Source: a virus. From it: 64,000 nt of DNA. Below the pieces are notes generated by a model. That model was not told where the DNA came from. It worked only from the letters and a program-made list of their open reading frames with translations, and searched no databases. Below, one piece after another: positions 1 to 64,000 of the stretch. Location of the stretch: positions 32,001-96,000 of the IMG/VR virus record IMGVR_UViG_3300031841_003468, one strand, 5' to 3'. Positions within the stretch are counted from its first letter, which is position 1, and the number at the start of each line of letters is the position of its first letter. The position numbers and the translations under genes were made by a program.

Positions 1-347
1 TATGCTTCTTCCTCAATATACCACTCCCTTACGTGGGCTTGCCATAATAGTTTAGCACAGGTCGCACAAGGCATAGCAGTAACATAAGCTTTTTTAGGTT
101 CATTAGTTTGTACTAGCATGTTACTTAGGGCATTTTGCTCTGAGTGTACTATATAGGGGTATTTCTTTGGTCTGACGGTCGGAAGATGTGAGTCGTCAGT
201 ACCAGCAGGGAAGCCATTATAACCAATACCAACAACATTATTGTCCATATTGGCTATAACGCACCCGACTTTAGTCTGGGAGTCATGGCTACGAATAGCT
301 ACATAATGTGCCATTCCCATGAAATATTGATCCCAGCTTGGCCTCAT
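1..347 (-). CDS. dCMP deaminase (runs off the window edge)
   Basis: Manual translation from ATG at 347: MRPSWDQYFMGMAHYVAIRSHDSQTKVGCVI...GYNGFP...VHSEQNAL...PCATCAK; HxE and PCxxC zinc motifs. Not in the ORF track. Confidence 0.92.
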   Translation of the reverse strand, partial: MRPSWDQYFMGMAHYVAIRSHDSQTKVGCVIANMDNNVVGIGYNGFPAGTDDSHLPTVRPKKYPYIVHSEQNALSNMLVQTNEPKKAYVTAMPCATCAKLLWQAHVREWYIEEEA

Positions 348-502
348 TACGACTTACGCTCCCATAGAAGCTCGCCGTCTTGAGTCTTAAGAGCAACCAA
401 TCGCTCAAAAGTGAAATCCTCAGTTTCCACAGGTGTGGTGATGGCAATACGACCATCTTCGAGGGTATGTTCCCGTAGTTCGGGAGAATTGTTATCTGAC
501 AT
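347..502 (-). CDS. small hypothetical protein
   Basis: AAGGAG precedes ATG at 502; stop overlaps the dCMP deaminase start (TAATG). Confidence 0.6.
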   Translation of the reverse strand: MSDNNSPELREHTLEDGRIAITTPVETEDFTFERLVALKTQDGELLWERKS

Positions 503-597
503 ATATTCTGTCTCCTTAAAAAATGCCACTTGTTACACATACATTATAAGAGAAGGGGGCTGCTTTTGCAACCCCCTTCGGTGAAAATACGAGGAAT

Positions 598-924
598 TTA
601 TCGAATTATTCGATTCAGAATCTCTGCAATGATATGGTTGTCACGACCGATTACTTTTAACGCCTCATTGATTTTCTCTAGCTCTTCGCTAGTGCTTTCC
701 TTTTCATCTATCCATTTTCTTAGCTCATAGCTAAGAGGTACTCCATCCTTCTCTGCTTCCGTGATGAAACCATAGATTTCATCTAGCTTTAGCTGTTCTT
801 CACTGGTTAGGTTAGATTTAGAAGGTTTAATCTTCTCAATCAGTGCCTCAACAGTTTTCAGGAACAATCCCGTCACAGCCACAACAGCGGCTAATGCAGG
901 GTAGTCACTAAGCAAATCAGACAT
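598..924 (-). CDS. hypothetical protein, N-terminal TM helix plus coiled coil
   Basis: AGGAGG RBS; hydrophobic PALAAVVAVTGLFL. Confidence 0.7.
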   Translation of the reverse strand: MSDLLSDYPALAAVVAVTGLFLKTVEALIEKIKPSKSNLTSEEQLKLDEIYGFITEAEKDGVPLSYELRKWIDEKESTSEELEKINEALKVIGRDNHIIAEILNRIIR

Positions 925-954
925 AGTATCCTCCTTTCAGGACAAAAGAAGTGG

Positions 955-988
955 AAAAAAGAAGGGAGACGATTGCTCGCCTCCCTTC
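955..988 (-). terminator. intrinsic terminator
   Basis: GAAGGGAG...CTCCCTTC hairpin followed on the minus strand by T6, just downstream of 1016..1660. Confidence 0.8.
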
Positions 989-1015
989 CCGTATAGTTGA
1001 TTACACGACTATAAC

Positions 1016-1660
1016 TTAGGCACCCATGACACCTTCGATGTCTAGGTTATTAGCGGTGAAGCTTACAAAGTTCGTTAGAACAGTGTATTCACCCGGCTTA
1101 ACTCTAGTACCTACAGCATCGTCTAGTTGGATGTCACTGTTGTTTCCATCAGCGATATCGTATAGGAAGCTGTTAAGTGCAGTCGGATCGCTAACTGCAG
1201 TATTAGCTGCGTTGACGAACAGAGTTCTGCTGCCAATGCTGCTACCGTCTGCGAAGCGACCAGTGTAGTTAAACAGACCAAGACGTACTTTAGATGCAGT
1301 GTTAGCACCGATAGTCTTTCTGTACTTCATGACGTTCAGGCGGTTACCGTGATCGGCAGCACCGTTCTGAAGTTTGGTATTAGCTACACCTGATAATGAA
1401 ACAGTGCGTTGCATGTGAACACCTGCTTGGTTATCGTAGCCAAAAGTACCTGAAGACAAGGCTTTAGCAGCACTATAAGTATGAGCAGAACCGCTTAGAG
1501 CTCCGATCATAGTACTGATGTCTGCGTTGTCGTCACGAGAGTCTAGAATAGTGAAATCACTATGGCCTAGTACTTTCCCACCGTTGATTACTTCGTCAGT
1601 TTTGACGTATGCACCGCCGGTAGCTTTCTTAAGATGTGAATTGCTTGATGGTACTGGCAT
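1016..1660 (-). CDS. hypothetical protein, possibly virion structural
   Basis: GGAGG RBS, Gly/Ala/Ser/Thr/Asn-rich, GTGTAT motif upstream and terminator downstream. Confidence 0.6.
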   Translation of the reverse strand: MPVPSSNSHLKKATGGAYVKTDEVINGGKVLGHSDFTILDSRDDNADISTMIGALSGSAHTYSAAKALSSGTFGYDNQAGVHMQRTVSLSGVANTKLQNGAADHGNRLNVMKYRKTIGANTASKVRLGLFNYTGRFADGSSIGSRTLFVNAANTAVSDPTALNSFLYDIADGNNSDIQLDDAVGTRVKPGEYTVLTNFVSFTANNLDIEGVMGA

Positions 1661-1742
1661 AATATGCCTCCTTTTGAAAAAAGAACCAATTAATTAAAAC
1701 AACATCCTAACATTTTACTAGTCCTACTTATAATATACACAC

Positions 1743-2384
1743 CTAAACAAGATTAGGGAGCATATTACTTAATAATTTGTAGGATTTTAACCTTAAACCG
1801 TCTATTCCTGAGTCCTTATAAAGGTCAAGGTGGCGTTGGTTGAGCACTGGTGAGCAGGCAGTGACCTCAACCGAGAGATTTTTCTTTAGTTCCATAGCAA
1901 GAATTAAGTTATCAATAGGATCATCAACTACAGTACCTGTCCCCAATACGACTTGATTAATATATTTATTACTTATAAGTACTTCGCAGGTTCTATGCAC
2001 ATCTGTTGAATGATGCAAACGATGTTCAATGATGGGTCGCAATTCTAACCCGTTTTCACGGCACGCATTAACACATGCCTTCAAATCTTTTCCTATGCTA
2101 CTATAATCACAAAATTCTACATGATGATTGTTAATTACCAAGTCAACCTTTCTAACCTTCTGCCTTGCAGCTAGCACTATCTCATGTATCCTCAGTCTTG
2201 TGTCACTAAGTCCTAATGGAAAGTCCACTATAGCTGTAAGGTTGCAGTTGTCCTTCACTTCTTGGGGGATGGAGTTTAGTATTCCAGTTGGAACACAAAC
2301 ATCACATCGCTTTTCAGCACCCTCGAATATAGCCTCTAGAAGCTCTTGGTGATTATGGTCATTATGTAAAAGCTCAATTTTCAT
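1743..2384 (-). CDS. DeoC-like aldolase-fold protein lacking catalytic lysines
   Basis: VDFPLG, VDLVIN, RPIIE align with DeoC; the KTSTG position reads VLGTG. Confidence 0.7.
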   Translation of the reverse strand: MKIELLHNDHNHQELLEAIFEGAEKRCDVCVPTGILNSIPQEVKDNCNLTAIVDFPLGLSDTRLRIHEIVLAARQKVRKVDLVINNHHVEFCDYSSIGKDLKACVNACRENGLELRPIIEHRLHHSTDVHRTCEVLISNKYINQVVLGTGTVVDDPIDNLILAMELKKNLSVEVTACSPVLNQRHLDLYKDSGIDGLRLKSYKLLSNMLPNLV

Positions 2385-2386
2385 GA

Positions 2387-2896
2387 TTAAATCTCAATGC
2401 CGTTAATTTCCCTGATTAGTTCAATAGCCTTTGCCACATTTCTGCGTGCTGTCTCACGACTATATCCCTTCTTCTGTCCTATTTCTTCGATAGTCATCTT
2501 ATCTTGAAACTTCATACGAAGGATCGACTTCGATTCTTCGGGCAAAGCATCAATAATAACTTCAAAGTCTTCTGTCTTCTCATTGTAACGCTCGAAAGGT
2601 ATATTAGTGAATTCTTGGTACTTTCGCCGTTTCATAGAGTTGCTAATGTTTAGTCTTAGCGAGTTGTAGAGAAAGGAAGTAAATTTACATCCCTTCGTTG
2701 GATCAAACTTATTTAGACACTCCCAAAGAGTTGTAAGCTTGATAGATTGTATTACATCAGGATCTACTCGTTTACGAAACTTGTAGCAGACGCTATCCAT
2801 GATCTTGCGGTAATCTTTATTTTTCAAAGCTTGGTCAAAGTCCCGTGTCTCTAGATCCTCAATTACCTTGGTTTCCGTCTTCGCTGATTCTGTCAT
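2387..2896 (-). CDS. sigma-70 family RNA polymerase sigma factor
   Basis: Region 2 LWECLNKFDPTKGCKFTSFLY; region 4 HTH MTIEEIGQKKGYSRETAR. Confidence 0.88.
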   Translation of the reverse strand: MTESAKTETKVIEDLETRDFDQALKNKDYRKIMDSVCYKFRKRVDPDVIQSIKLTTLWECLNKFDPTKGCKFTSFLYNSLRLNISNSMKRRKYQEFTNIPFERYNEKTEDFEVIIDALPEESKSILRMKFQDKMTIEEIGQKKGYSRETARRNVAKAIELIREINGIEI

Positions 2897-3560
2897 TATG
2901 ATCTCCTCCAGATTCTAAAAATTCGCCACCACCTATAGAATGGTATTCTTTTAGTAGCGACACTCCATATGTATAGTCTTCATCCTGTTCATTGGAAACA
3001 ATATAGTCAACAGATCCTTCTGGTGACAGGTATGCTGCCCAATGTTTGTACTGACTTAGTTCCTCAATAACTTCACCCAAGTCAACGTCGATAACACCAT
3101 TATACACTATTGGGTCACTTGTTGTCAAGGGGTCAGACAAAGTTTTTTCGCCAGTTAGCATACTTTCTATATCGGAACGTACCTCTCGGAACTTAAACAT
3201 TTTTCCAATACCTACGAAAAAAGTATACCTACCAAGAACTTTGATGGCTTCTACTCCTGCTACTGTCTCAATTTTAGCAAGAACAGAAGGTGTGATATCA
3301 AAGTTAGTGTAACCCATCCAACAATCCCATCGTTGGCTAGGTCGTAGGTGACTCTCTTGATAGAACATGCCAAACGGAGTTGAGATAATGCTCTTCTCTG
3401 CTGGGTACATATTATCTAAGTATGCCATCATAGAGGGATCTACTTCAGAAGCAGAACCTTCTTCGTCATAATAAGTTTGAGATGACGAATTTGGCTCAGG
3501 AGATGATGGGGTTTCTGCAATCATTTCATTCCAGCTTTCCCAAGCAATCTTATTCCTCAT
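2859..3560 (-). CDS. hypothetical protein
   Basis: GAGGAGG RBS before ATG at 3560; overlaps the sigma gene start. Confidence 0.7.
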   Translation of the reverse strand: MRNKIAWESWNEMIAETPSSPEPNSSSQTYYDEEGSASEVDPSMMAYLDNMYPAEKSIISTPFGMFYQESHLRPSQRWDCWMGYTNFDITPSVLAKIETVAGVEAIKVLGRYTFFVGIGKMFKFREVRSDIESMLTGEKTLSDPLTTSDPIVYNGVIDVDLGEVIEELSQYKHWAAYLSPEGSVDYIVSNEQDEDYTYGVSLLKEYHSIGGGEFLESGGDHNDRISEDGNQGN

Positions 3561-3636
3561 GTGTCCTCCTCTACGGATAAAAGTATAACATATTATACCC
3601 CTTTGGTCAACAAAAGGGTCGATAAAAATTTCAATT

Positions 3637-3984
3637 TTACTTAAAAAGTTGCTCGATTTCACTCGGCCTAATTAAGGGTTCGTCGTACTCAGGTTCTTTT
3701 GTAGCATTTTGCAACGTAGTATAAGCTGTGACAAGCATACCTGTATCAGTTTGCATCGTTTTTGTGTCTGCTTGTGCCTGAGTTTGTATAAGAATTTCTT
3801 CTATTAGATCTGTTGTCTTGAGGTCGTGAAACATTTTAGCAAGTCTGACAATTCCATCAACATCACCTTGATCCCACTGTACGTGGAATAGGAAGTCACC
3901 TTCTTTGCTAACACCAATATTGACGAAGGTATTAGTTGAAAGTGTAAGATCCTGTTCTTCCGATAATCTCTCCATGATAGTCAC
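3637..3984 (-). CDS. hypothetical protein
   Basis: 115-aa ORF in a tightly packed operon. Confidence 0.65.
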   Translation of the reverse strand: MTIMERLSEEQDLTLSTNTFVNIGVSKEGDFLFHVQWDQGDVDGIVRLAKMFHDLKTTDLIEEILIQTQAQADTKTMQTDTGMLVTAYTTLQNATKEPEYDEPLIRPSEIEQLFK

Positions 3985-4327
3985 TTATTAAACCTTCCTC
4001 TTGTAATTGTTCTACTGTTTTCCACGAAGCTTTCTTGGCAGTGTCTGCCATATAGGGAACTGTAGCTATATAAGTAACTTCAACTTCCCGGCTTCCCTCA
4101 ATCTTTCTAAAGCCAGCCAAACGTTTCTTTACCCACTCCCAATGGTAGTGAGTTATTTCTTGGTGTATATCTTGCAGCACTTTATCTTCTGTTTTTCTTA
4201 GCATGTAGGCAGAGGGTATGTTGTCCTCTAGGTCAACTAAGATCTTAAAGTGTTTACCATCAGTCATGTGGTAGCGTTGATCTACACCAACGAATATGTA
4301 AGAAACCTTTACTTTATGCTGACTCAT
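3932..4327 (-). CDS. degenerate Nudix-fold (NrtR-like) protein
   Basis: VKVSYIF...FKILV...IPS...EVEVTYIATVP...ASWKTVEQL...YHGEII resembles the NrtR-type Nudix layout; no intact Nudix box. Confidence 0.45.
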   Translation of the reverse strand: MSQHKVKVSYIFVGVDQRYHMTDGKHFKILVDLEDNIPSAYMLRKTEDKVLQDIHQEITHYHWEWVKKRLAGFRKIEGSREVEVTYIATVPYMADTAKKASWKTVEQLQEEGLISDYHGEIIGRTGSYTFN

Positions 4328-4550
4328 TAGCCTGTACCATTTGTTCCTTTAGTTTCTGAACAACATCAAAGCCAGAACTTGCAGCTTCGTATGCCTCAAT
4401 AGCTTCGATGAATTCATCCACGATTTGTGGGTGCTCACCAACGCCAACAGGATTGTTCAGATATACGTTAATGGTTGCAGCGGCTTTGGCTGTCTTAGCC
4501 TGAAAATGTGTTTCTGCCGCAGCAATCAATGTTTGTTGTAAACTGTTCAT
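4314..4550 (-). CDS. small conserved phage hypothetical protein
   Basis: GGAG RBS; YLNNPVGVGEHP motif recalled from other phage small proteins. Confidence 0.7.
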   Translation of the reverse strand: MNSLQQTLIAAAETHFQAKTAKAAATINVYLNNPVGVGEHPQIVDEFIEAIEAYEAASSGFDVVQKLKEQMVQANESA

Positions 4551-4640
4551 ATATATGTCTCCAATAAAAAACGGGTCATCTAGTAATATTATACCAAATG
4601 ACCCGCTAAAAAACAACATCGTTGTTGAATTTTCTTTAGA

Positions 4641-4817
4641 TTATTCAGTAGCTCTTAGTGAGTCACCGACAATCCAAGACGCAGCTAGCAATACAACTGA
4701 ATTAACAGTTTCTGCCTCGAAGCCTAGACCTAAGTGTTCTGAGACTGCGACTGCAACACCAGCGATGGCGATCCAGAATCTGCGTGAAGTGGTTAGGGAT
4801 TTAATCTTGTCAATCAT
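4641..4817 (-). CDS. small two-TM membrane protein, holin-like
   Basis: SRRFWIAIAGVAVAV plus a second hydrophobic helix; GGAG RBS. Confidence 0.55.
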   Translation of the reverse strand: MIDKIKSLTTSRRFWIAIAGVAVAVSEHLGLGFEAETVNSVVLLAASWIVGDSLRATE

Positions 4818-4868
4818 AACATTCTCCAAAAAAAGGGTTAGTTAAGTTTTAAGAAGTGTGTTTTCCTA

Positions 4869-5135
4869 TTAACCGTTGTTTTCTTCTTCCTTAACAGGTT
4901 GAAGCTTTTCAGCCAACTTGCCAAAGATGCCAGATAGAATGCCTTTGAAAGCGTCCCACCCTTTTCCAAGGATAGGTTTTAGCTTTGCTAGTAACTCAGC
5001 TAACTTGGCCTTCATGCCATCTACACGGCTATCTACTTCATCGCCTTTTCCAAGTTTCTTCATGATCATACGACCACCAAGAGCAGCGATTACAGTAGCA
5101 ACGATTAGAGTATCTACGTTTGCGAAATTTTCCAT
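4869..5135 (-). CDS. hypothetical membrane-associated protein
   Basis: GGGAG RBS; N-terminal hydrophobic helix and amphipathic C-terminal helix. Confidence 0.6.
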   Translation of the reverse strand: MENFANVDTLIVATVIAALGGRMIMKKLGKGDEVDSRVDGMKAKLAELLAKLKPILGKGWDAFKGILSGIFGKLAEKLQPVKEEENNG

Positions 5136-5139
5136 AGTT

Positions 5140-6210
5140 TTATACTCCCTGTATAAGTTGAGAAACACTATTACCCCAAGTAAAAGCTTGACCAGTGGAT
5201 ATGCCTTGAGTGTTCTGGTTTAGATCGCCACTCTGTTTGAGTGAATGAAGCTCTCTCATATGTGCTATGATCTGCTCCATTTGATCATCACCGAGACTTG
5301 CCCAGTTGCCTTGACCATGAAACCATATACCATCCACAGCCGGTTCGACTGCGTTTACGGTGACTAGACGAGCATTGTCAGAATTGCAAAACTCTGTATG
5401 TGCCGAGTAGTCAGTCGTAATGACATGCTTTCCTATGGTCAACATCTCTAGTAACTCAAGATTCCATCCCTCTGCTCTAGCAGGGAACAAACCGACATCG
5501 GCTTGCTTCATAATATTATACACATCTTCATGGGTATTTTGTCTTGGAATTATCCTAATTTTGTCGCCTAATGGTGAGTTTTTATAAGCATTAATCCATT
5601 CATTATTCTTTTCTCCGATAAATGGGTTATCGCACATCATCCATAATTCTACGTTATCCGTAGGGGAAAACGCATTATTAAAGGCATTTAAGATAACATC
5701 ATGACCCTTCCTGATTTCCCACTTTCCACAATTATAGAAAACAGTTTGAGGTCTCCGGGAAGGCTCTACTGGCTTAAAGATGTTAGTGTCTACTCCGAGG
5801 GGAACTACATGTACCTTCTCGCTGACATCCTTGTCGTAACTTCTTAAATTATTTACTACAACATCCTTTGCCCACTGTGAACAGACAAATATCTTATCGC
5901 AGTGACGCAGGCTTGTGATCTCTAGTGGGTTAAATTTATCTAACTCAAAGATTGGAAAACCGATATGAGATCCTTTGCCTACAAACTGTTGTAGCTCATG
6001 TTGATGCCAAATTCTGATGCAAGGTGCATCAAGCCAGAGATTGGTTTGGTTGTCGATGCATCGGTCAACAAAACCTCCGTCTACCATTTTCTCTGGTGTA
6101 CCAATGGGATAAAATGCAACATCGTGCATCTTATTAAGTTCACGTAATATATTATATACTGTATAGCCATAGCCCAAAGTATTAATTGGGCCGATCAGGT
6201 TAAGCTTCAT
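5140..6210 (-). CDS. GT-B glycosyltransferase (GT4-like)
   Basis: GKWEIRKGHD, RAEGWNLELLEM, VITTDYSAHTEF. Confidence 0.9.
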   Translation of the reverse strand: MKLNLIGPINTLGYGYTVYNILRELNKMHDVAFYPIGTPEKMVDGGFVDRCIDNQTNLWLDAPCIRIWHQHELQQFVGKGSHIGFPIFELDKFNPLEITSLRHCDKIFVCSQWAKDVVVNNLRSYDKDVSEKVHVVPLGVDTNIFKPVEPSRRPQTVFYNCGKWEIRKGHDVILNAFNNAFSPTDNVELWMMCDNPFIGEKNNEWINAYKNSPLGDKIRIIPRQNTHEDVYNIMKQADVGLFPARAEGWNLELLEMLTIGKHVITTDYSAHTEFCNSDNARLVTVNAVEPAVDGIWFHGQGNWASLGDDQMEQIIAHMRELHSLKQSGDLNQNTQGISTGQAFTWGNSVSQLIQGV

Positions 6211-7528
6211 TTAATGTGTCCTTATGTACATAATAGTGTTCAAACGTCACTGTTGTATACGGGTTCTCAACTTTAATATAATTGTTTTCTACTAGCAGGT
6301 CATGAAGTTTCTGTGGTGCATACTCGATACTGATTGCTCCAAAGGTGTACTTGTCAAACGGGAAGTTTCTAAGTGCCTCATACTCTGCTCCTTCAATATC
6401 CATAGATAGGTACTCTATGAACTCAGGTGCATCTGCGTCCTTTAATATACTTTCTAATGTTCTAACTTCAAGCAGCTCTGTACTTACTGGATTAACATTA
6501 TGTCTTTCTAGCTTTTCTTCTAATACTTTAGTTCCAAACTTGTGCATCTCTGGAAACACACTAAAAGCTTTCTTATCACAATTAAGAAAATCCATCTGTT
6601 TGTTTTCGGCACCAACGCCAACATTATACCCCTTGCATCTTGGGGTAGTCAATGGAATGTTTCTTGCATCAACTCTTATGCCACTCCATTTGTAGTAGCT
6701 TTCTAATACCCATACACTACTCTTGGCCTTGATGTCGAACGCACCTAGATCAACAAAGTAGCCGTCTGTTTTGTGATTATATATATCTTCTACTACCCAC
6801 TTATCATTCCAAGTCTCGAAGTTCTGATATCTTTCATTTCCTATTTCATCGTACTGATATATGTTGGGTATGAGAAATCTCTTAGGTTTTTTATTAAACT
6901 TATTGGCTGGAGAAAGCCTCCATATCCAGTCATCATTATATAAACGAATGTTGAATTTAGCACATATATTTTTGAAGTTCTCTACTGGATTCTCAAAGAA
7001 ATCTTCATAGCAAAGGACATAAGTGTTCGTTTCTTCTGCTAGCTTAAGATATTTATCTAAGTAGTTTCTTAATTCATTATACCGATCCTTGATGAAGTCG
7101 GGTGGAATTTCATCTCTTACCATGTCGAAAAAGTCGTCTGGTTTTTCTTGTTGATCAGGAGCCCAATAGTCAATACCAGTTCTATCAAAGTAATTAGCTG
7201 AGATCCAGTTTGACCATGCCACATCTAATGTGTTACGCCTATAAATAAATATATTATCTGAGTTTCTAAACAAGTATTCATTGTGCTCTTCTGATAGCTG
7301 ATATCTTAATGTTTTCAGGCCATCATACCCCTCCTTGTTCAACAGCATATTAACTATTGAAACATCCTGCTCTTTGCACCTGCCCTTCCATTTACCCTCA
7401 GATATCTTTGCAAATGAAGCATCTGGATTGTAGGGTTCATATGCAAGCTTAAGTCCACCAGACTCTTTGAGTGCCATTATTATAGAAGTTGATCCGCACC
7501 TTGGCTGTAGGCCAAATATGTTTAGCAT
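6200..7528 (-). CDS. sulfotransferase-like domain fused to FkbM-family methyltransferase
   Basis: N-terminal PRCGST and YRRNTLDVAWS (PAPS-binding-like); C-terminal FVDLGAFD and SMDIEGAE. Confidence 0.8.
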   Translation of the reverse strand: MLNIFGLQPRCGSTSIIMALKESGGLKLAYEPYNPDASFAKISEGKWKGRCKEQDVSIVNMLLNKEGYDGLKTLRYQLSEEHNEYLFRNSDNIFIYRRNTLDVAWSNWISANYFDRTGIDYWAPDQQEKPDDFFDMVRDEIPPDFIKDRYNELRNYLDKYLKLAEETNTYVLCYEDFFENPVENFKNICAKFNIRLYNDDWIWRLSPANKFNKKPKRFLIPNIYQYDEIGNERYQNFETWNDKWVVEDIYNHKTDGYFVDLGAFDIKAKSSVWVLESYYKWSGIRVDARNIPLTTPRCKGYNVGVGAENKQMDFLNCDKKAFSVFPEMHKFGTKVLEEKLERHNVNPVSTELLEVRTLESILKDADAPEFIEYLSMDIEGAEYEALRNFPFDKYTFGAISIEYAPQKLHDLLVENNYIKVENPYTTVTFEHYYVHKDTLNEA

Positions 7529-8511
7529 AAGATAGGCTCCAGCAGTCTAACTAACTCGTTACGCCATCCAGCTTGAGTCAACCAAGACTTATCCTGATCT
7601 TTCAGGTACTTATGAGCATCAATAATAAGTTGCTCTTGTGTAAGTATCCAACCAGCATGTTCCTGTGACTCCATGTACAGAGGGTAATCTTCACCCAAGT
7701 ATTCTACAACAGCGGGTATTTTATTTACAATCAATGGAGTGTTTCTTGCTATACATTCTACGACAGCATTGTTAGCTGAGCTATCATATAAATCAAGGTA
7801 GCAGACACAAGAGGACAACAGTTCATCGTATGTATCATTGTCTAGATGTCTGCCAACAACATGAGTATGAGCCCAGTTGTGCATCTTGCTGTAGTGGTCT
7901 GTCAGTCCACGCTCTTCAATGTTTCTTAAATGGTTAAAGTTTTCTATACCACCCGGAAGTATAAGTTTAGCCCAGTTCTGACACGGCACACGAGAGATAG
8001 AATATAACTTCCTTAGCCAGTATCCTACCTGAACCAGAGATCTTTTATTAATAAACATCTGGCCGTGAATATTTGTGTTTAAGAATTTATAGGGACACCA
8101 CTGAACGTCAGGTATTTCTGTGGGGTGCTTGAGTGATACGACTGGTACGTCAAGTCTTTCTTCTACCCAGCTCTTTAGGTAGTTAGATAATACGATAAGT
8201 CCTTTGCAGTGCTTCATAGACTCTTGAAATATTGGTCTAGCGAACATTGCCTGTGGTGAGTTATAAAAGTCAAACCAGTAAGGGTAGTCAGGTGGATTAT
8301 GCAGGAAGCCAACCCAAGGCTCACGATAAGGAACCTCTGGATGTTCACCCTGAAATACTCTGGTTACATCCCAGCAGAATGTTCTTTCTAAGAAGTCATC
8401 TACTAGAATGCCCGTAGGACTATGTAGTGGTCTCAAAGCATCCATGCAATACTTCCAACCACTTCTATGAGCACCAAACTCAATAGTTCTTCTGAGGTTG
8501 AGAGATAGCAT
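7522..8511 (-). CDS. putative glycosyltransferase-like protein
   Basis: C-terminal NNAVVECIARNTPLIV resembles the GT-B donor-binding motif; glycan operon context. Confidence 0.6.
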   Translation of the reverse strand: MLSLNLRRTIEFGAHRSGWKYCMDALRPLHSPTGILVDDFLERTFCWDVTRVFQGEHPEVPYREPWVGFLHNPPDYPYWFDFYNSPQAMFARPIFQESMKHCKGLIVLSNYLKSWVEERLDVPVVSLKHPTEIPDVQWCPYKFLNTNIHGQMFINKRSLVQVGYWLRKLYSISRVPCQNWAKLILPGGIENFNHLRNIEERGLTDHYSKMHNWAHTHVVGRHLDNDTYDELLSSCVCYLDLYDSSANNAVVECIARNTPLIVNKIPAVVEYLGEDYPLYMESQEHAGWILTQEQLIIDAHKYLKDQDKSWLTQAGWRNELVRLLEPILC

Positions 8512-8512
8512 A

Positions 8513-9403
8513 TTAGATAACCTTTCGGTTAATAGATGCCTCAATAAAGCCAATGTTATAAAGGGTCTTGAGGGTTACAAAGTTATAGTTGTAAAGCTTC
8601 TTCTTAGCTTCAGGGACGTCTGTCTGATAAGGAATCCACTTTGGTACTTTGTACTCCAGAGATTCAGGTGACTCGACAAACTTCTTCCAGAATAAGTCAT
8701 GCTTAGTCACATCGTCTTCATGGACTGAGTAAAGACCATCTGAGAAGCCCTGCATATAAAATTGCTCTTCCAATGACTCCATTGTTAGTGCTGATTCGGG
8801 TAGTGAGTATTGTATCCCTAGTGAATCGCTATAGATACATGTACCCTGTCGTTCGATAGCTCTGATGAATGTTGTGTTATCTAAGATAAGTTTATCTCTT
8901 AGGTTTGACACTGTGCTGTATCGTCCAGCACTTCGGTATGCTTCACCAGTGAACGCAATGTTGTGAATAGAGGGATAGACGTACTCCATACTGCTGATGT
9001 CTACAGTGAGTACGTTATCCATCGAAGGTAGCTTGAAGGGTTTATATACAGATGGAATATCTCCAACAATCCAGTCGGGTCTGTTACCTGAGATAACATA
9101 ATCAACTGGCCCACAAACAGCAGTAGCTTCAGAGAAAGCAAACAATGCTTTTACCTTGCTAATGTGATCGACATCAACCAGACTGTTAGCAGAGAGAAAG
9201 ACCAAGATATCTGCATCAGAGTTAATATTATTAATAGACTCTTCAGTTAATATAGTAGTCTTATCTGCTCCATCTAACGCAGACGGATCGACAAAGCCGT
9301 GTGTTAGTTGGGCACCTGTTTCCAAGGAAGTGTTTGAGTTAACAAACTGATTGCCTTTGGCATCCCGTACAGGGAAAATAAATAGTTCTACCTTCATGTC
9401 CAT
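8513..9403 (-). CDS. degenerate GT-A/GT2-like protein
   Basis: ADILVFLSAN, AVCGPV, RPDW, NIAF segments resemble GT2; the DXD motif is absent. Confidence 0.5.
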   Translation of the reverse strand: MDMKVELFIFPVRDAKGNQFVNSNTSLETGAQLTHGFVDPSALDGADKTTILTEESINNINSDADILVFLSANSLVDVDHISKVKALFAFSEATAVCGPVDYVISGNRPDWIVGDIPSVYKPFKLPSMDNVLTVDISSMEYVYPSIHNIAFTGEAYRSAGRYSTVSNLRDKLILDNTTFIRAIERQGTCIYSDSLGIQYSLPESALTMESLEEQFYMQGFSDGLYSVHEDDVTKHDLFWKKFVESPESLEYKVPKWIPYQTDVPEAKKKLYNYNFVTLKTLYNIGFIEASINRKVI

Positions 9404-9492
9404 TCCTTACATATTCTTAATGATAGTTAGGTACGCTACGATAGCTACGAAAGCTACAGCAATAAAGCGTTTGTTTCGTTCCTCTACTTGCA

Positions 9493-10047
9493 TTATAGTT
9501 CCTTTCCAAAGATCTTGTTACTGTCAAAGAAACGCCAGCGATTAAAATCCTCAACATCAGGACTGCTATGTACGTGCTCAAGATATCCGAGAAGCTCATC
9601 CCAGCTTCCAAATACCATCTCATGTGGCATCACACCAAACATCCAGTTGGGTAGAGTAGCTTTGCCACCTTCATTCATTACCAACAAAGGCTTCTTCTGT
9701 GCAATCGCAACAAAAGCTTCGTGGTATGAGCCGCACAGGTGAACATCAACATCCATATACATAATGATAAAGTGTGCGATGTCAACCATACGTAGGTCGA
9801 TGTTGGCAATGGGTTTCATGATACGAGTCACTTCATCCCAGTTGCCTTCTTCTTTCAACTTGTGAATTCGATTACGTGTGTCAAAGTCTTCTGGTGCATA
9901 GTCAGAAGGTTTGTCACATGGGTCTAAGACACCAACTCCCAAGTTATGTAACTTAGGGGTAATCATCTGCCGCCATGCAACTCCACCATCTTTAACACGA
10001 TCCATCGGGCCGCACAAATAAGTAATAGTATTCTCAAGTCTTTTCAT
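9493..10047 (-). CDS. nucleoside 2-deoxyribosyltransferase / dNMP N-glycosidase-like protein
   Basis: YLCGPM, DLRMVD, GSYHE (catalytic Glu), KKP. Confidence 0.8.
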   Translation of the reverse strand: MKRLENTITYLCGPMDRVKDGGVAWRQMITPKLHNLGVGVLDPCDKPSDYAPEDFDTRNRIHKLKEEGNWDEVTRIMKPIANIDLRMVDIAHFIIMYMDVDVHLCGSYHEAFVAIAQKKPLLVMNEGGKATLPNWMFGVMPHEMVFGSWDELLGYLEHVHSSPDVEDFNRWRFFDSNKIFGKEL

Positions 10048-10070
10048 TTCATCAACTCCTTAAAATTTTC

Positions 10071-10400
10071 CTACAGTGATCGAATAGCGTCAGCTAAGAA
10101 CTCCTCGAATGAGTAGTACATCTTTTCCGATGCTAATTTGTCCACTATTGATTTAGCCTCTTTAGCTGAACAGCCTACGCTCCTCAGTGCAAGAATGGCA
10201 TCCTCTATATACATATTATCAGCAACTCCTGCATTTCGCACATTCTCAGTAAAGATTTCTTCCTGCTCTGGAGTATACTCAGGTTCCAGCCTTGTTGTGT
10301 TGGCTTGTACGCTTGCATAAATCTTTGCAGTACCGTTATCTATTACAGCCGTTATAACGACGATAATTGCGAGAAATACAGTTAGTCCTAATGTTCCCAT
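10071..10400 (-). CDS. TM-anchored protein with RuvA C-terminal-like domain
   Basis: N-terminal TM helix; EDAILALRSVGCSAKEAKSIV...EEFLADAIRSL resembles RuvA domain III. Confidence 0.5.
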   Translation of the reverse strand: MGTLGLTVFLAIIVVITAVIDNGTAKIYASVQANTTRLEPEYTPEQEEIFTENVRNAGVADNMYIEDAILALRSVGCSAKEAKSIVDKLASEKMYYSFEEFLADAIRSL

Positions 10401-10567
10401 TTTCCTATGTCCTTTGTTTCCACAAGTATTCCTCCCCCGAAGGAGAGGTCAACTTGTTTACCAAAACCACCGACACTTGTTTTATTTAGCAAGCTACAAC
10501 CAGTGGTTGATAGTAGTATTATACATACTATGCTTAGGATTGCAATACCTTTTTTCATATTTTTCTC

Positions 10568-11431
10568 CTAAACTTTGGCAAGGGCTGGAACACGGACAGA
10601 TAGCTTGGAGACCAACTCTTTCATGCGGTCACCAACTGCTCGTCGCCATACATCGTCGTAGTTTTTCTTGGATGCAGGCTGGTCTACCATGTAGACACTA
10701 CCTTCAATCTTATCGTTGAAGAGTGCAACAACCTCATACTTGCAGGTACGCATCTTCTGGAACTTAGCGTCACTAGGAACACTAACAACATCCATAGGAT
10801 TGACCTTGCAGATGACGATCTGGTTTCCACCACCAGATGTTGGGTCACTGCCATTGAAGCCGCCGTAGCTATCTACATAATCAAAGGCACCAACATGTAG
10901 CCCATGACTACAGTGAACATCTCGGTTGTCGTCAACACTCTCTCGTGGGAGTTCACAGACGGAACCAACTGAGTTATTGATAGAGCCACTATAAATATCC
11001 TTGAAGTCCTCACGCACAGCCTTGTACGCCAAGAAGCAACCATCACTGGTGATTGGAAGATTCTTGTGCTGTAGGAAGTCAAACATCTCAACCAAAGCAC
11101 GATCCGAAGGATTGTTGTTCAGGTTGTCTAGGAAGTTTAACATTGAATCGAAGGAATGTCCATCCTTCTTCATGTCCAGAATGCGGTCGCCAAATAGCTC
11201 AGGCATTTCTACGCCTTCCCATTCGAGCACACCCTTAGCACAGGAAATGTGACCATCACTGAACTGCTCAATCTTATCAGCAATGTTATACTCTGCTTCA
11301 AAGTACTCTACATTGCCACGCTCTAAGTAACCGACAAGTTTGTCGTAGGACGGGTGGTCAGTTCCAAAGTTATAAGTGGCTCCACTTACTACTGCTGTAA
11401 CTCGTCCTGAATCTGTTTGTATGTAACGCAT
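10568..11431 (-). CDS. rIIB: RIIB-like protein
   Basis: LPITSDGCFLAYKAV, CSHGLHVG, KVNPMDVVSVP, KMRTCKYEV; follows rIIA. Confidence 0.9.
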   Translation of the reverse strand: MRYIQTDSGRVTAVVSGATYNFGTDHPSYDKLVGYLERGNVEYFEAEYNIADKIEQFSDGHISCAKGVLEWEGVEMPELFGDRILDMKKDGHSFDSMLNFLDNLNNNPSDRALVEMFDFLQHKNLPITSDGCFLAYKAVREDFKDIYSGSINNSVGSVCELPRESVDDNRDVHCSHGLHVGAFDYVDSYGGFNGSDPTSGGGNQIVICKVNPMDVVSVPSDAKFQKMRTCKYEVVALFNDKIEGSVYMVDQPASKKNYDDVWRRAVGDRMKELVSKLSVRVPALAKV

Positions 11432-11450
11432 AATCGTAATCTCCTTAAAA

Positions 11451-13511
11451 TTAACCCTTGATCATATTGATGTAGTTGATAATGTCATCTCTCTGGTCTG
11501 AATTCATTCCCCAGCTACAAGCGTGCTTGAGCATTGGGTATGTCTTATTCATTATATCTATATTGTTCGACCAGTCAATAGATAATTCTTTAACTTCTTC
11601 TGAAAAATCTGCCATAATTCCCAGAGATTCTGCTCTAGTAGTCAAGAGCTTCCATGTATGGCCGATCTCAATCTCTGTTCCTGCAACGATATCCTTGTGG
11701 ATACTAGTGAACACAGGGCATCCGGTTTCGTCTGCGAGATATTTGATGTCCTCATGACTTAGACCATTAATGTAGTTCTCAGGCTTGGAAGAAACTCTAG
11801 CAATATTATGTATATTGTCAGCAACTTTTGCACGAATTAAATCTTCTAATTTATACGTTAGGTTGTGCCAGTTATCCTTGCTACCAATCTTCTTGCTCTT
11901 AGCAACAGAAGGAGTTAACTTGTGGAAGTTTGAGACATCTAGGTCTGGATCAATCCCTACTAATGCTCTAATAGTTTCCTCTACTCGGAATAAAGTCCAT
12001 CCATTCTTTCGGTTGATTAGATTGTCACGGGACACTTCGATGTAGTAGTGTACACCATCATTCATATCAATTTTAGTATCTACCCATGAGTTGTAACGCT
12101 CACCTGTTGCTGTTGGAATAGTAGCTACTCCACGCTTCCCACGAGCACCTGTGAATGTTCGAGTTGAATCAGGCTTAGCTAAGCTAGATGCCAGAACAAT
12201 GTCCTCATCAGTAGTACCAAGTATACTATGTACAGTAGACAGTGGCCAATCCTTAGAGATTAAGAAAGCAGAATCCCGGCCATGAATAGAACATCGTTCT
12301 TCTTCGATCATTAGTTTGACACGACTCACTGCGGCAGGAGCATCATTATATACCAAGGTGTGTTCTGCACGGACACTTGTAGGATTAAAGTTTGCAACCT
12401 TCTCTTTGTATGAATCCCACTTGTAACCCTTCATGAACCCTTCTGGAGTCCTAAGTGTTTTGTATGCATCCTCAAAGATAGGTACACCCTTCCACTCATT
12501 GACTTCATCGAAGATGTGTGATAGTGAGCTAACCAGTCGGAACTGCCTAGACGCAACAGTCAATGCCTTGCGAGCTTTCCAGAGAGAACCACATTCATCA
12601 ATCTCAACAGCAAGGTTCAATGCGATGTCTTCTACAAGTCGGTTGACAGCAGTATTGATAGCCTCGATTGTTTTAGGATTATATGATAAGCTCTCACGAG
12701 ATGGGGTAATGTCCATGTCTCCGATGTTGGCCAAGATAGCAATGGCAAAGCCAGAGTCAAGAATCTCACGAGTAACCCCACTGAAGTGCTCACGGTCAAT
12801 AGGGTATGAGATCTGACCCATGATAACACGATTTCCACCGTACTCGCTGATAGCCCATCCATCACCAGAGAATGTGTACTCGTAGTCATGGTAGTGTGCA
12901 TCAGCACCAACCATAGTTGGTCGAACAGTGAAGTGCTCAAAGATAACTTCAGCTTCAGTCCTAAAGTCCCAGCGATCTTCCTGTTTGGTATTAATAGTAA
13001 CCTTGAGACCACTTGGCTCATCACTAGGCTCAGAAGATAGCAAAGAAAAGACAGGCTCATTGTGCTCATTCTTGTAGGCAGTGTAAACACTATGAGTGCC
13101 AGCATGGAAAGATTCTACAATGAAGTTGTCAGTATAAGCAAATGGTGACTTACTACCCAGACCAAGACAGCCAACTGCATCATTGCTACTAGTCTTCGTA
13201 CTGCGGAAGTAGGTGGTATATAATGTTGTAGCATCTTCGTGGCTAAGACCATTACCGAAGTCACGGACATGGAACTCATGGTTGAGCTGAGTAGGCAAGC
13301 ATACCTCAAATGGTACGTCTGCATTGCCAGCTTCGACGTGTGCATCGTAAGCATTAGTAGATAGCTCACGCACAACAGCCTTGATTTTGTTAGAGTACAA
13401 TCCATCAGAAAGGATAGAAAAAGCCTTCGCAGTTGCCTCAATATTGAAGTTTGAGGTCTCGAAATCGCCAGATCGTACAACTTTATTCTGATTAATGTTT
13501 CCAAGTTTCAT
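11451..13511 (-). CDS. rIIA: RIIA-like protein (GHKL ATPase N-terminus)
   Basis: LYSNKIKAVVRELSTNAYDAH, RDFGNGL, GLGSKSPFAYTD, ITPSRESL. Confidence 0.9.
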   Translation of the reverse strand: MKLGNINQNKVVRSGDFETSNFNIEATAKAFSILSDGLYSNKIKAVVRELSTNAYDAHVEAGNADVPFEVCLPTQLNHEFHVRDFGNGLSHEDATTLYTTYFRSTKTSSNDAVGCLGLGSKSPFAYTDNFIVESFHAGTHSVYTAYKNEHNEPVFSLLSSEPSDEPSGLKVTINTKQEDRWDFRTEAEVIFEHFTVRPTMVGADAHYHDYEYTFSGDGWAISEYGGNRVIMGQISYPIDREHFSGVTREILDSGFAIAILANIGDMDITPSRESLSYNPKTIEAINTAVNRLVEDIALNLAVEIDECGSLWKARKALTVASRQFRLVSSLSHIFDEVNEWKGVPIFEDAYKTLRTPEGFMKGYKWDSYKEKVANFNPTSVRAEHTLVYNDAPAAVSRVKLMIEEERCSIHGRDSAFLISKDWPLSTVHSILGTTDEDIVLASSLAKPDSTRTFTGARGKRGVATIPTATGERYNSWVDTKIDMNDGVHYYIEVSRDNLINRKNGWTLFRVEETIRALVGIDPDLDVSNFHKLTPSVAKSKKIGSKDNWHNLTYKLEDLIRAKVADNIHNIARVSSKPENYINGLSHEDIKYLADETGCPVFTSIHKDIVAGTEIEIGHTWKLLTTRAESLGIMADFSEEVKELSIDWSNNIDIMNKTYPMLKHACSWGMNSDQRDDIINYINMIKG

Positions 13512-13557
13512 GTTAAAATCTCCGGTAAAAATAGTGTTTTTCGACTTGTATGCCCTA

Positions 13558-13585
13558 ATTATACATAGTTATCGGCATAAGTCAA
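13558..13585 (-). promoter_or_regulatory. early sigma70-type promoter for rIIA
   Basis: TTGACT-N16-TATAAT with GCCGAT in the spacer. Confidence 0.8.
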
Positions 13586-13647
13586 ACAGAAATTTAGAAA
13601 AATTCAGAAAATTTATGTGCAATTTCCTGCATTCGTTTACATTATAT

Positions 13648-13835
13648 GGGTGAAGACGAGGTGACAGCGACACGATGATCGAAAGATCACATACCTCATT
13701 CTTCACATTTCTCAACTCCCTTAATGTGTGTCCGATGAGGTACGGCATATTTACTTTTTATTACCTCATGAGAGTTTCGGCTCTCACGAACTCCCCCTTG
13801 GAGGCAGTAGATACCCCTCTGCTGCCTCCTTTTTT
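13648..13835 (+). ncRNA. candidate structured RNA or leader ending in an intrinsic terminator
   Basis: GTGAAGA/TCTTCAC and GAGGT/ACCTC stems, TGATC-GAAA-GATCA, GAGAGT-TTCG-GCTCTC, terminator GGAGGCAG...CTGCCTCC-T6. Confidence 0.55.
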
Positions 13836-13852
13836 ATTTGTGAGGAAAACAA

Positions 13853-13987
13853 ATGAGGATGCGAAAGATCCATAAACGTGAGGTTTACAAAAAGTATGCC
13901 CAGTCAAATGTGACACAGCCAAAGAAGACAAGTCTTCCAAATGTAATTAGAACTCGGATTCAGAAAGTTAAAGATATGCTACTCTAG
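13853..13987 (+). CDS. 44-aa basic peptide
   Basis: GAGG RBS; MRMRKIHKREVYKKYAQ...KDMLL; directly after the terminator. Confidence 0.45.
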   Translation: MRMRKIHKREVYKKYAQSNVTQPKKTSLPNVIRTRIQKVKDMLL

Positions 13988-14325
13988 ATAGTATTCTTCT
14001 TTATGTCTCGTTCCTGAAGTTCCATTAACATATCAAATAAAGCTTTACCATTCTGGTTATTGATTATAATCTTTTCTTTATGGTCTTTAAGTGCTTCATC
14101 TATTAGCCGATCATTCTCGATTAGCTCTTCGACTGCATTCAACATATCATTATTATTATTGTTAGCAAAGTACATATTGCCAACACATAGACCTAGATTA
14201 GTTACAGTAGCAAGAAAGAGTAGCTTAATACCAAGAGGGTATCTTACTCTGTGTTTGATTTTTGCTCTGCCCTTTGATTCAGGTTCAGATGGTGCGGTTG
14301 GACTAAATCCTTGAATAGTTGCCAT
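13984..14325 (-). CDS. hypothetical membrane protein
   Basis: GAGGAG RBS; one TM helix then coiled coil. Confidence 0.65.
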   Translation of the reverse strand: MATIQGFSPTAPSEPESKGRAKIKHRVRYPLGIKLLFLATVTNLGLCVGNMYFANNNNNDMLNAVEELIENDRLIDEALKDHKEKIIINNQNGKALFDMLMELQERDIKKNTI

Positions 14326-14328
14326 AAG

Positions 14329-14844
14329 TTAGCTCCTCAATGTTGTGATAGTTAGTTGCCCATAACCATCGCCTGTTCCTTTTAACCCTGCTAATGACTT
14401 GATCGCAATAACATGGTTATCTTCATCAAATTGTATTACTGCGTTTTGCACAGAATAAAGATGTGAAGTTTGCTCTCCATCTACAATTCTAACTAAGTCT
14501 CTATTGTTAGTAACATAGTTTGGTTGAGCTCCTTTATAGTCAGCTACATAAAAAATCTTATCTCCGGTAGCAACTACAAAGCTTTGTTCTGGATAATATA
14601 AGCTTCTTACTGAGGCACAGATGTCCTCACAGAAGGCATAGGATACGTCCAGAATCGTTTCCATGAATGCATCTGCACTCATAGTCATGTATCTAGACTG
14701 CCAAGCAATCTTGTTTGCAAAGCGAGTCTTGTTAGTAGGTGAATCATCATAGCGGTACATTTTCTTGAAGTTACTCTTAGCTTTAATACTAACAGTACCG
14801 TCATTACTATAATAAGTTGGTGATCCAATAAAAAGTAAGCTCAT
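14329..14844 (-). CDS. hypothetical protein
   Basis: AAGGAG RBS; 171 aa. Confidence 0.7.
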   Translation of the reverse strand: MSLLFIGSPTYYSNDGTVSIKAKSNFKKMYRYDDSPTNKTRFANKIAWQSRYMTMSADAFMETILDVSYAFCEDICASVRSLYYPEQSFVVATGDKIFYVADYKGAQPNYVTNNRDLVRIVDGEQTSHLYSVQNAVIQFDEDNHVIAIKSLAGLKGTGDGYGQLTITTLRS

Positions 14845-14932
14845 AATAATTCTCCTTTCTTGTCTTGTTGGGGGGTATAAGCGATTGACACTGGAACTTA
14901 ATCTGGTCTCTGGCCTATTCCCCCCATGTAAG

Positions 14933-15004
14933 TAGGGGATAGAGGAATCGAACCTCTATCGTCGGTTTAGAAGACCGATGTTCTATCCGTTGAACTAATC
15001 CCCC
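14933..15004 (-). tRNA. tRNA-Arg(TCT)
   Basis: GGGGGATTAGTTCAACGG...TCGGT-CTTCTAA-ACCGA...GGTTCGATTCC cloverleaf; CCA not encoded. Confidence 0.93.
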
Positions 15005-15016
15005 TCATGCCCTTAT

Positions 15017-15045
15017 ATTATATCGACATGCACAGGGATTGTCAA
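15017..15045 (-). promoter_or_regulatory. sigma70-type promoter for tRNA-Arg
   Basis: TTGACA-N17-TATAAT. Confidence 0.7.
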
Positions 15046-15196
15046 CACTATTTATCGGTATTTTCAGAATTATTTTTGGCAGCAATTCTAGCTTGAGTTT
15101 CTGCTCGCTGTTTTTCTAGCATTTCACGACGAGCCTTCCAGTCAGTATCTGACGTGTTGCGACCATCATATGAAACGATGAATTTGTTATCAGCCA

Positions 15197-15388
15197 TTAT
15201 TCTTCTCCTTCTTTACTCTTCTTTAATGCTTTTGCTTTTAATGCTTCTAGTTCCTGCTCTAATAAGAACATTTCCTTTTCAGCGGTTCTTTTTCTACGAG
15301 ACAACACCTTGCGTTGTTCACGTCTTTTTTGGTGTTCTCTTTGTCTTTTGATTTGTTTCTTCTGTTTCTTTTTCGCTTTGTTATTCAT
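15197..15388 (-). CDS. Lys/Arg-rich small protein
   Basis: AAGG RBS; highly basic coiled coil. Confidence 0.55.
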   Translation of the reverse strand: MNNKAKKKQKKQIKRQREHQKRREQRKVLSRRKRTAEKEMFLLEQELEALKAKALKKSKEGEE

Positions 15389-15418
15389 AATTATATATCC
15401 TTGTGGAAGTTTATCTAC

Positions 15419-15832
15419 TTAACCAATTTTAATTTCTTTAGGTTTTTTGTCTTCCGGGACGAAGTACTTCAGTACAATCTTTAGCAGCCCATCAATCATG
15501 TGAGCTCCTTCGACTTCCCAGTATTTAGGTATCATAAACTTCTTAACGAACTGCCTGTCAGCAATACCTTTATGTAGGTATTCAAATGCTGTAGACTGTT
15601 CATCAGCCTTGGTGTAGCTAATTGTTAAGCAGTTATTCTCAACAACTATCTTCAAGTCCTTCTTCTTTAATCCTGCAAGTGCCATCTCTACTGCAATAGT
15701 ATCGTCAGCTAACTTAATAATGTTGTGTGGTGGGTAACTCTGATTAGAGATCTTCTTTAGATCTTCAAACCAATCATCGAACCCTACTGTAAATGGCGAT
15801 AGCCAAGTTCTTAAAGTTTCTTTTTTATTCAT
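15419..15832 (-). CDS. small heat shock protein (Hsp20/IbpA-like)
   Basis: GFDDWF, YPPHNIIK, EMALAG, YLHKGIADRQF, DGLLKI. Confidence 0.93.
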   Translation of the reverse strand: MNKKETLRTWLSPFTVGFDDWFEDLKKISNQSYPPHNIIKLADDTIAVEMALAGLKKKDLKIVVENNCLTISYTKADEQSTAFEYLHKGIADRQFVKKFMIPKYWEVEGAHMIDGLLKIVLKYFVPEDKKPKEIKIG

Positions 15833-15905
15833 AATGCTCTCCTTTAATAAGCAAGTTGTAGAATACGCCCATTTAGGCACGCCTCCCACAAAGATATATA
15901 AATAA

Positions 15906-16208
15906 TTATTTACTTAGTAGTGCGATAGTAAATATACTATCGAAGTATTTAGTGACCCTGTTTTTGAAGCGGATCGCAACTTCTGGAAGTGTTAGTTCTA
16001 CAAAAGCGTATTTCTCTTTTACAGTAACTCTTCCTGTTATCATTATAGTGCCAAAGCGAGATTGAAACACAATAATATTGTTTTGTTTTGTTATTAACAG
16101 GTCTTTGCCCTTGAACTTAGTATTTATTTTATCTAAGCTTTTGGTCACCTGATTCATTGCTTCATGCTGTGACCATCCATGATCGTAACATTGGTTTATA
16201 GTTAACAT
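15906..16208 (-). CDS. polyhydroxyalkanoate-system (PHA_gran_rgn)-like protein
   Basis: About 100 aa; HGWSQHEA...ITGRVTV...VELTLP...FKNRV pattern recalled from that family. Confidence 0.5.
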   Translation of the reverse strand: MLTINQCYDHGWSQHEAMNQVTKSLDKINTKFKGKDLLITKQNNIIVFQSRFGTIMITGRVTVKEKYAFVELTLPEVAIRFKNRVTKYFDSIFTIALLSK

Positions 16209-16220
16209 TTCTCTTCTCCA

Positions 16221-17438
16221 TTATTTCCAGCCTCTTAGTAGTTGTCGGTAACCGTTTTCCCCCAAAAAACCCTTTACCTGTCTCTCAGAGTAACGTTGAC
16301 CCAGTAGGTATCTCGTTAGTCTATTTAACTGCGAAGCGTCTTGTATCTCATCTGGTGGGTCTGTGAAGCCATCTAGGTCTGAGCCTAAGGCAGGAACCTC
16401 TTCGCCACCATGTTTAATAATATGATTAATTGTTCGTTCTATATACTTAAGTCCAAGTGGAGTATCAATAGGGCTAATCCAGTAATTCATTAGGATTACA
16501 CCAAGAGTACATCCATGATCTCTAAACCATCCTAGTTCAGAGTTAGTCAAGTTGTATGGGTCAGGGTTGATATCAAAACATCCACCATGACTATTGATAA
16601 CACAGCTATCTTTCTTCTTGCTATCTACTATTTCATATACCTGCTGTCGTGCAAGTGGAGTACAGTGAGCAATATCGACAATCATGCCGAGATCAAGCAT
16701 CTCTTCAACGATGACTCTACCATACTCAGTAAGTCCTCTTGTGTGATCCCAATAATCAAACAAGACTTGTTTATCTGAATGCTTGAAAGCATATTCAGGA
16801 TAAGGGAATACTGGTTGCCCAGTAATGTTCGGGTAGAAGTGTTGAAGTGTAAGATAGGCAACTCCACGATCCTTGAAGTGTCTCAAGTTTGCAATCGCTT
16901 CGTCTAGCATCTCTTGGTTGGTTTGCTCATGGAAGAACTCTTCTTCTTTACCGCACACAGTATGCTGTAAAGCGTGAGCTCCCTCGATAGCATGAACAAA
17001 AGCCATCCTCTGTTTATTGTCTGTACTACGAAGCTCTTCAGGTGTCTTACAAACTACAGCGTCAAAGGATTCATCTGACACAGCCAGTTTGTCTTCCAAC
17101 CAATCAAGTTGCATGTTATAAGCTTCAAAGTAAGTAGGATCGGCAATCCGTTGTCTGGTTTTTTTGGATAGCTTAACTAAGAAGCCAGCTAAACCAATAT
17201 GTTCGTACCATCCTGCTTCGGGTATAAATGCAGTATTAAGAACAACATTATAACCACCTTCTTTGAGTTTAGGTAAAGTGTTTCTGGCACTCAACGGCTG
17301 GAAGCCCTCAAGAAACCATTTTGAAAACATCTTTAACTTGCTACCATCAAGCTCTCTGCCATACATGTATGACTTAAGAGCAATGTGGTTATGCCAGTCA
17401 AGAACCAGTGAGTTATTATGAAATTCTTTATAGTCCAT
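16221..17438 (-). CDS. membrane dipeptidase family (peptidase M19)
   Basis: DWHNH, AIEGAH, GLTEYGR, MIVDIAH, NSHGG, LGSDLDG. Confidence 0.9.
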   Translation of the reverse strand: MDYKEFHNNSLVLDWHNHIALKSYMYGRELDGSKLKMFSKWFLEGFQPLSARNTLPKLKEGGYNVVLNTAFIPEAGWYEHIGLAGFLVKLSKKTRQRIADPTYFEAYNMQLDWLEDKLAVSDESFDAVVCKTPEELRSTDNKQRMAFVHAIEGAHALQHTVCGKEEEFFHEQTNQEMLDEAIANLRHFKDRGVAYLTLQHFYPNITGQPVFPYPEYAFKHSDKQVLFDYWDHTRGLTEYGRVIVEEMLDLGMIVDIAHCTPLARQQVYEIVDSKKKDSCVINSHGGCFDINPDPYNLTNSELGWFRDHGCTLGVILMNYWISPIDTPLGLKYIERTINHIIKHGGEEVPALGSDLDGFTDPPDEIQDASQLNRLTRYLLGQRYSERQVKGFLGENGYRQLLRGWK

Positions 17439-17439
17439 T

Positions 17440-17751
17440 TTAGCTACCTGTAAATCCCTTGATCTTTTCTAGAATACCACCCAGTCCACCTAGATTAGAT
17501 AGTCCACCGCTTGAAACGATGAAATAAATAGCGATACCTAAGCCTAACAAGAACACGAGCCATTTTCTTTTTTGAGCTACTGCCTTAGCCTTCTCTGTTA
17601 GTTCAGCGATCTTAGCTAGACGGTATTCTCTCTTCTCATTTTTCTTGTTTGAGCGATCTTCTTTTCTTTGTTCTTTTGCGTCTTCCTTAGTAGAAACTTC
17701 ACCTTCTACTACTTCTACATCTTTGTTTTTTCGTTTTCCAAATAATGGCAT
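17440..17751 (-). CDS. hypothetical membrane protein
   Basis: Charged N-terminus, TM WLVFLLGLGIAIYFIV. Confidence 0.65.
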   Translation of the reverse strand: MPLFGKRKNKDVEVVEGEVSTKEDAKEQRKEDRSNKKNEKREYRLAKIAELTEKAKAVAQKRKWLVFLLGLGIAIYFIVSSGGLSNLGGLGGILEKIKGFTGS

Positions 17752-17965
17752 TATGCACATCCTTCTATTAAAATTGATATCCCGGCCAATATAATAATCA
17801 ACCCAACCAGAGCGTAAGCTCCTAAACATTGATTCCCAGCACTTGGATCGCCGCCGTTACAAAAACAGCGGTGCATCTTAAACACTCCCATGAGAAACAG
17901 TGGTTGCCTAATATATTATACACTGGAAATGGGAAAAAGTCACGGGTTTTTTGTAAAAAAATACC

Positions 17966-17998
17966 AAAAAAAATAGGGGGCAGATTGCTCTACCCCCT
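17966..17998 (-). terminator. intrinsic terminator
   Basis: AGGGGGCAG...CTACCCCCT hairpin with a T-run on the minus strand. Confidence 0.65.
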
Positions 17999-18140
17999 TA
18001 GATTGTTTACTTCGTTCTGTCCTTTATGGCTGATGTTATCATCCCTGTGCAAGATATAATAGTTATACAAACCCAGATTACAATATTAACAGTCACATTA
18101 CAAGTCATATAGACCCTCCTAAACTAAGTAATAAACAATA

Positions 18141-18569
18141 CTATTGTACGTCTGCAAGTAGTTCACTGGAAGATTGTGTCTTACCTCCTCCTACGTTGTA
18201 AGCAGTCTCGACATCGTTCTTTGCACAGTATACTTCCTCTGGAGTGTTACCGGCAACTCTATCTCCACCATTAGCAAAGATAACAGTTTCAACTTCGTCT
18301 CCTGCATGTTCAACAATCATAGCCAGACTTTCTACAACTGTCCCATCTTTATCAATAGAGACAACTGCTGCGTCTACTGCCGAAAGTGACTCAACAATTC
18401 TTGTCCTGTCCTCAGCATTCATAAATGGAACACTTCCTTTGATCTTAACCTGATCGTCATTGTTAACAATAACTATTAAGTAGTCCCCAAGTTCTTTGGC
18501 TGCTTCGATATAATCTAAATGTCCACAGTGTAGGGGATTGAAGTATCCTGAAATAACTACTAGCTTCAT
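18141..18569 (-). CDS. cytidylyltransferase-like nucleotidyltransferase (TagD/RfaE-II type)
   Basis: SGYFNPLHCGH (HxGH), FANGGDR, KTQSSS. Confidence 0.9.
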   Translation of the reverse strand: MKLVVISGYFNPLHCGHLDYIEAAKELGDYLIVIVNNDDQVKIKGSVPFMNAEDRTRIVESLSAVDAAVVSIDKDGTVVESLAMIVEHAGDEVETVIFANGGDRVAGNTPEEVYCAKNDVETAYNVGGGKTQSSSELLADVQ

Positions 18570-18696
18570 TGTGATTTTCCTTGAGTATGCTTATGAATAT
18601 CCTCGACTAATACTACCAACATTATACCCCACAGAAGTTCCTGTGGTACGATAAAAGGTAGGCCTAATGCTAAAGTATAGCCAATGATTCTAAACA

Positions 18697-18930
18697 TTAT
18701 TTAATAGTCCAAAATTTGAATTTATTTAATCGCTTCGGTTTATCGTCACCCATTAACTTATCTTCAAAGTCTTTATATTGATGCCATCCAGTATTCTTGA
18801 AATCAGGCACTGGTGGCTCACAATCCAATTCCTCATGAACGTGAAACATCTGCTCAGCCGGGATCTTAAAGTCCGACTTAGCAAATGGATTAAAGGGTAG
18901 TAATAAACCTAGCAGTAATAAAGTCTTCAT
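18697..18930 (-). CDS. small secreted hypothetical protein
   Basis: AGGAG RBS; MKTLLLLGLLLP signal peptide. Confidence 0.6.
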   Translation of the reverse strand: MKTLLLLGLLLPFNPFAKSDFKIPAEQMFHVHEELDCEPPVPDFKNTGWHQYKDFEDKLMGDDKPKRLNKFKFWTIK

Positions 18931-18966
18931 AGCTGTCTCCTATAAAAGTTTATTATAACTAGTAAG

Positions 18967-19315
18967 TGGACGTGGAGGGAGTTGCACCCTCGTCTCTCAT
19001 GTCTCCTTGTTAACATTCTACGTACATAGTCTCGTGTTATCGCACACAAGCCCAAGCTAAGATAGTTTGACTATCAACAGCCTCAATACATGTAGGAGGC
19101 ATCAACCTGTTTGTCCTCAGGTGGAGCAAGCCAAATACGTCTTGGCAACGTCACTCATTGGGTAACAAGGCCGAGTGAAGCCCCTGCCGCCTAAGCAGCT
19201 AGTGAGAAGTTCTTTTCTGCACTTAAAAGTTTTGGTCAAGTTTTATAGTGGCCTCTTGACCAACCACTATACGCAGTTAACAGTTACAACACAGATCGAA
19301 TCTAGTGTCACGCCC
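18967..19315 (-). ncRNA. ssrA: tmRNA
   Basis: 5' GGGCGTG...GATTCGA, 3' GACGAGGGTGCAACTCCCTCCACGTCCA; acceptor stem has G3.U70; tag frame GCA GAA AAG AAC TTC TCA CTA GCT GCT TAG = AEKNFSLAA* (19220-19191). Confidence 0.95.
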
Positions 19316-19320
19316 GTAAG

Positions 19321-19393
19321 AGCTTCGAGTGGGAGTCGAACCCACAACCTCATCATTACTAATGATGTGCTCTGCCGATTGAGCTATCGAAGC
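19321..19393 (-). tRNA. tRNA-Thr(AGT)
   Basis: GCTTCGATAGCTCAATCGGCAGAGC-A-CATCA-TTAGTAA-TGATG-AGGTT-GTGGG-TTCGACT-CCCAC-TCGAAGC-T. Confidence 0.92.
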
Positions 19394-19406
19394 AACAGCT
19401 TTGTTC

Positions 19407-19661
19407 TTACTCTATACACATTTCGCATCTACATCCCTCAGTGCATCCTTGTAGCTCGCAACAACTACAACACGCTTGGTTAGTGCTTTTGTGCGTATGT
19501 CTAATGGGTGTGGTAATTGCCCCTGCCCCATCTTGGCTCGCATACATGTTAAATAATAAATCCATCGAGACCATAATAAACATACTAGTAAAACAAAACA
19601 AAATAATAATGGTAAGCTGTTCAGTCGCTGTCAATTTTCCCGATTCACTTGCCATTATCAT
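19407..19661 (-). CDS. membrane protein with Cys-rich tail
   Basis: TM helix; CCSCC...C...CRCEMC. Confidence 0.55.
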   Translation of the reverse strand: MIMASESGKLTATEQLTIIILFCFTSMFIMVSMDLLFNMYASQDGAGAITTPIRHTHKSTNQACCSCCELQGCTEGCRCEMCIE

Positions 19662-19920
19662 GTTTCCAATCTAAGTTATTCCATATTTCCCTGAACCTTG
19701 CCCAAGTCTTAAGAGATTCTTCTTTTGCTACCTTCCTTAAGTAGTCTTCTTCAACCTCTTCTCTGATCTTTACAGTAGTATATATTGTATCTGCTTCAGA
19801 CCTGACTTGATCCAGTTCTTTCCTTAACTCTGTATTATTATACAACATAGTGCATAAATTTGCAACACTAAAAAGCAACAATACACAAATTAATATGGTA
19901 TTTCTTGATGTTTTATTCAT
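19645..19920 (-). CDS. TM plus coiled-coil hypothetical protein
   Basis: GGAG/AAGG RBS; N-terminal hydrophobic helix. Confidence 0.6.
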   Translation of the reverse strand: MNKTSRNTILICVLLLFSVANLCTMLYNNTELRKELDQVRSEADTIYTTVKIREEVEEDYLRKVAKEESLKTWARFREIWNNLDWKHDNGK

Positions 19921-19949
19921 ACTTCCTTCTCCCTTTCTGAATAATATAG

Positions 19950-20022
19950 TACCCCGTAGGAGAATCGAACTCCTGTTTTCGGCGTGAAAAGCCGATGTCC
20001 TAGTCCACTAGACGAACGGGGC
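19950..20022 (-). tRNA. tRNA-Glu(TTC)
   Basis: GCCCCGTTCGTCTAGTGGACTAGGACA-TCGGC-TTTTCAC-GCCGA...AGTTCGATTCT. Confidence 0.93.
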
Positions 20023-20098
20023 ATTTGTTGACCTGAGTCACACAGGTCTGAGGTTGTCGTTTATTTATGAGATTCTATACCTCTAATGTACATCTCAG

Positions 20099-20170
20099 AG
20101 CGACAGGAGGGGATCGAACCCTCGACATTCACGTTGGCAACGTGATGCTCTACCGCTGAGCTACTATCGC
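20099..20170 (-). tRNA. tRNA-Gly(GCC)
   Basis: GCGATAGTAGCTCAGCGGTAGAGCA-TCACG-TTGCCAA-CGTGA...GGTTCGATCCC. Confidence 0.93.
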
Positions 20171-20199
20171 TTAGGGAAAGTGAGATGGTGGCGAACCCA

Positions 20200-20352
20200 T
20201 CAATCACGACCGTCGTCGTTACTCTCACGCCTATTTGAGTCACCTTCGTTTGTATCATGTCGAGGCCAGTTTACAATCTGTTCGATTGTTCGTCTGCATC
20301 CAGTGCACACACCATTTACTAAGGCACATTTGCCAGTACAAGGTGAATCCAT
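20200..20352 (-). CDS. DUF1289-like small Cys protein (50 aa)
   Basis: MDSPCTGKCALVNGVCTGCRRTIEQIVNW; AGGA RBS; below the ORF-track cutoff. Confidence 0.75.
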   Translation of the reverse strand: MDSPCTGKCALVNGVCTGCRRTIEQIVNWPRHDTNEGDSNRRESNDDGRD

Positions 20353-20464
20353 TACTATCCTGAACCTCAACATTTGTATAAAGAGTTTGCCGCCAGAGGG
20401 GAGTAAACTTGCTACACACGGTCATAACAAGGTATTTGGCGAAGGTGACGACAAACTCGTTGTA

Positions 20465-20941
20465 TTATAGTTTCTTACGGTGGCTGTGAGTTGGAGTCTG
20501 GCTGTGACAATTAGGACATAAGTACCTTAAGTTCTCAGGTCGGTTGTCAACCGGGCTTCCATTGATGTGGTCTATCTCAAGTGTTATGGCTTTGCCAAGC
20601 CACACACCATCTATTCCACACCACTCACATTCGTAGTCTCGGCCAATTTCATCAAGTGCTCTAACTAATCTAGCTCTTGAGTCCTTGCGTCCATTAAGCC
20701 TGTTGTTAACAAGGACTGCTTCGGCTGGTAGTCTGTTGTTTGCTACCTTACCTTTGTTGTGTCCTTGTCCAGTAAAATGGCTAGTATCTATACCAAACTC
20801 TTTGGCCTTCTTCTTGAGGTGATGAACTGATCCACCACCAAGTTTCAAACCTAAGTGACCAAGTACTTGAGCCCATGAGGTTGATTTATTTATTACCTCT
20901 TGAAGTTCTTCCTTAGTTCGTCTGTTATAGTTTCTTGTCAT
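20465..20941 (-). CDS. HNH homing endonuclease
   Basis: CEWCG...LEIDHINGSPVDNRPENLRYLCPNCHSQT; inside the tRNA cluster. Confidence 0.92.
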   Translation of the reverse strand: MTRNYNRRTKEELQEVINKSTSWAQVLGHLGLKLGGGSVHHLKKKAKEFGIDTSHFTGQGHNKGKVANNRLPAEAVLVNNRLNGRKDSRARLVRALDEIGRDYECEWCGIDGVWLGKAITLEIDHINGSPVDNRPENLRYLCPNCHSQTPTHSHRKKL

Positions 20942-20955
20942 AGTACTTTCCTTAG

Positions 20956-21038
20956 TACCCGCAGAAGGACTCGAACCTTCACGCCTCTCGGCATATGATC
21001 CTAAATCATACGTGTCTACCTGATTCCACCATGCGGGC
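20956..21038 (-). tRNA. tRNA-Leu(TAG)
   Basis: GCCCGCATGGTGGAATCAGGTAGACACG-TATGA-TTTAGGA-TCATA, long variable arm, GGTTCGAGTCC. Confidence 0.93.
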
Positions 21039-21089
21039 TTACAAGAGACCTTTTTTGGACTTGTCTAGGTCACGCTATATTATCTGGTT

Positions 21090-21377
21090 TTATGTTGGGT
21101 CAGGACGACCAGCTTTTTCGTCCTGTCGGCCATTGTCATAACCATCATCAAACCCGGCTCCATATCCATCCCAATACATTTGGTTGTCTATTTTAACGAG
21201 CACGCCATGTAGGTTATAGACTTCTTTTCTCAGTTCATGGTTTGCATCTTCCAAACCTCTGTTCTCAAACATTATAGTAATGAGTGAGAGAAAAAGCACA
21301 ACGTTTGCTAAGAAACTAAAGTTCTTTTTCAGGAATTGTCCGGCAAATCCCACTGACAAAAGGGGCGACGGTTTCAT
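21090..21377 (-). CDS. hypothetical membrane protein
   Basis: TM helix; GYxxGFxxGY repeat; coupled to the SSB stop. Confidence 0.6.
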   Translation of the reverse strand: MKPSPLLSVGFAGQFLKKNFSFLANVVLFLSLITIMFENRGLEDANHELRKEVYNLHGVLVKIDNQMYWDGYGAGFDDGYDNGRQDEKAGRPDPT

Positions 21378-21715
21378 TAAAACGCCGCTGCTGCTTCGAC
21401 CTTAACAGCCTTAGCAACCCGATTAGGAACCAACACGAAACGACTACGCTTCTTACCAGTTTCCTTATCTTCCCAAGTCTTCTCTTGAAGACGACCAGTC
21501 AAAACAACACGGTCACCTTTGCTTAGGTTTACACCTTCGCAATAGTCTGCTTGATAACCCCAAGCATTGACATCAAAGAAAGCAGTTTCTTGCTTGTCTT
21601 GACCCATGTAGTGGTTAACGGCGATGCGGAACTCAGCTACTTTGCTGTCTTTTGCTCCAACTGTCTTGATTTCTGGTTCGGCAACTACGTTACCTTCAAA
21701 GTGTACGAAATTCAT
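21377..21715 (-). CDS. ssb: single-stranded DNA-binding protein
   Basis: GNVVAEPE, FRIAVN, FFDVNAWG, KGDRVVLTGRL, WEDKETGKKRS. Confidence 0.93.
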   Translation of the reverse strand: MNFVHFEGNVVAEPEIKTVGAKDSKVAEFRIAVNHYMGQDKQETAFFDVNAWGYQADYCEGVNLSKGDRVVLTGRLQEKTWEDKETGKKRSRFVLVPNRVAKAVKVEAAAAF

Positions 21716-21813
21716 ATTGAATCTCCTTCTAAAAAAAATGTTGTATGTACTTTGATGTTTACTTAGCGATTGTTGTCAACCTAACTTTAGCGTACATACT
21801 AAGCTAAAATGTT

Positions 21814-22122
21814 TTATACTGCGAGTACCTGTCGTACTCGTCCACGAAGCACCTGTGCATTTCCACGATTGGTTCGTGTCAAGAATGCATCTAGCAGGTT
21901 AGCCTGCAGGGTACTGCTCATGCCTAGCTTCTTAGCTGCGTCACGGGTTCGGACGTTACCTTGAACAAGGCCATTGTATCTTGCTACTGCCACGATTGGG
22001 TTGTAGACATGTCCACGATTCCGGCCATTGCGAGCGACACCAACAATCTTACCGTTGCGTACTTCCCAGCTATAAGCCTTCTTTGTTTCGTTCAGTGCCA
22101 TTAAAAATTGTAGTTGATTCAT
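21814..22122 (-). CDS. basic hypothetical protein
   Basis: AAGGAG RBS; 102 aa. Confidence 0.7.
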   Translation of the reverse strand: MNQLQFLMALNETKKAYSWEVRNGKIVGVARNGRNRGHVYNPIVAVARYNGLVQGNVRTRDAAKKLGMSSTLQANLLDAFLTRTNRGNAQVLRGRVRQVLAV

Positions 22123-22293
22123 GATTGTCTCCTTTAGTTTAGTTCCTGAATCGCTTCTCGTAATTGTTTGAGCTCACGCTCGTTCATTTTCCTAAGACCC
22201 TTTTCGAGCATATCATTATCCAGACTCTTGAGTAATACGAGGGTTTGAATAATAGAATGTTCTTTAGTTAGAGGTCTCCCAAGTTTTGTTTCA

Positions 22294-22749
22294 TTAGACA
22301 TGTTCCTCAACCTTAGCTTTCTTTACCATTAGTAGTTTATGAGGATTCTTAACCATGACTCCAGTGATGCTGTAGCCGTTTGGTTTTCCCATATATAGTA
22401 ACTCAATCGGGCCACTGCTACCAAGTCTTTTCTTCCACTTACGGACTTTTACGCCACAGTTATCTGCACCGTCATCCCATTTGCCTACAACTTCAAAGAG
22501 ACCATAGTTACCTAAGTACATCTTCTCTTCAGCCTCATCAACTTTATTTAAGTAATATGGGCCATTGCTAGCAACTGACTTGATGATGTCGCCTCTACGT
22601 AGATCACGAAAGTCTTCGACTAAGCTATTCTTCTTTTTGAAGAACACGTATCCACATTCTTTGCACTCACTGGCTCTTGCATGAACCTGACTGCCACAAT
22701 CTGGACATCCCTTAGTTGGTGCTCCACGTTTTCTTTTCTTCTTCGCCAT
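22294..22749 (-). CDS. zinc-ribbon protein
   Basis: CPDCG...CKECGY; AAGGAG RBS. Confidence 0.7.
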   Translation of the reverse strand: MAKKKRKRGAPTKGCPDCGSQVHARASECKECGYVFFKKKNSLVEDFRDLRRGDIIKSVASNGPYYLNKVDEAEEKMYLGNYGLFEVVGKWDDGADNCGVKVRKWKKRLGSSGPIELLYMGKPNGYSITGVMVKNPHKLLMVKKAKVEEHV

Positions 22750-22846
22750 GTTAACAACTCCTTGTTATGGTTTAACTTTGTCTTACACACTCATTATATA
22801 CTTATATCGAAAAAAGTCCACAGCTAATTTAGTATTTTTAGGAAAT

Positions 22847-23320
22847 TTAACCAACTAATTCCCAAATACCTTTACTGTTCTTACGATAATGCTTACACTT
22901 CTTCACCTTAATCTCATAGAAAGGCTCATTGTAAGTCTTCTCGCCGGTGTAACGATTATAAGTATCTTTGAATATTAGGTTTTTATCTTGGATGACCCAT
23001 ACCTTCTTAGCAAGGAATACATTATCCAGATCTTTGTTGAATGATGCAAAGGCATAGGATTCTGAATCAGGCTTATAGGCGAAGTGTAGTGAGTCGTACT
23101 TGAAGTTACCATCAGTCCATCCAACTCTTTTTACTTCGACCTCTATGAGCCTCTCAATGCCCTTAGGATCGTCCATAATTAAGTCACCCTTCTTATACAG
23201 TTCCTTCTCATAGGGAACATGGGTGTATCCAAACAGGTTGCTAAATATATCAATAGCTGCGTCTTTACCTGTCTGATCATTCTGTTCGTAGGATGCCCTA
23301 CTGAATGCTTTTCTTCTCAT
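22847..23320 (-). CDS. putative PD-(D/E)xK nuclease-fold protein
   Basis: GDLI...IEVEVKR. Confidence 0.5.
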   Translation of the reverse strand: MRRKAFSRASYEQNDQTGKDAAIDIFSNLFGYTHVPYEKELYKKGDLIMDDPKGIERLIEVEVKRVGWTDGNFKYDSLHFAYKPDSESYAFASFNKDLDNVFLAKKVWVIQDKNLIFKDTYNRYTGEKTYNEPFYEIKVKKCKHYRKNSKGIWELVG

Positions 23321-23525
23321 CTTCTTTCTCCGTTCCAAAGTATAAGTCCCAGTGTAAGTCAAACAATTCATGGTCTGACCAATAAGCCTGCTGCATAGCA
23401 TTTTGTACTGCGGGTATTAAGTTGGTATCTTCAGTTTTAGAGGCAACTAACTCTGCCAGTTTATTGACGTTAGCGTTAACTCTCTTCACCGGAATCGGTT
23501 TCTTCATCGACATCAAAGCCACCAT
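23298..23525 (-). CDS. hypothetical protein
   Basis: Overlapping operon packing. Confidence 0.5.
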   Translation of the reverse strand: MVALMSMKKPIPVKRVNANVNKLAELVASKTEDTNLIPAVQNAMQQAYWSDHELFDLHWDLYFGTEKEDEKKSIQ

Positions 23526-23817
23526 TTCTTTCTACTGCACCGAACGTTGGCCCATTCTCTGGATCAATGTCGATGATCATTAGGTTACCCGACAATACTC
23601 TCTTAAGAAGTAGATGGGATATCCGGGCATTCTCGCACCACCTGATAACTTCCATAAGAGTTTCCATATCCTCACCAACCAAGTCTGCGTAGTGAGCATC
23701 AATAATAATCTTCTCTAGTTCTTCCTCAGACAGAGGTACAAACTTCTTGTCTTCGGGACACCAATGTAAATCGTCCATTGGTAACAGTTTTGTAAGTTCA
23801 CTATAACTATAGCTCAT
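23476..23817 (-). CDS. hypothetical protein
   Basis: GGAGG RBS; acidic 113 aa. Confidence 0.65.
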   Translation of the reverse strand: MSYSYSELTKLLPMDDLHWCPEDKKFVPLSEEELEKIIIDAHYADLVGEDMETLMEVIRWCENARISHLLLKRVLSGNLMIIDIDPENGPTFGAVERNGGFDVDEETDSGEES

Positions 23818-24487
23818 TTTTAGCCTCCTCTAGGATTGACCATGTACTGGATGAACCAATACGTGTTACTCCAACCTTACGCCACTCTAGCGTCTGATCT
23901 AGTGTTTTGACACCGCCTGACACCTTAACTTTACATTCGTAGTCGTCGTAGTGTGAGTTGGCCAACATTGCGAATGTCTTATCCCAGTCTGCACCTTCTG
24001 TGCCAAATCCTGTAGATGTCTTCACAAAGTCAACCTTGTGTCGTGCAGCCAGATGGCAGATGTTTACAATCTGGTCATGGCTCAGGTAACATGTTTCAAG
24101 AATGATCTTGGTTAACAATCCCTGACTCTTGGCCGCCTCATTTATTATACGGATTTCGTCACCGACTGCAAGCCAATTTCCTGAAAGAACTTCAGAAATG
24201 TTGACAACAAAATCAACTTCAGTAGCTCCTTCCATTCGTGCGATTTGTGTCTCGTACTTTTTGGTTGCGGTAGTATTATATCCAAGAGGGAATCCTATGA
24301 CGGTACAAACGTCAACAGGAGTGTTTGCTAGAATAGCATGGCAGAACGGCACTAGATTAGGCTGCACACAAACTGTGGCGATATTATACTCAATAGCCTT
24401 TACGCACTCTGCTTCAATGTGGTCTCGTGTAAATGTAGGATCAAGCAATGCGTGATCAAACATCTTAGAAATGTCCTCATACTTCAT
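23807..24487 (-). CDS. deoC: deoxyribose-phosphate aldolase
   Basis: DHALL, VCTVIGFPLG, EVDFVVN, KIILET, FVKTSTGF, KVSGGV, RIGSS. Confidence 0.95.
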   Translation of the reverse strand: MKYEDISKMFDHALLDPTFTRDHIEAECVKAIEYNIATVCVQPNLVPFCHAILANTPVDVCTVIGFPLGYNTTATKKYETQIARMEGATEVDFVVNISEVLSGNWLAVGDEIRIINEAAKSQGLLTKIILETCYLSHDQIVNICHLAARHKVDFVKTSTGFGTEGADWDKTFAMLANSHYDDYECKVKVSGGVKTLDQTLEWRKVGVTRIGSSSTWSILEEAKNEL

Positions 24488-24686
24488 CTGATGTCTCCAA
24501 TCTTTCAAAGTCGTCTTCTAATTCCTGTGCATATAACCGAGCATTCTCTCTTGCTAATAACATATCCGATATTAGGAAGTACTCGAATGAATGTGCAATC
24601 CTGTAAGATCTATTATATAAGGTAAAGAAGATCTCAAATCGTTTCTTATCCTTATTATGATAGACCTCAGTAAAATAATTACTCAT
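24477..24686 (-). CDS. hypothetical protein
   Basis: Coupled to neighbours. Confidence 0.55.
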   Translation of the reverse strand: MSNYFTEVYHNKDKKRFEIFFTLYNRSYRIAHSFEYFLISDMLLARENARLYAQELEDDFERLETSDEV

Positions 24687-25536
24687 CTACCACTGCTCTC
24701 CCTTTTAGTTGCTCCCAGTCTTTATCTGGTCTCACTTCAAGGTTGGTCTTCCATGCACCTTTAAGAGTGTTCATCTCAATACCTAAATTATCGGCAATAT
24801 CAATGATGGAGTTTATATCTTTTGGGAAACAACTTCCAGAAAAGCCAAACTTTCCATCCAAGCCGGGAACTGTTAGGTGGGACGTACCTATTCTCTTGTC
24901 GGTAAGTAGTAATTGTCTTACGTGATCGTACTCTAATCCCAATGCTTGGGCGAGTAGGTAGAATTCGTTAGCTATAGATACCTTAGCAGCTAAGAAGCAG
25001 TTCACAAAGTACTTACATAGCTCACCAGCCGCAGCATCTGCGTATCGGTAGATCGCAGCATTAGGGAATACTCTCTTGTAGTATGGCACTACTCTGGCTG
25101 TTGCTTCTCTGTCGCCTGTAAGGATTATTCTGTCTGTATTTCTTAGTGACTCTTCAGCATTCACTTCTGTTAGAAACTCAGGACTAAAGATTACTCTGAT
25201 ACCGCTGCCTTCATCAGCAAACTTATTGAAGGTATCAGTAGTTCCCATAGGTACAGTGGACTTAACGATAACTATATTATTACGTCCAGCTTTTTTAATT
25301 TGATCAATGACACTCTCGACAATGCGTGTGCTACACGAACCATCTTTCTTCATTGGGGTTGGAACACAAACAAATATAATACGTGAGTCTCTAGCCAGAG
25401 ATTCAATGTCTTTATGTGTACTTGGCTTCAATGGGTCTTTGTCATAGCGATTTACAGTGAAGTGCTCACTGAAAACGTTAGCGATAGCTGAGCCGACAAA
25501 ACCCTGTCCAACGACACCTATAGGTTGTTTACTCAT
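24679..25536 (-). CDS. ugd: UDP-glucose/GDP-mannose 6-dehydrogenase family
   Basis: GQGFVG, CVPTP, KSTVP, SPEFL, GFSGSCFPKD. Confidence 0.92.
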   Translation of the reverse strand: MSKQPIGVVGQGFVGSAIANVFSEHFTVNRYDKDPLKPSTHKDIESLARDSRIIFVCVPTPMKKDGSCSTRIVESVIDQIKKAGRNNIVIVKSTVPMGTTDTFNKFADEGSGIRVIFSPEFLTEVNAEESLRNTDRIILTGDREATARVVPYYKRVFPNAAIYRYADAAAGELCKYFVNCFLAAKVSIANEFYLLAQALGLEYDHVRQLLLTDKRIGTSHLTVPGLDGKFGFSGSCFPKDINSIIDIADNLGIEMNTLKGAWKTNLEVRPDKDWEQLKGRAVVDE

Positions 25537-25577
25537 AATATTTACTCCTTCCTTTATATTATATCCTTAACCAGTCA

Positions 25578-25769
25578 TTATTGCTCACGATAATCGCAAA
25601 TTGCTAAATCAACTGGTGTGACCTGAAACATATCTCTTTGATCTCTGCGATAGTTGTCCATATAGCATCGCTCACAAAGGTAGCGTGGTTCAGATTTTCG
25701 TTTGCCTCTTAATTTATAATAATTGCTTGTTGGTTTGTTACAAGCCTCACATGTCTTCTTCTCTGTCAT
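25578..25769 (-). CDS. small zinc-finger protein
   Basis: CEAC...CERC; AAGGAG RBS. Confidence 0.6.
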   Translation of the reverse strand: MTEKKTCEACNKPTSNYYKLRGKRKSEPRYLCERCYMDNYRRDQRDMFQVTPVDLAICDYREQ

Positions 25770-25831
25770 TGTATCAGTCTTCTCCTTAGTTGCGAATAGA
25801 AAAAGTTTGCCCCTGATATCTATATTATACC

Positions 25832-26398
25832 CTACCTCAATGGTCTGGTCAACCCTTGTCTCCCCTCATAAATTCTAGTATCCTGAAATCTAAAGTCACT
25901 CCACTCGGCATTTTCTTTGTCGTAGTCCGTATGTGAGACCTTAATTTTTGGAGCACTAACCAGTCTCTGGCAGTACTTCTGATAATAGTATGGTCTAGGG
26001 TCTACAAACTCACAATACCATACACTTTTACCATCGACTATTTTATGCTGTGGCATTAGGGAACTTTCCTTAGTTAGTCCATTTCCCCAAGTTTCTTCTG
26101 CCATAGCCCGGTAGTCAAGAACCATCCATTCATCCACAAACTTTCCTAGCTTGTAGTCGAATCTATTGTCCTTATACTTTTTCCAAAATATTACCTTAGC
26201 ACCTTTAAGTAAAAGTTCACCAGTGTTTGGATCTGCTTTATATATATAGTTAACTTCAATGAGGTCACATTTATCTTTGATAACCTCCTCAAACCCATAT
26301 GTATATCGACTATTGTCGCTAGCAGATATATTATCTACGCTTCCTGTCAAGATTACGCATAGTAATGATATAATGGTCAAGATATTTTCTCGCTTCAT
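25832..26398 (-). CDS. secreted hypothetical protein
   Basis: GGAGG RBS; signal peptide MKRENILTIISLLCVIL. Confidence 0.65.
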   Translation of the reverse strand: MKRENILTIISLLCVILTGSVDNISASDNSRYTYGFEEVIKDKCDLIEVNYIYKADPNTGELLLKGAKVIFWKKYKDNRFDYKLGKFVDEWMVLDYRAMAEETWGNGLTKESSLMPQHKIVDGKSVWYCEFVDPRPYYYQKYCQRLVSAPKIKVSHTDYDKENAEWSDFRFQDTRIYEGRQGLTRPLR

Positions 26399-26699
26399 TT
26401 CTGGCCTCCGATTTCGTCTTACCGTAACCGACAGCCTCAATTTCATTACATGCTAGCAGGTGACAGTGATAAACCCCATCGCCGTAGCGACTAAAGGTTT
26501 CGTAGACTTTGTTTGGTGATAATCTTAGTGGAAAGAGCCCTACATTACTTCTAGTTCTCTTTTTACGTTTGCCTATCGGCAACCTAGTTTCCATTTTACT
26601 TCTATATTATCTCATCAAAACAAATAATCAACGCCCCTGAAGATTAATTATTTTAGTTACCCTTATTATACAGCAAGAGTTACTGAAGTCAATAGAATT

Positions 26700-26894
26700 T
26701 TAGTCCTTTTTATAAGAAACCGTGATACTCCCTGACTCGTTATCTTCAATCGAGAAATCTTCCATGATGAGACGCTTGACAACGGCCATAGCCATGTCCT
26801 TATCTGACATCAAGGTTGTCACCATTGTATTGGCGAGTTCAGTGCGACTTTCAAAAACTCCAACTGTGTTATTACCAGTTATCATATTATACAT
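26700..26894 (-). CDS. hypothetical protein
   Basis: AAGGAG RBS. Confidence 0.6.
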   Translation of the reverse strand: MYNMITGNNTVGVFESRTELANTMVTTLMSDKDMAMAVVKRLIMEDFSIEDNESGSITVSYKKD

Positions 26895-27237
26895 CTCCTT
26901 CAGACTTTTTGTCCAATAAATCTTTAATTTTGTCAGAACTTTCCTTTATTATTTTGACGGCATCATCCTCATTCATTACGGCACTCAGCTCAGGCCAATA
27001 TGCTTGGTAATCTGTAACCCATTTCGCAGCATCATCGTACTCAGCAAATGTGCGACATAGATATAACGGTAGAGGTTGGCTTTTGTAAAAGTATCTTGGC
27101 GTATCGTCATGTTCTGGTATGGTAAAGTTTGAAATTACCCACCATCTTCTTGGCGATTCATCCGCATAGGGATTCTTGATACCTCTAGTGTCCATGATTG
27201 ATACCATTCTATGCATCTTCTTCACCTTCTTCTTCAT
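26887..27237 (-). CDS. hypothetical protein
   Basis: Operon packing. Confidence 0.6.
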   Translation of the reverse strand: MKKKVKKMHRMVSIMDTRGIKNPYADESPRRWWVISNFTIPEHDDTPRYFYKSQPLPLYLCRTFAEYDDAAKWVTDYQAYWPELSAVMNEDDAVKIIKESSDKIKDLLDKKSEGDV

Positions 27238-27436
27238 TGAGTAGGTCTGTACGGATATCGTCAGCGTCTACATAGACACCATCTAATACATTCTCAATGT
27301 GATCAATGGCTGCTTCTTTGCTAATACATCTCAGTACAATATCTACATCTAAATCCTTTGTTACTGTCCAGACCTGATAGTGTAGGTCTAGTGGTTCATA
27401 AAATACTAGGTATTCGTCTTTATCGTGCTCAGTCAT
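27209..27436 (-). CDS. hypothetical protein
   Basis: GGAGG RBS; acidic. Confidence 0.6.
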   Translation of the reverse strand: MTEHDKDEYLVFYEPLDLHYQVWTVTKDLDVDIVLRCISKEAAIDHIENVLDGVYVDADDIRTDLLNEEEGEEDA

Positions 27437-27554
27437 CTTTCACCCTCCTTGCAATGCACTTTTTCTCTTCTCGCCGTAGCAAGCAAATCATAAGTACTGC
27501 TAAAGTTATTTCAATGCCCCATGCTGTAAGTCCTGCGTATATAGCTTCCATCGG

Positions 27555-28055
27555 TTACTCCTTCATTGATTCTTTAATAATTTCGTAAGCAAATTCTTTT
27601 TCGTGCCAATCTTCGACACAAACTATCTTATTCTCTAGACTCTTGTAAGTCAAGAAGAAATTCTGTAGAACTCTCAAAACCATCTGATCTAAGTCAGCCA
27701 GAGACCTGTAGTCTCTTTGGTGATGGATTGGAGTCCCGATGATCTTCCAGTCTTTGGCTCCACTGTCAGTCATGTCTAATACACCGATAGTGCGACATGT
27801 TACAATGGTTCCTCTACTGATAGGTGCATCGTTATAAATTAATATATCAAGTGCATCTCCATCATCAGTCATTGTCTTGGGTATGAACCCGTATGAACAA
27901 GGGTAGCACATACTACTTGGCAAACATCGGTCTAAGGTGAACTGATCAAATACTGGATCATACTCATACTTAGTACTCTTACCTTTAGGTATTTCAACTA
28001 CACCGTGAACAATCTTGGGTGTATCAACATGGTGTGGTATATTATATAGTTCCAT
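27555..28055 (-). CDS. ppa: family I inorganic pyrophosphatase
   Basis: VEIPKG, KYEYD, YGFIPKT, DGDALD, MTDSGAKDWKI. Confidence 0.95.
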   Translation of the reverse strand: MELYNIPHHVDTPKIVHGVVEIPKGKSTKYEYDPVFDQFTLDRCLPSSMCYPCSYGFIPKTMTDDGDALDILIYNDAPISRGTIVTCRTIGVLDMTDSGAKDWKIIGTPIHHQRDYRSLADLDQMVLRVLQNFFLTYKSLENKIVCVEDWHEKEFAYEIIKESMKE

Positions 28056-28302
28056 CTTCTGTCCATTCATAAATTGGCGTATACTGCCCAACATACGCAT
28101 ACCAAGTATTAAACTCTAGAAATTCAATAGCCTCATGATAATCAAATCCGTCCTCATCCATGAGAACTTCAATCATCTTTTCTTTGCTATATACAAAACG
28201 TTCGTCTCTACAATCAATGATAGCTTTATCAAAGCCGTCAGCAAAGACTGTGCTATCACAGTAAAAACCATCGTACTTAGTTAAAATTTCTTCTCTCGTC
28301 AT
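28042..28302 (-). CDS. conserved phage hypothetical protein
   Basis: ADGFDKAII...EAIEFLEFNT..AYVGQYTP. Confidence 0.7.
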   Translation of the reverse strand: MTREEILTKYDGFYCDSTVFADGFDKAIIDCRDERFVYSKEKMIEVLMDEDGFDYHEAIEFLEFNTWYAYVGQYTPIYEWTEDGTI

Positions 28303-29254
28303 TGAATAGATTCCTCCAATAAGACTTTGTAATGTAGGACATATCAAATGTCCTGATTCTAATTTGTTCCCAGATTTGATCGAGCACTGACTCAGTTACT
28401 ACTGAAAGGTCTGGTACTCTTACTACTGGTACTTCATTATACTGTCTAGTGGTGGCATTGTCAAGGACAATCGGGATAGAATTTAGATAAAGTGCCTCAT
28501 AAATTCTATATGTATCCAAGCCGTTGCCTGTGGGACATAGCGTGAACCTAGAATTATTAATAAGTCTGAGGTAGTTATCTATTGGTATCACTTCCGTTAT
28601 AACTGGACACCAACTATGGTTGCTGTAATGGAAGAAGTCTTTTAGTTCGGATCTTTCCACTGTGTAATTACACCAGCACACGCTTGTCTTATGTTGTTTG
28701 ACTTCAGGAGCAATGATTAATCTATTTGTTAACTCATCTGCCGTCTCGTCAAGTATCCCGATTGGTATCGGAACAATCTTATTATCGACAATTCGTGGGT
28801 TAGTGCAATACCATTTCTTTACATTTTCTGGAATTTTATCAAAGGTAGAATGGCTGTGCATGTACATTCGCATCACATACTTATCGTTGGGATCACAAAG
28901 GTCACGATTGTATCTAGCCGGTATAACCAAATCTTCACCGTTTAGCGTGGACAACATATTCTTATCGACGAATCGAAGAAACCTAACCATGTTCTCTGTG
29001 TGCATTTCCGGTGTTTGGTAATCAATAGAGTAATCGCCATAGCCAGACACAACTATATATTCTACACCTGTCCCGTCAATGGCTTCAAAGAATCTCTTTA
29101 TGTGTTCAGGCTTAACAAATATAATACCTGCCGGAGGAAGGACATCTCCCTCGACCCATTCGTTGGGTGCAATCTCATCAGCCCAGAAACCTGTGGTGAT
29201 TACTTCGTCTCTAGTTACTTTATATGTTGGTGAATTAAATCTTGCGTCCATCAT
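28277..29254 (-). CDS. exostosin/GT47-like glycosyltransferase
   Basis: SRFTLCPTGNGLDTYRIYEALYLNSIPIV. Confidence 0.82.
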   Translation of the reverse strand: MMDARFNSPTYKVTRDEVITTGFWADEIAPNEWVEGDVLPPAGIIFVKPEHIKRFFEAIDGTGVEYIVVSGYGDYSIDYQTPEMHTENMVRFLRFVDKNMLSTLNGEDLVIPARYNRDLCDPNDKYVMRMYMHSHSTFDKIPENVKKWYCTNPRIVDNKIVPIPIGILDETADELTNRLIIAPEVKQHKTSVCWCNYTVERSELKDFFHYSNHSWCPVITEVIPIDNYLRLINNSRFTLCPTGNGLDTYRIYEALYLNSIPIVLDNATTRQYNEVPVVRVPDLSVVTESVLDQIWEQIRIRTFDMSYITKSYWRNLFNDERRNFN

Positions 29255-29921
29255 TTTTACACAGAATGAATCTGTTTCCTTTATCTCGATCTTGAATTGA
29301 GTGTCCGTTGTCTAGTAACCACTTCTCCATTGACTTCATAAAGAGCTCAGGCGTGCCGTGACAGCCCCAGTTACTAAAGCACTCAGTATGTACTATGTCA
29401 AAATACCTCGATATTACGTCCCTCATGTAAGCCCAGCTAAGCTCTCGTGGGTGAGGTGCATATGTGAATAGATCACTGCCCATTACCCAGTTGTACATAG
29501 TTCTGTAGCAGTGAGTATTGGGTGTAGAAATAAATAAGTGACCGCCGGGAATCAAAAGTTCCTGACAGTTCTGTAACATACCTTTAATACCTGAGCCAGT
29601 AAACGTATCAAACCCAGACTCACCAACTGGTAAATCTAGGTCTTTCAAATGCTCAATAACTTCCATACATAAAACTAAGTCGTAGTTATTATTGTCAACC
29701 GGTAATCGTATGTCACCAGTGAACTCAGTAAAGTCTATGTCTTTCTTTACAGAACAGAACATGTCTCTCCAGTAATCGCACTGACCAATATTGAGAACTC
29801 TCATTCCGTCTTGGAGAATTCCATTAGCAGCTAGATAGTGGATTGACATTTTGAATCGCTTGTTATGCGTATCAATATATTCTTTATTCATCTTCTTGCT
29901 CTTGCTGGAGAAGTTGTTCAT
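29235..29921 (-). CDS. class I SAM-dependent methyltransferase
   Basis: RVLNIG, YDLVLCMEVIEHL, LIPGGHLFISTPN. Confidence 0.88.
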   Translation of the reverse strand: MNNFSSKSKKMNKEYIDTHNKRFKMSIHYLAANGILQDGMRVLNIGQCDYWRDMFCSVKKDIDFTEFTGDIRLPVDNNNYDLVLCMEVIEHLKDLDLPVGESGFDTFTGSGIKGMLQNCQELLIPGGHLFISTPNTHCYRTMYNWVMGSDLFTYAPHPRELSWAYMRDVISRYFDIVHTECFSNWGCHGTPELFMKSMEKWLLDNGHSIQDRDKGNRFILCKNDGRKI

Positions 29922-29953
29922 GGTAATCTATTTCACCACTGAAGTATTCGTAT

Positions 29954-30166
29954 TTATCCATCTTCTTGTACCTCATATGTTTCTTGGAACCACTGATGTC
30001 CCTTAAATGTTCTCTTCCAAGTCCCTTTGCTCTTATCCCAGAACTGTTGGTACTTGAACTTGATTAGTCTCGTCTTATCATTGATCATAGCCCAGTGAGC
30101 TCTCATCTCTGCTAACTCTTCTGGATTGTCTGCCTCTTTTACAAATCTCTTTTTAGGTGGTGACAT
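29954..30166 (-). CDS. hypothetical protein
   Basis: GGAG RBS; overlaps the PMM stop. Confidence 0.55.
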   Translation of the reverse strand: MSPPKKRFVKEADNPEELAEMRAHWAMINDKTRLIKFKYQQFWDKSKGTWKRTFKGHQWFQETYEVQEDG

Positions 30167-30884
30167 TTAATAACTCCATTGTTCTTGCTGGACTATCTAC
30201 TGCATAAACCATATCGTTTCTACTTGTCATATGTTTAGCTAAGCAATAGTCATTGCCTTTGTTAGATATACTATCTCCAAAGAAAATTAGTTTTCCTTCA
30301 TTAAAGTAATCGTAGACCTGTCCCTTGTCCTTGCCTTGAGGATATATATCAATGGAAATATGTCCACCGATAGAGTAGTCTAAGTGAGGAAATTGCAGCA
30401 TTAGCTCTTCTGCAATCACAATTCGTTCACTTGGTCGTCCGGCCAGCTTCTCTGCTTCTTCCCATTCGTGATAGCCTCGTCTCTGCCAGTGGGTTGCTGC
30501 TCGACCGATAGTAGATATATTAACCATACCTTTTCGCTGCTCAATGTTTCCAATGGCTGTTCCCCACCAAGGGCTAGCCATCATTAGGCTCGTCGCCAGT
30601 ATCTTAAAGTCTCCACTAACCTTCCAGTCTGATGAATATACTAACTCACCTTTCTGCCATAGCTCATTGCCACAGTTCTGCCACACATTGTCACAATCAT
30701 TCCAGATCTCATGTCCTACCTGTTTGACTGTTTTATCTTTATCTGAACCTGTAATAATATTTACAGTATTGCCTTTCTTCTGCTCACCTTTCATCCAGCA
30801 CATAAACAATCCCCAATGCTCTCTTAGCATAGGGCGACGATGTGGTGTGAGTGTACCATCTACATCAAATAAATAATTTTTCAT
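30153..30884 (-). CDS. HAD-IIB phosphomannomutase (eukaryote-type PMM)
   Basis: FDVDGTLT, TGSD, IEQRKGMVNISTIGR, GGHISIDI, FFGD...GND. Confidence 0.9.
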   Translation of the reverse strand: MKNYLFDVDGTLTPHRRPMLREHWGLFMCWMKGEQKKGNTVNIITGSDKDKTVKQVGHEIWNDCDNVWQNCGNELWQKGELVYSSDWKVSGDFKILATSLMMASPWWGTAIGNIEQRKGMVNISTIGRAATHWQRRGYHEWEEAEKLAGRPSERIVIAEELMLQFPHLDYSIGGHISIDIYPQGKDKGQVYDYFNEGKLIFFGDSISNKGNDYCLAKHMTSRNDMVYAVDSPARTMELLNVTT

Positions 30885-31090
30885 AACCTAAGTAGTCCAT
30901 TTAATACAATAAAAAAACACATGATTAACGACACAAATGCAAAGCACCACATTACTCCACGTACTGTAGCCTTTGCCGCCTCACGCTCTTTCTCGGTTTT
31001 CATCTTTTCGATTAAGAGCTTGAGATTTTCCATAGCCTCTGGATCATTAGAGGCCCTCCATTCTCTGTATGGTGGTTTATAATTGCTCAT
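30881..31090 (-). CDS. small C-terminally anchored membrane protein
   Basis: C-terminal hydrophobic helix. Confidence 0.55.
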   Translation of the reverse strand: MSNYKPPYREWRASNDPEAMENLKLLIEKMKTEKEREAAKATVRGVMWCFAFVSLIMCFFIVLNGLLRL

Positions 31091-31457
31091 CCAACATTTT
31101 CATTTCCAGTTCATCTATGCAATAAGCATATAAAGCAGACTCAGCGTCTTCTTTTGTGTCCCAAAAGCCTTGACGTAATCCTGCCTCATCCCAGAAGAAC
31201 CATAGGTGCATGTGCGAGTCATATTCAATCATAAATTTAGCTCTTTCAATAGTTGAACGGCAATCCTATGCCTAGACACAGATACCTTCGTGGTATCAAT
31301 AATAATTTCACCTGTATCGTCCCACTTAGCAATAATGCCATCTGGTATATTATATACGGCAATGCCCGACCTTTTGATCAGTAATTCTTCATAATATTCT
31401 GTAACTGTAATATCATGTCTTCCGCATTTGATACACCAGATAGGCTTATTGTCTACA

Positions 31458-31988
31458 TCAAGCACCCGATGACAGCATGACATCTTCCAACTCATTCTCT
31501 TCTTCCTTCCACCACCACTGTGGCTCTGCACGATGCGTCCATACACATTTGAACGCAGCACGTTTGTTTACATTGTAGAAATGTCGATACGCTGACACTC
31601 CACACTCTTCTTTGAACTCATCCGGCATACACTGTGGTATCTTGGTCATCTCTGCATCTGGGATGTCAGGGATGTTGTCTGCACACCACTCGATAAGAGA
31701 TTGGCTTGCATGTACTTTACCATAGCGTAATGTATATTCTTCACATAGTGCTAACGCATGAATGATCATCCACTCATAGTTAGCTGTCGTTGTACGAACC
31801 CAGATAGTCGAAGGGTGGTTAAGGTGAGCCTGCTTGTAGAACTTTTCTGGTCGCTCTGCATCGCTAGGACACGCATGGTGAGCAGTACATAACATTTGGG
31901 CTGATTCTAGGATCATTTTCACCACATGCTTGTTGCATTGTGCTCGTGCCGCTTCTACTGGATCGTGGTCTAAGTAAAATATATTCAT
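31458..31988 (-). CDS. pyrimidine-dimer DNA glycosylase (DenV)-like protein
   Basis: MNIFYLD, HVVKMILESAQML, HLNHPS, PQCMPDE. Confidence 0.82.
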   Translation of the reverse strand: MNIFYLDHDPVEAARAQCNKHVVKMILESAQMLCTAHHACPSDAERPEKFYKQAHLNHPSTIWVRTTTANYEWMIIHALALCEEYTLRYGKVHASQSLIEWCADNIPDIPDAEMTKIPQCMPDEFKEECGVSAYRHFYNVNKRAAFKCVWTHRAEPQWWWKEEENELEDVMLSSGA

Positions 31989-32047
31989 AGTTGTGTCTCC
32001 TGTGTTAATGTATCTCCACCATATTATATAGGAAACATCGACATATG

Positions 32048-32248
32048 TCAATCTTTTGTTGAAAGAAACTCTAGAATATCTTCTAATTTTATCTTAGATT
32101 TTGTACCGTCATTCCATCGGATCGCTATGTACTGATGGTCTTCCTCATTGAAGTGGTCATCCATATTGCTTACACACCTAAGATATTTAGTATGACCTGA
32201 ATCCTGAACTGACTCTATTGCTATTCTTGTCATCCATTTTTTAGACAT
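32048..32248 (-). CDS. hypothetical protein
   Basis: Operon packing. Confidence 0.5.
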   Translation of the reverse strand: MSKKWMTRIAIESVQDSGHTKYLRCVSNMDDHFNEEDHQYIAIRWNDGTKSKIKLEDILEFLSTKD

Positions 32249-32513
32249 TAGGGAATATATCCTTAAATATAATTGTTAGCCAGTGTACTAAAGGTGGACT
32301 GAATGCCGCCAATGTAACACATATAGTAGCGAAAAAGAAGTCAGCCCAATCTATGATAGGCTTAGTATATTTGATACCTCTATCCCACTTAGGTTTTGAA
32401 TCAGTCTTAGGTGGTTCGTATGGATTACTCATCGTCCCATCCTCTCTAACAACCAGCCATTCATGGTCATCAGTATAATAACCAACATGGTCAGGGTGTT
32501 TGGGGTTATACAA
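32241..32513 (-). CDS. hypothetical membrane protein
   Basis: C-terminal TM helix. Confidence 0.5.
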   Translation of the reverse strand: MYNPKHPDHVGYYTDDHEWLVVREDGTMSNPYEPPKTDSKPKWDRGIKYTKPIIDWADFFFATICVTLAAFSPPLVHWLTIIFKDIFPNV

Positions 32514-32576
32514 TATATAATACAGTTAGCGACTGCGAGTACTGCACAGAATCGAGATGTTCGCATCCATCTCATA

Positions 32577-32945
32577 TTATCGACCGTACATGTCTTCTAT
32601 GCGTACAATGTCGTCTTCAGAAAAGATTCCACTTGGGGACAGTTGTACCTCAATAAAGATCATACCTTCTTCTCCACCAATAGCACGATGTGTAGCACCT
32701 AATGGGATGTGTCTGATGTCACCTGCCTTAACCTTACCTCTACTTGTACCGACTTGAACTTCTCCGCTACCACTGACAACAGTCCATACTTCGGATCTAT
32801 GGGTATGATACTGTAAGCTAAGTGCCGCACCGGGATTTACCCAGATTCTTTTCACCTTAGTATACTCAGTATCTAATAAGTTTTCAAACTTACCCCAAGG
32901 TCTTACCTCAGTATAGTTGCCACCAGTATTAGCCATTATATCCAC
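32577..32945 (-). CDS. mannose-6-phosphate isomerase type II cupin domain
   Basis: RPWG, VKRIWVNPGAALSLQYHTHRSEVW, EDDIVRIEDMYGR. Confidence 0.9.
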   Translation of the reverse strand: MDIMANTGGNYTEVRPWGKFENLLDTEYTKVKRIWVNPGAALSLQYHTHRSEVWTVVSGSGEVQVGTSRGKVKAGDIRHIPLGATHRAIGGEEGMIFIEVQLSPSGIFSEDDIVRIEDMYGR

Positions 32946-33123
32946 CCTTTTCTAGGTCAGTTAATAGTTCACAATAGTCTTTAAGTAAACGTTCGGCTGT
33001 AGGAGCATCCAGTTCACTATAGTCTCGTGCTTCCAGTCTGTATTTAATCTCGTTGATCTTATCTGTTACTGCCTGAATAAGCAGTTGATCAATCGGGATT
33101 GGTTCATATACTTCATCCATCAT
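32929..33123 (-). CDS. hypothetical protein
   Basis: GGAG RBS. Confidence 0.55.
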   Translation of the reverse strand: MMDEVYEPIPIDQLLIQAVTDKINEIKYRLEARDYSELDAPTAERLLKDYCELLTDLEKGGYNG

Positions 33124-33370
33124 CTTTCTCCGTTACAATGGTATCGTCAATCATATACATACCATCGAAGCATTCGCCACATATACTACTCAACATGATT
33201 TCTCGTTCATCTGGGGTAAGATAAGGAAATGCTTCTTGAATAGGTGCACCAGCTTCGTTCCAAGCGTAAAAGTCCAGTTCTTTAACATATAAAGTAACAA
33301 TCTTACTGCACATTGTACACTGGCAGTGTATTGCTTGACTATTTGTAGTATCCTTGCTCATCTTTATCAC
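33113..33370 (-). CDS. Cys-containing conserved phage protein
   Basis: CTMC...IQEAFPYLTPDERE...CGEC. Confidence 0.7.
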   Translation of the reverse strand: MIKMSKDTTNSQAIHCQCTMCSKIVTLYVKELDFYAWNEAGAPIQEAFPYLTPDEREIMLSSICGECFDGMYMIDDTIVTEKDDG

Positions 33371-33545
33371 TATCTCCCGTCTTATTCTTATGAAACTTCT
33401 TCCATTGTTTATAAATAGACTTTACCTCATTGTAAGCCTCGTCAGATGTTATATGTCCACCTTGTTCAAGGTCACATATAATACCCATATGAATACTCAG
33501 ACCCTTAAAAGGATCACCGTAGCTACTAAAGTCCACTTTCCTCAT
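33339..33545 (-). CDS. hypothetical protein
   Basis: LEQGGHITSDEAYNEVK; operon packing. Confidence 0.6.
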   Translation of the reverse strand: MRKVDFSSYGDPFKGLSIHMGIICDLEQGGHITSDEAYNEVKSIYKQWKKFHKNKTGDSDKDEQGYYK

Positions 33546-33729
33546 TATTAGATGTTCCTATGTGATTGGGGATTTCTAGATTCGCACTAAATTCTCTGCG
33601 AGCATGAATACATGCCTCTCTAGTATTATAGCCCTCAGACCTATATAGGACACGACTTTCTTCAGAAAAAGCCCAGAAACTCCATTGATGGTTGGTATTA
33701 ACCAATCCATAATTCTTAATTTTTATCAT
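33526..33729 (-). CDS. hypothetical protein
   Basis: GGGAG RBS. Confidence 0.55.
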   Translation of the reverse strand: MIKIKNYGLVNTNHQWSFWAFSEESRVLYRSEGYNTREACIHARREFSANLEIPNHIGTSNNEESGL

Positions 33730-33869
33730 TCTTCATCTCCCTAATAGTTTTTCTTAGTCGTTTAACAGTGTCTTCTAATTCTCGCTGTCTCTTAAGTAGG
33801 CGTTCATATCTGAACTCCCACTTAGCCTCTCGGCGTATACAGTCCTCACAATCAGGCTTTGGTATATTG

Positions 33870-34754
33870 TTATTCCACTCCACGATTCACCTCATTGATA
33901 ATAAATAGTGCATCAATCGGGGAAACAATGCCATCGCCAGTCACGTCAGGACTATTAGCAAAGTAAGAGTCGATAGGAGAATAGTCATCATTCAGCGTCT
34001 GCTCTGGAGTAACAGTGTTTGCTTCTGCTATAATATCTATAGCTTCTTCTGCAAATCTCTCGCCCAGAATCCTATATCCCTCGGAAGTATAGTGAAGATC
34101 ATTAGGACTATTAGAGAAGTCATTGAGATCATCAGTATCAACCCATCGGCCATTCATTTTATATTCTCGTAGTGCATTCCAAGTCGCAGCATCGTGTCTT
34201 GGCCCAGTAAAGTCAGATAGTCGTCCGTCAACTTTCTCAACCTCTACACCTGTCGCATCCGAGAGAACACTTAACATTCCAGTAAATGCTTCATCATATT
34301 CACTGATTGGTGTTCTTAGATACGAATCTCTTTCACCCTGCATCCACAGTAATGTTACTGAATCATACTCAGTATTCGGAATTTGAGATAAGATCTGATT
34401 CAGATAACCTACGGGACTGTCAGTATCCACATTATACCAGTCAGAAATCGGTCGGCCACCTTCATTAACCTTGATGTGATCTACGTTAACATTATTATCT
34501 TCAGCCCATGAGTTAGTATGCGTAGTAAAGTGTCCGAGATTCATCCCGGCCATATTAGACTGGCCTGATAATATAAATAGGTGATTAGAATCTTCTGGAA
34601 TCTCAACAATAGGTTCTGCATCGACACTATTGATAGCATTTATAACGATAAGTGCATCAATCGGACTCACATAGCCGTCATTGTTAATATCTAATTCTAA
34701 GTCTGCCGCTAATAACCGGCGATCTTCTAAACTCTCGAATCTTAATTTACGCAT
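33870..34754 (-). CDS. secreted SGNH carbohydrate esterase (SASA/CE6-like) with planctomycete N-terminal motif and two dockerin-like repeats
   Basis: MRKLRFESLEDRRLLAAD; DINNDGYVSPIDAL and DVTGDGIVSPIDAL; GQSNM, QGERD, DLHY catalytic motifs. Confidence 0.88.
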   Translation of the reverse strand: MRKLRFESLEDRRLLAADLELDINNDGYVSPIDALIVINAINSVDAEPIVEIPEDSNHLFILSGQSNMAGMNLGHFTTHTNSWAEDNNVNVDHIKVNEGGRPISDWYNVDTDSPVGYLNQILSQIPNTEYDSVTLLWMQGERDSYLRTPISEYDEAFTGMLSVLSDATGVEVEKVDGRLSDFTGPRHDAATWNALREYKMNGRWVDTDDLNDFSNSPNDLHYTSEGYRILGERFAEEAIDIIAEANTVTPEQTLNDDYSPIDSYFANSPDVTGDGIVSPIDALFIINEVNRGVE

Positions 34755-34755
34755 T

Positions 34756-34902
34756 CTATTTTCTCCTTCTTCCCCTGTATGCATCTATTATAATCTTTAT
34801 AGACTTGCATGTCAAGTAAAAAGTGATAGACAAAAAGCAAATTGTGGATATTAATCCTATCGTAACACATATATTAGGTGGATAGTGTAGCCAATCTATC
34901 AT
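34756..34902 (-). CDS. membrane microprotein (48 aa)
   Basis: MIDWLHYPPNICVTIGLISTICFLSITFYLTCKSIKIIIDAYRGRRRK; ATGA overlap with the upstream ORF. Confidence 0.55.
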   Translation of the reverse strand: MIDWLHYPPNICVTIGLISTICFLSITFYLTCKSIKIIIDAYRGRRRK

Positions 34903-35006
34903 TTAGACTGATGTCCTCTGTATATACAGTAAGCCATGAATCCTATCATGATTGTGGCTGCACAGCCCTTGAAAACAACATCCCAGAAATTAAGTAAGTC
35001 TTCCAT
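34899..35006 (-). CDS. membrane microprotein (35 aa)
   Basis: AAGGAG RBS; MEDLLNFWDVVFKGCAATIMIGFMAYCIYRGHQSK. Confidence 0.65.
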   Translation of the reverse strand: MEDLLNFWDVVFKGCAATIMIGFMAYCIYRGHQSK

Positions 35007-35007
35007 A

Positions 35008-35148
35008 TTAATTCTCCTTATCCCATCCGTGTGCGAGGCACCACACACTAAAAAGTAACCAAAACAAACACCAACATATTAAAAAACGTAGTAGGAAGTA
35101 ATTGAAACTAAAATCGTGCTCAAGGCCTCCGGCATCAGCAAATAACAT
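35008..35148 (-). CDS. membrane microprotein (46 aa)
   Basis: AGGGAG RBS; ...YFLLRFLICWCLFWLLFSVWCLAHGWDKEN. Confidence 0.65.
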   Translation of the reverse strand: MLFADAGGLEHDFSFNYFLLRFLICWCLFWLLFSVWCLAHGWDKEN

Positions 35149-35149
35149 A

Positions 35150-35254
35150 TTAGCTCCCTTCTAATTCTTTAATAGTCCTATTTCTTACATGTATAAACCA
35201 AATAGTGGTATATACAGCGGCGAATATTACATATATATCGTATTCAGTACTCAT
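35150..35254 (-). CDS. membrane microprotein (34 aa)
   Basis: MSTEYDIYVIFAAVYTTIWFIHVRNRTIKELEGS. Confidence 0.55.
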   Translation of the reverse strand: MSTEYDIYVIFAAVYTTIWFIHVRNRTIKELEGS

Positions 35255-35262
35255 ATTATATA

Positions 35263-35361
35263 CTATTCGTCCTTATTGTCAATATCTTTATAGTCGTAAT
35301 ATAAGAATATAAACCATATAGCTGTCAATATAGCCAGTATACCGCCCTCAAACATCTTCAT
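35263..35361 (-). CDS. membrane microprotein (32 aa)
   Basis: AAGGAG RBS; MKMFEGGILAILTAIWFIFLYYDYKDIDNKDE. Confidence 0.6.
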   Translation of the reverse strand: MKMFEGGILAILTAIWFIFLYYDYKDIDNKDE

Positions 35362-35428
35362 TACTCCTTGTTAATATATATATTAGTATGCCAGATATCA
35401 GTAATATAGCTATTGTGCCGTAATCCAT
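35348..35428 (-). CDS. membrane microprotein (26 aa)
   Basis: GAGG RBS; MDYGTIAILLISGILIYILTRSNEDV. Confidence 0.6.
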   Translation of the reverse strand: MDYGTIAILLISGILIYILTRSNEDV

Positions 35429-35429
35429 G

Positions 35430-35516
35430 TTAATAACCTCTTTTGTATATATCATATAGACAGGCACCTAATAATATACCTGCCAGCATACCAAAGCTAA
35501 ACCCTACCATAAACAT
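35430..35516 (-). CDS. membrane microprotein (28 aa)
   Basis: MFMVGFSFGMLAGILLGACLYDIYKRGY; starts 2 nt after the SET gene stop. Confidence 0.55.
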   Translation of the reverse strand: MFMVGFSFGMLAGILLGACLYDIYKRGY

Positions 35517-35518
35517 AA

Positions 35519-35863
35519 TTACTTCCATTCTTTTTCCGGCATCTCTAAATCGTCAAATTCCATATAGTCCGCAGTAAGCTCTTCACCTTCTGCTATATCC
35601 TTGCGAGCATATAAAGCAACGAAAGGACTTGGATGTTTACGATCTACATAGCAATTCGGCTCCCATGAATGATTATATAGATTGTTAGGCTTGAAGTTAA
35701 CATATGTATTAAACACACTATTCCACATGTGGGTGATATGAATGAAGTCTCCGGCAGGAATATCGACCTTAGCGAATAAACCTACCCCATGAATATCAGA
35801 ATCTCTTAATTCGATCCTTTCGTCCATTACACCTTTAGAGTTGAATGAATCACTCAGTCTCAT
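35519..35863 (-). CDS. SET-domain protein
   Basis: HGVGLFAKVDIPAG, NHSWEPN, DIAEGEELTADY. Confidence 0.9.
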   Translation of the reverse strand: MRLSDSFNSKGVMDERIELRDSDIHGVGLFAKVDIPAGDFIHITHMWNSVFNTYVNFKPNNLYNHSWEPNCYVDRKHPSPFVALYARKDIAEGEELTADYMEFDDLEMPEKEWK

Positions 35864-36442
35864 TTTCGTCTCCATGTTTCTCATAGTGCCAAATTGTGTT
35901 AGAGAGCCACTTCCGAGTGACTTTCTCGCCTTCCTCTACCTTTTGATTGATTTTAGCAGTAAGATAGAGCAGCATTTTATTGTCTACAGTGATTGATCTA
36001 AGCATTTTTCGTGCCTCCAGTACATTATATCCACCTACAGGAGGTAAAACAAATAAATTCTTGTAAAATATCGGTTTCTTTTCGTTTTCTCTGAGTTTTC
36101 TCCAGATTGGGCAAAAAACCCACAGAATTAAACCCCCTAGAAGTGAATTGGGCCAGCTAGTTTTACTAGGAACCAGTAATAAGTAACCCATATAGAATTA
36201 AATATGCAGAATGCCTCAAAACGCTTAAATCTTAGGTATTTTTCATCTTTCATGTATCTATCTCCCATAGAAGAACTATAAGTAAATAACCCTAAAGAAT
36301 AATAAGAAGAAACATGAGGATTTAGAAAAAACAGTGATTTGTATCTAGTACCAACACAACACACGCTACTATATAAAATAAGTACAAAATCCGGCCTAAA
36401 TTATATACTAAGTGATACAAAAACCCTCAGTTTCAGATTTAG

Positions 36443-36778
36443 TTATTCTCCTCCTAGTAGTTCTAGTATAATTTCTTTACCTTTATCAGGAATAATCTTA
36501 AGTTCAGTGTCAGTATGGCCAAAAAACCATGTTCCTTCACAATCTCCTTTAATTTCTGATGTCATTAGTCCCGATTTGGAACCATCCCCATTCAGGAGCA
36601 CCTTTTCGGTAAAGACAGACATTCTTCCCATCTGCCAGTCACCCAGCTTAAAGTCAGGACTCTTGTATCCAGCAGGCGAGCTGTACTCTTTGAAGATTTT
36701 TACTCTCTCTTTAACAATATTCTTAGGTTTGCCAAAGTGCTTGTAGATAGTTTTCTTGATTCGGTCTTCCATTTTCAT
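36443..36778 (-). CDS. hypothetical protein
   Basis: AAGGAG RBS; TTGACA/TATAAT upstream. Confidence 0.7.
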   Translation of the reverse strand: MKMEDRIKKTIYKHFGKPKNIVKERVKIFKEYSSPAGYKSPDFKLGDWQMGRMSVFTEKVLLNGDGSKSGLMTSEIKGDCEGTWFFGHTDTELKIIPDKGKEIILELLGGE

Positions 36779-37039
36779 GCTAGTCTCCTTTTCTTTTAGC
36801 AGGTTAGTATGCCATCATTATAACATACTTGCACAGGTTGTCAATAGATTATTTTAATTTATCTGAGATTATTATTACGGGTAACATTATAAGTAGAGAT
36901 ATATGTACTGGGAACTGCACGGTAAATAATATAGCTAGTGCTCCAGTAACAATTCTATTTCTGCTAGTTATTATAGTAGGCTGTTTCATAAATTTCAAAA
37001 ACTCATTACAGTTTGATTCTTTAGTTTCTTTCTGCCCTT

Positions 37040-37067
37040 ATTATAGGTATATCGGCACATAAGTCAA
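37040..37067 (-). promoter_or_regulatory. early sigma70-type promoter
   Basis: TTGACT-N16-TATAAT with GCCGAT in the spacer. Confidence 0.7.
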
Positions 37068-37659
37068 CCATCTGTACTGACTTTTTCAAAAATATCCATA
37101 TTTATTCTGGAGGCTAATATATATACTAGGACGGAACAAATGTTTCGGGTGTATCCTTTTGATGACATATGCTCCAAACTGTTATCAATTTGAATACACT
37201 TTCGGAATACTATATATCTTTCGGGGGAATTATTGGCCGGAACAAAATAATTATGTGCAATTTGGCTCAAAACTAACTATAATAGAAACGTAAGGAGTTT
37301 CAATTAGTCAGTACTCTTATCTGTTACTAAATGTGGAACTTACCTAACGCTAAATCGAAAACTAACTACCCCACTTGGTTTATCGGTTTTTAGCAGAAGT
37401 AAATGAATAGATGAAGTAAGTTAATATATATTTCTAAGACAGTTGGTAGATCAAACATTTATTTTCCTTTTACTCTGCTACTCTTATTCGTGGACTAATA
37501 CTCGTTCTTTGTAGTATATATTCTTAAGTCCAACTCAACACACATTTTTTTTACGTTCCTATTTTCGCTGGCTATTAAGATATAGAGGGAGTCTTATACG
37601 GTTAGCTTGTACAATGGTGAATAATTCTTAATAAATATAGTTCTTTGTGTAATATATTA

Positions 37660-37832
37660 TGTGGACACGTAGCAAAACAAAATTTCCTCACTGTTTTGCC
37701 GGATTTTACGATAAACAACAATTATATCCGTGTGTGCAAGGCGACTTGTATACATAATTATCGGATCTCCGATTAGTGTCATCGCTGTCTCCTCGGCCCG
37801 TATGCGTTGTTTAGCGTTACGGGCCTTTTTTT
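37660..37832 (+). ncRNA. candidate small RNA or leader ending in an intrinsic terminator
   Basis: GTGTAA/AT-rich motif at 37647; stems GACAC/GTGTC, GCAAAACA/TGTTTTGC, TGTGTGCAAG-GCGA-CTTGTATACA, ATCGGA/TCCGAT; terminator GGCCCGTA...TACGGGCC-T7. Confidence 0.55.
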
Positions 37833-37863
37833 ATGTCGCAACAATGAGTTATGGGAGTATCAC

Positions 37864-38550
37864 ATGTTAAGAAGAGAATTTATCGGTGTCGCAGCCGCAA
37901 CTATAATAAGCAGACCGTCTCTGGTAGCAGCAAGGGATAACAAGCCTTGTCTTAAATGTCTAGAAGCCAAAAACAGACCAGAACAAAATAAGAAAGTATC
38001 TTGGGGTCAACGTACATTAGGTTACGCTATCTTTCATGGAGATGATGAAGACCTAGATATTGAAATCTGGCGTGGTGAAATAGCTGCTGCATTTGACTCT
38101 TGGGCTAAACACACTAATCTCTTCTTTCAGGAACTAACTAATCCTCGTGCGATGCCATATGCTCATATCGGATTCTCTGTTGGTAATAGCCCGGAAGAGA
38201 AATTCGGTGAGAAGAATGGTGTATTAGGCTGGGCCTATATGCCGACTGAGGAAAACTTTGTTGGTCAGTTACTATGTAAGTTCGATCTAGCCGAACAATG
38301 GGTATTGGAACCTGAGGAATTTGGAATCTGCTTAAGGACTGTAGCAGCACACGAGATAGGGCATCTATTGGGCCTATACCACTCTGAGAGTAAAGATGAT
38401 CTTATGTATCCTACTTATAATAAAAACTTTACAGAACCTCAGAGAGGCGACGTGAAGACCCTACAGAGCATTTATGGAAAACCTGCTCGTAATAAGGAAA
38501 GATGGCTGGAGAAGTACATTGAAGATCTAAAGAAACAAAGATCTAAATAG
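37864..38550 (+). CDS. matrixin-family (M10) zinc metallopeptidase with twin-arginine signal
   Basis: GGGAG RBS; MLRREFIG; HEIGHLLGLYHS; Met-turn LMYPTY. Confidence 0.9.
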   Translation: MLRREFIGVAAATIISRPSLVAARDNKPCLKCLEAKNRPEQNKKVSWGQRTLGYAIFHGDDEDLDIEIWRGEIAAAFDSWAKHTNLFFQELTNPRAMPYAHIGFSVGNSPEEKFGEKNGVLGWAYMPTEENFVGQLLCKFDLAEQWVLEPEEFGICLRTVAAHEIGHLLGLYHSESKDDLMYPTYNKNFTEPQRGDVKTLQSIYGKPARNKERWLEKYIEDLKKQRSK

Positions 38551-38582
38551 TATATTAGCCACCCTATAGTTCCTGATCAATG

Positions 38583-38615
38583 CCCCGTTAACTTTCACGA
38601 GTTGCGGGGTTTTTT
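38583..38615 (+). terminator. intrinsic terminator
   Basis: CCCCGT...GCGGGG-T6 after the peptidase gene. Confidence 0.75.
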
Positions 38616-38782
38616 GCTGGGTATAAGAAATCAGAAGGGGTCTATATATATTAGCTGAGACAGCCGATTTTGGCTGGGTCTTTGAAAGCAGAGGTGTCGT
38701 CTGTATATTTTAGGAAGTACACAAATTTGGCTAGGTATGAGAAAGCAGAGGTGTAGTCTTACAGACTTAGCTAAGACACCCC
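38612..38782. repeat. three degenerate 57-bp tandem repeats
   Basis: Units start at 38612, 38669, 38726; shared core TTTKGCTRGGT..(GAAAKCAGA)..GTCT; TTAGCTRAGACA in units 1 and 3. Confidence 0.75.
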
Positions 38783-39001
38783 CTATTCTGGGGGCATTCC
38801 GTGTAGTGGCAGCTCCTCGGCATACTCGATCTTACCTTCATGTATCAGGTAGTCAGTGTATGCAATGATCCAAGGCTGCTGTAGTGTGAATATACCCTCC
38901 AGCTTAGTGGTGCATAAACCTTCCCTATTCCATGTACCAGCACAACCTACATAATGAGATAGAGTCATAAGAGTATCAAATTGTAAATACATTCGTTTCA
39001 T
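38783..39001 (-). CDS. hypothetical protein
   Basis: GGAGG RBS; coupled to the upstream gene. Confidence 0.6.
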   Translation of the reverse strand: MKRMYLQFDTLMTLSHYVGCAGTWNREGLCTTKLEGIFTLQQPWIIAYTDYLIHEGKIEYAEELPLHGMPPE

Positions 39002-39189
39002 TAGAATTTACCTCCTAATATGTAACCAATAGCAAAAACAAGAAATGGAAGAAGTATGAAAAAACCAGTCCACTGAATAAACGGGATAGGACTCTGCATA
39101 AGCAAGCAACCTAAACCACCAACCATATATGGCCAATAAAGACTTACAAGGGATAAACCCATTCTCTTAACTATATCACCATCACTCAT
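39001..39189 (-). CDS. small two-TM membrane protein
   Basis: GAGGAG RBS; own promoter. Confidence 0.65.
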   Translation of the reverse strand: MSDGDIVKRMGLSLVSLYWPYMVGGLGCLLMQSPIPFIQWTGFFILLPFLVFAIGYILGGKF

Positions 39190-39272
39190 ATTAAATCTCC
39201 TCTCCCCTTTACACCCTATTATATATATTCATCGGCATAAGTCAATAGAAAACTTTAATAATTCCGTGACTA

Positions 39273-39330
39273 TTTTTACCCCCCTTTCGGGTGGCGGGGG
39301 TGCCGGGCCCCTTACCCCCCACTAAAGGGG
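39273..39330 (+). repeat. GC-rich double-palindrome element, copy 1
   Basis: TTTTTACCCCCC-TTTC-GGGTGG-CGGGGG-TGCCGG-GCCCCTTA-CCCCCC-ACTAAA-GGGG. Confidence 0.9.
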
Positions 39331-39498
39331 TTCATAGGTATCACAATGCCCAACAGCTTCACCCACTATACCGAAGTCCTCAATAGTCTTTACCCGTGCC
39401 TTAAGTGCCGCCAGTATCACATCATCGGATAAGTCGAACGGCTCGCATTCGTCTGTCGTAACTTCAAAACATATATCTAAAACGTGTGTGTACTTCAT
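39322..39498 (-). CDS. hypothetical protein
   Basis: GGGAG RBS before MKYTHVL. Confidence 0.55.
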   Translation of the reverse strand: MKYTHVLDICFEVTTDECEPFDLSDDVILAALKARVKTIEDFGIVGEAVGHCDTYEPL

Positions 39499-39606
39499 CG
39501 TGTCATCTCCCAGCTTAAACACTCATTTTCCATAAGCTCATTCAGGTAGTTGTATACTTCCACACTATCAACATCGTCATGGTCAAACTCTAATTCAATT
39601 ATTACT

Positions 39607-39834
39607 TTAGCCATTTTGCAAATCCTTCAATGCTGGAATCGTAAACCTAGTTCTTAGTTGGTGCATAGCAGAAAGAATCTCCTGCTCAAGCTCAGCCGCC
39701 TCAGTTAGGCTATAGACATAATTAGCTACACCTAACTCAACAGTCTCATCAACTATCTGACAGCTAACATACTTACCGACGTAAACATCTTGGATGATGT
39801 TACCATCTACTTCTGTTGGTTCAATATATCTCAT
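39607..39834 (-). CDS. hypothetical protein
   Basis: GGAG/AAGG RBS. Confidence 0.6.
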   Translation of the reverse strand: MRYIEPTEVDGNIIQDVYVGKYVSCQIVDETVELGVANYVYSLTEAAELEQEILSAMHQLRTRFTIPALKDLQNG

Positions 39835-39838
39835 TTCC

Positions 39839-40252
39839 TTACTCCATAAAACTTAAAACTTTTTTATTATCGTAATATTTTGGCAGGTCTTTTTTGGCAA
39901 ATGGTTTTGCTATAGTTGGTTGGGTACGATCTCTTTCAACATTACAGTGTTCAACATCTTCACCTTTTGGTACATCGTACCACTCAATGGTGACCTTTCC
40001 TTCATAGTCTAGTACCTGAGCGTGAAAGTCAACGTCTATAATACTAACAATCCATTGCTTACCTAGTAGCTTGCTTTGACCATCGAAGGCTATGATGTCA
40101 ATAAATTCACCTTCCATGTCTATGTCGGTTGCGTACTCATACCATTTACTGCCAGCCATACCACCGCCGCAGCTCATCGTTATTCTTTTGCCGCCTTTGA
40201 TAACGGGCGTTTCTACTCGGCGTTGGAACTTGCTCCATAATCCAATTCTCAT
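39839..40252 (-). CDS. hypothetical protein
   Basis: AGGAG RBS; 137 aa. Confidence 0.7.
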   Translation of the reverse strand: MRIGLWSKFQRRVETPVIKGGKRITMSCGGGMAGSKWYEYATDIDMEGEFIDIIAFDGQSKLLGKQWIVSIIDVDFHAQVLDYEGKVTIEWYDVPKGEDVEHCNVERDRTQPTIAKPFAKKDLPKYYDNKKVLSFME

Positions 40253-40326
40253 TTCAATTCTCCTAGTGAACTTCTGTAGGTGTGAACAACACCCCTATTA
40301 TACTCCAAATTACAATCCAAGTCAAG

Positions 40327-40590
40327 CTACTCATTGTAAAACCTCAGGTCATCATGATTGCCCATGTATCTGTTACGGCACTCAACTTCAATGTACTGAA
40401 TTTCATACCAGTCATAGTCTTCGCAGTGGTTTTCTAGTAACTGCTTTTGTTTCATTGCTCTATCCAATGAGCAGTAAGCAATACCAACACGGCAACCGTG
40501 ACTGTCGCCTGCATCAAACCCTTCAATCTGGTAGTACCTGAATAGGTCTGGCTTTCTTCTTCTGCTAGTAAGAACGTCTTTAGACTGCAT
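40327..40590 (-). CDS. hypothetical protein
   Basis: AAGGAG RBS; own promoter. Confidence 0.65.
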   Translation of the reverse strand: MQSKDVLTSRRRKPDLFRYYQIEGFDAGDSHGCRVGIAYCSLDRAMKQKQLLENHCEDYDWYEIQYIEVECRNRYMGNHDDLRFYNE

Positions 40591-40683
40591 CGCAATCTCC
40601 TTATAGAATGTGTGTTTGTTACTCTCTTATTATATATTATCGGAGCATGAAGTCAAGAACTTTAAGGAATTTTTTGGGATTTA

Positions 40684-40742
40684 TTTTTTACCCCCCTGAT
40701 GGGTGGCAAGGGGGCCGGAGGCCTCACCCCCCAAGAGAGGGG
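40684..40742 (+). repeat. GC-rich double-palindrome element, copy 2
   Basis: TTTTTTACCCCCC-TGAT-GGGTGG-CAAGGG-GGCCGG-AGGCCTCA-CCCCCC-AAGAGA-GGGG. Confidence 0.9.
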
Positions 40743-40758
40743 TATTCCCATTTGGCAT

Positions 40759-40796
40759 AAAAAAGCGGCGGCCACCGCATTAAGAGGGTGACCGCC
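40759..40796 (-). terminator. intrinsic terminator
   Basis: GGCGGTCACC...GGTGGCCGCC followed by a T-run on the minus strand. Confidence 0.7.
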
Positions 40797-40983
40797 TAAA
40801 CAACACACTTTGGTAGGGCGATGGGGATTGACCTCAAACTTAATTGGGTCGCTCCCTCATCTTCGGCGGTGTGTGCCTACTAACCCCTGTTCGCATTATG
40901 CCTCCGGCAGATGGCTTGGGCTAGACGTTGAAGTATTTTCTCAGTCACCCAAATCCAAACCACCATCAGCCACCATTCTGACT

Positions 40984-42198
40984 TCATACTGCAAGCTCTC
41001 CCGCATAAATGGATTTCATATCTTTATCCGTGATCGTGTTCGACCGCTTAATAAGATTATCCCATCTACTGTCAGAAAAGTCAACCAGACTTCCACCAAT
41101 TTTGTCGAATCGGTTCCACTGGTCATTGCCCAGCGTTTGACCTGCACGAGTGATGGCGTTAACCAAACCGAATTGACTTCGGTGTGCTGACTCGAACTTA
41201 TTCCAAGCCTGTAGCGTTGCGGATGCTTGACGCTTGTCTAGCTTGAAATCCTTCGCAGCGGCGGCAACCACTTGATCCAGTCGAGCAGTACCGATTACAC
41301 GGCCACGTGTTTCCATCAATTTACGCATCCCTAGCGGAATGAGTGGCAACTGTGCTTCGATGTTCTCACGCAGTTTGATGGCCAACTCGTTGAGATCAAT
41401 TTCGCCGATGTGACGTTTCTTAATCTCTTTGCCTGCAACCTGTCCCCAGATGCAACCATTCAAGCAGATTGAACGGAATAGGCTAGGCTGTTGACCGATG
41501 CGGCGTTTGCCAATCTCACAGTTAGAGATTGAGACCATCCCACCGTAATCGCTGTCATCATCCTGACCGTAATCCATAACGGTATCAGGCAGTAGGACGT
41601 TACCGAAAATAGTATCCTCATCACCTCGCCAGTGAGACAGTCGCCCATTAGGTAGGTTTTTTTGTAACTGCTCAATGTACCAGCGATTGTCAATCGGTGC
41701 ATACTTATCAGTAACGAATGACCGCAAGGTAGAATCCGACTTATATGTACGCAGTAGGAATTCCTTGTCAGGGTCTACACGTCGCAGGCTATTAGCGGCC
41801 AAGTATTTCATCGCAACGGCATCCTGCTCATCACGCACGACACCCTTAGTGTCATTATTAAGTTTACCCAGCACTGTGCTAGATGGCACACCCGAACGGG
41901 TTGAGAACTGTTGTAAAGCCCAGTCGGTAGGACGATAGCATAAGCCATTGACCTCAAAGACAAACTTGCCATTGTCAACGGTTGGACGGATATCGCTAGC
42001 CTTAACCAGCAAGTCTTCACGATCCTCTACAGATCGTTGCATCAATTCCATGCCCTCATCATAGGACATTGTGGTACGCCACCAATCCTTGTGGACGTGT
42101 GTACCGTCAGCAAATCCAACTCCAGATTGGCCTTGCAGGTTCCGAACGAAAGAACCAGCGTTTTTGTCAGCAGTCATTTTGAGTGTTTGATATTCCAT
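40984..42198 (-). CDS. DUF932-family protein
   Basis: LRSFVTDKYAPIDN, ISNCEIG, LFRSICLNGCI, GLVNAITRAGQ. Confidence 0.75.
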   Translation of the reverse strand: MEYQTLKMTADKNAGSFVRNLQGQSGVGFADGTHVHKDWWRTTMSYDEGMELMQRSVEDREDLLVKASDIRPTVDNGKFVFEVNGLCYRPTDWALQQFSTRSGVPSSTVLGKLNNDTKGVVRDEQDAVAMKYLAANSLRRVDPDKEFLLRTYKSDSTLRSFVTDKYAPIDNRWYIEQLQKNLPNGRLSHWRGDEDTIFGNVLLPDTVMDYGQDDDSDYGGMVSISNCEIGKRRIGQQPSLFRSICLNGCIWGQVAGKEIKKRHIGEIDLNELAIKLRENIEAQLPLIPLGMRKLMETRGRVIGTARLDQVVAAAAKDFKLDKRQASATLQAWNKFESAHRSQFGLVNAITRAGQTLGNDQWNRFDKIGGSLVDFSDSRWDNLIKRSNTITDKDMKSIYAGELAV

Positions 42199-42274
42199 CT
42201 TAGGAACTCCAATTAGAAAAAAGTGTTGTTTGTTGTACTCTATTATATATTATCGACAGCCAAAGTCAAGAACT

Positions 42275-42430
42275 TTAATGGAAAAATTCCATAATATGTT
42301 TTTTAGCTGCGGTTGCCCGTGTTCGCTCTCGCCGGTTGCGGCGGTCTTGGTGTACGCCTGCACCGCTACGGTGTTCGTTGTGACCCTTCTCGATCTTCCA
42401 CTGTGGTTTTACGTTGAGCTTGATTTTCAT
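42275..42430 (-). CDS. 51-aa basic peptide
   Basis: GGAG RBS and own promoter; KGHNEHRSGAGVHQDRRNRRERTRATAAKK. Confidence 0.65.
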   Translation of the reverse strand: MKIKLNVKPQWKIEKGHNEHRSGAGVHQDRRNRRERTRATAAKKHIMEFFH

Positions 42431-42528
42431 TGGATTGTCTCCGGTTAGAATAGTGTGTCCTTGTTACTCTTCTATTATACGTATCGGACATAGCAAGTCA
42501 AGAACTTTAGCCTTTTTTTCGGGATTTA

Positions 42529-42586
42529 TTTTTACCCCCCTAACGGGTGGCAGGGGTGCCGGAGCCCTCACCCCCCTTCCGAGGGG
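42529..42586 (+). repeat. GC-rich double-palindrome element, copy 3
   Basis: TTTTTACCCCCC-TAAC-GGGTGG-CAGGGG-TGCCGG-AGCCCTCA-CCCCCC-TTCCGA-GGGG. Confidence 0.9.
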
Positions 42587-43041
42587 ATCAGCTCTCAGCC
42601 TTCTTGGTTTGGGTTAAACATTTCCCCACTGTTGTTCCATGTTCTCGAATATGTCACTTGAATTATATATCACATCGACCAAATCCCATAGAACATAGTT
42701 TTTCAATTCTTCGAGACTATACGATTCCATTTCTTTCCTTGCGTATAGTTCGCATTTGCTTATGTGCTTTTCTTTCTCACTCATTTTCATCTCCTATCAC
42801 ATCGTCCCAGTCTGTTTCAAATGCTTCTCTGTCGTTCTTGTAATAATCGTATTGATTTTCATAGAAGTGTTGAACAATAGTATCTAAGTCGGCAGAGTCG
42901 GTAATTTCTTGAGCTAGTCTTTCAATGTTTTCTTCGCTATGTTTAACTTTAATCATCTGAATATTCCTTTAATGAAATCAATTAGGTAATCGTGCAATGC
43001 GTCAAGGGTGTCTAAGTATTCCTGTTCCATAGTCTGCTTCC

Positions 43042-43455
43042 TCATGATGATTGCCCCTCATCTTTATATTGAACCCCACTAGCATCAATGCCGCCTTTGA
43101 GTTGGATGGTCACGAACTTAGCGGACTTAACCCGTCGCTCTGTGTCACATGCAACAAACGAATCGTACTTGTAGGGATTATAGGTTACCTTGGTAGTGTC
43201 TAGTGTGTAGTTGCCATTCTCGTCACGGTGGTAGTCGTTTACCATCTCACCAGCTACACCGGCGTGAACATTCTTCTTCTTCTCTCGTAGTACCTTGGCA
43301 CGTCCTGCTTGGCCTACTCTGAATTCAGCATCAGCAAGATTGACGTTATGGTAATGGCCGATGACCTTGCCTGTCTTTCTGCTACGAACCGAGAAAAGTT
43401 TCTTGTGAAGATTGAAGTAAACAAAAACTGAATTGTCTGTTAATCGCTTTGCCAT
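43042..43455 (-). CDS. conserved phage hypothetical protein
   Basis: VYFNLHKKLFSV, GRAKVLREKKKNVHAGV, VTYNPYK; GAGGAG RBS. Confidence 0.8.
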   Translation of the reverse strand: MAKRLTDNSVFVYFNLHKKLFSVRSRKTGKVIGHYHNVNLADAEFRVGQAGRAKVLREKKKNVHAGVAGEMVNDYHRDENGNYTLDTTKVTYNPYKYDSFVACDTERRVKSAKFVTIQLKGGIDASGVQYKDEGQSS

Positions 43456-43650
43456 GATCGTGGCTCCTCTTGTGTGTGTGTTGTAAAAAGAAGATAGCTT
43501 ATCCAACTTACGTGAACACCTGTCGTGGCTAGGCCGATACTAGGCTGGTTGATTATGTCACTCGGTTATGGTTTTGGACTACACCGTCACTTGTAGCCTC
43601 GCTCTCTTACTCTTCTATTATACCATATCGGCATAAGATGTCAAGCAACT

Positions 43651-43962
43651 TTAAGCAGATTCCGCAAAAAGTTCAGCTAATTCATCTGAGCCCATCTGTG
43701 CCTCTAAGCATCGGATGATTAGACATGCAACAATCTTCATGCCGGATGACATGGTAGCGTGCATTTCTGGATCGTCGTATTCTTCTGTGGCCTGCTGTAC
43801 ATAAGCAGGAACAAAGTCAACTAAGATTTCGTAAAGCTCTTTGTTACCGCCACTATGTAGCAACTGTAGAGTATCATAGACAAAAGCTCCGTGGCCTTTA
43901 ACTACAAGCTGGTCAACTAATGCGTCGCATACTTCTGGCGACACTGGTGGGATGTGTGACAT
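43651..43962 (-). CDS. hypothetical protein
   Basis: AGGAG RBS; own promoter. Confidence 0.7.
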   Translation of the reverse strand: MSHIPPVSPEVCDALVDQLVVKGHGAFVYDTLQLLHSGGNKELYEILVDFVPAYVQQATEEYDDPEMHATMSSGMKIVACLIIRCLEAQMGSDELAELFAESA

Positions 43963-44065
43963 AACTGTCTCCTGTGAATGTGTTGTTTCTTACTCCCTCT
44001 ATTATATACATATCGGCTATCAGGTCAACAAAAATCCAGTAAATCCGGTCAGAAAGCAGGAATTA

Positions 44066-44124
44066 TTTTTACCCCCCCAATGGGTGGCAAGGGGCCCGGC
44101 GACCTCACCCCCCCTTTCGGGGGG
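44066..44124 (+). repeat. GC-rich double-palindrome element, copy 4
   Basis: TTTTTACCCCCCC-AAT-GGGTGG-CAAGGG-GCCCGG-CGACCTCA-CCCCCCC-TTTC-GGGGGG. Confidence 0.9.
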
Positions 44125-44131
44125 CATTGGC

Positions 44132-44380
44132 CTACAACACAATTTCACTAATCACTAGGTCGTTAGGGTTATAGCTAAAATACGCCTCGGTGTCATTCTT
44201 GACGTGTAGCGGCCATGCGTCCGTGGGCATTGAGCCATTCAAGAATTCTATAATATGATCCAATCGGCACTTCGCCATTCTTGCCGCCTCTTCTATACTA
44301 TCGGCTTTCACTTCGCCGTTAGTGTAGTTGCAATACAAGCCGCCGCTTGTCTTCAGGTGGTAACTATATAATCTCATCAT
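44132..44380 (-). CDS. hypothetical protein
   Basis: GGAGG RBS; ATGA overlap. Confidence 0.6.
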   Translation of the reverse strand: MMRLYSYHLKTSGGLYCNYTNGEVKADSIEEAARMAKCRLDHIIEFLNGSMPTDAWPLHVKNDTEAYFSYNPNDLVISEIVL

Positions 44381-44601
44381 GCAACCTCCAAGTTCTGGAC
44401 ATATGCCTCGATTTCCAAACCATGATAACCGCCATGAAATTTACATGCCTCACTAGGATTTACTATCCTGCAAATATATTTGTTATCAGGTAATTCTTTC
44501 AGCATTACTAGGTCTTGGCCTTCTTCTAGTAATGCCATTCGGCTGCAATATGCTTGGTCATAAAATCCGTTATGCCCTGCTCTGATTTTTAGTTTCTGCA
44601 T
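44377..44601 (-). CDS. hypothetical protein
   Basis: AAGGAG RBS. Confidence 0.6.
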   Translation of the reverse strand: MQKLKIRAGHNGFYDQAYCSRMALLEEGQDLVMLKELPDNKYICRIVNPSEACKFHGGYHGLEIEAYVQNLEVA

Positions 44602-44689
44602 TGTAATCTCCTTGCGATTGCTTCGCCTAGTCTTCTAACTACTTTTTCAGTAATCCATACCCATAGAATCATTAGCCACCATTCACTTT

Positions 44690-45484
44690 TCATTTTGCAC
44701 CCGCTTTCAGGACTTGCAATGCTTTTGATGCGTCGCTTCCCTTAGGCTGTGTACCATGAATCAACAATGCGAATGATTGATTCCGTTTTGATGGTTCGGC
44801 GGCGTGAGTGTCATTGCTGTCAATCTCTAAGCCTTTTGCGTCGGCTTCTTCTTGGCTGAACACCACAACAGCTTCCCGCAAATTGTGAGTGTCGATTAGG
44901 TGGTCTTCTCGACCGCCACGGCTAGCAGTGAGTACAATGTTAGGAATACTATTTACCAACTCCATATTCTTTACCCAATATCGTAATGATTTGGTATAAG
45001 CATAGAACAGAACAGTGGGATTAGCTTGTGCTAACAATAGCCACGCCTTGAAGTATTCTTCATTGAACATATCACCGGCAACGTGAATGCGAACAATACC
45101 TACATTCTTAGGTAACTTGGATTGTAGTATACCTGCCATCTCTTCAGCAGTTTTCACTGATTGAATTGCGTCGGTGTTGGCTTTACGTCGATTGTATACC
45201 GTAGGCATTAATGCTTCTTGTGATGCACTGAAACAGCGGAACTTTGTATTGGCACCGTCTTTAACTTTGACTTTTGCATTGCCACTTTCAGACAGTCCAC
45301 CAATCTCAACTACCTTAGATGAACACTCGGAAGCAAAGGGACAAGTCCAACCACTCAATAGGTCGAGTGAATAAATCTTTCGCTTGTCCTGCAAGAAGTT
45401 ATCAACCAATTCACTACTCTCACGTAGCTTTTTAGTTTTAGCGTTTTCGTTACTGAATTTTAGGTCGAGATTAGAATAATCCAT
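44690..45484 (-). CDS. Gp88-like protein (Cys-containing phage family)
   Basis: TCPFASEC...RCFS, VRIHVAGDMF, FYAYTKS. Confidence 0.75.
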   Translation of the reverse strand: MDYSNLDLKFSNENAKTKKLRESSELVDNFLQDKRKIYSLDLLSGWTCPFASECSSKVVEIGGLSESGNAKVKVKDGANTKFRCFSASQEALMPTVYNRRKANTDAIQSVKTAEEMAGILQSKLPKNVGIVRIHVAGDMFNEEYFKAWLLLAQANPTVLFYAYTKSLRYWVKNMELVNSIPNIVLTASRGGREDHLIDTHNLREAVVVFSQEEADAKGLEIDSNDTHAAEPSKRNQSFALLIHGTQPKGSDASKALQVLKAGAK

Positions 45485-45801
45485 GATAGGTTCCTTAAGA
45501 GGTGTGGTGTGTTGTATGTCTCTATTATATATTATTATCGGCCAAAGTCAAGCGGAAACTTTAAGTTTTTTACCAAGTATTTTTAGGGGTACTACTTTGT
45601 GATGAGTCTGCTTCAGGGTACCAGCTTTAAGGCAACCAGTAAAAACATCGGCGTGCCGATTGAGGCTTGCATTGTGTCGGAATTGTGCTGCTTGTCGTTT
45701 AGTTATCATTTTTGTCTCCTGTGTTGTTACCCTTATATTATATACTATCGGCATGTGGGGTCAATAGAGTTTAGCAAAAAACAGAAGAAAATAGGGATTT
45801 A

Positions 45802-45860
45802 TTTTTACCCCCTCTTGTGGGGGGCGAGGGTGCCGGAGACCTTACCCCCCTTTCGAGGGG
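45802..45860 (+). repeat. GC-rich double-palindrome element, copy 5
   Basis: TTTTTACCCCC-TCTTGT-GGGGGG-CGAGGG-TGCCGG-AGACCTTA-CCCCCC-TTTCGA-GGGG. Confidence 0.9.
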
Positions 45861-45873
45861 TGTTGGCCACTCC

Positions 45874-46245
45874 TTACCACCAGCTATGATACACTACGTC
45901 ATAACCCTGCTTGATTGCTGCACGGGCATTGCGTATAAACTCACGGTCTTGCTCTGCGTAATGATCGTCAGAGTTTGAACCAAAGAAGAATCCTGATGTC
46001 TCCGGTAGTGCTGCTTCATCAAGACTTTTCTCCAGAGCGTCCAAGTCCTCTAGTGTTAATTCCAAGTCAACACAATTAAACTCATCCTCTCCACCCTTCT
46101 CATAGTAAAGGTTTGCCATCCACCCCTCAAGGTTAGGATGCTTTCGCCAGTAGGCTAGTTCCTTACTATCTTCATAGTAGACATAACCATCTTCGTCTCG
46201 TTTTGCTTCGCCTTGTCGTGCTGTTGCGTACTGATCGAGTCCGAT
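45874..46245 (-). CDS. conserved phage hypothetical protein (GLDQY/YWRKH family); start codon uncertain
   Basis: GLDQY, AYWRKHPNL, LPETSGFFFG, YHSWW; the codon before GLDQY is ATC. Confidence 0.75.
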   Translation of the reverse strand: MGLDQYATARQGEAKRDEDGYVYYEDSKELAYWRKHPNLEGWMANLYYEKGGEDEFNCVDLELTLEDLDALEKSLDEAALPETSGFFFGSNSDDHYAEQDREFIRNARAAIKQGYDVVYHSWW

Positions 46246-46352
46246 AATACCACCAGTCCTTTCTGCTAAATTGCAATAAAATGGGGTTAAAAAAATGGGA
46301 TTTGAACATCTTTTGTGTATATATATTATAGACATATAGCAAAGGAAGTCAA

Positions 46353-46868
46353 ATGAAAACTCATAAAAAATGTACTACTTGTAAAGAAACTCTAGAAATT
46401 ACTAACTTTTGGAAAGATAAGTCTAGAGGTGATGGTTATAATTGTAGATGCAAATCGTGTGCTAAGGCTAAAAATAAGATCTACATGAAAACATATGCTA
46501 AAAAATACTATCAGGATAATAAGGACAAGATTACTGAACAGCGTAAGGCTAGATATAATAATAACCCTGCTGTGCGTGTTGCCAACAGTATGCGTTGCCG
46601 TATATATAATACTATCGTTAAAGGTTATAAAAGTGCTACTACATTTGAATTGATTGGATGTGATGCTGATCAATTAGTTTCCCATATAGAGAAACAGTTT
46701 ACAGAGGGAATGAGTTGGGATAACTATGGGGAATGGCATATCGACCATATCAAGCCCATTTGTTCGTTTGACATACTAAACCCTACTGAACAGCTTAAAT
46801 GCTACCATTACACCAATCTACAGCCTCTATGGGCACATGACAACCTAAGTAAAGGCGGTAAGTATTAG
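46353..46868 (+). CDS. HNH homing endonuclease (antisense to its region)
   Basis: CTTC...CKSC zinc finger; WDNYGEWHIDHIKP...HYTNLQPLWAHDNLSK; AAGG RBS. Confidence 0.9.
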   Translation: MKTHKKCTTCKETLEITNFWKDKSRGDGYNCRCKSCAKAKNKIYMKTYAKKYYQDNKDKITEQRKARYNNNPAVRVANSMRCRIYNTIVKGYKSATTFELIGCDADQLVSHIEKQFTEGMSWDNYGEWHIDHIKPICSFDILNPTEQLKCYHYTNLQPLWAHDNLSKGGKY

Positions 46869-46974
46869 TGTTGTTGAATACTTATATTATATAGATTTGC
46901 CGACTGTTGTCAAGCCCTTTTTGCCCGGTATCTAAGGCGTAGAAGTCGTCCCGCTGGATCAGCTTGGACATCCC

Positions 46975-47160
46975 CTATTTGTGAAGTGGGATGTATCCTG
47001 TGTTGTTCCAGTATGTGACCGCAAACTTCACGTATGCGGTGAGGTTGTCCCCTTTGTAACCGTACCTATTATACACACGGTCAAGCCATTGGTCAACAGC
47101 TTCATTTATTTCCCCGTCGTGGCCTAATGCTACAGATAGCTTTTCCAATAATTCTTTCAT
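46975..47160 (-). CDS. hypothetical protein
   Basis: AAGGAG RBS. Confidence 0.6.
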   Translation of the reverse strand: MKELLEKLSVALGHDGEINEAVDQWLDRVYNRYGYKGDNLTAYVKFAVTYWNNTGYIPLHK

Positions 47161-47172
47161 CGTATTTTCTCC

Positions 47173-47388
47173 TTAGCCCCAATCGCCGCATTCAGCAACA
47201 TCGACCACGCCGACCCTATCCATCGTTTCCCGTGTGAACTCCCCACGATAATCAGGGTGCCACGGCACGAAGACGACGAGCCTATCGCCGTCAACCTCCA
47301 GAACCTTGATGGAGTCGTGTTCGGGATGAATCCCGTTGGCGTGAGCGGTGGCGTTGGCGGCGGTGTCGAAGAAGATTTCAAAGTGCAT
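47173..47388 (-). CDS. hypothetical protein
   Basis: AAGGA RBS; own promoter. Confidence 0.6.
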   Translation of the reverse strand: MHFEIFFDTAANATAHANGIHPEHDSIKVLEVDGDRLVVFVPWHPDYRGEFTRETMDRVGVVDVAECGDWG

Positions 47389-47503
47389 CTGATTTTTCCT
47401 TAAAAGGTCTCTTGTGTGTTATGTCTCTATTATACACTATCGGCGTAATATGTCAATAGTCTTTAGCCATAATTTCAGAAAAAGATGAGAAAGTTTTTAG
47501 AAA

Positions 47504-47562
47504 CCCCCTCTGTCGGGGGGTTGGCGGTCGGGCACCCTGACCCCCTATTGGTGGGGGGAAAA
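47504..47562 (-). repeat. GC-rich double-palindrome element, copy 6 (inverted)
   Basis: Reverse complement: TTTTCCCCCC-ACCAATA-GGGGG-TCAGGG-TGCCCG-ACCGCCAA-CCCCCC-GACAGA-GGGGG. Confidence 0.8.
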
Positions 47563-47718
47563 TAATTGCATAAAAAATAGTAAAAAGGCCACCAGCCTAT
47601 TGACTGATGACCTTCCACACAAAAGAAATTTCCAAGCACACAAGGCAGGGGTTAAGCCGTCACCCTTTTCATCCTTCATCAAGGAGGCTTTGACTGGACT
47701 GCCCGATGTGCAACCTTA

Positions 47719-48036
47719 CTAACTCTTGAACGCCGCCTTGATTCGGCCAAGCAATCCAACACCGGCATCTTTGACAGCCGCCATTCGGCCATCGTAGAAT
47801 GCTTTGGCGGTACCGTCTTCCAGTTCGACGGTGTACAGATATTGTGATCTGTCGCCCTTGATGTTGCCATATCGCAGAGTCTGGTTAGACACTGGATGAG
47901 TTGCCAAGTCACGAACTCCCGTGACAGTACCGACGTAAGTCTCGGCGTTGGCTACGTAATCACTTACCAAAGTACCGTTGATAAGTCCGACCTTTTTGTC
48001 TTTGAGATAGGTAAACTCGATCTTCTTTCCTAGCAT
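47719..48036 (-). CDS. hypothetical protein
   Basis: GGAGG RBS before MLGKK. Confidence 0.65.
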   Translation of the reverse strand: MLGKKIEFTYLKDKKVGLINGTLVSDYVANAETYVGTVTGVRDLATHPVSNQTLRYGNIKGDRSQYLYTVELEDGTAKAFYDGRMAAVKDAGVGLLGRIKAAFKS

Positions 48037-48037
48037 A

Positions 48038-48313
48038 TTAAATGCCTCCATTGAATGGTGATTCTTCTTTAGTGTGATTTTCGGGATTGCTGTAGAAAGA
48101 ACGCAACCATTCAATACGTTCTTCGCTACCTGCTTTCCCTAGTAGTCCGTCGTTGGACTCAGGTAATTCTCGCTTGCCAATATTCCTACCGGCAGAGCGT
48201 GGTTTGATTGCCCACAGATCGTTTCCGTTTTCGTCGATGGTGACGTTGAACGCTTCAAAGCATTGAATGTCTGTGAGTGCTACTTTTCCGTTTACTTCTG
48301 GGCAGATGCTCAT
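48038..48313 (-). CDS. hypothetical protein
   Basis: AAGGA RBS before MSICP. Confidence 0.6.
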   Translation of the reverse strand: MSICPEVNGKVALTDIQCFEAFNVTIDENGNDLWAIKPRSAGRNIGKRELPESNDGLLGKAGSEERIEWLRSFYSNPENHTKEESPFNGGI

Positions 48314-48373
48314 TTTGATTTCCTTAGTGTTATCGTTTTGTATACTACTATTATGCATATTTTGCATATGGTG

Positions 48374-48685
48374 TCAAGCAGAATAAACCTTTACTTTCCA
48401 GTTTTTTCCTGAATAGTCCATATAGTTATCGCCGTCACTATATACAGTAACTGAGCCGTCGTAACCATATGATGATGGCTGTGCTTGTGCGTCGTCATCT
48501 TGGACTGGATGCCAGCGGTCACCACAGCAACCACAGTCGATTCCATCGGCAACACCGTTAAAGTAGATGCCTTTATCTTGTGCTATGCTGTTAGCCTGAT
48601 CAGCGTTATCAGCTTGAATGAATACCAATGGAGTGCCAGCAAAAGCACCGCCTGAATTGTTTTGTCTGAATTTGAACCAGCTCAT
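48374..48685 (-). CDS. conserved phage hypothetical protein
   Basis: QNNSGG...GIYFNGV...DCGCCGDRW. Confidence 0.75.
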   Translation of the reverse strand: MSWFKFRQNNSGGAFAGTPLVFIQADNADQANSIAQDKGIYFNGVADGIDCGCCGDRWHPVQDDDAQAQPSSYGYDGSVTVYSDGDNYMDYSGKNWKVKVYSA

Positions 48686-48876
48686 AGTTCTACTCCGTTG
48701 TCGATTGCAAAATCTGTAAGGTGTCGTTTTTGATTCCAAAGTGATTCCAAGCCTTTGACAGCTTGCTTTTCTTCAACGCTCTTAGCGTTGGCAAGTCGGA
48801 CTAGCTTGTCCTCGATACGTAGGTTGATCTTGAATAGTTCCAGTTTGACATTTTGTTTTGTGATAGTTTTGACCAT
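48682..48876 (-). CDS. small coiled-coil protein
   Basis: AAGGA RBS; own promoter; paralog at 52357..52527. Confidence 0.65.
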   Translation of the reverse strand: MVKTITKQNVKLELFKINLRIEDKLVRLANAKSVEEKQAVKGLESLWNQKRHLTDFAIDNGVEL

Positions 48877-49140
48877 TGTTTTTTCCTTTGTGTTACGCTC
48901 TTATTATACCATACTTATCGGCAAATGTCAATAGCAAAATTCAATTATTTTCAAACTTTTTTATAAGCCAGCCGACTGGTAAACCTATAGCCGGAATGAT
49001 CACAAACATTACAAGAGCTTCGTTTTCGAGTGCCCACTGATAAAGATCCATTTTTTTCTCCTTTGTTCTTACCTCTCTATTATACATTATCGGCATGTGA
49101 AGTCAATAAACTTTAGGCAAAAAACCGGAAATAGGCAATC

Positions 49141-49188
49141 TTTTTTTTACCCCCCTCGTGGGGGGCGAGGGTGCCGGGGCCTTTTTTT
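49141..49188 (+). repeat. GC-rich element, copy 7 (second palindrome missing)
   Basis: TTTTTTTTACCCCCC-TCGT-GGGGGG-CGAGGG-TGCCGG-GGCC-TTTT. Confidence 0.85.
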
Positions 49189-49223
49189 CCTTAACTGGCC
49201 CAGTCTTGGCGTATCGGGTTAGA

Positions 49224-49556
49224 CTAATTCCTGAACAGCTTAACACGTCTGCCGGTCATGCCATTGTGCATCTTCCAAAATTCAGCACTGTGGTGGTCGG
49301 CGTTTCTTTTGGCTCGATCATATTCACTTATGCCGCCAGCGTTAACTAGTGAGTTTATAATTATAGCTCCGCAGGCTATGAAAAACAGAACTCCAGCAGC
49401 CACAGCCAAATTGCTTTTGACCCGTTCGGCGTTGTGATACTTCCAATCGGCAATGTAGTCTAGAGTATTGACGATTGCAGGCTTAACGCAAATGATGGCC
49501 CAAATTGCGTCGAGTGTTCTTTCTCCGATTCCTTTTGTGTATCGTGTAGGTCTCAT
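49224..49556 (-). CDS. hypothetical membrane protein
   Basis: GAGG RBS; central TM helix. Confidence 0.6.
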   Translation of the reverse strand: MRPTRYTKGIGERTLDAIWAIICVKPAIVNTLDYIADWKYHNAERVKSNLAVAAGVLFFIACGAIIINSLVNAGGISEYDRAKRNADHHSAEFWKMHNGMTGRRVKLFRN

Positions 49557-49668
49557 TATTTTAATCCCTCGTAGATGAATGCCCCTGTTACAATTATAAA
49601 CCCGCCAATTAGCAAAGTCAAGAATATTCTGTCAATCAGTTTCTCTCGTCGTCGTCTGGTCATTGTTT

Positions 49669-49926
49669 TTACTCCTCGTCTCGGATGACGATTTTGTTAA
49701 AGTCCTCTGAGTAGTTGACAACGGCAAAGCCTTTTGGCCCGATACAGATCGAGATCAGTTTGTCGCCATGTTTGTTTGAGTAGATGTCTATGCTTCTGGT
49801 TCCCTCTGCAGGTATGTCCTTGTGGCTCATGCTTGCTGCAGGCAGTTGCATTACATCGGAAAAGTCTGTATGAATTTCGCCTTGTCCGTAGTATTTGATC
49901 GCTGTGTTGATTCTGTCCTGATCCAT
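49669..49926 (-). CDS. hypothetical protein
   Basis: GGAG RBS. Confidence 0.6.
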   Translation of the reverse strand: MDQDRINTAIKYYGQGEIHTDFSDVMQLPAASMSHKDIPAEGTRSIDIYSNKHGDKLISICIGPKGFAVVNYSEDFNKIVIRDEE

Positions 49927-50132
49927 TATTCAGTCTCCAGTTGGTTTTTGAGTTGGTCAATTTTGTCTAGTGCATCTTCGAGTAAGCATTTATCGTAGGC
50001 GTTGGTGCAATCTTCGATAATGTCCACTATTGTCGCTGCACAGTTTTCGTATGCTTCTAGTTTTTGTTCAGGTGTCATAGTTCTTTTCTCCTGCTAATAT
50101 TATATACATCCAGCCGATTGGGTCAAGGGGTT

Positions 50133-50354
50133 TTATTCCCCTTTTGTACCGTACTTTTCAAAGTACCGTCGAGTGGCATCGACCTTAGATTGTGGAACTA
50201 GTTCCACGGCTACAACTTCCCAATGCACTTTAGAGTTGTACTTGTACATTGTTTCGCCGTGCTCATTCTGGATCAGGCGATCAGCACTGACCATTCTGAA
50301 ATTCCATTCTTGACCGTTTCGTGGGTGAACTGCTTTTACGTCGTATTGTTTCAT
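50133..50354 (-). CDS. hypothetical protein
   Basis: ACAAC-rich leader and AAGGA RBS. Confidence 0.65.
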   Translation of the reverse strand: MKQYDVKAVHPRNGQEWNFRMVSADRLIQNEHGETMYKYNSKVHWEVVAVELVPQSKVDATRRYFEKYGTKGE

Positions 50355-50422
50355 CTTGATTTCCTTTTGTGTTGTGTTGTCTTGTATACCTATATTTTAA
50401 CATAGCTTCAGCCAATGTCAAA

Positions 50423-50659
50423 TTATTTTTTGCACTTTTCAGGATTTACTTTGACAACGTCTGACACTCTTGTCAAAACGTGTCGGCAAACTCCGCACAA
50501 GTAGCAGGTGTATTGAATCAATCCGCTTTTACCTACGGTTAGATCAGACACGTCAACCGAGCGGCTTACAATGACCCAGCCATCACCACGTGCTGCCCTG
50601 TGAGTTAGGCGAATCGTTTCTTGGCCTTCGATGGCTTGTTTGAATGCTTCTAGTTTCAT
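50423..50659 (-). CDS. hypothetical protein
   Basis: ACAAC-rich leader and GAGG RBS. Confidence 0.6.
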   Translation of the reverse strand: MKLEAFKQAIEGQETIRLTHRAARGDGWVIVSRSVDVSDLTVGKSGLIQYTCYLCGVCRHVLTRVSDVVKVNPEKCKK

Positions 50660-50721
50660 CTTATTTCCTCTTGTGTTGTGTTGTTTTGTATGTCTATATT
50701 ATACCATAGGGGTGTGACACA

Positions 50722-50934
50722 TTAGGTCACTGGAACGTACTTTCCTACAATTTTTTTCCACTTTTTCATAACATAATCGTAGCTACCCTGAGCTTCGACG
50801 GTTCCCATAGATGAGCCGGTTGAGCCTACCCAAGTGGTTATGGCGTACTTACCCAAGCGATTGCATCGCACTAGGTGACGTGTTCCAGTTGGGGTTTCCT
50901 TAGTCATTCTGATTTCGTATGCGACGTATGCCAT
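50722..50934 (-). CDS. hypothetical protein
   Basis: Own promoter and AAGGA RBS. Confidence 0.65.
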   Translation of the reverse strand: MAYVAYEIRMTKETPTGTRHLVRCNRLGKYAITTWVGSTGSSMGTVEAQGSYDYVMKKWKKIVGKYVPVT

Positions 50935-51117
50935 TTTGTTTTTCCTTTGTGTTGTTTCCTCTTATGTCTATATTATATACATCGGCATTCAAAAGTCAAT
51001 AACTTTAATCGTTTTTTTATTTTTTCAGGGCCGGTTGAGCCTATAAAAATAGGGATTTGAGGGCAAAAGAAAGTTTTTTTTATTTTATAGTGGACACCTA
51101 GCATTTGCGTCATAGTA

Positions 51118-51160
51118 TTTTTCCCCCACCTCTGGGGGGTGAGGGTGCCGGGCCCTTTTA
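51118..51160 (+). repeat. GC-rich element, copy 8 (second palindrome missing)
   Basis: TTTTTCCCCC-ACCTCT-GGGGGG-TGAGGG-TGCCGG-GCCC-TTTTA. Confidence 0.85.
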
Positions 51161-51233
51161 ACCCATAAGTCAATAGATATATATAAAAACGGTCAGATTT
51201 CCGCTATTAATTTTTGAGAGGGTTTAGCCCGAT

Positions 51234-51446
51234 TCAGTCGGCTTGGACATGCCTAAGGTCTGAGAACATTCTAATCATGTCTACCCATTTGTTTCGGTCG
51301 TAGTCAGTTAGATTTATTTGATATGCTTCAGCACCTCTGTTGGCTGCTTTGTGAAAGCCTGCTTCTGTTGTGCATCCACGGCTATCACTCCAACGGATAG
51401 CATACTCCAAAGCCCAGTTCAATATTGTTTGTTCTCTACTTACCAT
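51234..51446 (-). CDS. hypothetical protein
   Basis: GGAG RBS; TAATG overlap. Confidence 0.6.
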   Translation of the reverse strand: MVSREQTILNWALEYAIRWSDSRGCTTEAGFHKAANRGAEAYQINLTDYDRNKWVDMIRMFSDLRHVQAD

Positions 51447-51772
51447 TATACTAACTCCATGTTGTATTCGTGTTGTGCTGCTGCCAGTTCTTTAGTGTTG
51501 AATACTGGTATTCCATCAATGCATAGTTCATAATGTTCACAGTGGTTATTGCCTACCAACTCGATCAGTCGGCCTTCTACTTCTGCTGATTGAATAATAA
51601 AGAAATCCATTCTTACTTCCCTTTGAATGTAGCTAATACGTTTGTTAACTCTGTACCTATGAATCGCCTTGCCCAACGTGCTTGCCTATAGTGTGCATAC
51701 CATTGACCCTGCTTAGTGTTTGGGTTTCGTCGTCGTCGTTTGTTTCCGTCTATCTGTCTCATAGCTTACTCC

Positions 51773-52030
51773 CTAGCTGATTGACTGCCATTTACAGTTG
51801 CACTCGTTGCATACTGTTGTAGTTGTTCGGCTGTACTTGCCAACCTTAGTAACTACCGTGTCATACTTGCGACGTGTCTCTTGTCGTTCCTTGCGGATCA
51901 AGCCAATGCCGTTTGGGTTTGGCTCATTGTAGATAATGGTTGCTTGATACTCAGTTCCACAGTTGTTGATGTGGTTAGTGTATTCTGCTGGTTCAGTTGT
52001 CCATCCGTTCATTGTTCCGAGATTCTTCAT
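51773..52030 (-). CDS. hypothetical protein
   Basis: Own promoter; C-terminal CNECNC. Confidence 0.6.
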   Translation of the reverse strand: MKNLGTMNGWTTEPAEYTNHINNCGTEYQATIIYNEPNPNGIGLIRKERQETRRKYDTVVTKVGKYSRTTTTVCNECNCKWQSIS

Positions 52031-52099
52031 TTTCTTTTCCTTTGTGTTGTTGTCTCTTGTTACTCTTATTATAGACATGCCGACTGATAAGTCAAGAGA

Positions 52100-52291
52100 T
52101 TATTTTACATTTTTTTTGATCCACTCGTTATCATGGTCAACTGATCTTTGATAGTGGTCAATCATCTCTTGCAACTTTTCAACAGTGTAGTAGTCATCGG
52201 TTTGCATGTTACTCAATCGCTTTTGGAAGTAGTCACGCTGGCTAAGGTTCTGTTGGTGTAAGACGTATAGTGCTGATTCTTGATATTTCAT
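52100..52291 (-). CDS. hypothetical protein
   Basis: Own promoter and AAGGA RBS. Confidence 0.6.
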   Translation of the reverse strand: MKYQESALYVLHQQNLSQRDYFQKRLSNMQTDDYYTVEKLQEMIDHYQRSVDHDNEWIKKNVK

Positions 52292-52356
52292 TTTCTTTTC
52301 CTTTTCTCTTATGCCCTTATTATATTATATATATCGGCCATTGTCAAGAGAATTCT

Positions 52357-52527
52357 TTAACCATTTATGATTTTTTTTAGAATATCTTTTCTATCCCATA
52401 ACAACTGTAATTCGTTGTAGATACAGTTTTTATTCCACTGTCCTAATTCGTTAGCGTGTTCGACAATCTTCTTTTCGATTTGTCGGTCAGTCTTGAACAG
52501 TTCTAGTTTGGCTTCGTTCTTAGTCAT
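52357..52527 (-). pseudogene. frameshifted paralog of 48682..48876
   Basis: MTKNEAKLELFK...IEKKIV matches TKQNVKLELFK...IEDKLV; similarity continues (ELQLLWDRK vs GLESLWNQK) only in another frame. Confidence 0.5.
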
Positions 52528-52629
52528 GTTGACTTCCTTTAATTCATTAATTGTTATACTCTAAGTATATACTATATATCGTCAAATGTCAATAGCTACA
52601 TGAGATAATTCTGAGAAAAAACCAAAGTA

Positions 52630-52670
52630 TTTTTTACCCCCCTAGTGGGTGGTGAGGCCGCCGGGCCCTT
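52630..52670 (+). repeat. GC-rich element, copy 9 (second palindrome missing)
   Basis: TTTTTTACCCCCC-TAGT-GGGTGG-TGAGGC-CGCCGG-GCCC-TT. Confidence 0.85.
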
Positions 52671-52838
52671 CTTTCCCTTTAGTTTAATTAAGTTAAATGA
52701 CCAATAATTGTTTAGAGGTCATTGGCACATTTCTGCACCAACTAAACCAATAATAACTGCACTAATGATAAGAGTAGTAATCAACATATCTAATTCTCCT
52801 AAAGGTTAACTTGTCTCTGATATTATATATATCGACAA

Positions 52839-52969
52839 ACTAGCAGATAGACATTAGATAATTCTTAGATTATTCTTAGATAGTTGTCACTAGTAGATGG
52901 ACACTTGAATATGTGCCTATAGGTGGGTGGGGTTTTTTGTTCATTTAGACAGCCCCCTCTGTTGGGGGG
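52839..52969. repeat. short direct repeats plus a lone C/G palindrome at the module boundary
   Basis: TTAGATAATTC/TTAGATTATTC/TTAGATAGTTG (52854-52886); ACTAGYAGATRGACA at 52839 and 52889; CCCCC-TCTGTT-GGGGGG at 52953-52969. Confidence 0.55.
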
Positions 52970-53031
52970 AAAGTGTAATGGGGTACATTCGCAATGAGCT
53001 CACACAATTCTATATGTATAAGCTAAACCTT

Positions 53032-53502
53032 CTAGCCTCTGTATGGACTTCCCAGATACTCTAACTGGCGTGGCTCTGATAGTAACTCCATTCCTGCTTC
53101 TTCTGGAGTTCTGTTAGCCTTCTTCTGATTACACTTGAAACAGCTTGTCACTATGTTCTGCCATGTCCGTTCACCGCCCTTACTCTTAGGATGAACATGA
53201 TCCATGGTTAACTCACTGCTAACAAAGGTCTTTCCGCAATACTGACAGGTGTTATTGTCACGCTCTATTATATTCTTTCTAGACGGGGTGACTCTTGGGC
53301 GGTTCTTTACGAATGTTTTAAGACAGAGGACTTTAGGAACCTCATATTTATTGCCATTACCATCTCTGACAGTGATACCCTCATGATATTCGATAGGCAT
53401 AGCAGCTTCTTTCATTAAAAGCAACATTCCTTGCTTCCATGAAACCTTGGCCATGACTGTCCAATCGAGATTAAGTATAATGGTCTTCTTTTCTGCTATC
53501 AT
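53032..53502 (-). CDS. HNH endonuclease (McrA-like)
   Basis: RDNNTCQYCG, TMDHVHPKSKGG, WQNIVTSCFKCNQKK. Confidence 0.92.
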   Translation of the reverse strand: MIAEKKTIILNLDWTVMAKVSWKQGMLLLMKEAAMPIEYHEGITVRDGNGNKYEVPKVLCLKTFVKNRPRVTPSRKNIIERDNNTCQYCGKTFVSSELTMDHVHPKSKGGERTWQNIVTSCFKCNQKKANRTPEEAGMELLSEPRQLEYLGSPYRG

Positions 53503-54413
53503 TGATAGATCTGTCCAGTGTTAACGGTGTCAATTACCTCGGAAGGTATCCTCTCATTCATATTATTGTATCTGTAGTGTATTTTTGCATACATAAATTC
53601 TGCAACTGCTTTAGGACTAAGAACTTCATCGTATCTTGCAACTATATAGTCGCTTAGACCTTGTAATCTCTCAGGTGGTAGCTCCATGTATGCTTTTATA
53701 ATCCAAGGGAGTGCATACCATGATTTTAGAGTAACAAAACAGTCTGATAATGCTTGGTAGTACCATGTTTTAGGTAGGACAGGGGTAATAACTACTGAAC
53801 CAACACTCATTGACTCGAAAAACCTAAAAGTCTCCATAGACATTGCTCCACCGGGACATAGAGAGATCTTTGTATCTGCCATGAGCTCTGAATACTCATT
53901 TGCATTGAGACCCATACCGAATCCTTCAGTAAAATTAATGAATCCATTATAATCATCTAGGAACGGCCACTTCTCATCGCCAACCATGTTATTTACTATA
54001 TATCTGAAATAGTTCCTAGTGCCCGTATTCTCGTCACACTGCCCCGAGAAGGAATAATCGTACTTTCTCTCACTCATAGGCTTAACGTGCGTTAGGAACT
54101 CGCTGGTAGGCCCTAGAGGGAATGTTTCAACATTGGGAGACTCTAATATATATCCCCATCGGTCTAACATCATGTAATGTTGGAATATATACAGAATTTG
54201 AGGGTTCAATACCTCAGGAGGGACTGCATGACCTTCATCAGATAGATTTAAGAGTATAATCTTCTTACCGGGAACACTAGGTAATTGTTGAGCAGCATAC
54301 TTTACTACCAATACAATATCTCCATCAAGCATACGGGATAATTCCTCAGTAATGCTTTTCAGATAAACCCTTTCTTTTGCTATCTCATCAATGAGACTAA
54401 TAGTTTCGATCAT
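53499..54413 (-). CDS. exostosin/GT47-like glycosyltransferase
   Basis: YSFSGQ, TKISLCPGGAMSMETFRFFESMSVG. Confidence 0.75.
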   Translation of the reverse strand: MIETISLIDEIAKERVYLKSITEELSRMLDGDIVLVVKYAAQQLPSVPGKKIILLNLSDEGHAVPPEVLNPQILYIFQHYMMLDRWGYILESPNVETFPLGPTSEFLTHVKPMSERKYDYSFSGQCDENTGTRNYFRYIVNNMVGDEKWPFLDDYNGFINFTEGFGMGLNANEYSELMADTKISLCPGGAMSMETFRFFESMSVGSVVITPVLPKTWYYQALSDCFVTLKSWYALPWIIKAYMELPPERLQGLSDYIVARYDEVLSPKAVAEFMYAKIHYRYNNMNERIPSEVIDTVNTGQIYQ

Positions 54414-54457
54414 TTCAATTTTGCTCCTGAAAAATATCTTAGTGTGTCCTACCTAAA

Positions 54458-54697
54458 CTATCTACGCTTCTTCTCTTTATGGCGTTTAGATGCTTTGTAG
54501 TCGATTGTATTGTCTGGTCTTTTAATAACACAGTTAGTTCTACGTAGTCGTCTGATCATAGCAGAAGTAACTTTCCTCTTATCGCCGTTCTCATATCTAA
54601 TCCTAGTCAATTCATCAGCAATGCGGCCATCAGTCCAGATTTCTGCCAATTCTAAGGCAAATTCTCTCTCACTTTCGCTCATACTAGGTTTCGGCAT
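54458..54697 (-). CDS. small basic HTH-like protein
   Basis: WTDGRIADEL...VTSAMIRRLRR. Confidence 0.55.
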   Translation of the reverse strand: MPKPSMSESEREFALELAEIWTDGRIADELTRIRYENGDKRKVTSAMIRRLRRTNCVIKRPDNTIDYKASKRHKEKKRR

Positions 54698-54799
54698 AAG
54701 TTTTTCCTAAAAAATGTAAAATTTATTGTGTTTTTTCTTTTCTCCCCGTGTATAATAATTATAACGGCAACTTTTTTATTTAGCACAAAGTTTATCTTA

Positions 54800-55021
54800 A
54801 TGTCAGAAAATATTCGCAAAAATTTACTGGAATCCGAACTCGTGGCGAGGGGAACTGCAGAGTTAGAAGAAGACGTGCGTAAAGCTTTAGCAATGGAAGC
54901 TGGTTTATCACCAGAAGAAGTAGACGCACTATTTGAGTCCGGTATGCCTTTCGGTACAACAGCACACACGGTTTGCGACCCAGAAGAAAGCAAACCCACC
55001 AAGGATGAAATTACCGACTAA
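54800..55021 (+). CDS. small acidic hypothetical protein
   Basis: First gene after the GTGTATAAT motif at 54748. Confidence 0.5.
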   Translation: MSENIRKNLLESELVARGTAELEEDVRKALAMEAGLSPEEVDALFESGMPFGTTAHTVCDPEESKPTKDEITD

Positions 55022-55520
55022 CATGACTGAGGCAGAGGTCGTCCAAACGATTTTGGAAGTGACCAAGAGATTGTCCTCCAGTTTTACATTTGCATACTTC
55101 GACAAAGAAGATATAGAACAAGAAGCCTTCTTAATGGGAATGGAAGCTCTCGATAGATACGATGAAGCTCGCCCTCTTGAAAACTTTCTATTCATACACA
55201 TCAAGAATCGCCTTAAGAACTTTAAGCGTGATAAGTACTATCGCTACGATGAAGGCAAAGCTCAGAAAATACAACAAAACAAGAAGAACTTGTTAGACCC
55301 TCTCAATATTGACGTACTCCCTCTTTCTTATCGTGACAATAAAGACGAAGAGCGTGACATTGAAGAGATATACAATATAATAGATAGAAATTTACCCAAC
55401 ACCATGAGAAACGATTATCTTCGCATCAAATCCGGTGTTCAAGTTAACAAGAATAAAAGAATTGAAGTAATCGAAGAAATACAAAGAATACTGGAGGAGG
55501 TATTAAATGAAGAAGGGTAG
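55005..55520 (+). CDS. sigma-70 family RNA polymerase sigma factor
   Basis: DKEDIEQEAFLMGMEALDRYD...LENFLFIHIKNRLKNFKRD (region 2); region 4 looks reduced. Confidence 0.8.
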   Translation: MKLPTNMTEAEVVQTILEVTKRLSSSFTFAYFDKEDIEQEAFLMGMEALDRYDEARPLENFLFIHIKNRLKNFKRDKYYRYDEGKAQKIQQNKKNLLDPLNIDVLPLSYRDNKDEERDIEEIYNIIDRNLPNTMRNDYLRIKSGVQVNKNKRIEVIEEIQRILEEVLNEEG

Positions 55521-56349
55521 GCTTTCCAAAGACGAACAAAGATTTATCTCTGAGAATTCAGAGTCTCTTTCTGTGGAGCAAATTGCATCTGAGCTCGATA
55601 GAGATCCTAAAAGCATCGCCAAGTGGATAATGGATCATATTGGAGTCAGTCAGGCTGACAAGGATGAATTAGAATCATTAACGGGTCTTCGTGATAAAGC
55701 ATATTATCGTGAGCTTAAAAAGCAATTTACAGAGAGCGAACTTGAAATGTTTGAGTTTCACTTCAAGAAAATGTGGTCACAGTTTAAGGACGACGTATTC
55801 CACACAGAAGAAATTCAAATCATCGACACGATTAAACTCGAAATCTTAATGAATAGAATTCTTGTTAGTCAAGCTGAGAATCAAAAAGCTATAGAAGGTA
55901 CAAGCATGTTGATTCAAGTCGAGAAACAAAAAGATAAAGAAGATAGAGACAGAGACTATATAATCAACCTCGAACGGCAACTAGCGGTTCTAAGAGGAGC
56001 TAATGAAACATTAAGTAAGGATTATAAGGATCTACAGACAAAGAAAACAGCGAATCTAAAGGAACTAAAAGGTACTCGTGAACAAAGAATCAAGTCGATT
56101 GAAGACTCGAAACAATCCTTTGCAGCATTCGTCAAAAAGCTCGTAAAAGATCCTGAGCACAGGAAGCATTTGGGTCTAGAAATGGAAAAGATGCGACTCG
56201 CTACCGAAAGAGAAAGAGATCGCTTAGGTGAGATTTTCAAATACGAAGACAAGGGCATAGATCGTCCATTCCTGACAGCCGATACTGTTAGCGGGACACC
56301 AAAAGAACGAGCAGAAGCCGAAAAAGAGGAAAAAGAAAACAATGAGTAA
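55507..56349 (+). CDS. HTH plus coiled-coil protein, possible terminase small subunit
   Basis: N-terminal SVEQIASELDRDPKSIAKW; upstream of TerL. TerS role is inferred from position only. Confidence 0.45.
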   Translation: MKKGRLSKDEQRFISENSESLSVEQIASELDRDPKSIAKWIMDHIGVSQADKDELESLTGLRDKAYYRELKKQFTESELEMFEFHFKKMWSQFKDDVFHTEEIQIIDTIKLEILMNRILVSQAENQKAIEGTSMLIQVEKQKDKEDRDRDYIINLERQLAVLRGANETLSKDYKDLQTKKTANLKELKGTREQRIKSIEDSKQSFAAFVKKLVKDPEHRKHLGLEMEKMRLATERERDRLGEIFKYEDKGIDRPFLTADTVSGTPKERAEAEKEEKENNE

Positions 56350-57397
56350 AAAAGCTTTAATAACTGGACTTAGTGGACAAGATGGATCTTACCTAGCAGA
56401 ATTACTATTAGCAAAAGGTTACGAAGTTGCTGGGGTTGTACGACGAGTAAGTGTACCCACAACTAATCGTGTTAACCATCTGCTAAAAGACTTACGCATT
56501 ATAGAGGGCGACGTTTGCGACCCGTTTTGCGTAAATGAGGCTATAAACGATTTTAAACCAGATGAAGTATATAACCTCGCTGCACAGTCACATGTTGGCA
56601 CAAGCTTTAAACAACCTACTGTAACTTGGAATATTGATGCTCAAGGAGTTTTAAATTTCTTAGAAGCCATCAGACTTTCAGGACGACCCGAAGAGATTAA
56701 ATTCTATCAGGCTAGTACGAGCGAAATGTTCGGCAGTAATATGGACGAAGACGAAGACGGTCATTATCAAGACGAGAACACTCTCTTTCATCCCGAATCT
56801 CCATACGCCATTGCAAAGGTCGCAGCACACCAAGCTGTAGGACTTTACCGCAGAGCTTATGGTATTCATGGGAGTTGTGGTATTTTATTTAATCACGAGT
56901 CTGAAAGACGTGGAGAAAATTTTGTAACTCGAAAGATTACTAAATGGATTGGAGAATACTGGAACTGGTTAACAACAGATATTGAACCCGGTATTCCTAT
57001 GGAATTTGATGTAGACAACATTATCGACCCAAATGGTAACAAGTTTCCAAAATTGCGACTAGGCAACCTAGATGCTTATCGTGATTGGGGACATGCAGAA
57101 GATTATGTAAAAGCCATGTGGTTGATGCTGCAACAAGACGAAGGTGACGACTATGTTGTCTCTACAGGTGAAACCCATAGCATAAGAGACTTCCTTGATA
57201 TCGCATTTCCTAAGATAGGAGTCGAAGATTGGAGTAACTATGTTGTGGTAGATCCTAAGTTCTTTAGACCCTCAGAAGTTCCTTATCTACGTGGAAAATC
57301 AGATAAAGCGAAACAAAAATTGAATTGGGAACCTGAAGTCAAATTTAGCGAACTAGTTCATAGAATGGTACATTCTGACAAAGAGAATTGTAAATAA
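56342..57397 (+). CDS. gmd: GDP-mannose 4,6-dehydratase
   Basis: ITGLSGQDGSYLAE, NLAAQSHV, QASTSEMFG, SPYAIAK, GILFNHES, RDWGHA. Confidence 0.96.
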   Translation: MSKKALITGLSGQDGSYLAELLLAKGYEVAGVVRRVSVPTTNRVNHLLKDLRIIEGDVCDPFCVNEAINDFKPDEVYNLAAQSHVGTSFKQPTVTWNIDAQGVLNFLEAIRLSGRPEEIKFYQASTSEMFGSNMDEDEDGHYQDENTLFHPESPYAIAKVAAHQAVGLYRRAYGIHGSCGILFNHESERRGENFVTRKITKWIGEYWNWLTTDIEPGIPMEFDVDNIIDPNGNKFPKLRLGNLDAYRDWGHAEDYVKAMWLMLQQDEGDDYVVSTGETHSIRDFLDIAFPKIGVEDWSNYVVVDPKFFRPSEVPYLRGKSDKAKQKLNWEPEVKFSELVHRMVHSDKENCK

Positions 57398-57690
57398 TGG
57401 GCAGAAATTTCAATGATCCTGTGTATAAACAGTGGAGAAAAGACGTTTTAACAAGAGATTGTTATAAGTGTCAGATGCCTAATTGTAAAAGGAAGGGCAA
57501 AAGAATGCAAGTTCACCACATACAAAAGTGGAGTTCTGCTTCTTACCTAAGATATGATGTTGATAACGGAATAACATTATGTTGGGATTGCCACAACTAT
57601 GAAGTGAATCAGTATGAGGAAGCTTATGTTGGCTTATTCATGGATATAGTTGCGGAGAACAAGAAACAACAGGAGAAAAGGCGAAGATAA
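57397..57690 (+). CDS. small HNH endonuclease (packaging-associated type)
   Basis: RDCYKCQ...VHHI...NGITLCWDCH. Confidence 0.88.
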   Translation: MGRNFNDPVYKQWRKDVLTRDCYKCQMPNCKRKGKRMQVHHIQKWSSASYLRYDVDNGITLCWDCHNYEVNQYEEAYVGLFMDIVAENKKQQEKRRR

Positions 57691-57737
57691 CTTATTGGGG
57701 TTCCATTTGTATTCTTGCTATCAAGAAAGGTTTACAG

Positions 57738-58235
57738 ATGTCAAAAAATATCCCAAACTACACAGTAATAAAGGATACTAGAGAGAAAGACGGATGGTTT
57801 TTCAAACCTTATGATAAATGTCAAGGCATGGAAGTCATGGGGTTGAAAACTGGCGACTATACTCTCAAAGGATACGAAGACGTAATTTGTATTGAAAGAA
57901 AAGCAAGTGCTGCGGAAATTGCCGCAAACTTAGGAAAGAAGAAACGACCATTTCAAGCAGAGATGGAACGTATGACTGAATTCCAACACTCTTTTCTTAT
58001 ACTAGAATTTTCAATGGACGACTTATTAAAGTTCCCTGAAGGCTCTGGTATTCCAAAGTGGCAGCAGAAAAATGTGCGTGTCAGTGGAAAGTACTTACTA
58101 AAGTGTTTACTAGAATTTCAACTATGGTATGATACTAAGGTGCTTTTCTGCGGAAGCAAATACAACGCCTTCTTGGTTACTAATAGTTTATTTAAACGTT
58201 TAAACGAGATGTTGTATAATGATGAAGAACACTAG
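57738..58235 (+). CDS. ERCC4-domain nuclease
   Basis: DTRE, LKTGDY, IERK motifs. Confidence 0.88.
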   Translation: MSKNIPNYTVIKDTREKDGWFFKPYDKCQGMEVMGLKTGDYTLKGYEDVICIERKASAAEIAANLGKKKRPFQAEMERMTEFQHSFLILEFSMDDLLKFPEGSGIPKWQQKNVRVSGKYLLKCLLEFQLWYDTKVLFCGSKYNAFLVTNSLFKRLNEMLYNDEEH

Positions 58236-58899
58236 GCAACAGAAGCATAGTCTTATATCAGAAATTAATAATTATGATATATTAATAGATACCCGTGAGA
58301 TTTTTCTACACGGTTCTCTAGACTTTTCTGAAGACACTGGTGTCGATCATATTATGGCAAATCAGTTTTTAAGAAACGTTAGGCTCTTAGAGTCTTTCAG
58401 TTGCAATACTATCATTGTGCACCAGCACAGTATAGGTGGAAACTGGGATGCAGGTATTATGATCTATGATATTATTAATCAAAGTCAATGTCCGTTCATT
58501 TTCATTTGTCATGGAATGGCCGCTAGCATGGGGAGCATTATTCCTCAGGCTGCTTACGATAAAGGCATGAGAATTTCAATGCCTAACTGTGATTGGCTTA
58601 TCCACGACGGTGTTGTGGGAACTGAAGGAACACTAAAACAATTCAGTTCTTACCATGAATATATTAAGAAGATAGAAGAAGTCACTATGAATATATATAC
58701 TAGTGTTTGTAGTGAAACTGGATCAAGATTTGAAGGAAAGACTTCTAGACAGGTTAATTCTACTATTAGAAAACAACTTAGACAGAAGGAAGACTGGTGG
58801 CTTACTCCTAGAGAAGCTGTCGAATATGGATTCGCTGACGCAGTGTTGGGGGATGAAGGATACGAAAACATTAAAGAGATAAAATCACTACTAGAATGA
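58219..58899 (+). CDS. clpP: ClpP-like protease
   Basis: SIGG, GMAASMGS, LIHD, DWWLTPREAVEYGFADAV. Confidence 0.88.
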   Translation: MMKNTRQQKHSLISEINNYDILIDTREIFLHGSLDFSEDTGVDHIMANQFLRNVRLLESFSCNTIIVHQHSIGGNWDAGIMIYDIINQSQCPFIFICHGMAASMGSIIPQAAYDKGMRISMPNCDWLIHDGVVGTEGTLKQFSSYHEYIKKIEEVTMNIYTSVCSETGSRFEGKTSRQVNSTIRKQLRQKEDWWLTPREAVEYGFADAVLGDEGYENIKEIKSLLE

Positions 58900-60899
58900 G
58901 TAAAATAATAAAACCAAATATGGAACAGATTATTCAGGATGCTTGGCTTGGAATTGAAGTCGATCCTGAAACATTGTTTAACCCACTTAATTATATATAT
59001 GATCAAGGTGGGATAGACGACTTTGCGGACAGACTAGCTTGGTTATTTATGCAGCCAGAGTATTTTTACTTTGCCTGTAAATACATTCTAGGAATTGAAA
59101 TTACTCCCTTTCAGTCATTACTGCTAAAGGAAATGTGGAATAGGAAGTTCCCAATGCTCATCGGTTCTCGTGGTATGGGTAAGTCATTTATTCTATCTGT
59201 GTACCCTATCTTACGAGCTTTATTTATTCCGGGAAGAAAAGTAACTATTGTTGGTGCTGCTTTCCGTCAATCTAAAGTTTTGTTTGAATATATGGATACC
59301 ATTTGGAGAAATGCTCCAATCCTAAGAGACCTGTGCGATAGTTCAAGTGGGCCAAAGCGTGAAGTTGACCGTTGTGTTATGAAAATTAACGGTTCTGTTA
59401 TCACTGCGTTGCCTCTTGGTGATGGTCAGAAGATTCGTGGTCAACGTGCGAACGATATCGTTGCCGACGAATTTGCAACCATTCCTAGAGATATTTTTGA
59501 AAACGTTGTTGCTGGTTTTGCCGCTGTTAGTGCCTCACCTATCGAAAATGTCAAATACTCTGCTGCGAAAAGAAAAGCTGAAGAGCTTGGAATTGAGCTA
59601 GAAAAGTCAGAAGTTAAGACACCTAAAGAATCCATTGCCAACCAGATCATTATCTCTGGTACGGCTTACTATGACTTCAATCATTTCGCTGACTACTGGA
59701 AGCGATATAAAAGAATTATTAATACAGAAGGCAAAAAGAAGAACCTTGAAGAAATGTTCGGAGGCCCTGTACCTAAAGACTTTAACTGGACTGATTATGC
59801 AATCATGAGAATTCCTTTTGAAATGCTTCCTGACGGATTTATGGATAAGGCTCAGGTAGCAAGATCTAAGGCTACAATTCACTCTGGTATTTATCAAATG
59901 GAATATGGTGCCTGTTTTACTACAGACAGTCAAGGGTTCTTTAGAAGATCTCTCATTGAGTCTTGTGTTGCCAATAAGCATGATCCAGTTAAACTTCCTA
60001 GCGGAGATGTCTGGTTCAATGCTGTAGTTAAGGGTAATCCTAACAAGAAATATGTTTATGGTATTGACCCTGCATCTGAAGTTGATAACTTTTCTATTGT
60101 TGTTATAGAGCTAGAAGCTGACCACAGAAGAATTGTGTATTGCTGGACTACCAATAGACAACGCCATAAGGAGCAGATTAAAAAGGGTCTGACTAACGAA
60201 GATGACTTCTACTCCTTCTGTGCAAGAAAAATTCGAGACCTAATGAAGATCTTCCCTTGCGAAGAAATCGCTCTCGATGCTCAGGGTGGTGGTATTGCTG
60301 TAATGGAAGCTTTGCACGATAAAGACAAGATTCGTGAAGGCGAAGTAGCAATTTGGCCAAAAATCGACGAAAAAAAATGGAAAGATACAGACGGGGAAGC
60401 TGGACTGCATATTGTCGAATTATGCCAGTTTGCAAGGGGTGATTGGCTCGCTGAGTGTAATCACGGACTCCGAAAAGATATGGAAGATAAAATATTATTG
60501 TTCCCTTATTTCGATTCTGCCAGTTTAGGGCTTGCATTAGAGGACGATAAGAGATATAATAGAGTATACGATACTCTTGAAGATTGTGTGATGGAAATCG
60601 AAGAGTTGAAGGATGAGCTAGCGATGATTGTCGTTACTGTAAGTGATTCCGGTCGAGAACGATGGGATACACCTCAAGTAAAGGCTGCTGGCTCAAAGAA
60701 AGGTAGATTAAGAAAAGACCGCTACTCTTCTTTGATTATTGCAAACATGTCAGCTAGACAGCTCATGAGAGCACCAGAGAAAGTAGATTACGATACAATC
60801 GGCGGTTTTGCCGGAGGATTAAGGTCTGATCAGGATAATCAGGGCCCAATGTATCATGGCCCATCTTGGTTTACTGAAAAAATAAGTAAATTATATTAA
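58896..60899 (+). CDS. terL: terminase large subunit
   Basis: Walker A GSRGMGKS, Walker B IVADE, RGQR, nuclease YGIDPAS, KDRYS. Confidence 0.93.
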   Translation: MSKIIKPNMEQIIQDAWLGIEVDPETLFNPLNYIYDQGGIDDFADRLAWLFMQPEYFYFACKYILGIEITPFQSLLLKEMWNRKFPMLIGSRGMGKSFILSVYPILRALFIPGRKVTIVGAAFRQSKVLFEYMDTIWRNAPILRDLCDSSSGPKREVDRCVMKINGSVITALPLGDGQKIRGQRANDIVADEFATIPRDIFENVVAGFAAVSASPIENVKYSAAKRKAEELGIELEKSEVKTPKESIANQIIISGTAYYDFNHFADYWKRYKRIINTEGKKKNLEEMFGGPVPKDFNWTDYAIMRIPFEMLPDGFMDKAQVARSKATIHSGIYQMEYGACFTTDSQGFFRRSLIESCVANKHDPVKLPSGDVWFNAVVKGNPNKKYVYGIDPASEVDNFSIVVIELEADHRRIVYCWTTNRQRHKEQIKKGLTNEDDFYSFCARKIRDLMKIFPCEEIALDAQGGGIAVMEALHDKDKIREGEVAIWPKIDEKKWKDTDGEAGLHIVELCQFARGDWLAECNHGLRKDMEDKILLFPYFDSASLGLALEDDKRYNRVYDTLEDCVMEIEELKDELAMIVVTVSDSGRERWDTPQVKAAGSKKGRLRKDRYSSLIIANMSARQLMRAPEKVDYDTIGGFAGGLRSDQDNQGPMYHGPSWFTEKISKLY

Positions 60900-60959
60900 T
60901 CTTGTGTATTTTATTTGGTAATCATATTATCAATTAGATTGATCTGGAGAGTGGACAAA

Positions 60960-63056
60960 ATGACTAACGATGGCTTTATAACTTGGGGCGACGACAAAGA
61001 CAGGTCGAGTGCCTTCCGCAAGGCAGCAGATAACATCGACCTATACGATGGTATCCAAAAAGCCTCTGCACACAGCAGAAACAACTATATGAACATTGAG
61101 CCGAATCGCTCTGTTCGTACTGGCTTTACCAAAAAAGACTACAATGGTTTCCGTCCCGGAGAAGCTGTTCCTAGTAAGCAAAAAGAAGCCATGAAGATGT
61201 GCATGGACGCTTATGATCGTGTCGGTATTATTCGCAATGTAATTGATTTGATGGGTGACTTCGCTACTCAGGGTATCACTATTACTCACCCAAACAAGAC
61301 CATCGAGAAGTTCTACAAAAACTGGTTCAATAAAGTCAACGGAACAGAAAGATCTGAACGCTTCCTTAACTTGCTATATCGCTCTGGAAACGTTGTAGTA
61401 AGAAGAAGAACAGCTAAAGTAAATAAAAAACAAGAAGTAGAACTAAAAAAGGCTGGTGCAGCAGACCTAGACATTGAAAAGTTTGAGTATGTAAAGAGAG
61501 AAATTCCTTGGCACTACGACTTTCTAAATCCTCTACATGTAGAAGTAAGAGACCAAGCTGGCAACTTCTACGGAGACAAGCAATACCTCTTAAGAGTCTC
61601 CAAGACCACAAAAAACCTTCTAAGCTCTAGTATGCACAACTATGAAACTTTACTAGACTCAATCCCAGAAGATCTAAAAAACAATATTAAAGATGGTATG
61701 GACTTCCTACCTCTAGAAAAAGGTAAGACTAAGTGCTTCCATTATAAAAAGGATGATTGGAAATCTTGGGCTAATCCTATGGTTTACTCCATCCTTGATG
61801 ACATTCTTATGCTAGAAAAGATGAAGCTAGCTGACCTCGCAGCACTAGATGGTGCTATCTCTCAAGTAAGGCTTTGGAAAATTGGTGACCTAGAACACAA
61901 GATTCTTCCAACCAAAGCAGCTATTAATAAGCTTCGTGACATCTTAGGCAGTAATGTTGGCGGTGGTACAATGGACTTAGTTTGGGGCCCTGAGCTTGAC
62001 TTCAAGGAATCTGCAACTCAAGTATACAGATTCTTGGGCTCTGAAAAGTACCAACCAGTTCTTACTAGTATTTATGCTGGACTAGGCATTCCTCCTACTT
62101 TAACTGGTGCCTCTGGCGGCGGTGGATACAGCAATAACTTTGTATCTTTAAAGACTTTAGTAGAAAGACTAGAGTATGGTCGTGACATCTTAAAGAGATT
62201 CTGGCAAGAAGAAATTAAAATCATTCAAAAGGCTATGGGCTTTAGACTTCCAGCCATCATTCATTTTGACTCTATCGTATTGTCTGACGAAGCTACTGAA
62301 AAGAACCTTCTAATTCAATTAGCAGATAGAGACATTATCTCTCACGAAACTCTTCTAGAAAGATTTAACGAGAACCACATGATTGAAAAGACTCGCTCTC
62401 GCAGAGAAGAAAAGTACCGCCAAAATGACAGGTACGCTGCCCAGAAAGCTAGCCCATACCATCACCCACAGCATCACGACGATTTAGTTAAGATTGCTCT
62501 TACTCAAGATAGGCTGGCAGATAAGTACCTTACAGACATGGGTATCCCAACTAAAAAGGCTCCAAAGCCTGAAGCTCCTAAACAAGGTGCTCCTCAGGAA
62601 GAAAAGCAGGAACCGACCGGAAGACCAGAAGATGGACGACCAAAGATGGCTAAAGACAGCCAAAAAAGAAAACAAAAACGAGTACTACCAAAGAGTGGCA
62701 CGGCATCTGTAACTACTACTTTATGGGCATTGAACGCTCAGAAAGAGATCTCAGATGTAATTATGCCAGCAGTACTTAATCACTATGGAAAGAAGGATAC
62801 TAGAGGACTAACTAAGGCTCAAGTACAAGAATGTGAAGACCTAAAGCTTGCCGTTCTCACTGCTACTAAGCCTAATTCCGAAATTACTCCTGAGGCTGTA
62901 AAGTCTGCTTTAGACTCCGGCTTGAGGCCATCATCCGACTTCCTATCTGTGGCATCTAACCTCAGTGAAGAGTTTGAAGCTCAAAATCTTCGTTCTCCAA
63001 ACACTGAAGAGATGAGATATATATACGCATCAGCTTACGCAAGTATCGCTGGGTAA
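60960..63056 (+). CDS. portal protein
   Basis: Follows TerL; VGIIRNVIDLM, IYAGLGIP; size and position. Confidence 0.8.
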   Translation: MTNDGFITWGDDKDRSSAFRKAADNIDLYDGIQKASAHSRNNYMNIEPNRSVRTGFTKKDYNGFRPGEAVPSKQKEAMKMCMDAYDRVGIIRNVIDLMGDFATQGITITHPNKTIEKFYKNWFNKVNGTERSERFLNLLYRSGNVVVRRRTAKVNKKQEVELKKAGAADLDIEKFEYVKREIPWHYDFLNPLHVEVRDQAGNFYGDKQYLLRVSKTTKNLLSSSMHNYETLLDSIPEDLKNNIKDGMDFLPLEKGKTKCFHYKKDDWKSWANPMVYSILDDILMLEKMKLADLAALDGAISQVRLWKIGDLEHKILPTKAAINKLRDILGSNVGGGTMDLVWGPELDFKESATQVYRFLGSEKYQPVLTSIYAGLGIPPTLTGASGGGGYSNNFVSLKTLVERLEYGRDILKRFWQEEIKIIQKAMGFRLPAIIHFDSIVLSDEATEKNLLIQLADRDIISHETLLERFNENHMIEKTRSRREEKYRQNDRYAAQKASPYHHPQHHDDLVKIALTQDRLADKYLTDMGIPTKKAPKPEAPKQGAPQEEKQEPTGRPEDGRPKMAKDSQKRKQKRVLPKSGTASVTTTLWALNAQKEISDVIMPAVLNHYGKKDTRGLTKAQVQECEDLKLAVLTATKPNSEITPEAVKSALDSGLRPSSDFLSVASNLSEEFEAQNLRSPNTEEMRYIYASAYASIAG

Positions 63057-63140
63057 TTTTAGGAAAAAAAAGTTTTTCTCAAAAATTATTGTGTATTATT
63101 CTACAGAGGTCACTATAAAATCTATAGGTTATAAATTATT

Positions 63141-64000
63141 ATGAAAATTTATGCACAAGAAATCAAAGATGGGCTAGAACAGTCTATCACTGAAAACAGC
63201 ACCTTGGCATACGCATCACCAGCAGCTTGTACTGCTGAACCGAATTTAGAAGATGTAGCAGTCGCTACCGAACTTCTAAAGACTGAAGCGGAAAACAAGG
63301 AGCAAATAGATTTATACTACTTAAGTGCTATCTTAGTTAGTACTGGGTGGAATAAGAACGACGACGTATTTGATCCAGCAGAAGTTTGGACTGCACGTAA
63401 CACGCCTGAAGACAAGCAGTTTAATTTTATGCATAATGAGGCTGATATTATTGGCCACATCACTGGTAACTACGCCGTTGACTTTGCGGGAAATAAAATT
63501 TCCGACGAGCTTCAGGAGTCACCTGAAGAGTTCAACATTGTAACATCAGCAGTTCTTTATACTAGCTGGAGTGATCCAGATCTTAGAGAACGTATGAATA
63601 AAATCATTGCTGAAATTGAAGATGGTGACAAATGGTTCGTTTCAATGGAATGTTTATTCTCAAACTTTGATTATGCCCTAACTAATATGGCATCAGGCGA
63701 AACTAAAATTGTAAATCGTAATGAGGCGAGTGCTTTTCTAACTAGACATTTGAGAGCCTATGGCGGCTCTGGATCATACGGTGATTACAAGGTTGGTCGT
63801 TTACTAAGAGATATATCCTTCTCTGGCAAAGGTTTGGTAAGTAAACCGGCTAATCCAAGATCCGTAATTTTGAAGGAAAGCAATATGGCTTTCAGCGAAG
63901 CATCGGCTCAAACAATAGAAGACATAAACCTTATAAAGGAGTCTAAAGACATGAATCTAGAAAATAAGATTGAAGAACTAGAAGCTGCTTTGGCTACTGC
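63141..64000 (+). CDS. prohead protease / scaffold (runs off the window edge)
   Basis: Manual translation MKIYAQEIKDG...NKNDDVF...FMH...IIGH...VSMEC...FSGKGLVSKPANPRS; follows the portal gene. Confidence 0.75.
   Translation, partial: MKIYAQEIKDGLEQSITENSTLAYASPAACTAEPNLEDVAVATELLKTEAENKEQIDLYYLSAILVSTGWNKNDDVFDPAEVWTARNTPEDKQFNFMHNEADIIGHITGNYAVDFAGNKISDELQESPEEFNIVTSAVLYTSWSDPDLRERMNKIIAEIEDGDKWFVSMECLFSNFDYALTNMASGETKIVNRNEASAFLTRHLRAYGGSGSYGDYKVGRLLRDISFSGKGLVSKPANPRSVILKESNMAFSEASAQTIEDINLIKESKDMNLENKIEELEAALAT

Follow-up and report, generated by a model that had tools for sequence, protein, structure and literature searches.

Repeated GC-rich palindrome elements upstream of early promoters in an uncultured marine phage, possible boundary cassettes resembling those of T4-type phages

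Which function can be assigned to a GC-rich palindromic element that occurs nine times in the early region of one phage genome, each time ahead of an early promoter? The window analyzed here is a stretch of 64,000 nucleotides (positions 32,001 to 96,000) of the IMG/VR record IMGVR_UViG_3300031841_003468. It belongs to an uncultured marine phage with a genome of 153,711 bp (154 kb), rated 99% complete. The genome has no DNA match in INPHARED. Its terminase is closest to the terminases of Bacillus siphoviruses with 26% identity, and as a query in IMG/VR it gives at least 599 matches.

Identification of the elements

All nine elements claimed by an earlier, sequence-only reading of the window were found, with C-runs starting at the first positions listed in Table 1. 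The element is a GC-rich module of 45-60 nt in which two similar small palindromes, of the form C6-N4-G6 in this window, flank a GC core. Read on the minus strand, a full element consists of hairpin, GC-rich core and hairpin, with an A-rich tract next to it. The pattern C6-N4-GGGKGG with at most one mismatch gave 30 strand-hits, compared to 0.03 expected from shuffles. The nine elements are a real, block-restricted family, far above chance. A scan of the whole 153,711-bp genome found hairpin and core motifs only in window positions 39279-52969, which upholds the statement that none occur outside the block, except that two additional single C/G hairpins flank the array (Table 1). A hairpin like the downstream one is also present in the relatives G001 and G002, about 400 nt beyond the last full element.

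The element-bearing early block comprises 13.7 kb of small genes, mostly of unknown function, and its start adjoins an HNH endonuclease and terminase region. Genes and promoters of the block are located on the minus strand, so that, in transcriptional order, each element comes before its promoter. Copy 6 is inverted as previously described, its core and flanks being reversed. The lack of one palindrome in copies 7-9 was also seen again, and it is the promoter-distal hairpin in the direction of transcription that is missing. In copy 5, the perfect complementarity of the outer arms favours one long nested hairpin.

Table 1. Positions of elements, lone hairpins, promoters and terminators in the early block (window coordinates)
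Feature	Position	Strand	Remarks
Copy 1	39279-39330	-	full form: hairpin, GC core, hairpin
Copy 2	40691-40742	-	full form; canonical terminator precedes on minus strand
Copy 3	42535-42586	-	full form
Copy 4	44072-44124	-	full form; starts 6 nt past upstream stop codon
Copy 5	45808-45860	-	full form; outer arms CCCCTC/GAGGGG perfectly complementary
Copy 6	47504-47560	-	core and flanks inverted relative to other copies; canonical terminator precedes
Copy 7	49150-49186	-	short form: core and promoter-proximal hairpin only
Copy 8	51123-51162	-	short form; truncated -35 fragment CTATTGACTTATG fused at distal-hairpin site; next promoter 125 nt off
Copy 9	52637-52674	-	short form
Lone C/G hairpin	52954-52969	-	62 nt past HNH endonuclease gene; upstream edge of block; no promoter after it
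Lone C5/G5 hairpin	38779-38794	-	overlaps stop codon of last small gene; downstream edge of block
Promoter of copy 1	39218-39245	-	sigma-70-type early promoter, TTGACT-16-TATAAT
Promoter of copy 2	40629-40656	-	promoter scan
Promoter of copy 3	42474-42501	-	promoter scan
Promoter of copy 4	44001-44028	-	promoter scan
Promoter of copy 5	45737-45764	-	promoter scan
Promoter of copy 6	47429-47456	-	promoter scan
Promoter of copy 7	49079-49106	-	promoter scan
Promoter of copy 8	50972-50999	-	promoter scan
Promoter of copy 9	52564-52592	-	promoter scan
Terminator	40765-40778	-	canonical hairpin and T-run (terminator scan); directly upstream of copy 2
Terminator	47583-47616	-	canonical hairpin and T-run (terminator scan); before copy 6

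Promoters, gene ends and RNA folding

The nine element-linked promoters match 11-12 of the 12 sigma-70 consensus positions and share the conserved spacer word CCGATA, which is followed by a conserved leader, a Shine-Dalgarno sequence and a start codon. The location of all nine copies upstream of an early -35 box was confirmed. The distance from element end to -35 box is 33-48 nt in eight of the nine copies and 125 nt in copy 8, and TAAAAATAAAT and further A-tracts are found in between in all of them. Strong early promoters without an element had been counted as eight; there are at least 14 in the block, which contains 23 strong early promoters, nine of them (about 40%) with an element. Each interval between elements has 2-3 promoters of its own and several genes. 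On the other side, many copies start 0-13 nt beyond a stop codon, about one third of the elements lie directly downstream of a canonical terminator, and canonical terminators in the block nearly always abut an element.

The elements share the GC-rich hairpin at a gene end with intrinsic (Rho-independent) terminators but are not followed by a U-tract: in nine of nine copies the transcribed strand continues with an A-rich tract. The phage also has ordinary hairpin and T-run terminators, sometimes directly before an element, and only these separate ones are flagged by the consensus scan in the block (Table 1). A role as intrinsic terminators was rejected, in agreement with the sequence-only reading. 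For the full copies, the minimum-energy fold is one long interrupted hairpin with -26 to -40 kcal/mol. These energies are barely better than those of dinucleotide-preserving shuffles (z -0.06 to -3.1), and the fold stability therefore stems from composition. In an Rfam covariance-model search, no family overlapped any element at gathering score or E up to 1.

Relatives and spacing

The proposed scan of relatives showed that related IMG/VR phages (145-166-kb contigs) carry the same three-part element before early promoters, in the early block only. In this genome and its relatives the elements are limited to one block of 10-14 kb per genome. The architecture is kept in relatives with a neighbouring protein only 48-62% identical. 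In a distant clade the arms are wholly different (TAAGTCCTT..AAGGRTTTA vs C6..G6 here), and the conserved core GCGGGGCGGGCCG occurs in either orientation, with 23 forward and 19 reversed cores in the wider family. The distance between core and -35 box in this clade has its mode at 63 nt. Across phages, a core of 13-15 nt is conserved while loops and flanks vary freely, and the distance between the palindromes drifts from 34 to 40 bp, even inside one genome. Copy number ranges by clade from 2-4 up to 9-10, and chimeric forms exist among the relatives. The arms of the distant clade are conserved in sequence, and significant covariation was not found in them. A three-hairpin model and a nested model fit equally well (85% vs 82% of cells paired), and the distal hairpin keeps a sense-strand G.U wobble in 22 of 25 copies.

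The nine copies are spaced very evenly (mean about 1.67 kb, CV 0.09-0.10). When subsets of the 23 strong promoters are drawn with the ends fixed, only two out of 116,280 are equally regular. The permutation test thus supports the regularity for this genome, but the period is absent in the two closest relatives, in which the gaps are 323-2105 bp (CV 0.41-0.49); distant relatives have only 2-4 copies, which are 2-8 kb apart. The earlier suggestion that spacing rather than gene number sets the placement is not supported by these data. Since the gaps of the close relatives vary from 0.3 to 2.1 kb, the interval is not fixed but has an upper limit, for the length of a cassette, near 2 kb. The window and G001 have their elements spaced more evenly than expected at random, and the longest gap measures about 2 kb in each of the three genomes.

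Possible functions of the elements

Comparison of the relatives G001 and G002 revealed a 6-kb block of 85% identity which extends from the first base of one element to about 70 nt beyond a second one. Across this latter junction, the identity of neighbouring proteins falls from 97% to 29%. Gene families are found in other cassettes in the window than in G001 and G002, which indicates shuffling of cassettes, and metagenome contig joints with short sides were found at element or promoter edges. A degraded half-cassette is seen in copy 8, to which a promoter fragment is fused. The expected coincidence of gene-content breakpoints with elements was thus observed for individual homology breaks, which fall at element/promoter junctions, while HSP end-points between G001 and G002, taken together, show only a marginal excess at elements (P about 0.05).

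With a probability of about 0.5, the elements are boundary cassettes similar to the promoter-early stem-loop cassettes (PeSLs) of T4-type phages, which would keep tandem early units insulated from one another and act as seams for recombination. The element would then be the upstream half of a composite boundary cassette separating early transcription units. On the minus strand such a cassette would be read in the order gene end (stop codon 0-13 nt away) or terminator, GC module, A-tract segment, promoter, and leader with Shine-Dalgarno sequence and start codon. In read-through RNA, and possibly in supercoiled DNA, the GC module may fold into three hairpins or one long nested hairpin. Once folded, the module could reduce the read-through that arrives from the upstream unit and shield the 3' end of that unit, and the dense strong early promoters would thereby be separated into insulated units no longer than about 2 kb. 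The conserved composite of about 150 bp, repeated 9-10 times, would also provide dispersed homology for exchange, loss and rearrangement of early-gene cassettes, and therefore a PeSL-like role in an unrelated lineage.

Boundary cassettes are favoured by the fixed order of element, promoter, leader and start codon, by the confinement to a block of small early genes with an architecture kept in relatives, and by the position of the copies at unit ends marked by stop codons and terminators. The homology breaks, the shuffled gene families and the half-cassette of copy 8 point in the same direction, and the description of PeSLs fits point by point. On the other hand, classical intrinsic termination is not expected where the U-tract is lacking, and the third of the elements behind a true terminator should be little transcribed. 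The inverted copy 6 and the occurrence of the core in both orientations would be unexpected for a strand-specific RNA signal. Folds close to those of shuffles, the lack of significant covariation and the P value of the HSP ends weaken this assignment further. The role as recombination seam seems better supported than the mechanism of folding and insulation.

Tentatively, the palindromes and the GC box may instead be bound as duplex DNA by a phage or host protein which regulates, insulates or roadblocks the early region, for example by early-promoter shut-off, as a topological barrier or by DNA looping, with the bounded spacing as part of the function. Arms and core are conserved in sequence and not merely in pairing, fold stability is no higher than composition gives, the core tolerates either orientation, including one whole inverted copy, and the place ahead of the promoter is constant (33-48 nt here; in the distant clade, a mode of 63 nt between core and -35 box). 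The presence of elements downstream of canonical terminators and the evenness of spacing in the window and G001, with the shared 2-kb limit, would also fit such binding. However, just nine of 23 strong early promoters have an element, the drift of the palindrome distance excludes helical phasing, the arms in the clade of the window are low-information C6/G6 runs, and the core has strongly diverged between clades. No candidate for such a binding protein was found, and frequent exchange at recombination seams could equally explain the conservation of sequence. It is rather doubtful that a protein docks at the paired palindromes and the GC box (in the wider family GCGGGGCGGGCCG) in a sequence-specific manner and in either orientation, and thereby divides the early region into domains no longer than about 2 kb. 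If so, a large family of uncultured marine phages would have conserved a system dedicated to bounding, insulating or shutting off host-takeover genes, and selection would act on the even spacing.

It is improbable that the element is a selfish or passively spreading palindromic repeat with little function of its own in early intergenic spacers, comparable to REP/BIME, MITE or integron attC sequences. Each genome has multiple near-identical palindromic units whose sequence is clade-specific, as in concerted evolution, and truncated, inverted and chimeric copies as well as the variable copy number would suit this origin. However, no match to a tyrosine recombinase (PF00589) or a Y1/RAYT transposase (PF01797) was found in the 99%-complete genome, and target-site duplications were not seen at the copy edges. 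A scan of bacterial genomes gave, among the matches listed, only scattered single ones in unrelated, mostly high-GC genomes, and hence no sign of a host repeat family. The constant place relative to the promoter in the early block only, cassettes bearing their own promoters, and the retention of the architecture throughout a deep phage family, indicative of selection, also speak against a selfish repeat.

Quite improbable, too, is a site of RNA processing or stability, at which host RNase III or RNase E would cut either the nested hairpin (about 20 bp, interrupted by internal loops) or the A-rich tract behind it and leave a stable 3' hairpin that protects the upstream message, as at the early RNase III sites of T7. 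The long interrupted hairpin, the A/U-rich single-stranded tract after every copy, starts directly behind stop codons and the G.U wobble retained in the distant clade would suit it, but the promoter after each element makes processing unnecessary for the separation of cistrons. Inverted and terminator-preceded copies likewise argue against it, and the phage genome encodes no RNase III. Ratchet or anchor sites at a set interval for stepwise genome entry, put forward in the sequence-only reading, would match the evenness in this one genome and a block adjoining the HNH endonuclease/terminase region, where a genome end could lie, but are very improbable indeed: nothing pointing to a ratchet was found, the period is not conserved in close or distant relatives, and the contig ends appear to be a diverged circular overlap.

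Comparison with known systems

RAYT transposases spread REP/BIME sequences in the chromosomes of enterobacteria; these GC-rich imperfect palindromes lie at the 3' ends of transcription units, clustered as pairs with a short linker between them. Stabilization of upstream mRNA, attenuation of transcription and binding of gyrase and IHF have been reported for them. The elements resemble them as GC-rich palindrome pairs at the 3' ends of transcription units. In contrast, they are located in a phage genome without RAYT and tightly coupled to a downstream promoter. A REP/BIME-RAYT system was rejected because of the missing PF01797 match and the only scattered single matches among the bacterial ones listed. 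Integron attC sites are likewise imperfect palindromes (50-60 nt or more) which end each cassette of a one-directional array, with unpaired bases, a variable central part and an architecture more conserved than sequence. Here, however, no integrase and no R-box ends (GTTRRRY) are present, and the cassettes have several genes each and promoters of their own. An integron cassette array was rejected in view of the lacking PF00589 match and the 2-3 promoters per interval.

The closest similarity is to PeSLs, which were described in the T4-type myoviruses RB49/phi1, PST/T4 and nt-1/KVP40 (Arbiol et al., 2010, PMC2839356; Comeau et al., 2014, PMC4122927). They consist of a stem-loop of G-runs and C-runs, an AT-rich tract, a near-consensus sigma-70 early promoter, and a Shine-Dalgarno sequence with ATG, and are found in hyperplastic early regions, with degraded half-copies and breakpoints at the cassettes. 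Terminator activity and mini-circles were shown for PeSLs. The statement that no described element is like the present one has to be withdrawn, since these published composites match it, and the comparison with T4-type promoter-stem-loop cassettes, also made in that reading, was apt; individual homology breaks between relatives lie at element/promoter junctions. The nine elements share with PeSLs the near-consensus promoter within a repeated unit, the AT-rich tract upstream of the -35 box in all copies, the attached G-run/C-run stem-loop (here C6-N4-G6, for which the comparison with PeSLs gives -26 to -35 kcal/mol in full copies), and the Shine-Dalgarno sequence and start codon of the next gene as part of a composite with many repeats. 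Both are confined to regions of small non-essential early genes, and both show degraded half-copies. Insertions, deletions and replacements between relatives at or near cassettes, a feature of PeSLs, were seen here in individual cases.

In contrast to PeSLs, whose stems occur in five positions around the promoter, the unit described here is a fixed succession of palindrome, core and palindrome, always upstream of the AT-rich tract. It is carried by only about 40% of the early promoters, its gaps are bounded (at most about 2 kb), and the distant clade has a conserved, orientation-free core word. The phage itself is not T4-like; the lack of an INPHARED match and the 26% terminase identity place an element that seems PeSL-like in its working outside the PeSL lineage. 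The natural inverted, truncated and chimeric copies, the two clade-specific arm types and the conserved core offer material which could separate the action of an RNA hairpin from that of a DNA-bound protein. Promoter/stem-loop cassettes are in print for T4-like phages only, and the same logic appears here in an unrelated, abundant marine phage family, with a stem-loop module that is sequence-conserved in the distant clade. This lends support to the idea that large lytic phages generally organize and shuffle host-takeover genes by means of palindrome-plus-promoter boundary cassettes. Judged by its sequence organization, the element is a variant of the PeSL kind in an unrelated phage lineage, with a more elaborate stem-loop module.

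Structure and promoter context of the elements

The core observation of the sequence-only reading, nine GC-rich double-palindrome elements upstream of early promoters, was confirmed and is not a product of chance. All nine copies were recovered at their reported positions, and over the two strands the hairpin pattern was counted 30 times, against an expectation of 0.03. A scan of the whole genome also bore out that no element lies outside the block, the hairpin and core motifs being confined to it. Lone hairpins mark both block edges. The genes around the elements are located on the minus strand. Read on this strand, a full copy consists of a C4-6/G6 hairpin (mostly CCCCTC-N4-GGGGGG), a GC-rich and partly palindromic core of 14-16 nt which includes CCGG, and a second C6/G6 hairpin with one mismatch or bulge. 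This is followed by TAAAAATAAAT and more A-tracts. The promoter is located 33-48 nt past the element and agrees with the consensus at 11-12 of 12 positions. Ahead of it lies CTAAAGTT, and its spacer contains the conserved word CCGATA; next come a conserved leader, the ribosome-binding site GGAG and the start codon. Helical phasing of element and promoter was ruled out because the distances are scattered over the whole 33-48 nt. An element is absent from at least 14 further strong promoters of the block, which instead overlap the preceding gene at its 3' end.

Copies 7-9 lack one palindrome, as had been described, and the missing one is the promoter-distal hairpin. The inversion of copy 6 was likewise found, for core and flanks. 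In copy 8, the place of the distal hairpin is taken by a fused fragment with exactly the sequence of the -35 region in the copy-1 promoter, and the next promoter follows after 125 nt. The promoter fragment upstream of this copy has no -10 box and represents a remnant of recombination between promoter and element.

The word (G)CCGATA precedes the -10 box by a few nt in nearly all early promoters of the window and the relatives, which also share CTAAAGTT right before the -35 box and the leader GTAACAACACA..GGAGA. Such a spacer word is not typical of sigma-70 promoters and may serve as a regulatory site.

Features of the early block and its surroundings (window positions)
Feature	Position	Strand	Remark
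Five tRNAs (Arg, Thr, Glu, Gly, Leu)	14932-21038		
tmRNA, one-piece	18964-19315	-	Rfam RF00023, 84.9 bits
Early promoters with (G)CCGATA	37040-52592	-	e.g., 40629-40656 and 42474-42501
Three direct repeats of ~33 nt (..ACACCTCTGCTTTC..CCAGCCAAAA)	38640-38760	-	pitch ~55 nt; just past the last lone hairpin, where the early block ends
Lone hairpin	38779		block edge
Element copies 1-9	39279-52674	-	
Range of hairpin and core motifs	39279-52969		whole-genome scan
Promoter fragment CTATTGACTTATG	51160-51200	-	upstream of copy 8
Non-coding stretch of ~250 nt	52700-52950		with ATCTAAGAAT repeats; after the HNH gene
Lone hairpin	52954		block edge
HNH endonuclease gene	53032-53502	-	Pfam HNH_5, 3e-18; at the block's head, close to the divergent terminase region

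Genome and setting of the phage

The virus record is a single contig of 153.7 kb with 40% GC, of which the window covers positions 32001-96000. The phage encodes rIIA, five tRNAs, a tmRNA and a terminase, which shows only 26% identity to the terminases of Bacillus siphoviruses. Searches of the block by megablast and blastn against INPHARED (50,697 cultured-phage records) gave zero relatives at the DNA level. The public runs containing DNA of this phage are seawater metagenomes; among the runs listed, none is an RNA run. Outside the window, the two ends of the phage's own contig (C1:1-1142 and C1:152570-153711) show ~75% identity, and their first 90 nt match exactly. From the sequence, this looks like a diverged overlap in a circular assembly of mixed strains and not like a true terminal repeat. 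The HNH endonuclease also has a weak match to Endonuclease VII; its gene and the repeat-bearing non-coding stretch could be a packaging or end region.

Elements in related genomes

A search of IMG/VR with the short core pattern returned single chance matches only, in unrelated GC-rich contigs. Relatives were located via proteins, namely the 404-aa protein encoded in the block (40 IMG/VR loci) and the terminase (at least 599 matching stretches in IMG/VR), and 120 fetched loci were screened for the element. C6/G6-type hairpins are present in 23 of them. Full three-part elements before early promoters were found in the closest relatives, the genomes G001 and G002 and the locus L157 (60-62% protein identity), and also in L149. 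In G001 (145 kb, 94%-complete) the elements are again located within a single ~10-kb block. The central core varies among copies and genomes, yet is GC-rich and largely self-complementary, like GTGTGCCGGCACAC or GCGGGGCGCCCCGC.

Relatives at 48-52% identity also have the three-part unit, in an unchanged position ahead of early promoters but built with other arms. Here, the element reads TAAGTCCTT-N7-AAGGRTTTA, then the core GCGGGGCGGGCCG, then TAAGTC..GACTTA. It was identified in 42 distinct copies in the loci L120-L159 and in 43 across all 23 loci. The core of this distant clade has the forward orientation in 23 copies and the reverse one in 19, and its distance to the -35 box has a mode of 63 nt. 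Complete genomes contain just 2-4 copies each, all within the early region. The arm sequence is conserved within the clade and the loops are free to vary. Chimeric elements with one arm type per side also exist. One of them (L148:3897-3990) combines a C5/G5 distal hairpin and a GCGGGGCGCGC core with a TAAGTCC-type proximal hairpin; therefore, the arm types are exchangeable between the clades.

Spacing of the elements

The nine copies in the window are separated by 1412-1973 bp (CV 0.10). Regularity was compared with that of other promoter subsets by keeping the ends fixed and drawing seven interior promoters from the 21 available (116,280 choices). Only 2 of the 116,280 subsets are as regular as the window, and none of the uniform random placements reached the observed value. 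When the two lone hairpins are included, the CV is 0.37 (P=0.0015 vs uniform placement). Compared with random subsets of gene junctions, the regularity has P values of <1e-5 (window), 0.001 (G001) and 0.09 (G002). Tandem duplication does not explain the evenness, since successive cassettes show no paralogy.

The regular spacing had led to the proposal of a DNA-level positional system. In the two closest relatives, the gaps range widely, from 397 to 1999 bp (CV 0.41) and from 323 to 2105 bp (CV 0.49). Thus, no period is conserved across the window, G001 and G002, and their common trait is that every gap is at most ~2.1 kb. The proposal is therefore unsupported.

Probable gene exchange at the elements

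G001 and G002 have a 6-kb segment with 85% identity in common, whose first base coincides with that of one element and which stops ~70 nt past another. At the second junction, the identity of the flanking proteins drops from 97% to 29%. Elsewhere, the two genomes share cassette ends and differ in the interior genes. Homologous genes of the window and these genomes belong to different cassettes; in one case, an extra element interrupts a cassette. Whether breakpoints in relatives fall at elements is thus answered in part: single junctions are striking, but HSP ends within 30 nt of an element/promoter composite are commoner than chance only at P about 0.05. Several joints and loose ends at element or promoter edges were also detected in metagenome contigs (40741 to 50134, 44087 to 48903 and 49186 to 51227). 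The last of these joints omits the cassette between copies 7 and 8. As the contigs are fragmentary and the sides of the joints measure only 20-30 nt, these cases were given no weight as evidence.

Termination, folding and likely function

A U-tract is absent after every copy on the transcribed strand, in agreement with the earlier view that the elements are not terminators. The phage also uses ordinary terminators, consisting of a hairpin and a T-run. These directly precede about one third of the elements in the window (copies 2 and 6) and the relatives (several in G001 and G002), and many of the other elements start 0-13 nt past a stop codon. Therefore, the elements mark the end of one transcription unit and the start of the next, and are not simply the terminator. 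The most likely function, to which we assign a probability of about one half, is that of a boundary or insulator module which is fused to an early promoter and doubles as a recombination seam.

Alternatively, a DNA-bound protein may act at the element. Full copies fold with -26 to -35 kcal/mol in the window and down to -40 kcal/mol in relatives, mostly into one long nested hairpin and not into three small ones. Dinucleotide-preserving shuffles fold nearly as stably (z -0.06 to -3.1), so the stability reflects the C/G runs and not a specially tuned fold. In the distant clade, a three-hairpin and a nested model fit equally well (85% vs 82% of cells paired), and significant covariation was not found in these elements. 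In the window clade, 14 of 23 copies fold better as the sense strand, with a mean difference of -1.0 +/- 4.7 kcal/mol and no consistent winner. Among the 42 copies of the distant clade, the preference is for the sense strand at the distal hairpin (37 copies) and for the antisense strand at the proximal hairpin (33 copies). This pattern stems only from the palindromic symmetry of the element as a whole. A protein bound to DNA is a serious rival, if a less likely one, because the sequence is conserved without covariation, the core is orientation-free, some copies sit behind true terminators and the fold stability comes only from composition. Rfam gave zero family matches for the element, whether at gathering score or with E values up to 1, and an RNase III gene was not found in the phage genome.

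Comparison with known systems

An integron or REP/RAYT reading would require the defining enzyme of that system, and the genome yielded neither an integrase nor a RAYT transposase; both readings therefore fail. In a scan of bacterial genomes, the matches listed are scattered singles, most of them from high-GC taxa and many located at the end of a contig; they show no sign of a host repeat family and are uninformative on the host. The element had been regarded as being without a described counterpart. This does not hold, since promoter-early stem-loop cassettes (PeSLs) of the T4-type phages RB49 and phi1 have been published (PMC2839356, PMC4122927). PeSLs finish with the SD and ATG of the gene that follows; they cluster in hyperplastic regions, lie close to places where relatives differ by indels, and also occur as degraded half-copies. 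Those of RB49 and phi1 showed transcription termination in a lacZ assay and formation of mini-circles (PMC2839356, PMC4122927). The cassettes described here resemble PeSLs in anatomy and context; for recombination the likeness is only suggestive, with striking single junctions and an enrichment at P about 0.05. In contrast to PeSLs, they belong to an unrelated phage lineage, their stem-loop module is a fixed three-part unit located strictly upstream, just ~40% of the promoters are tagged, the spacing is bounded, and the core is conserved and orientation-free.
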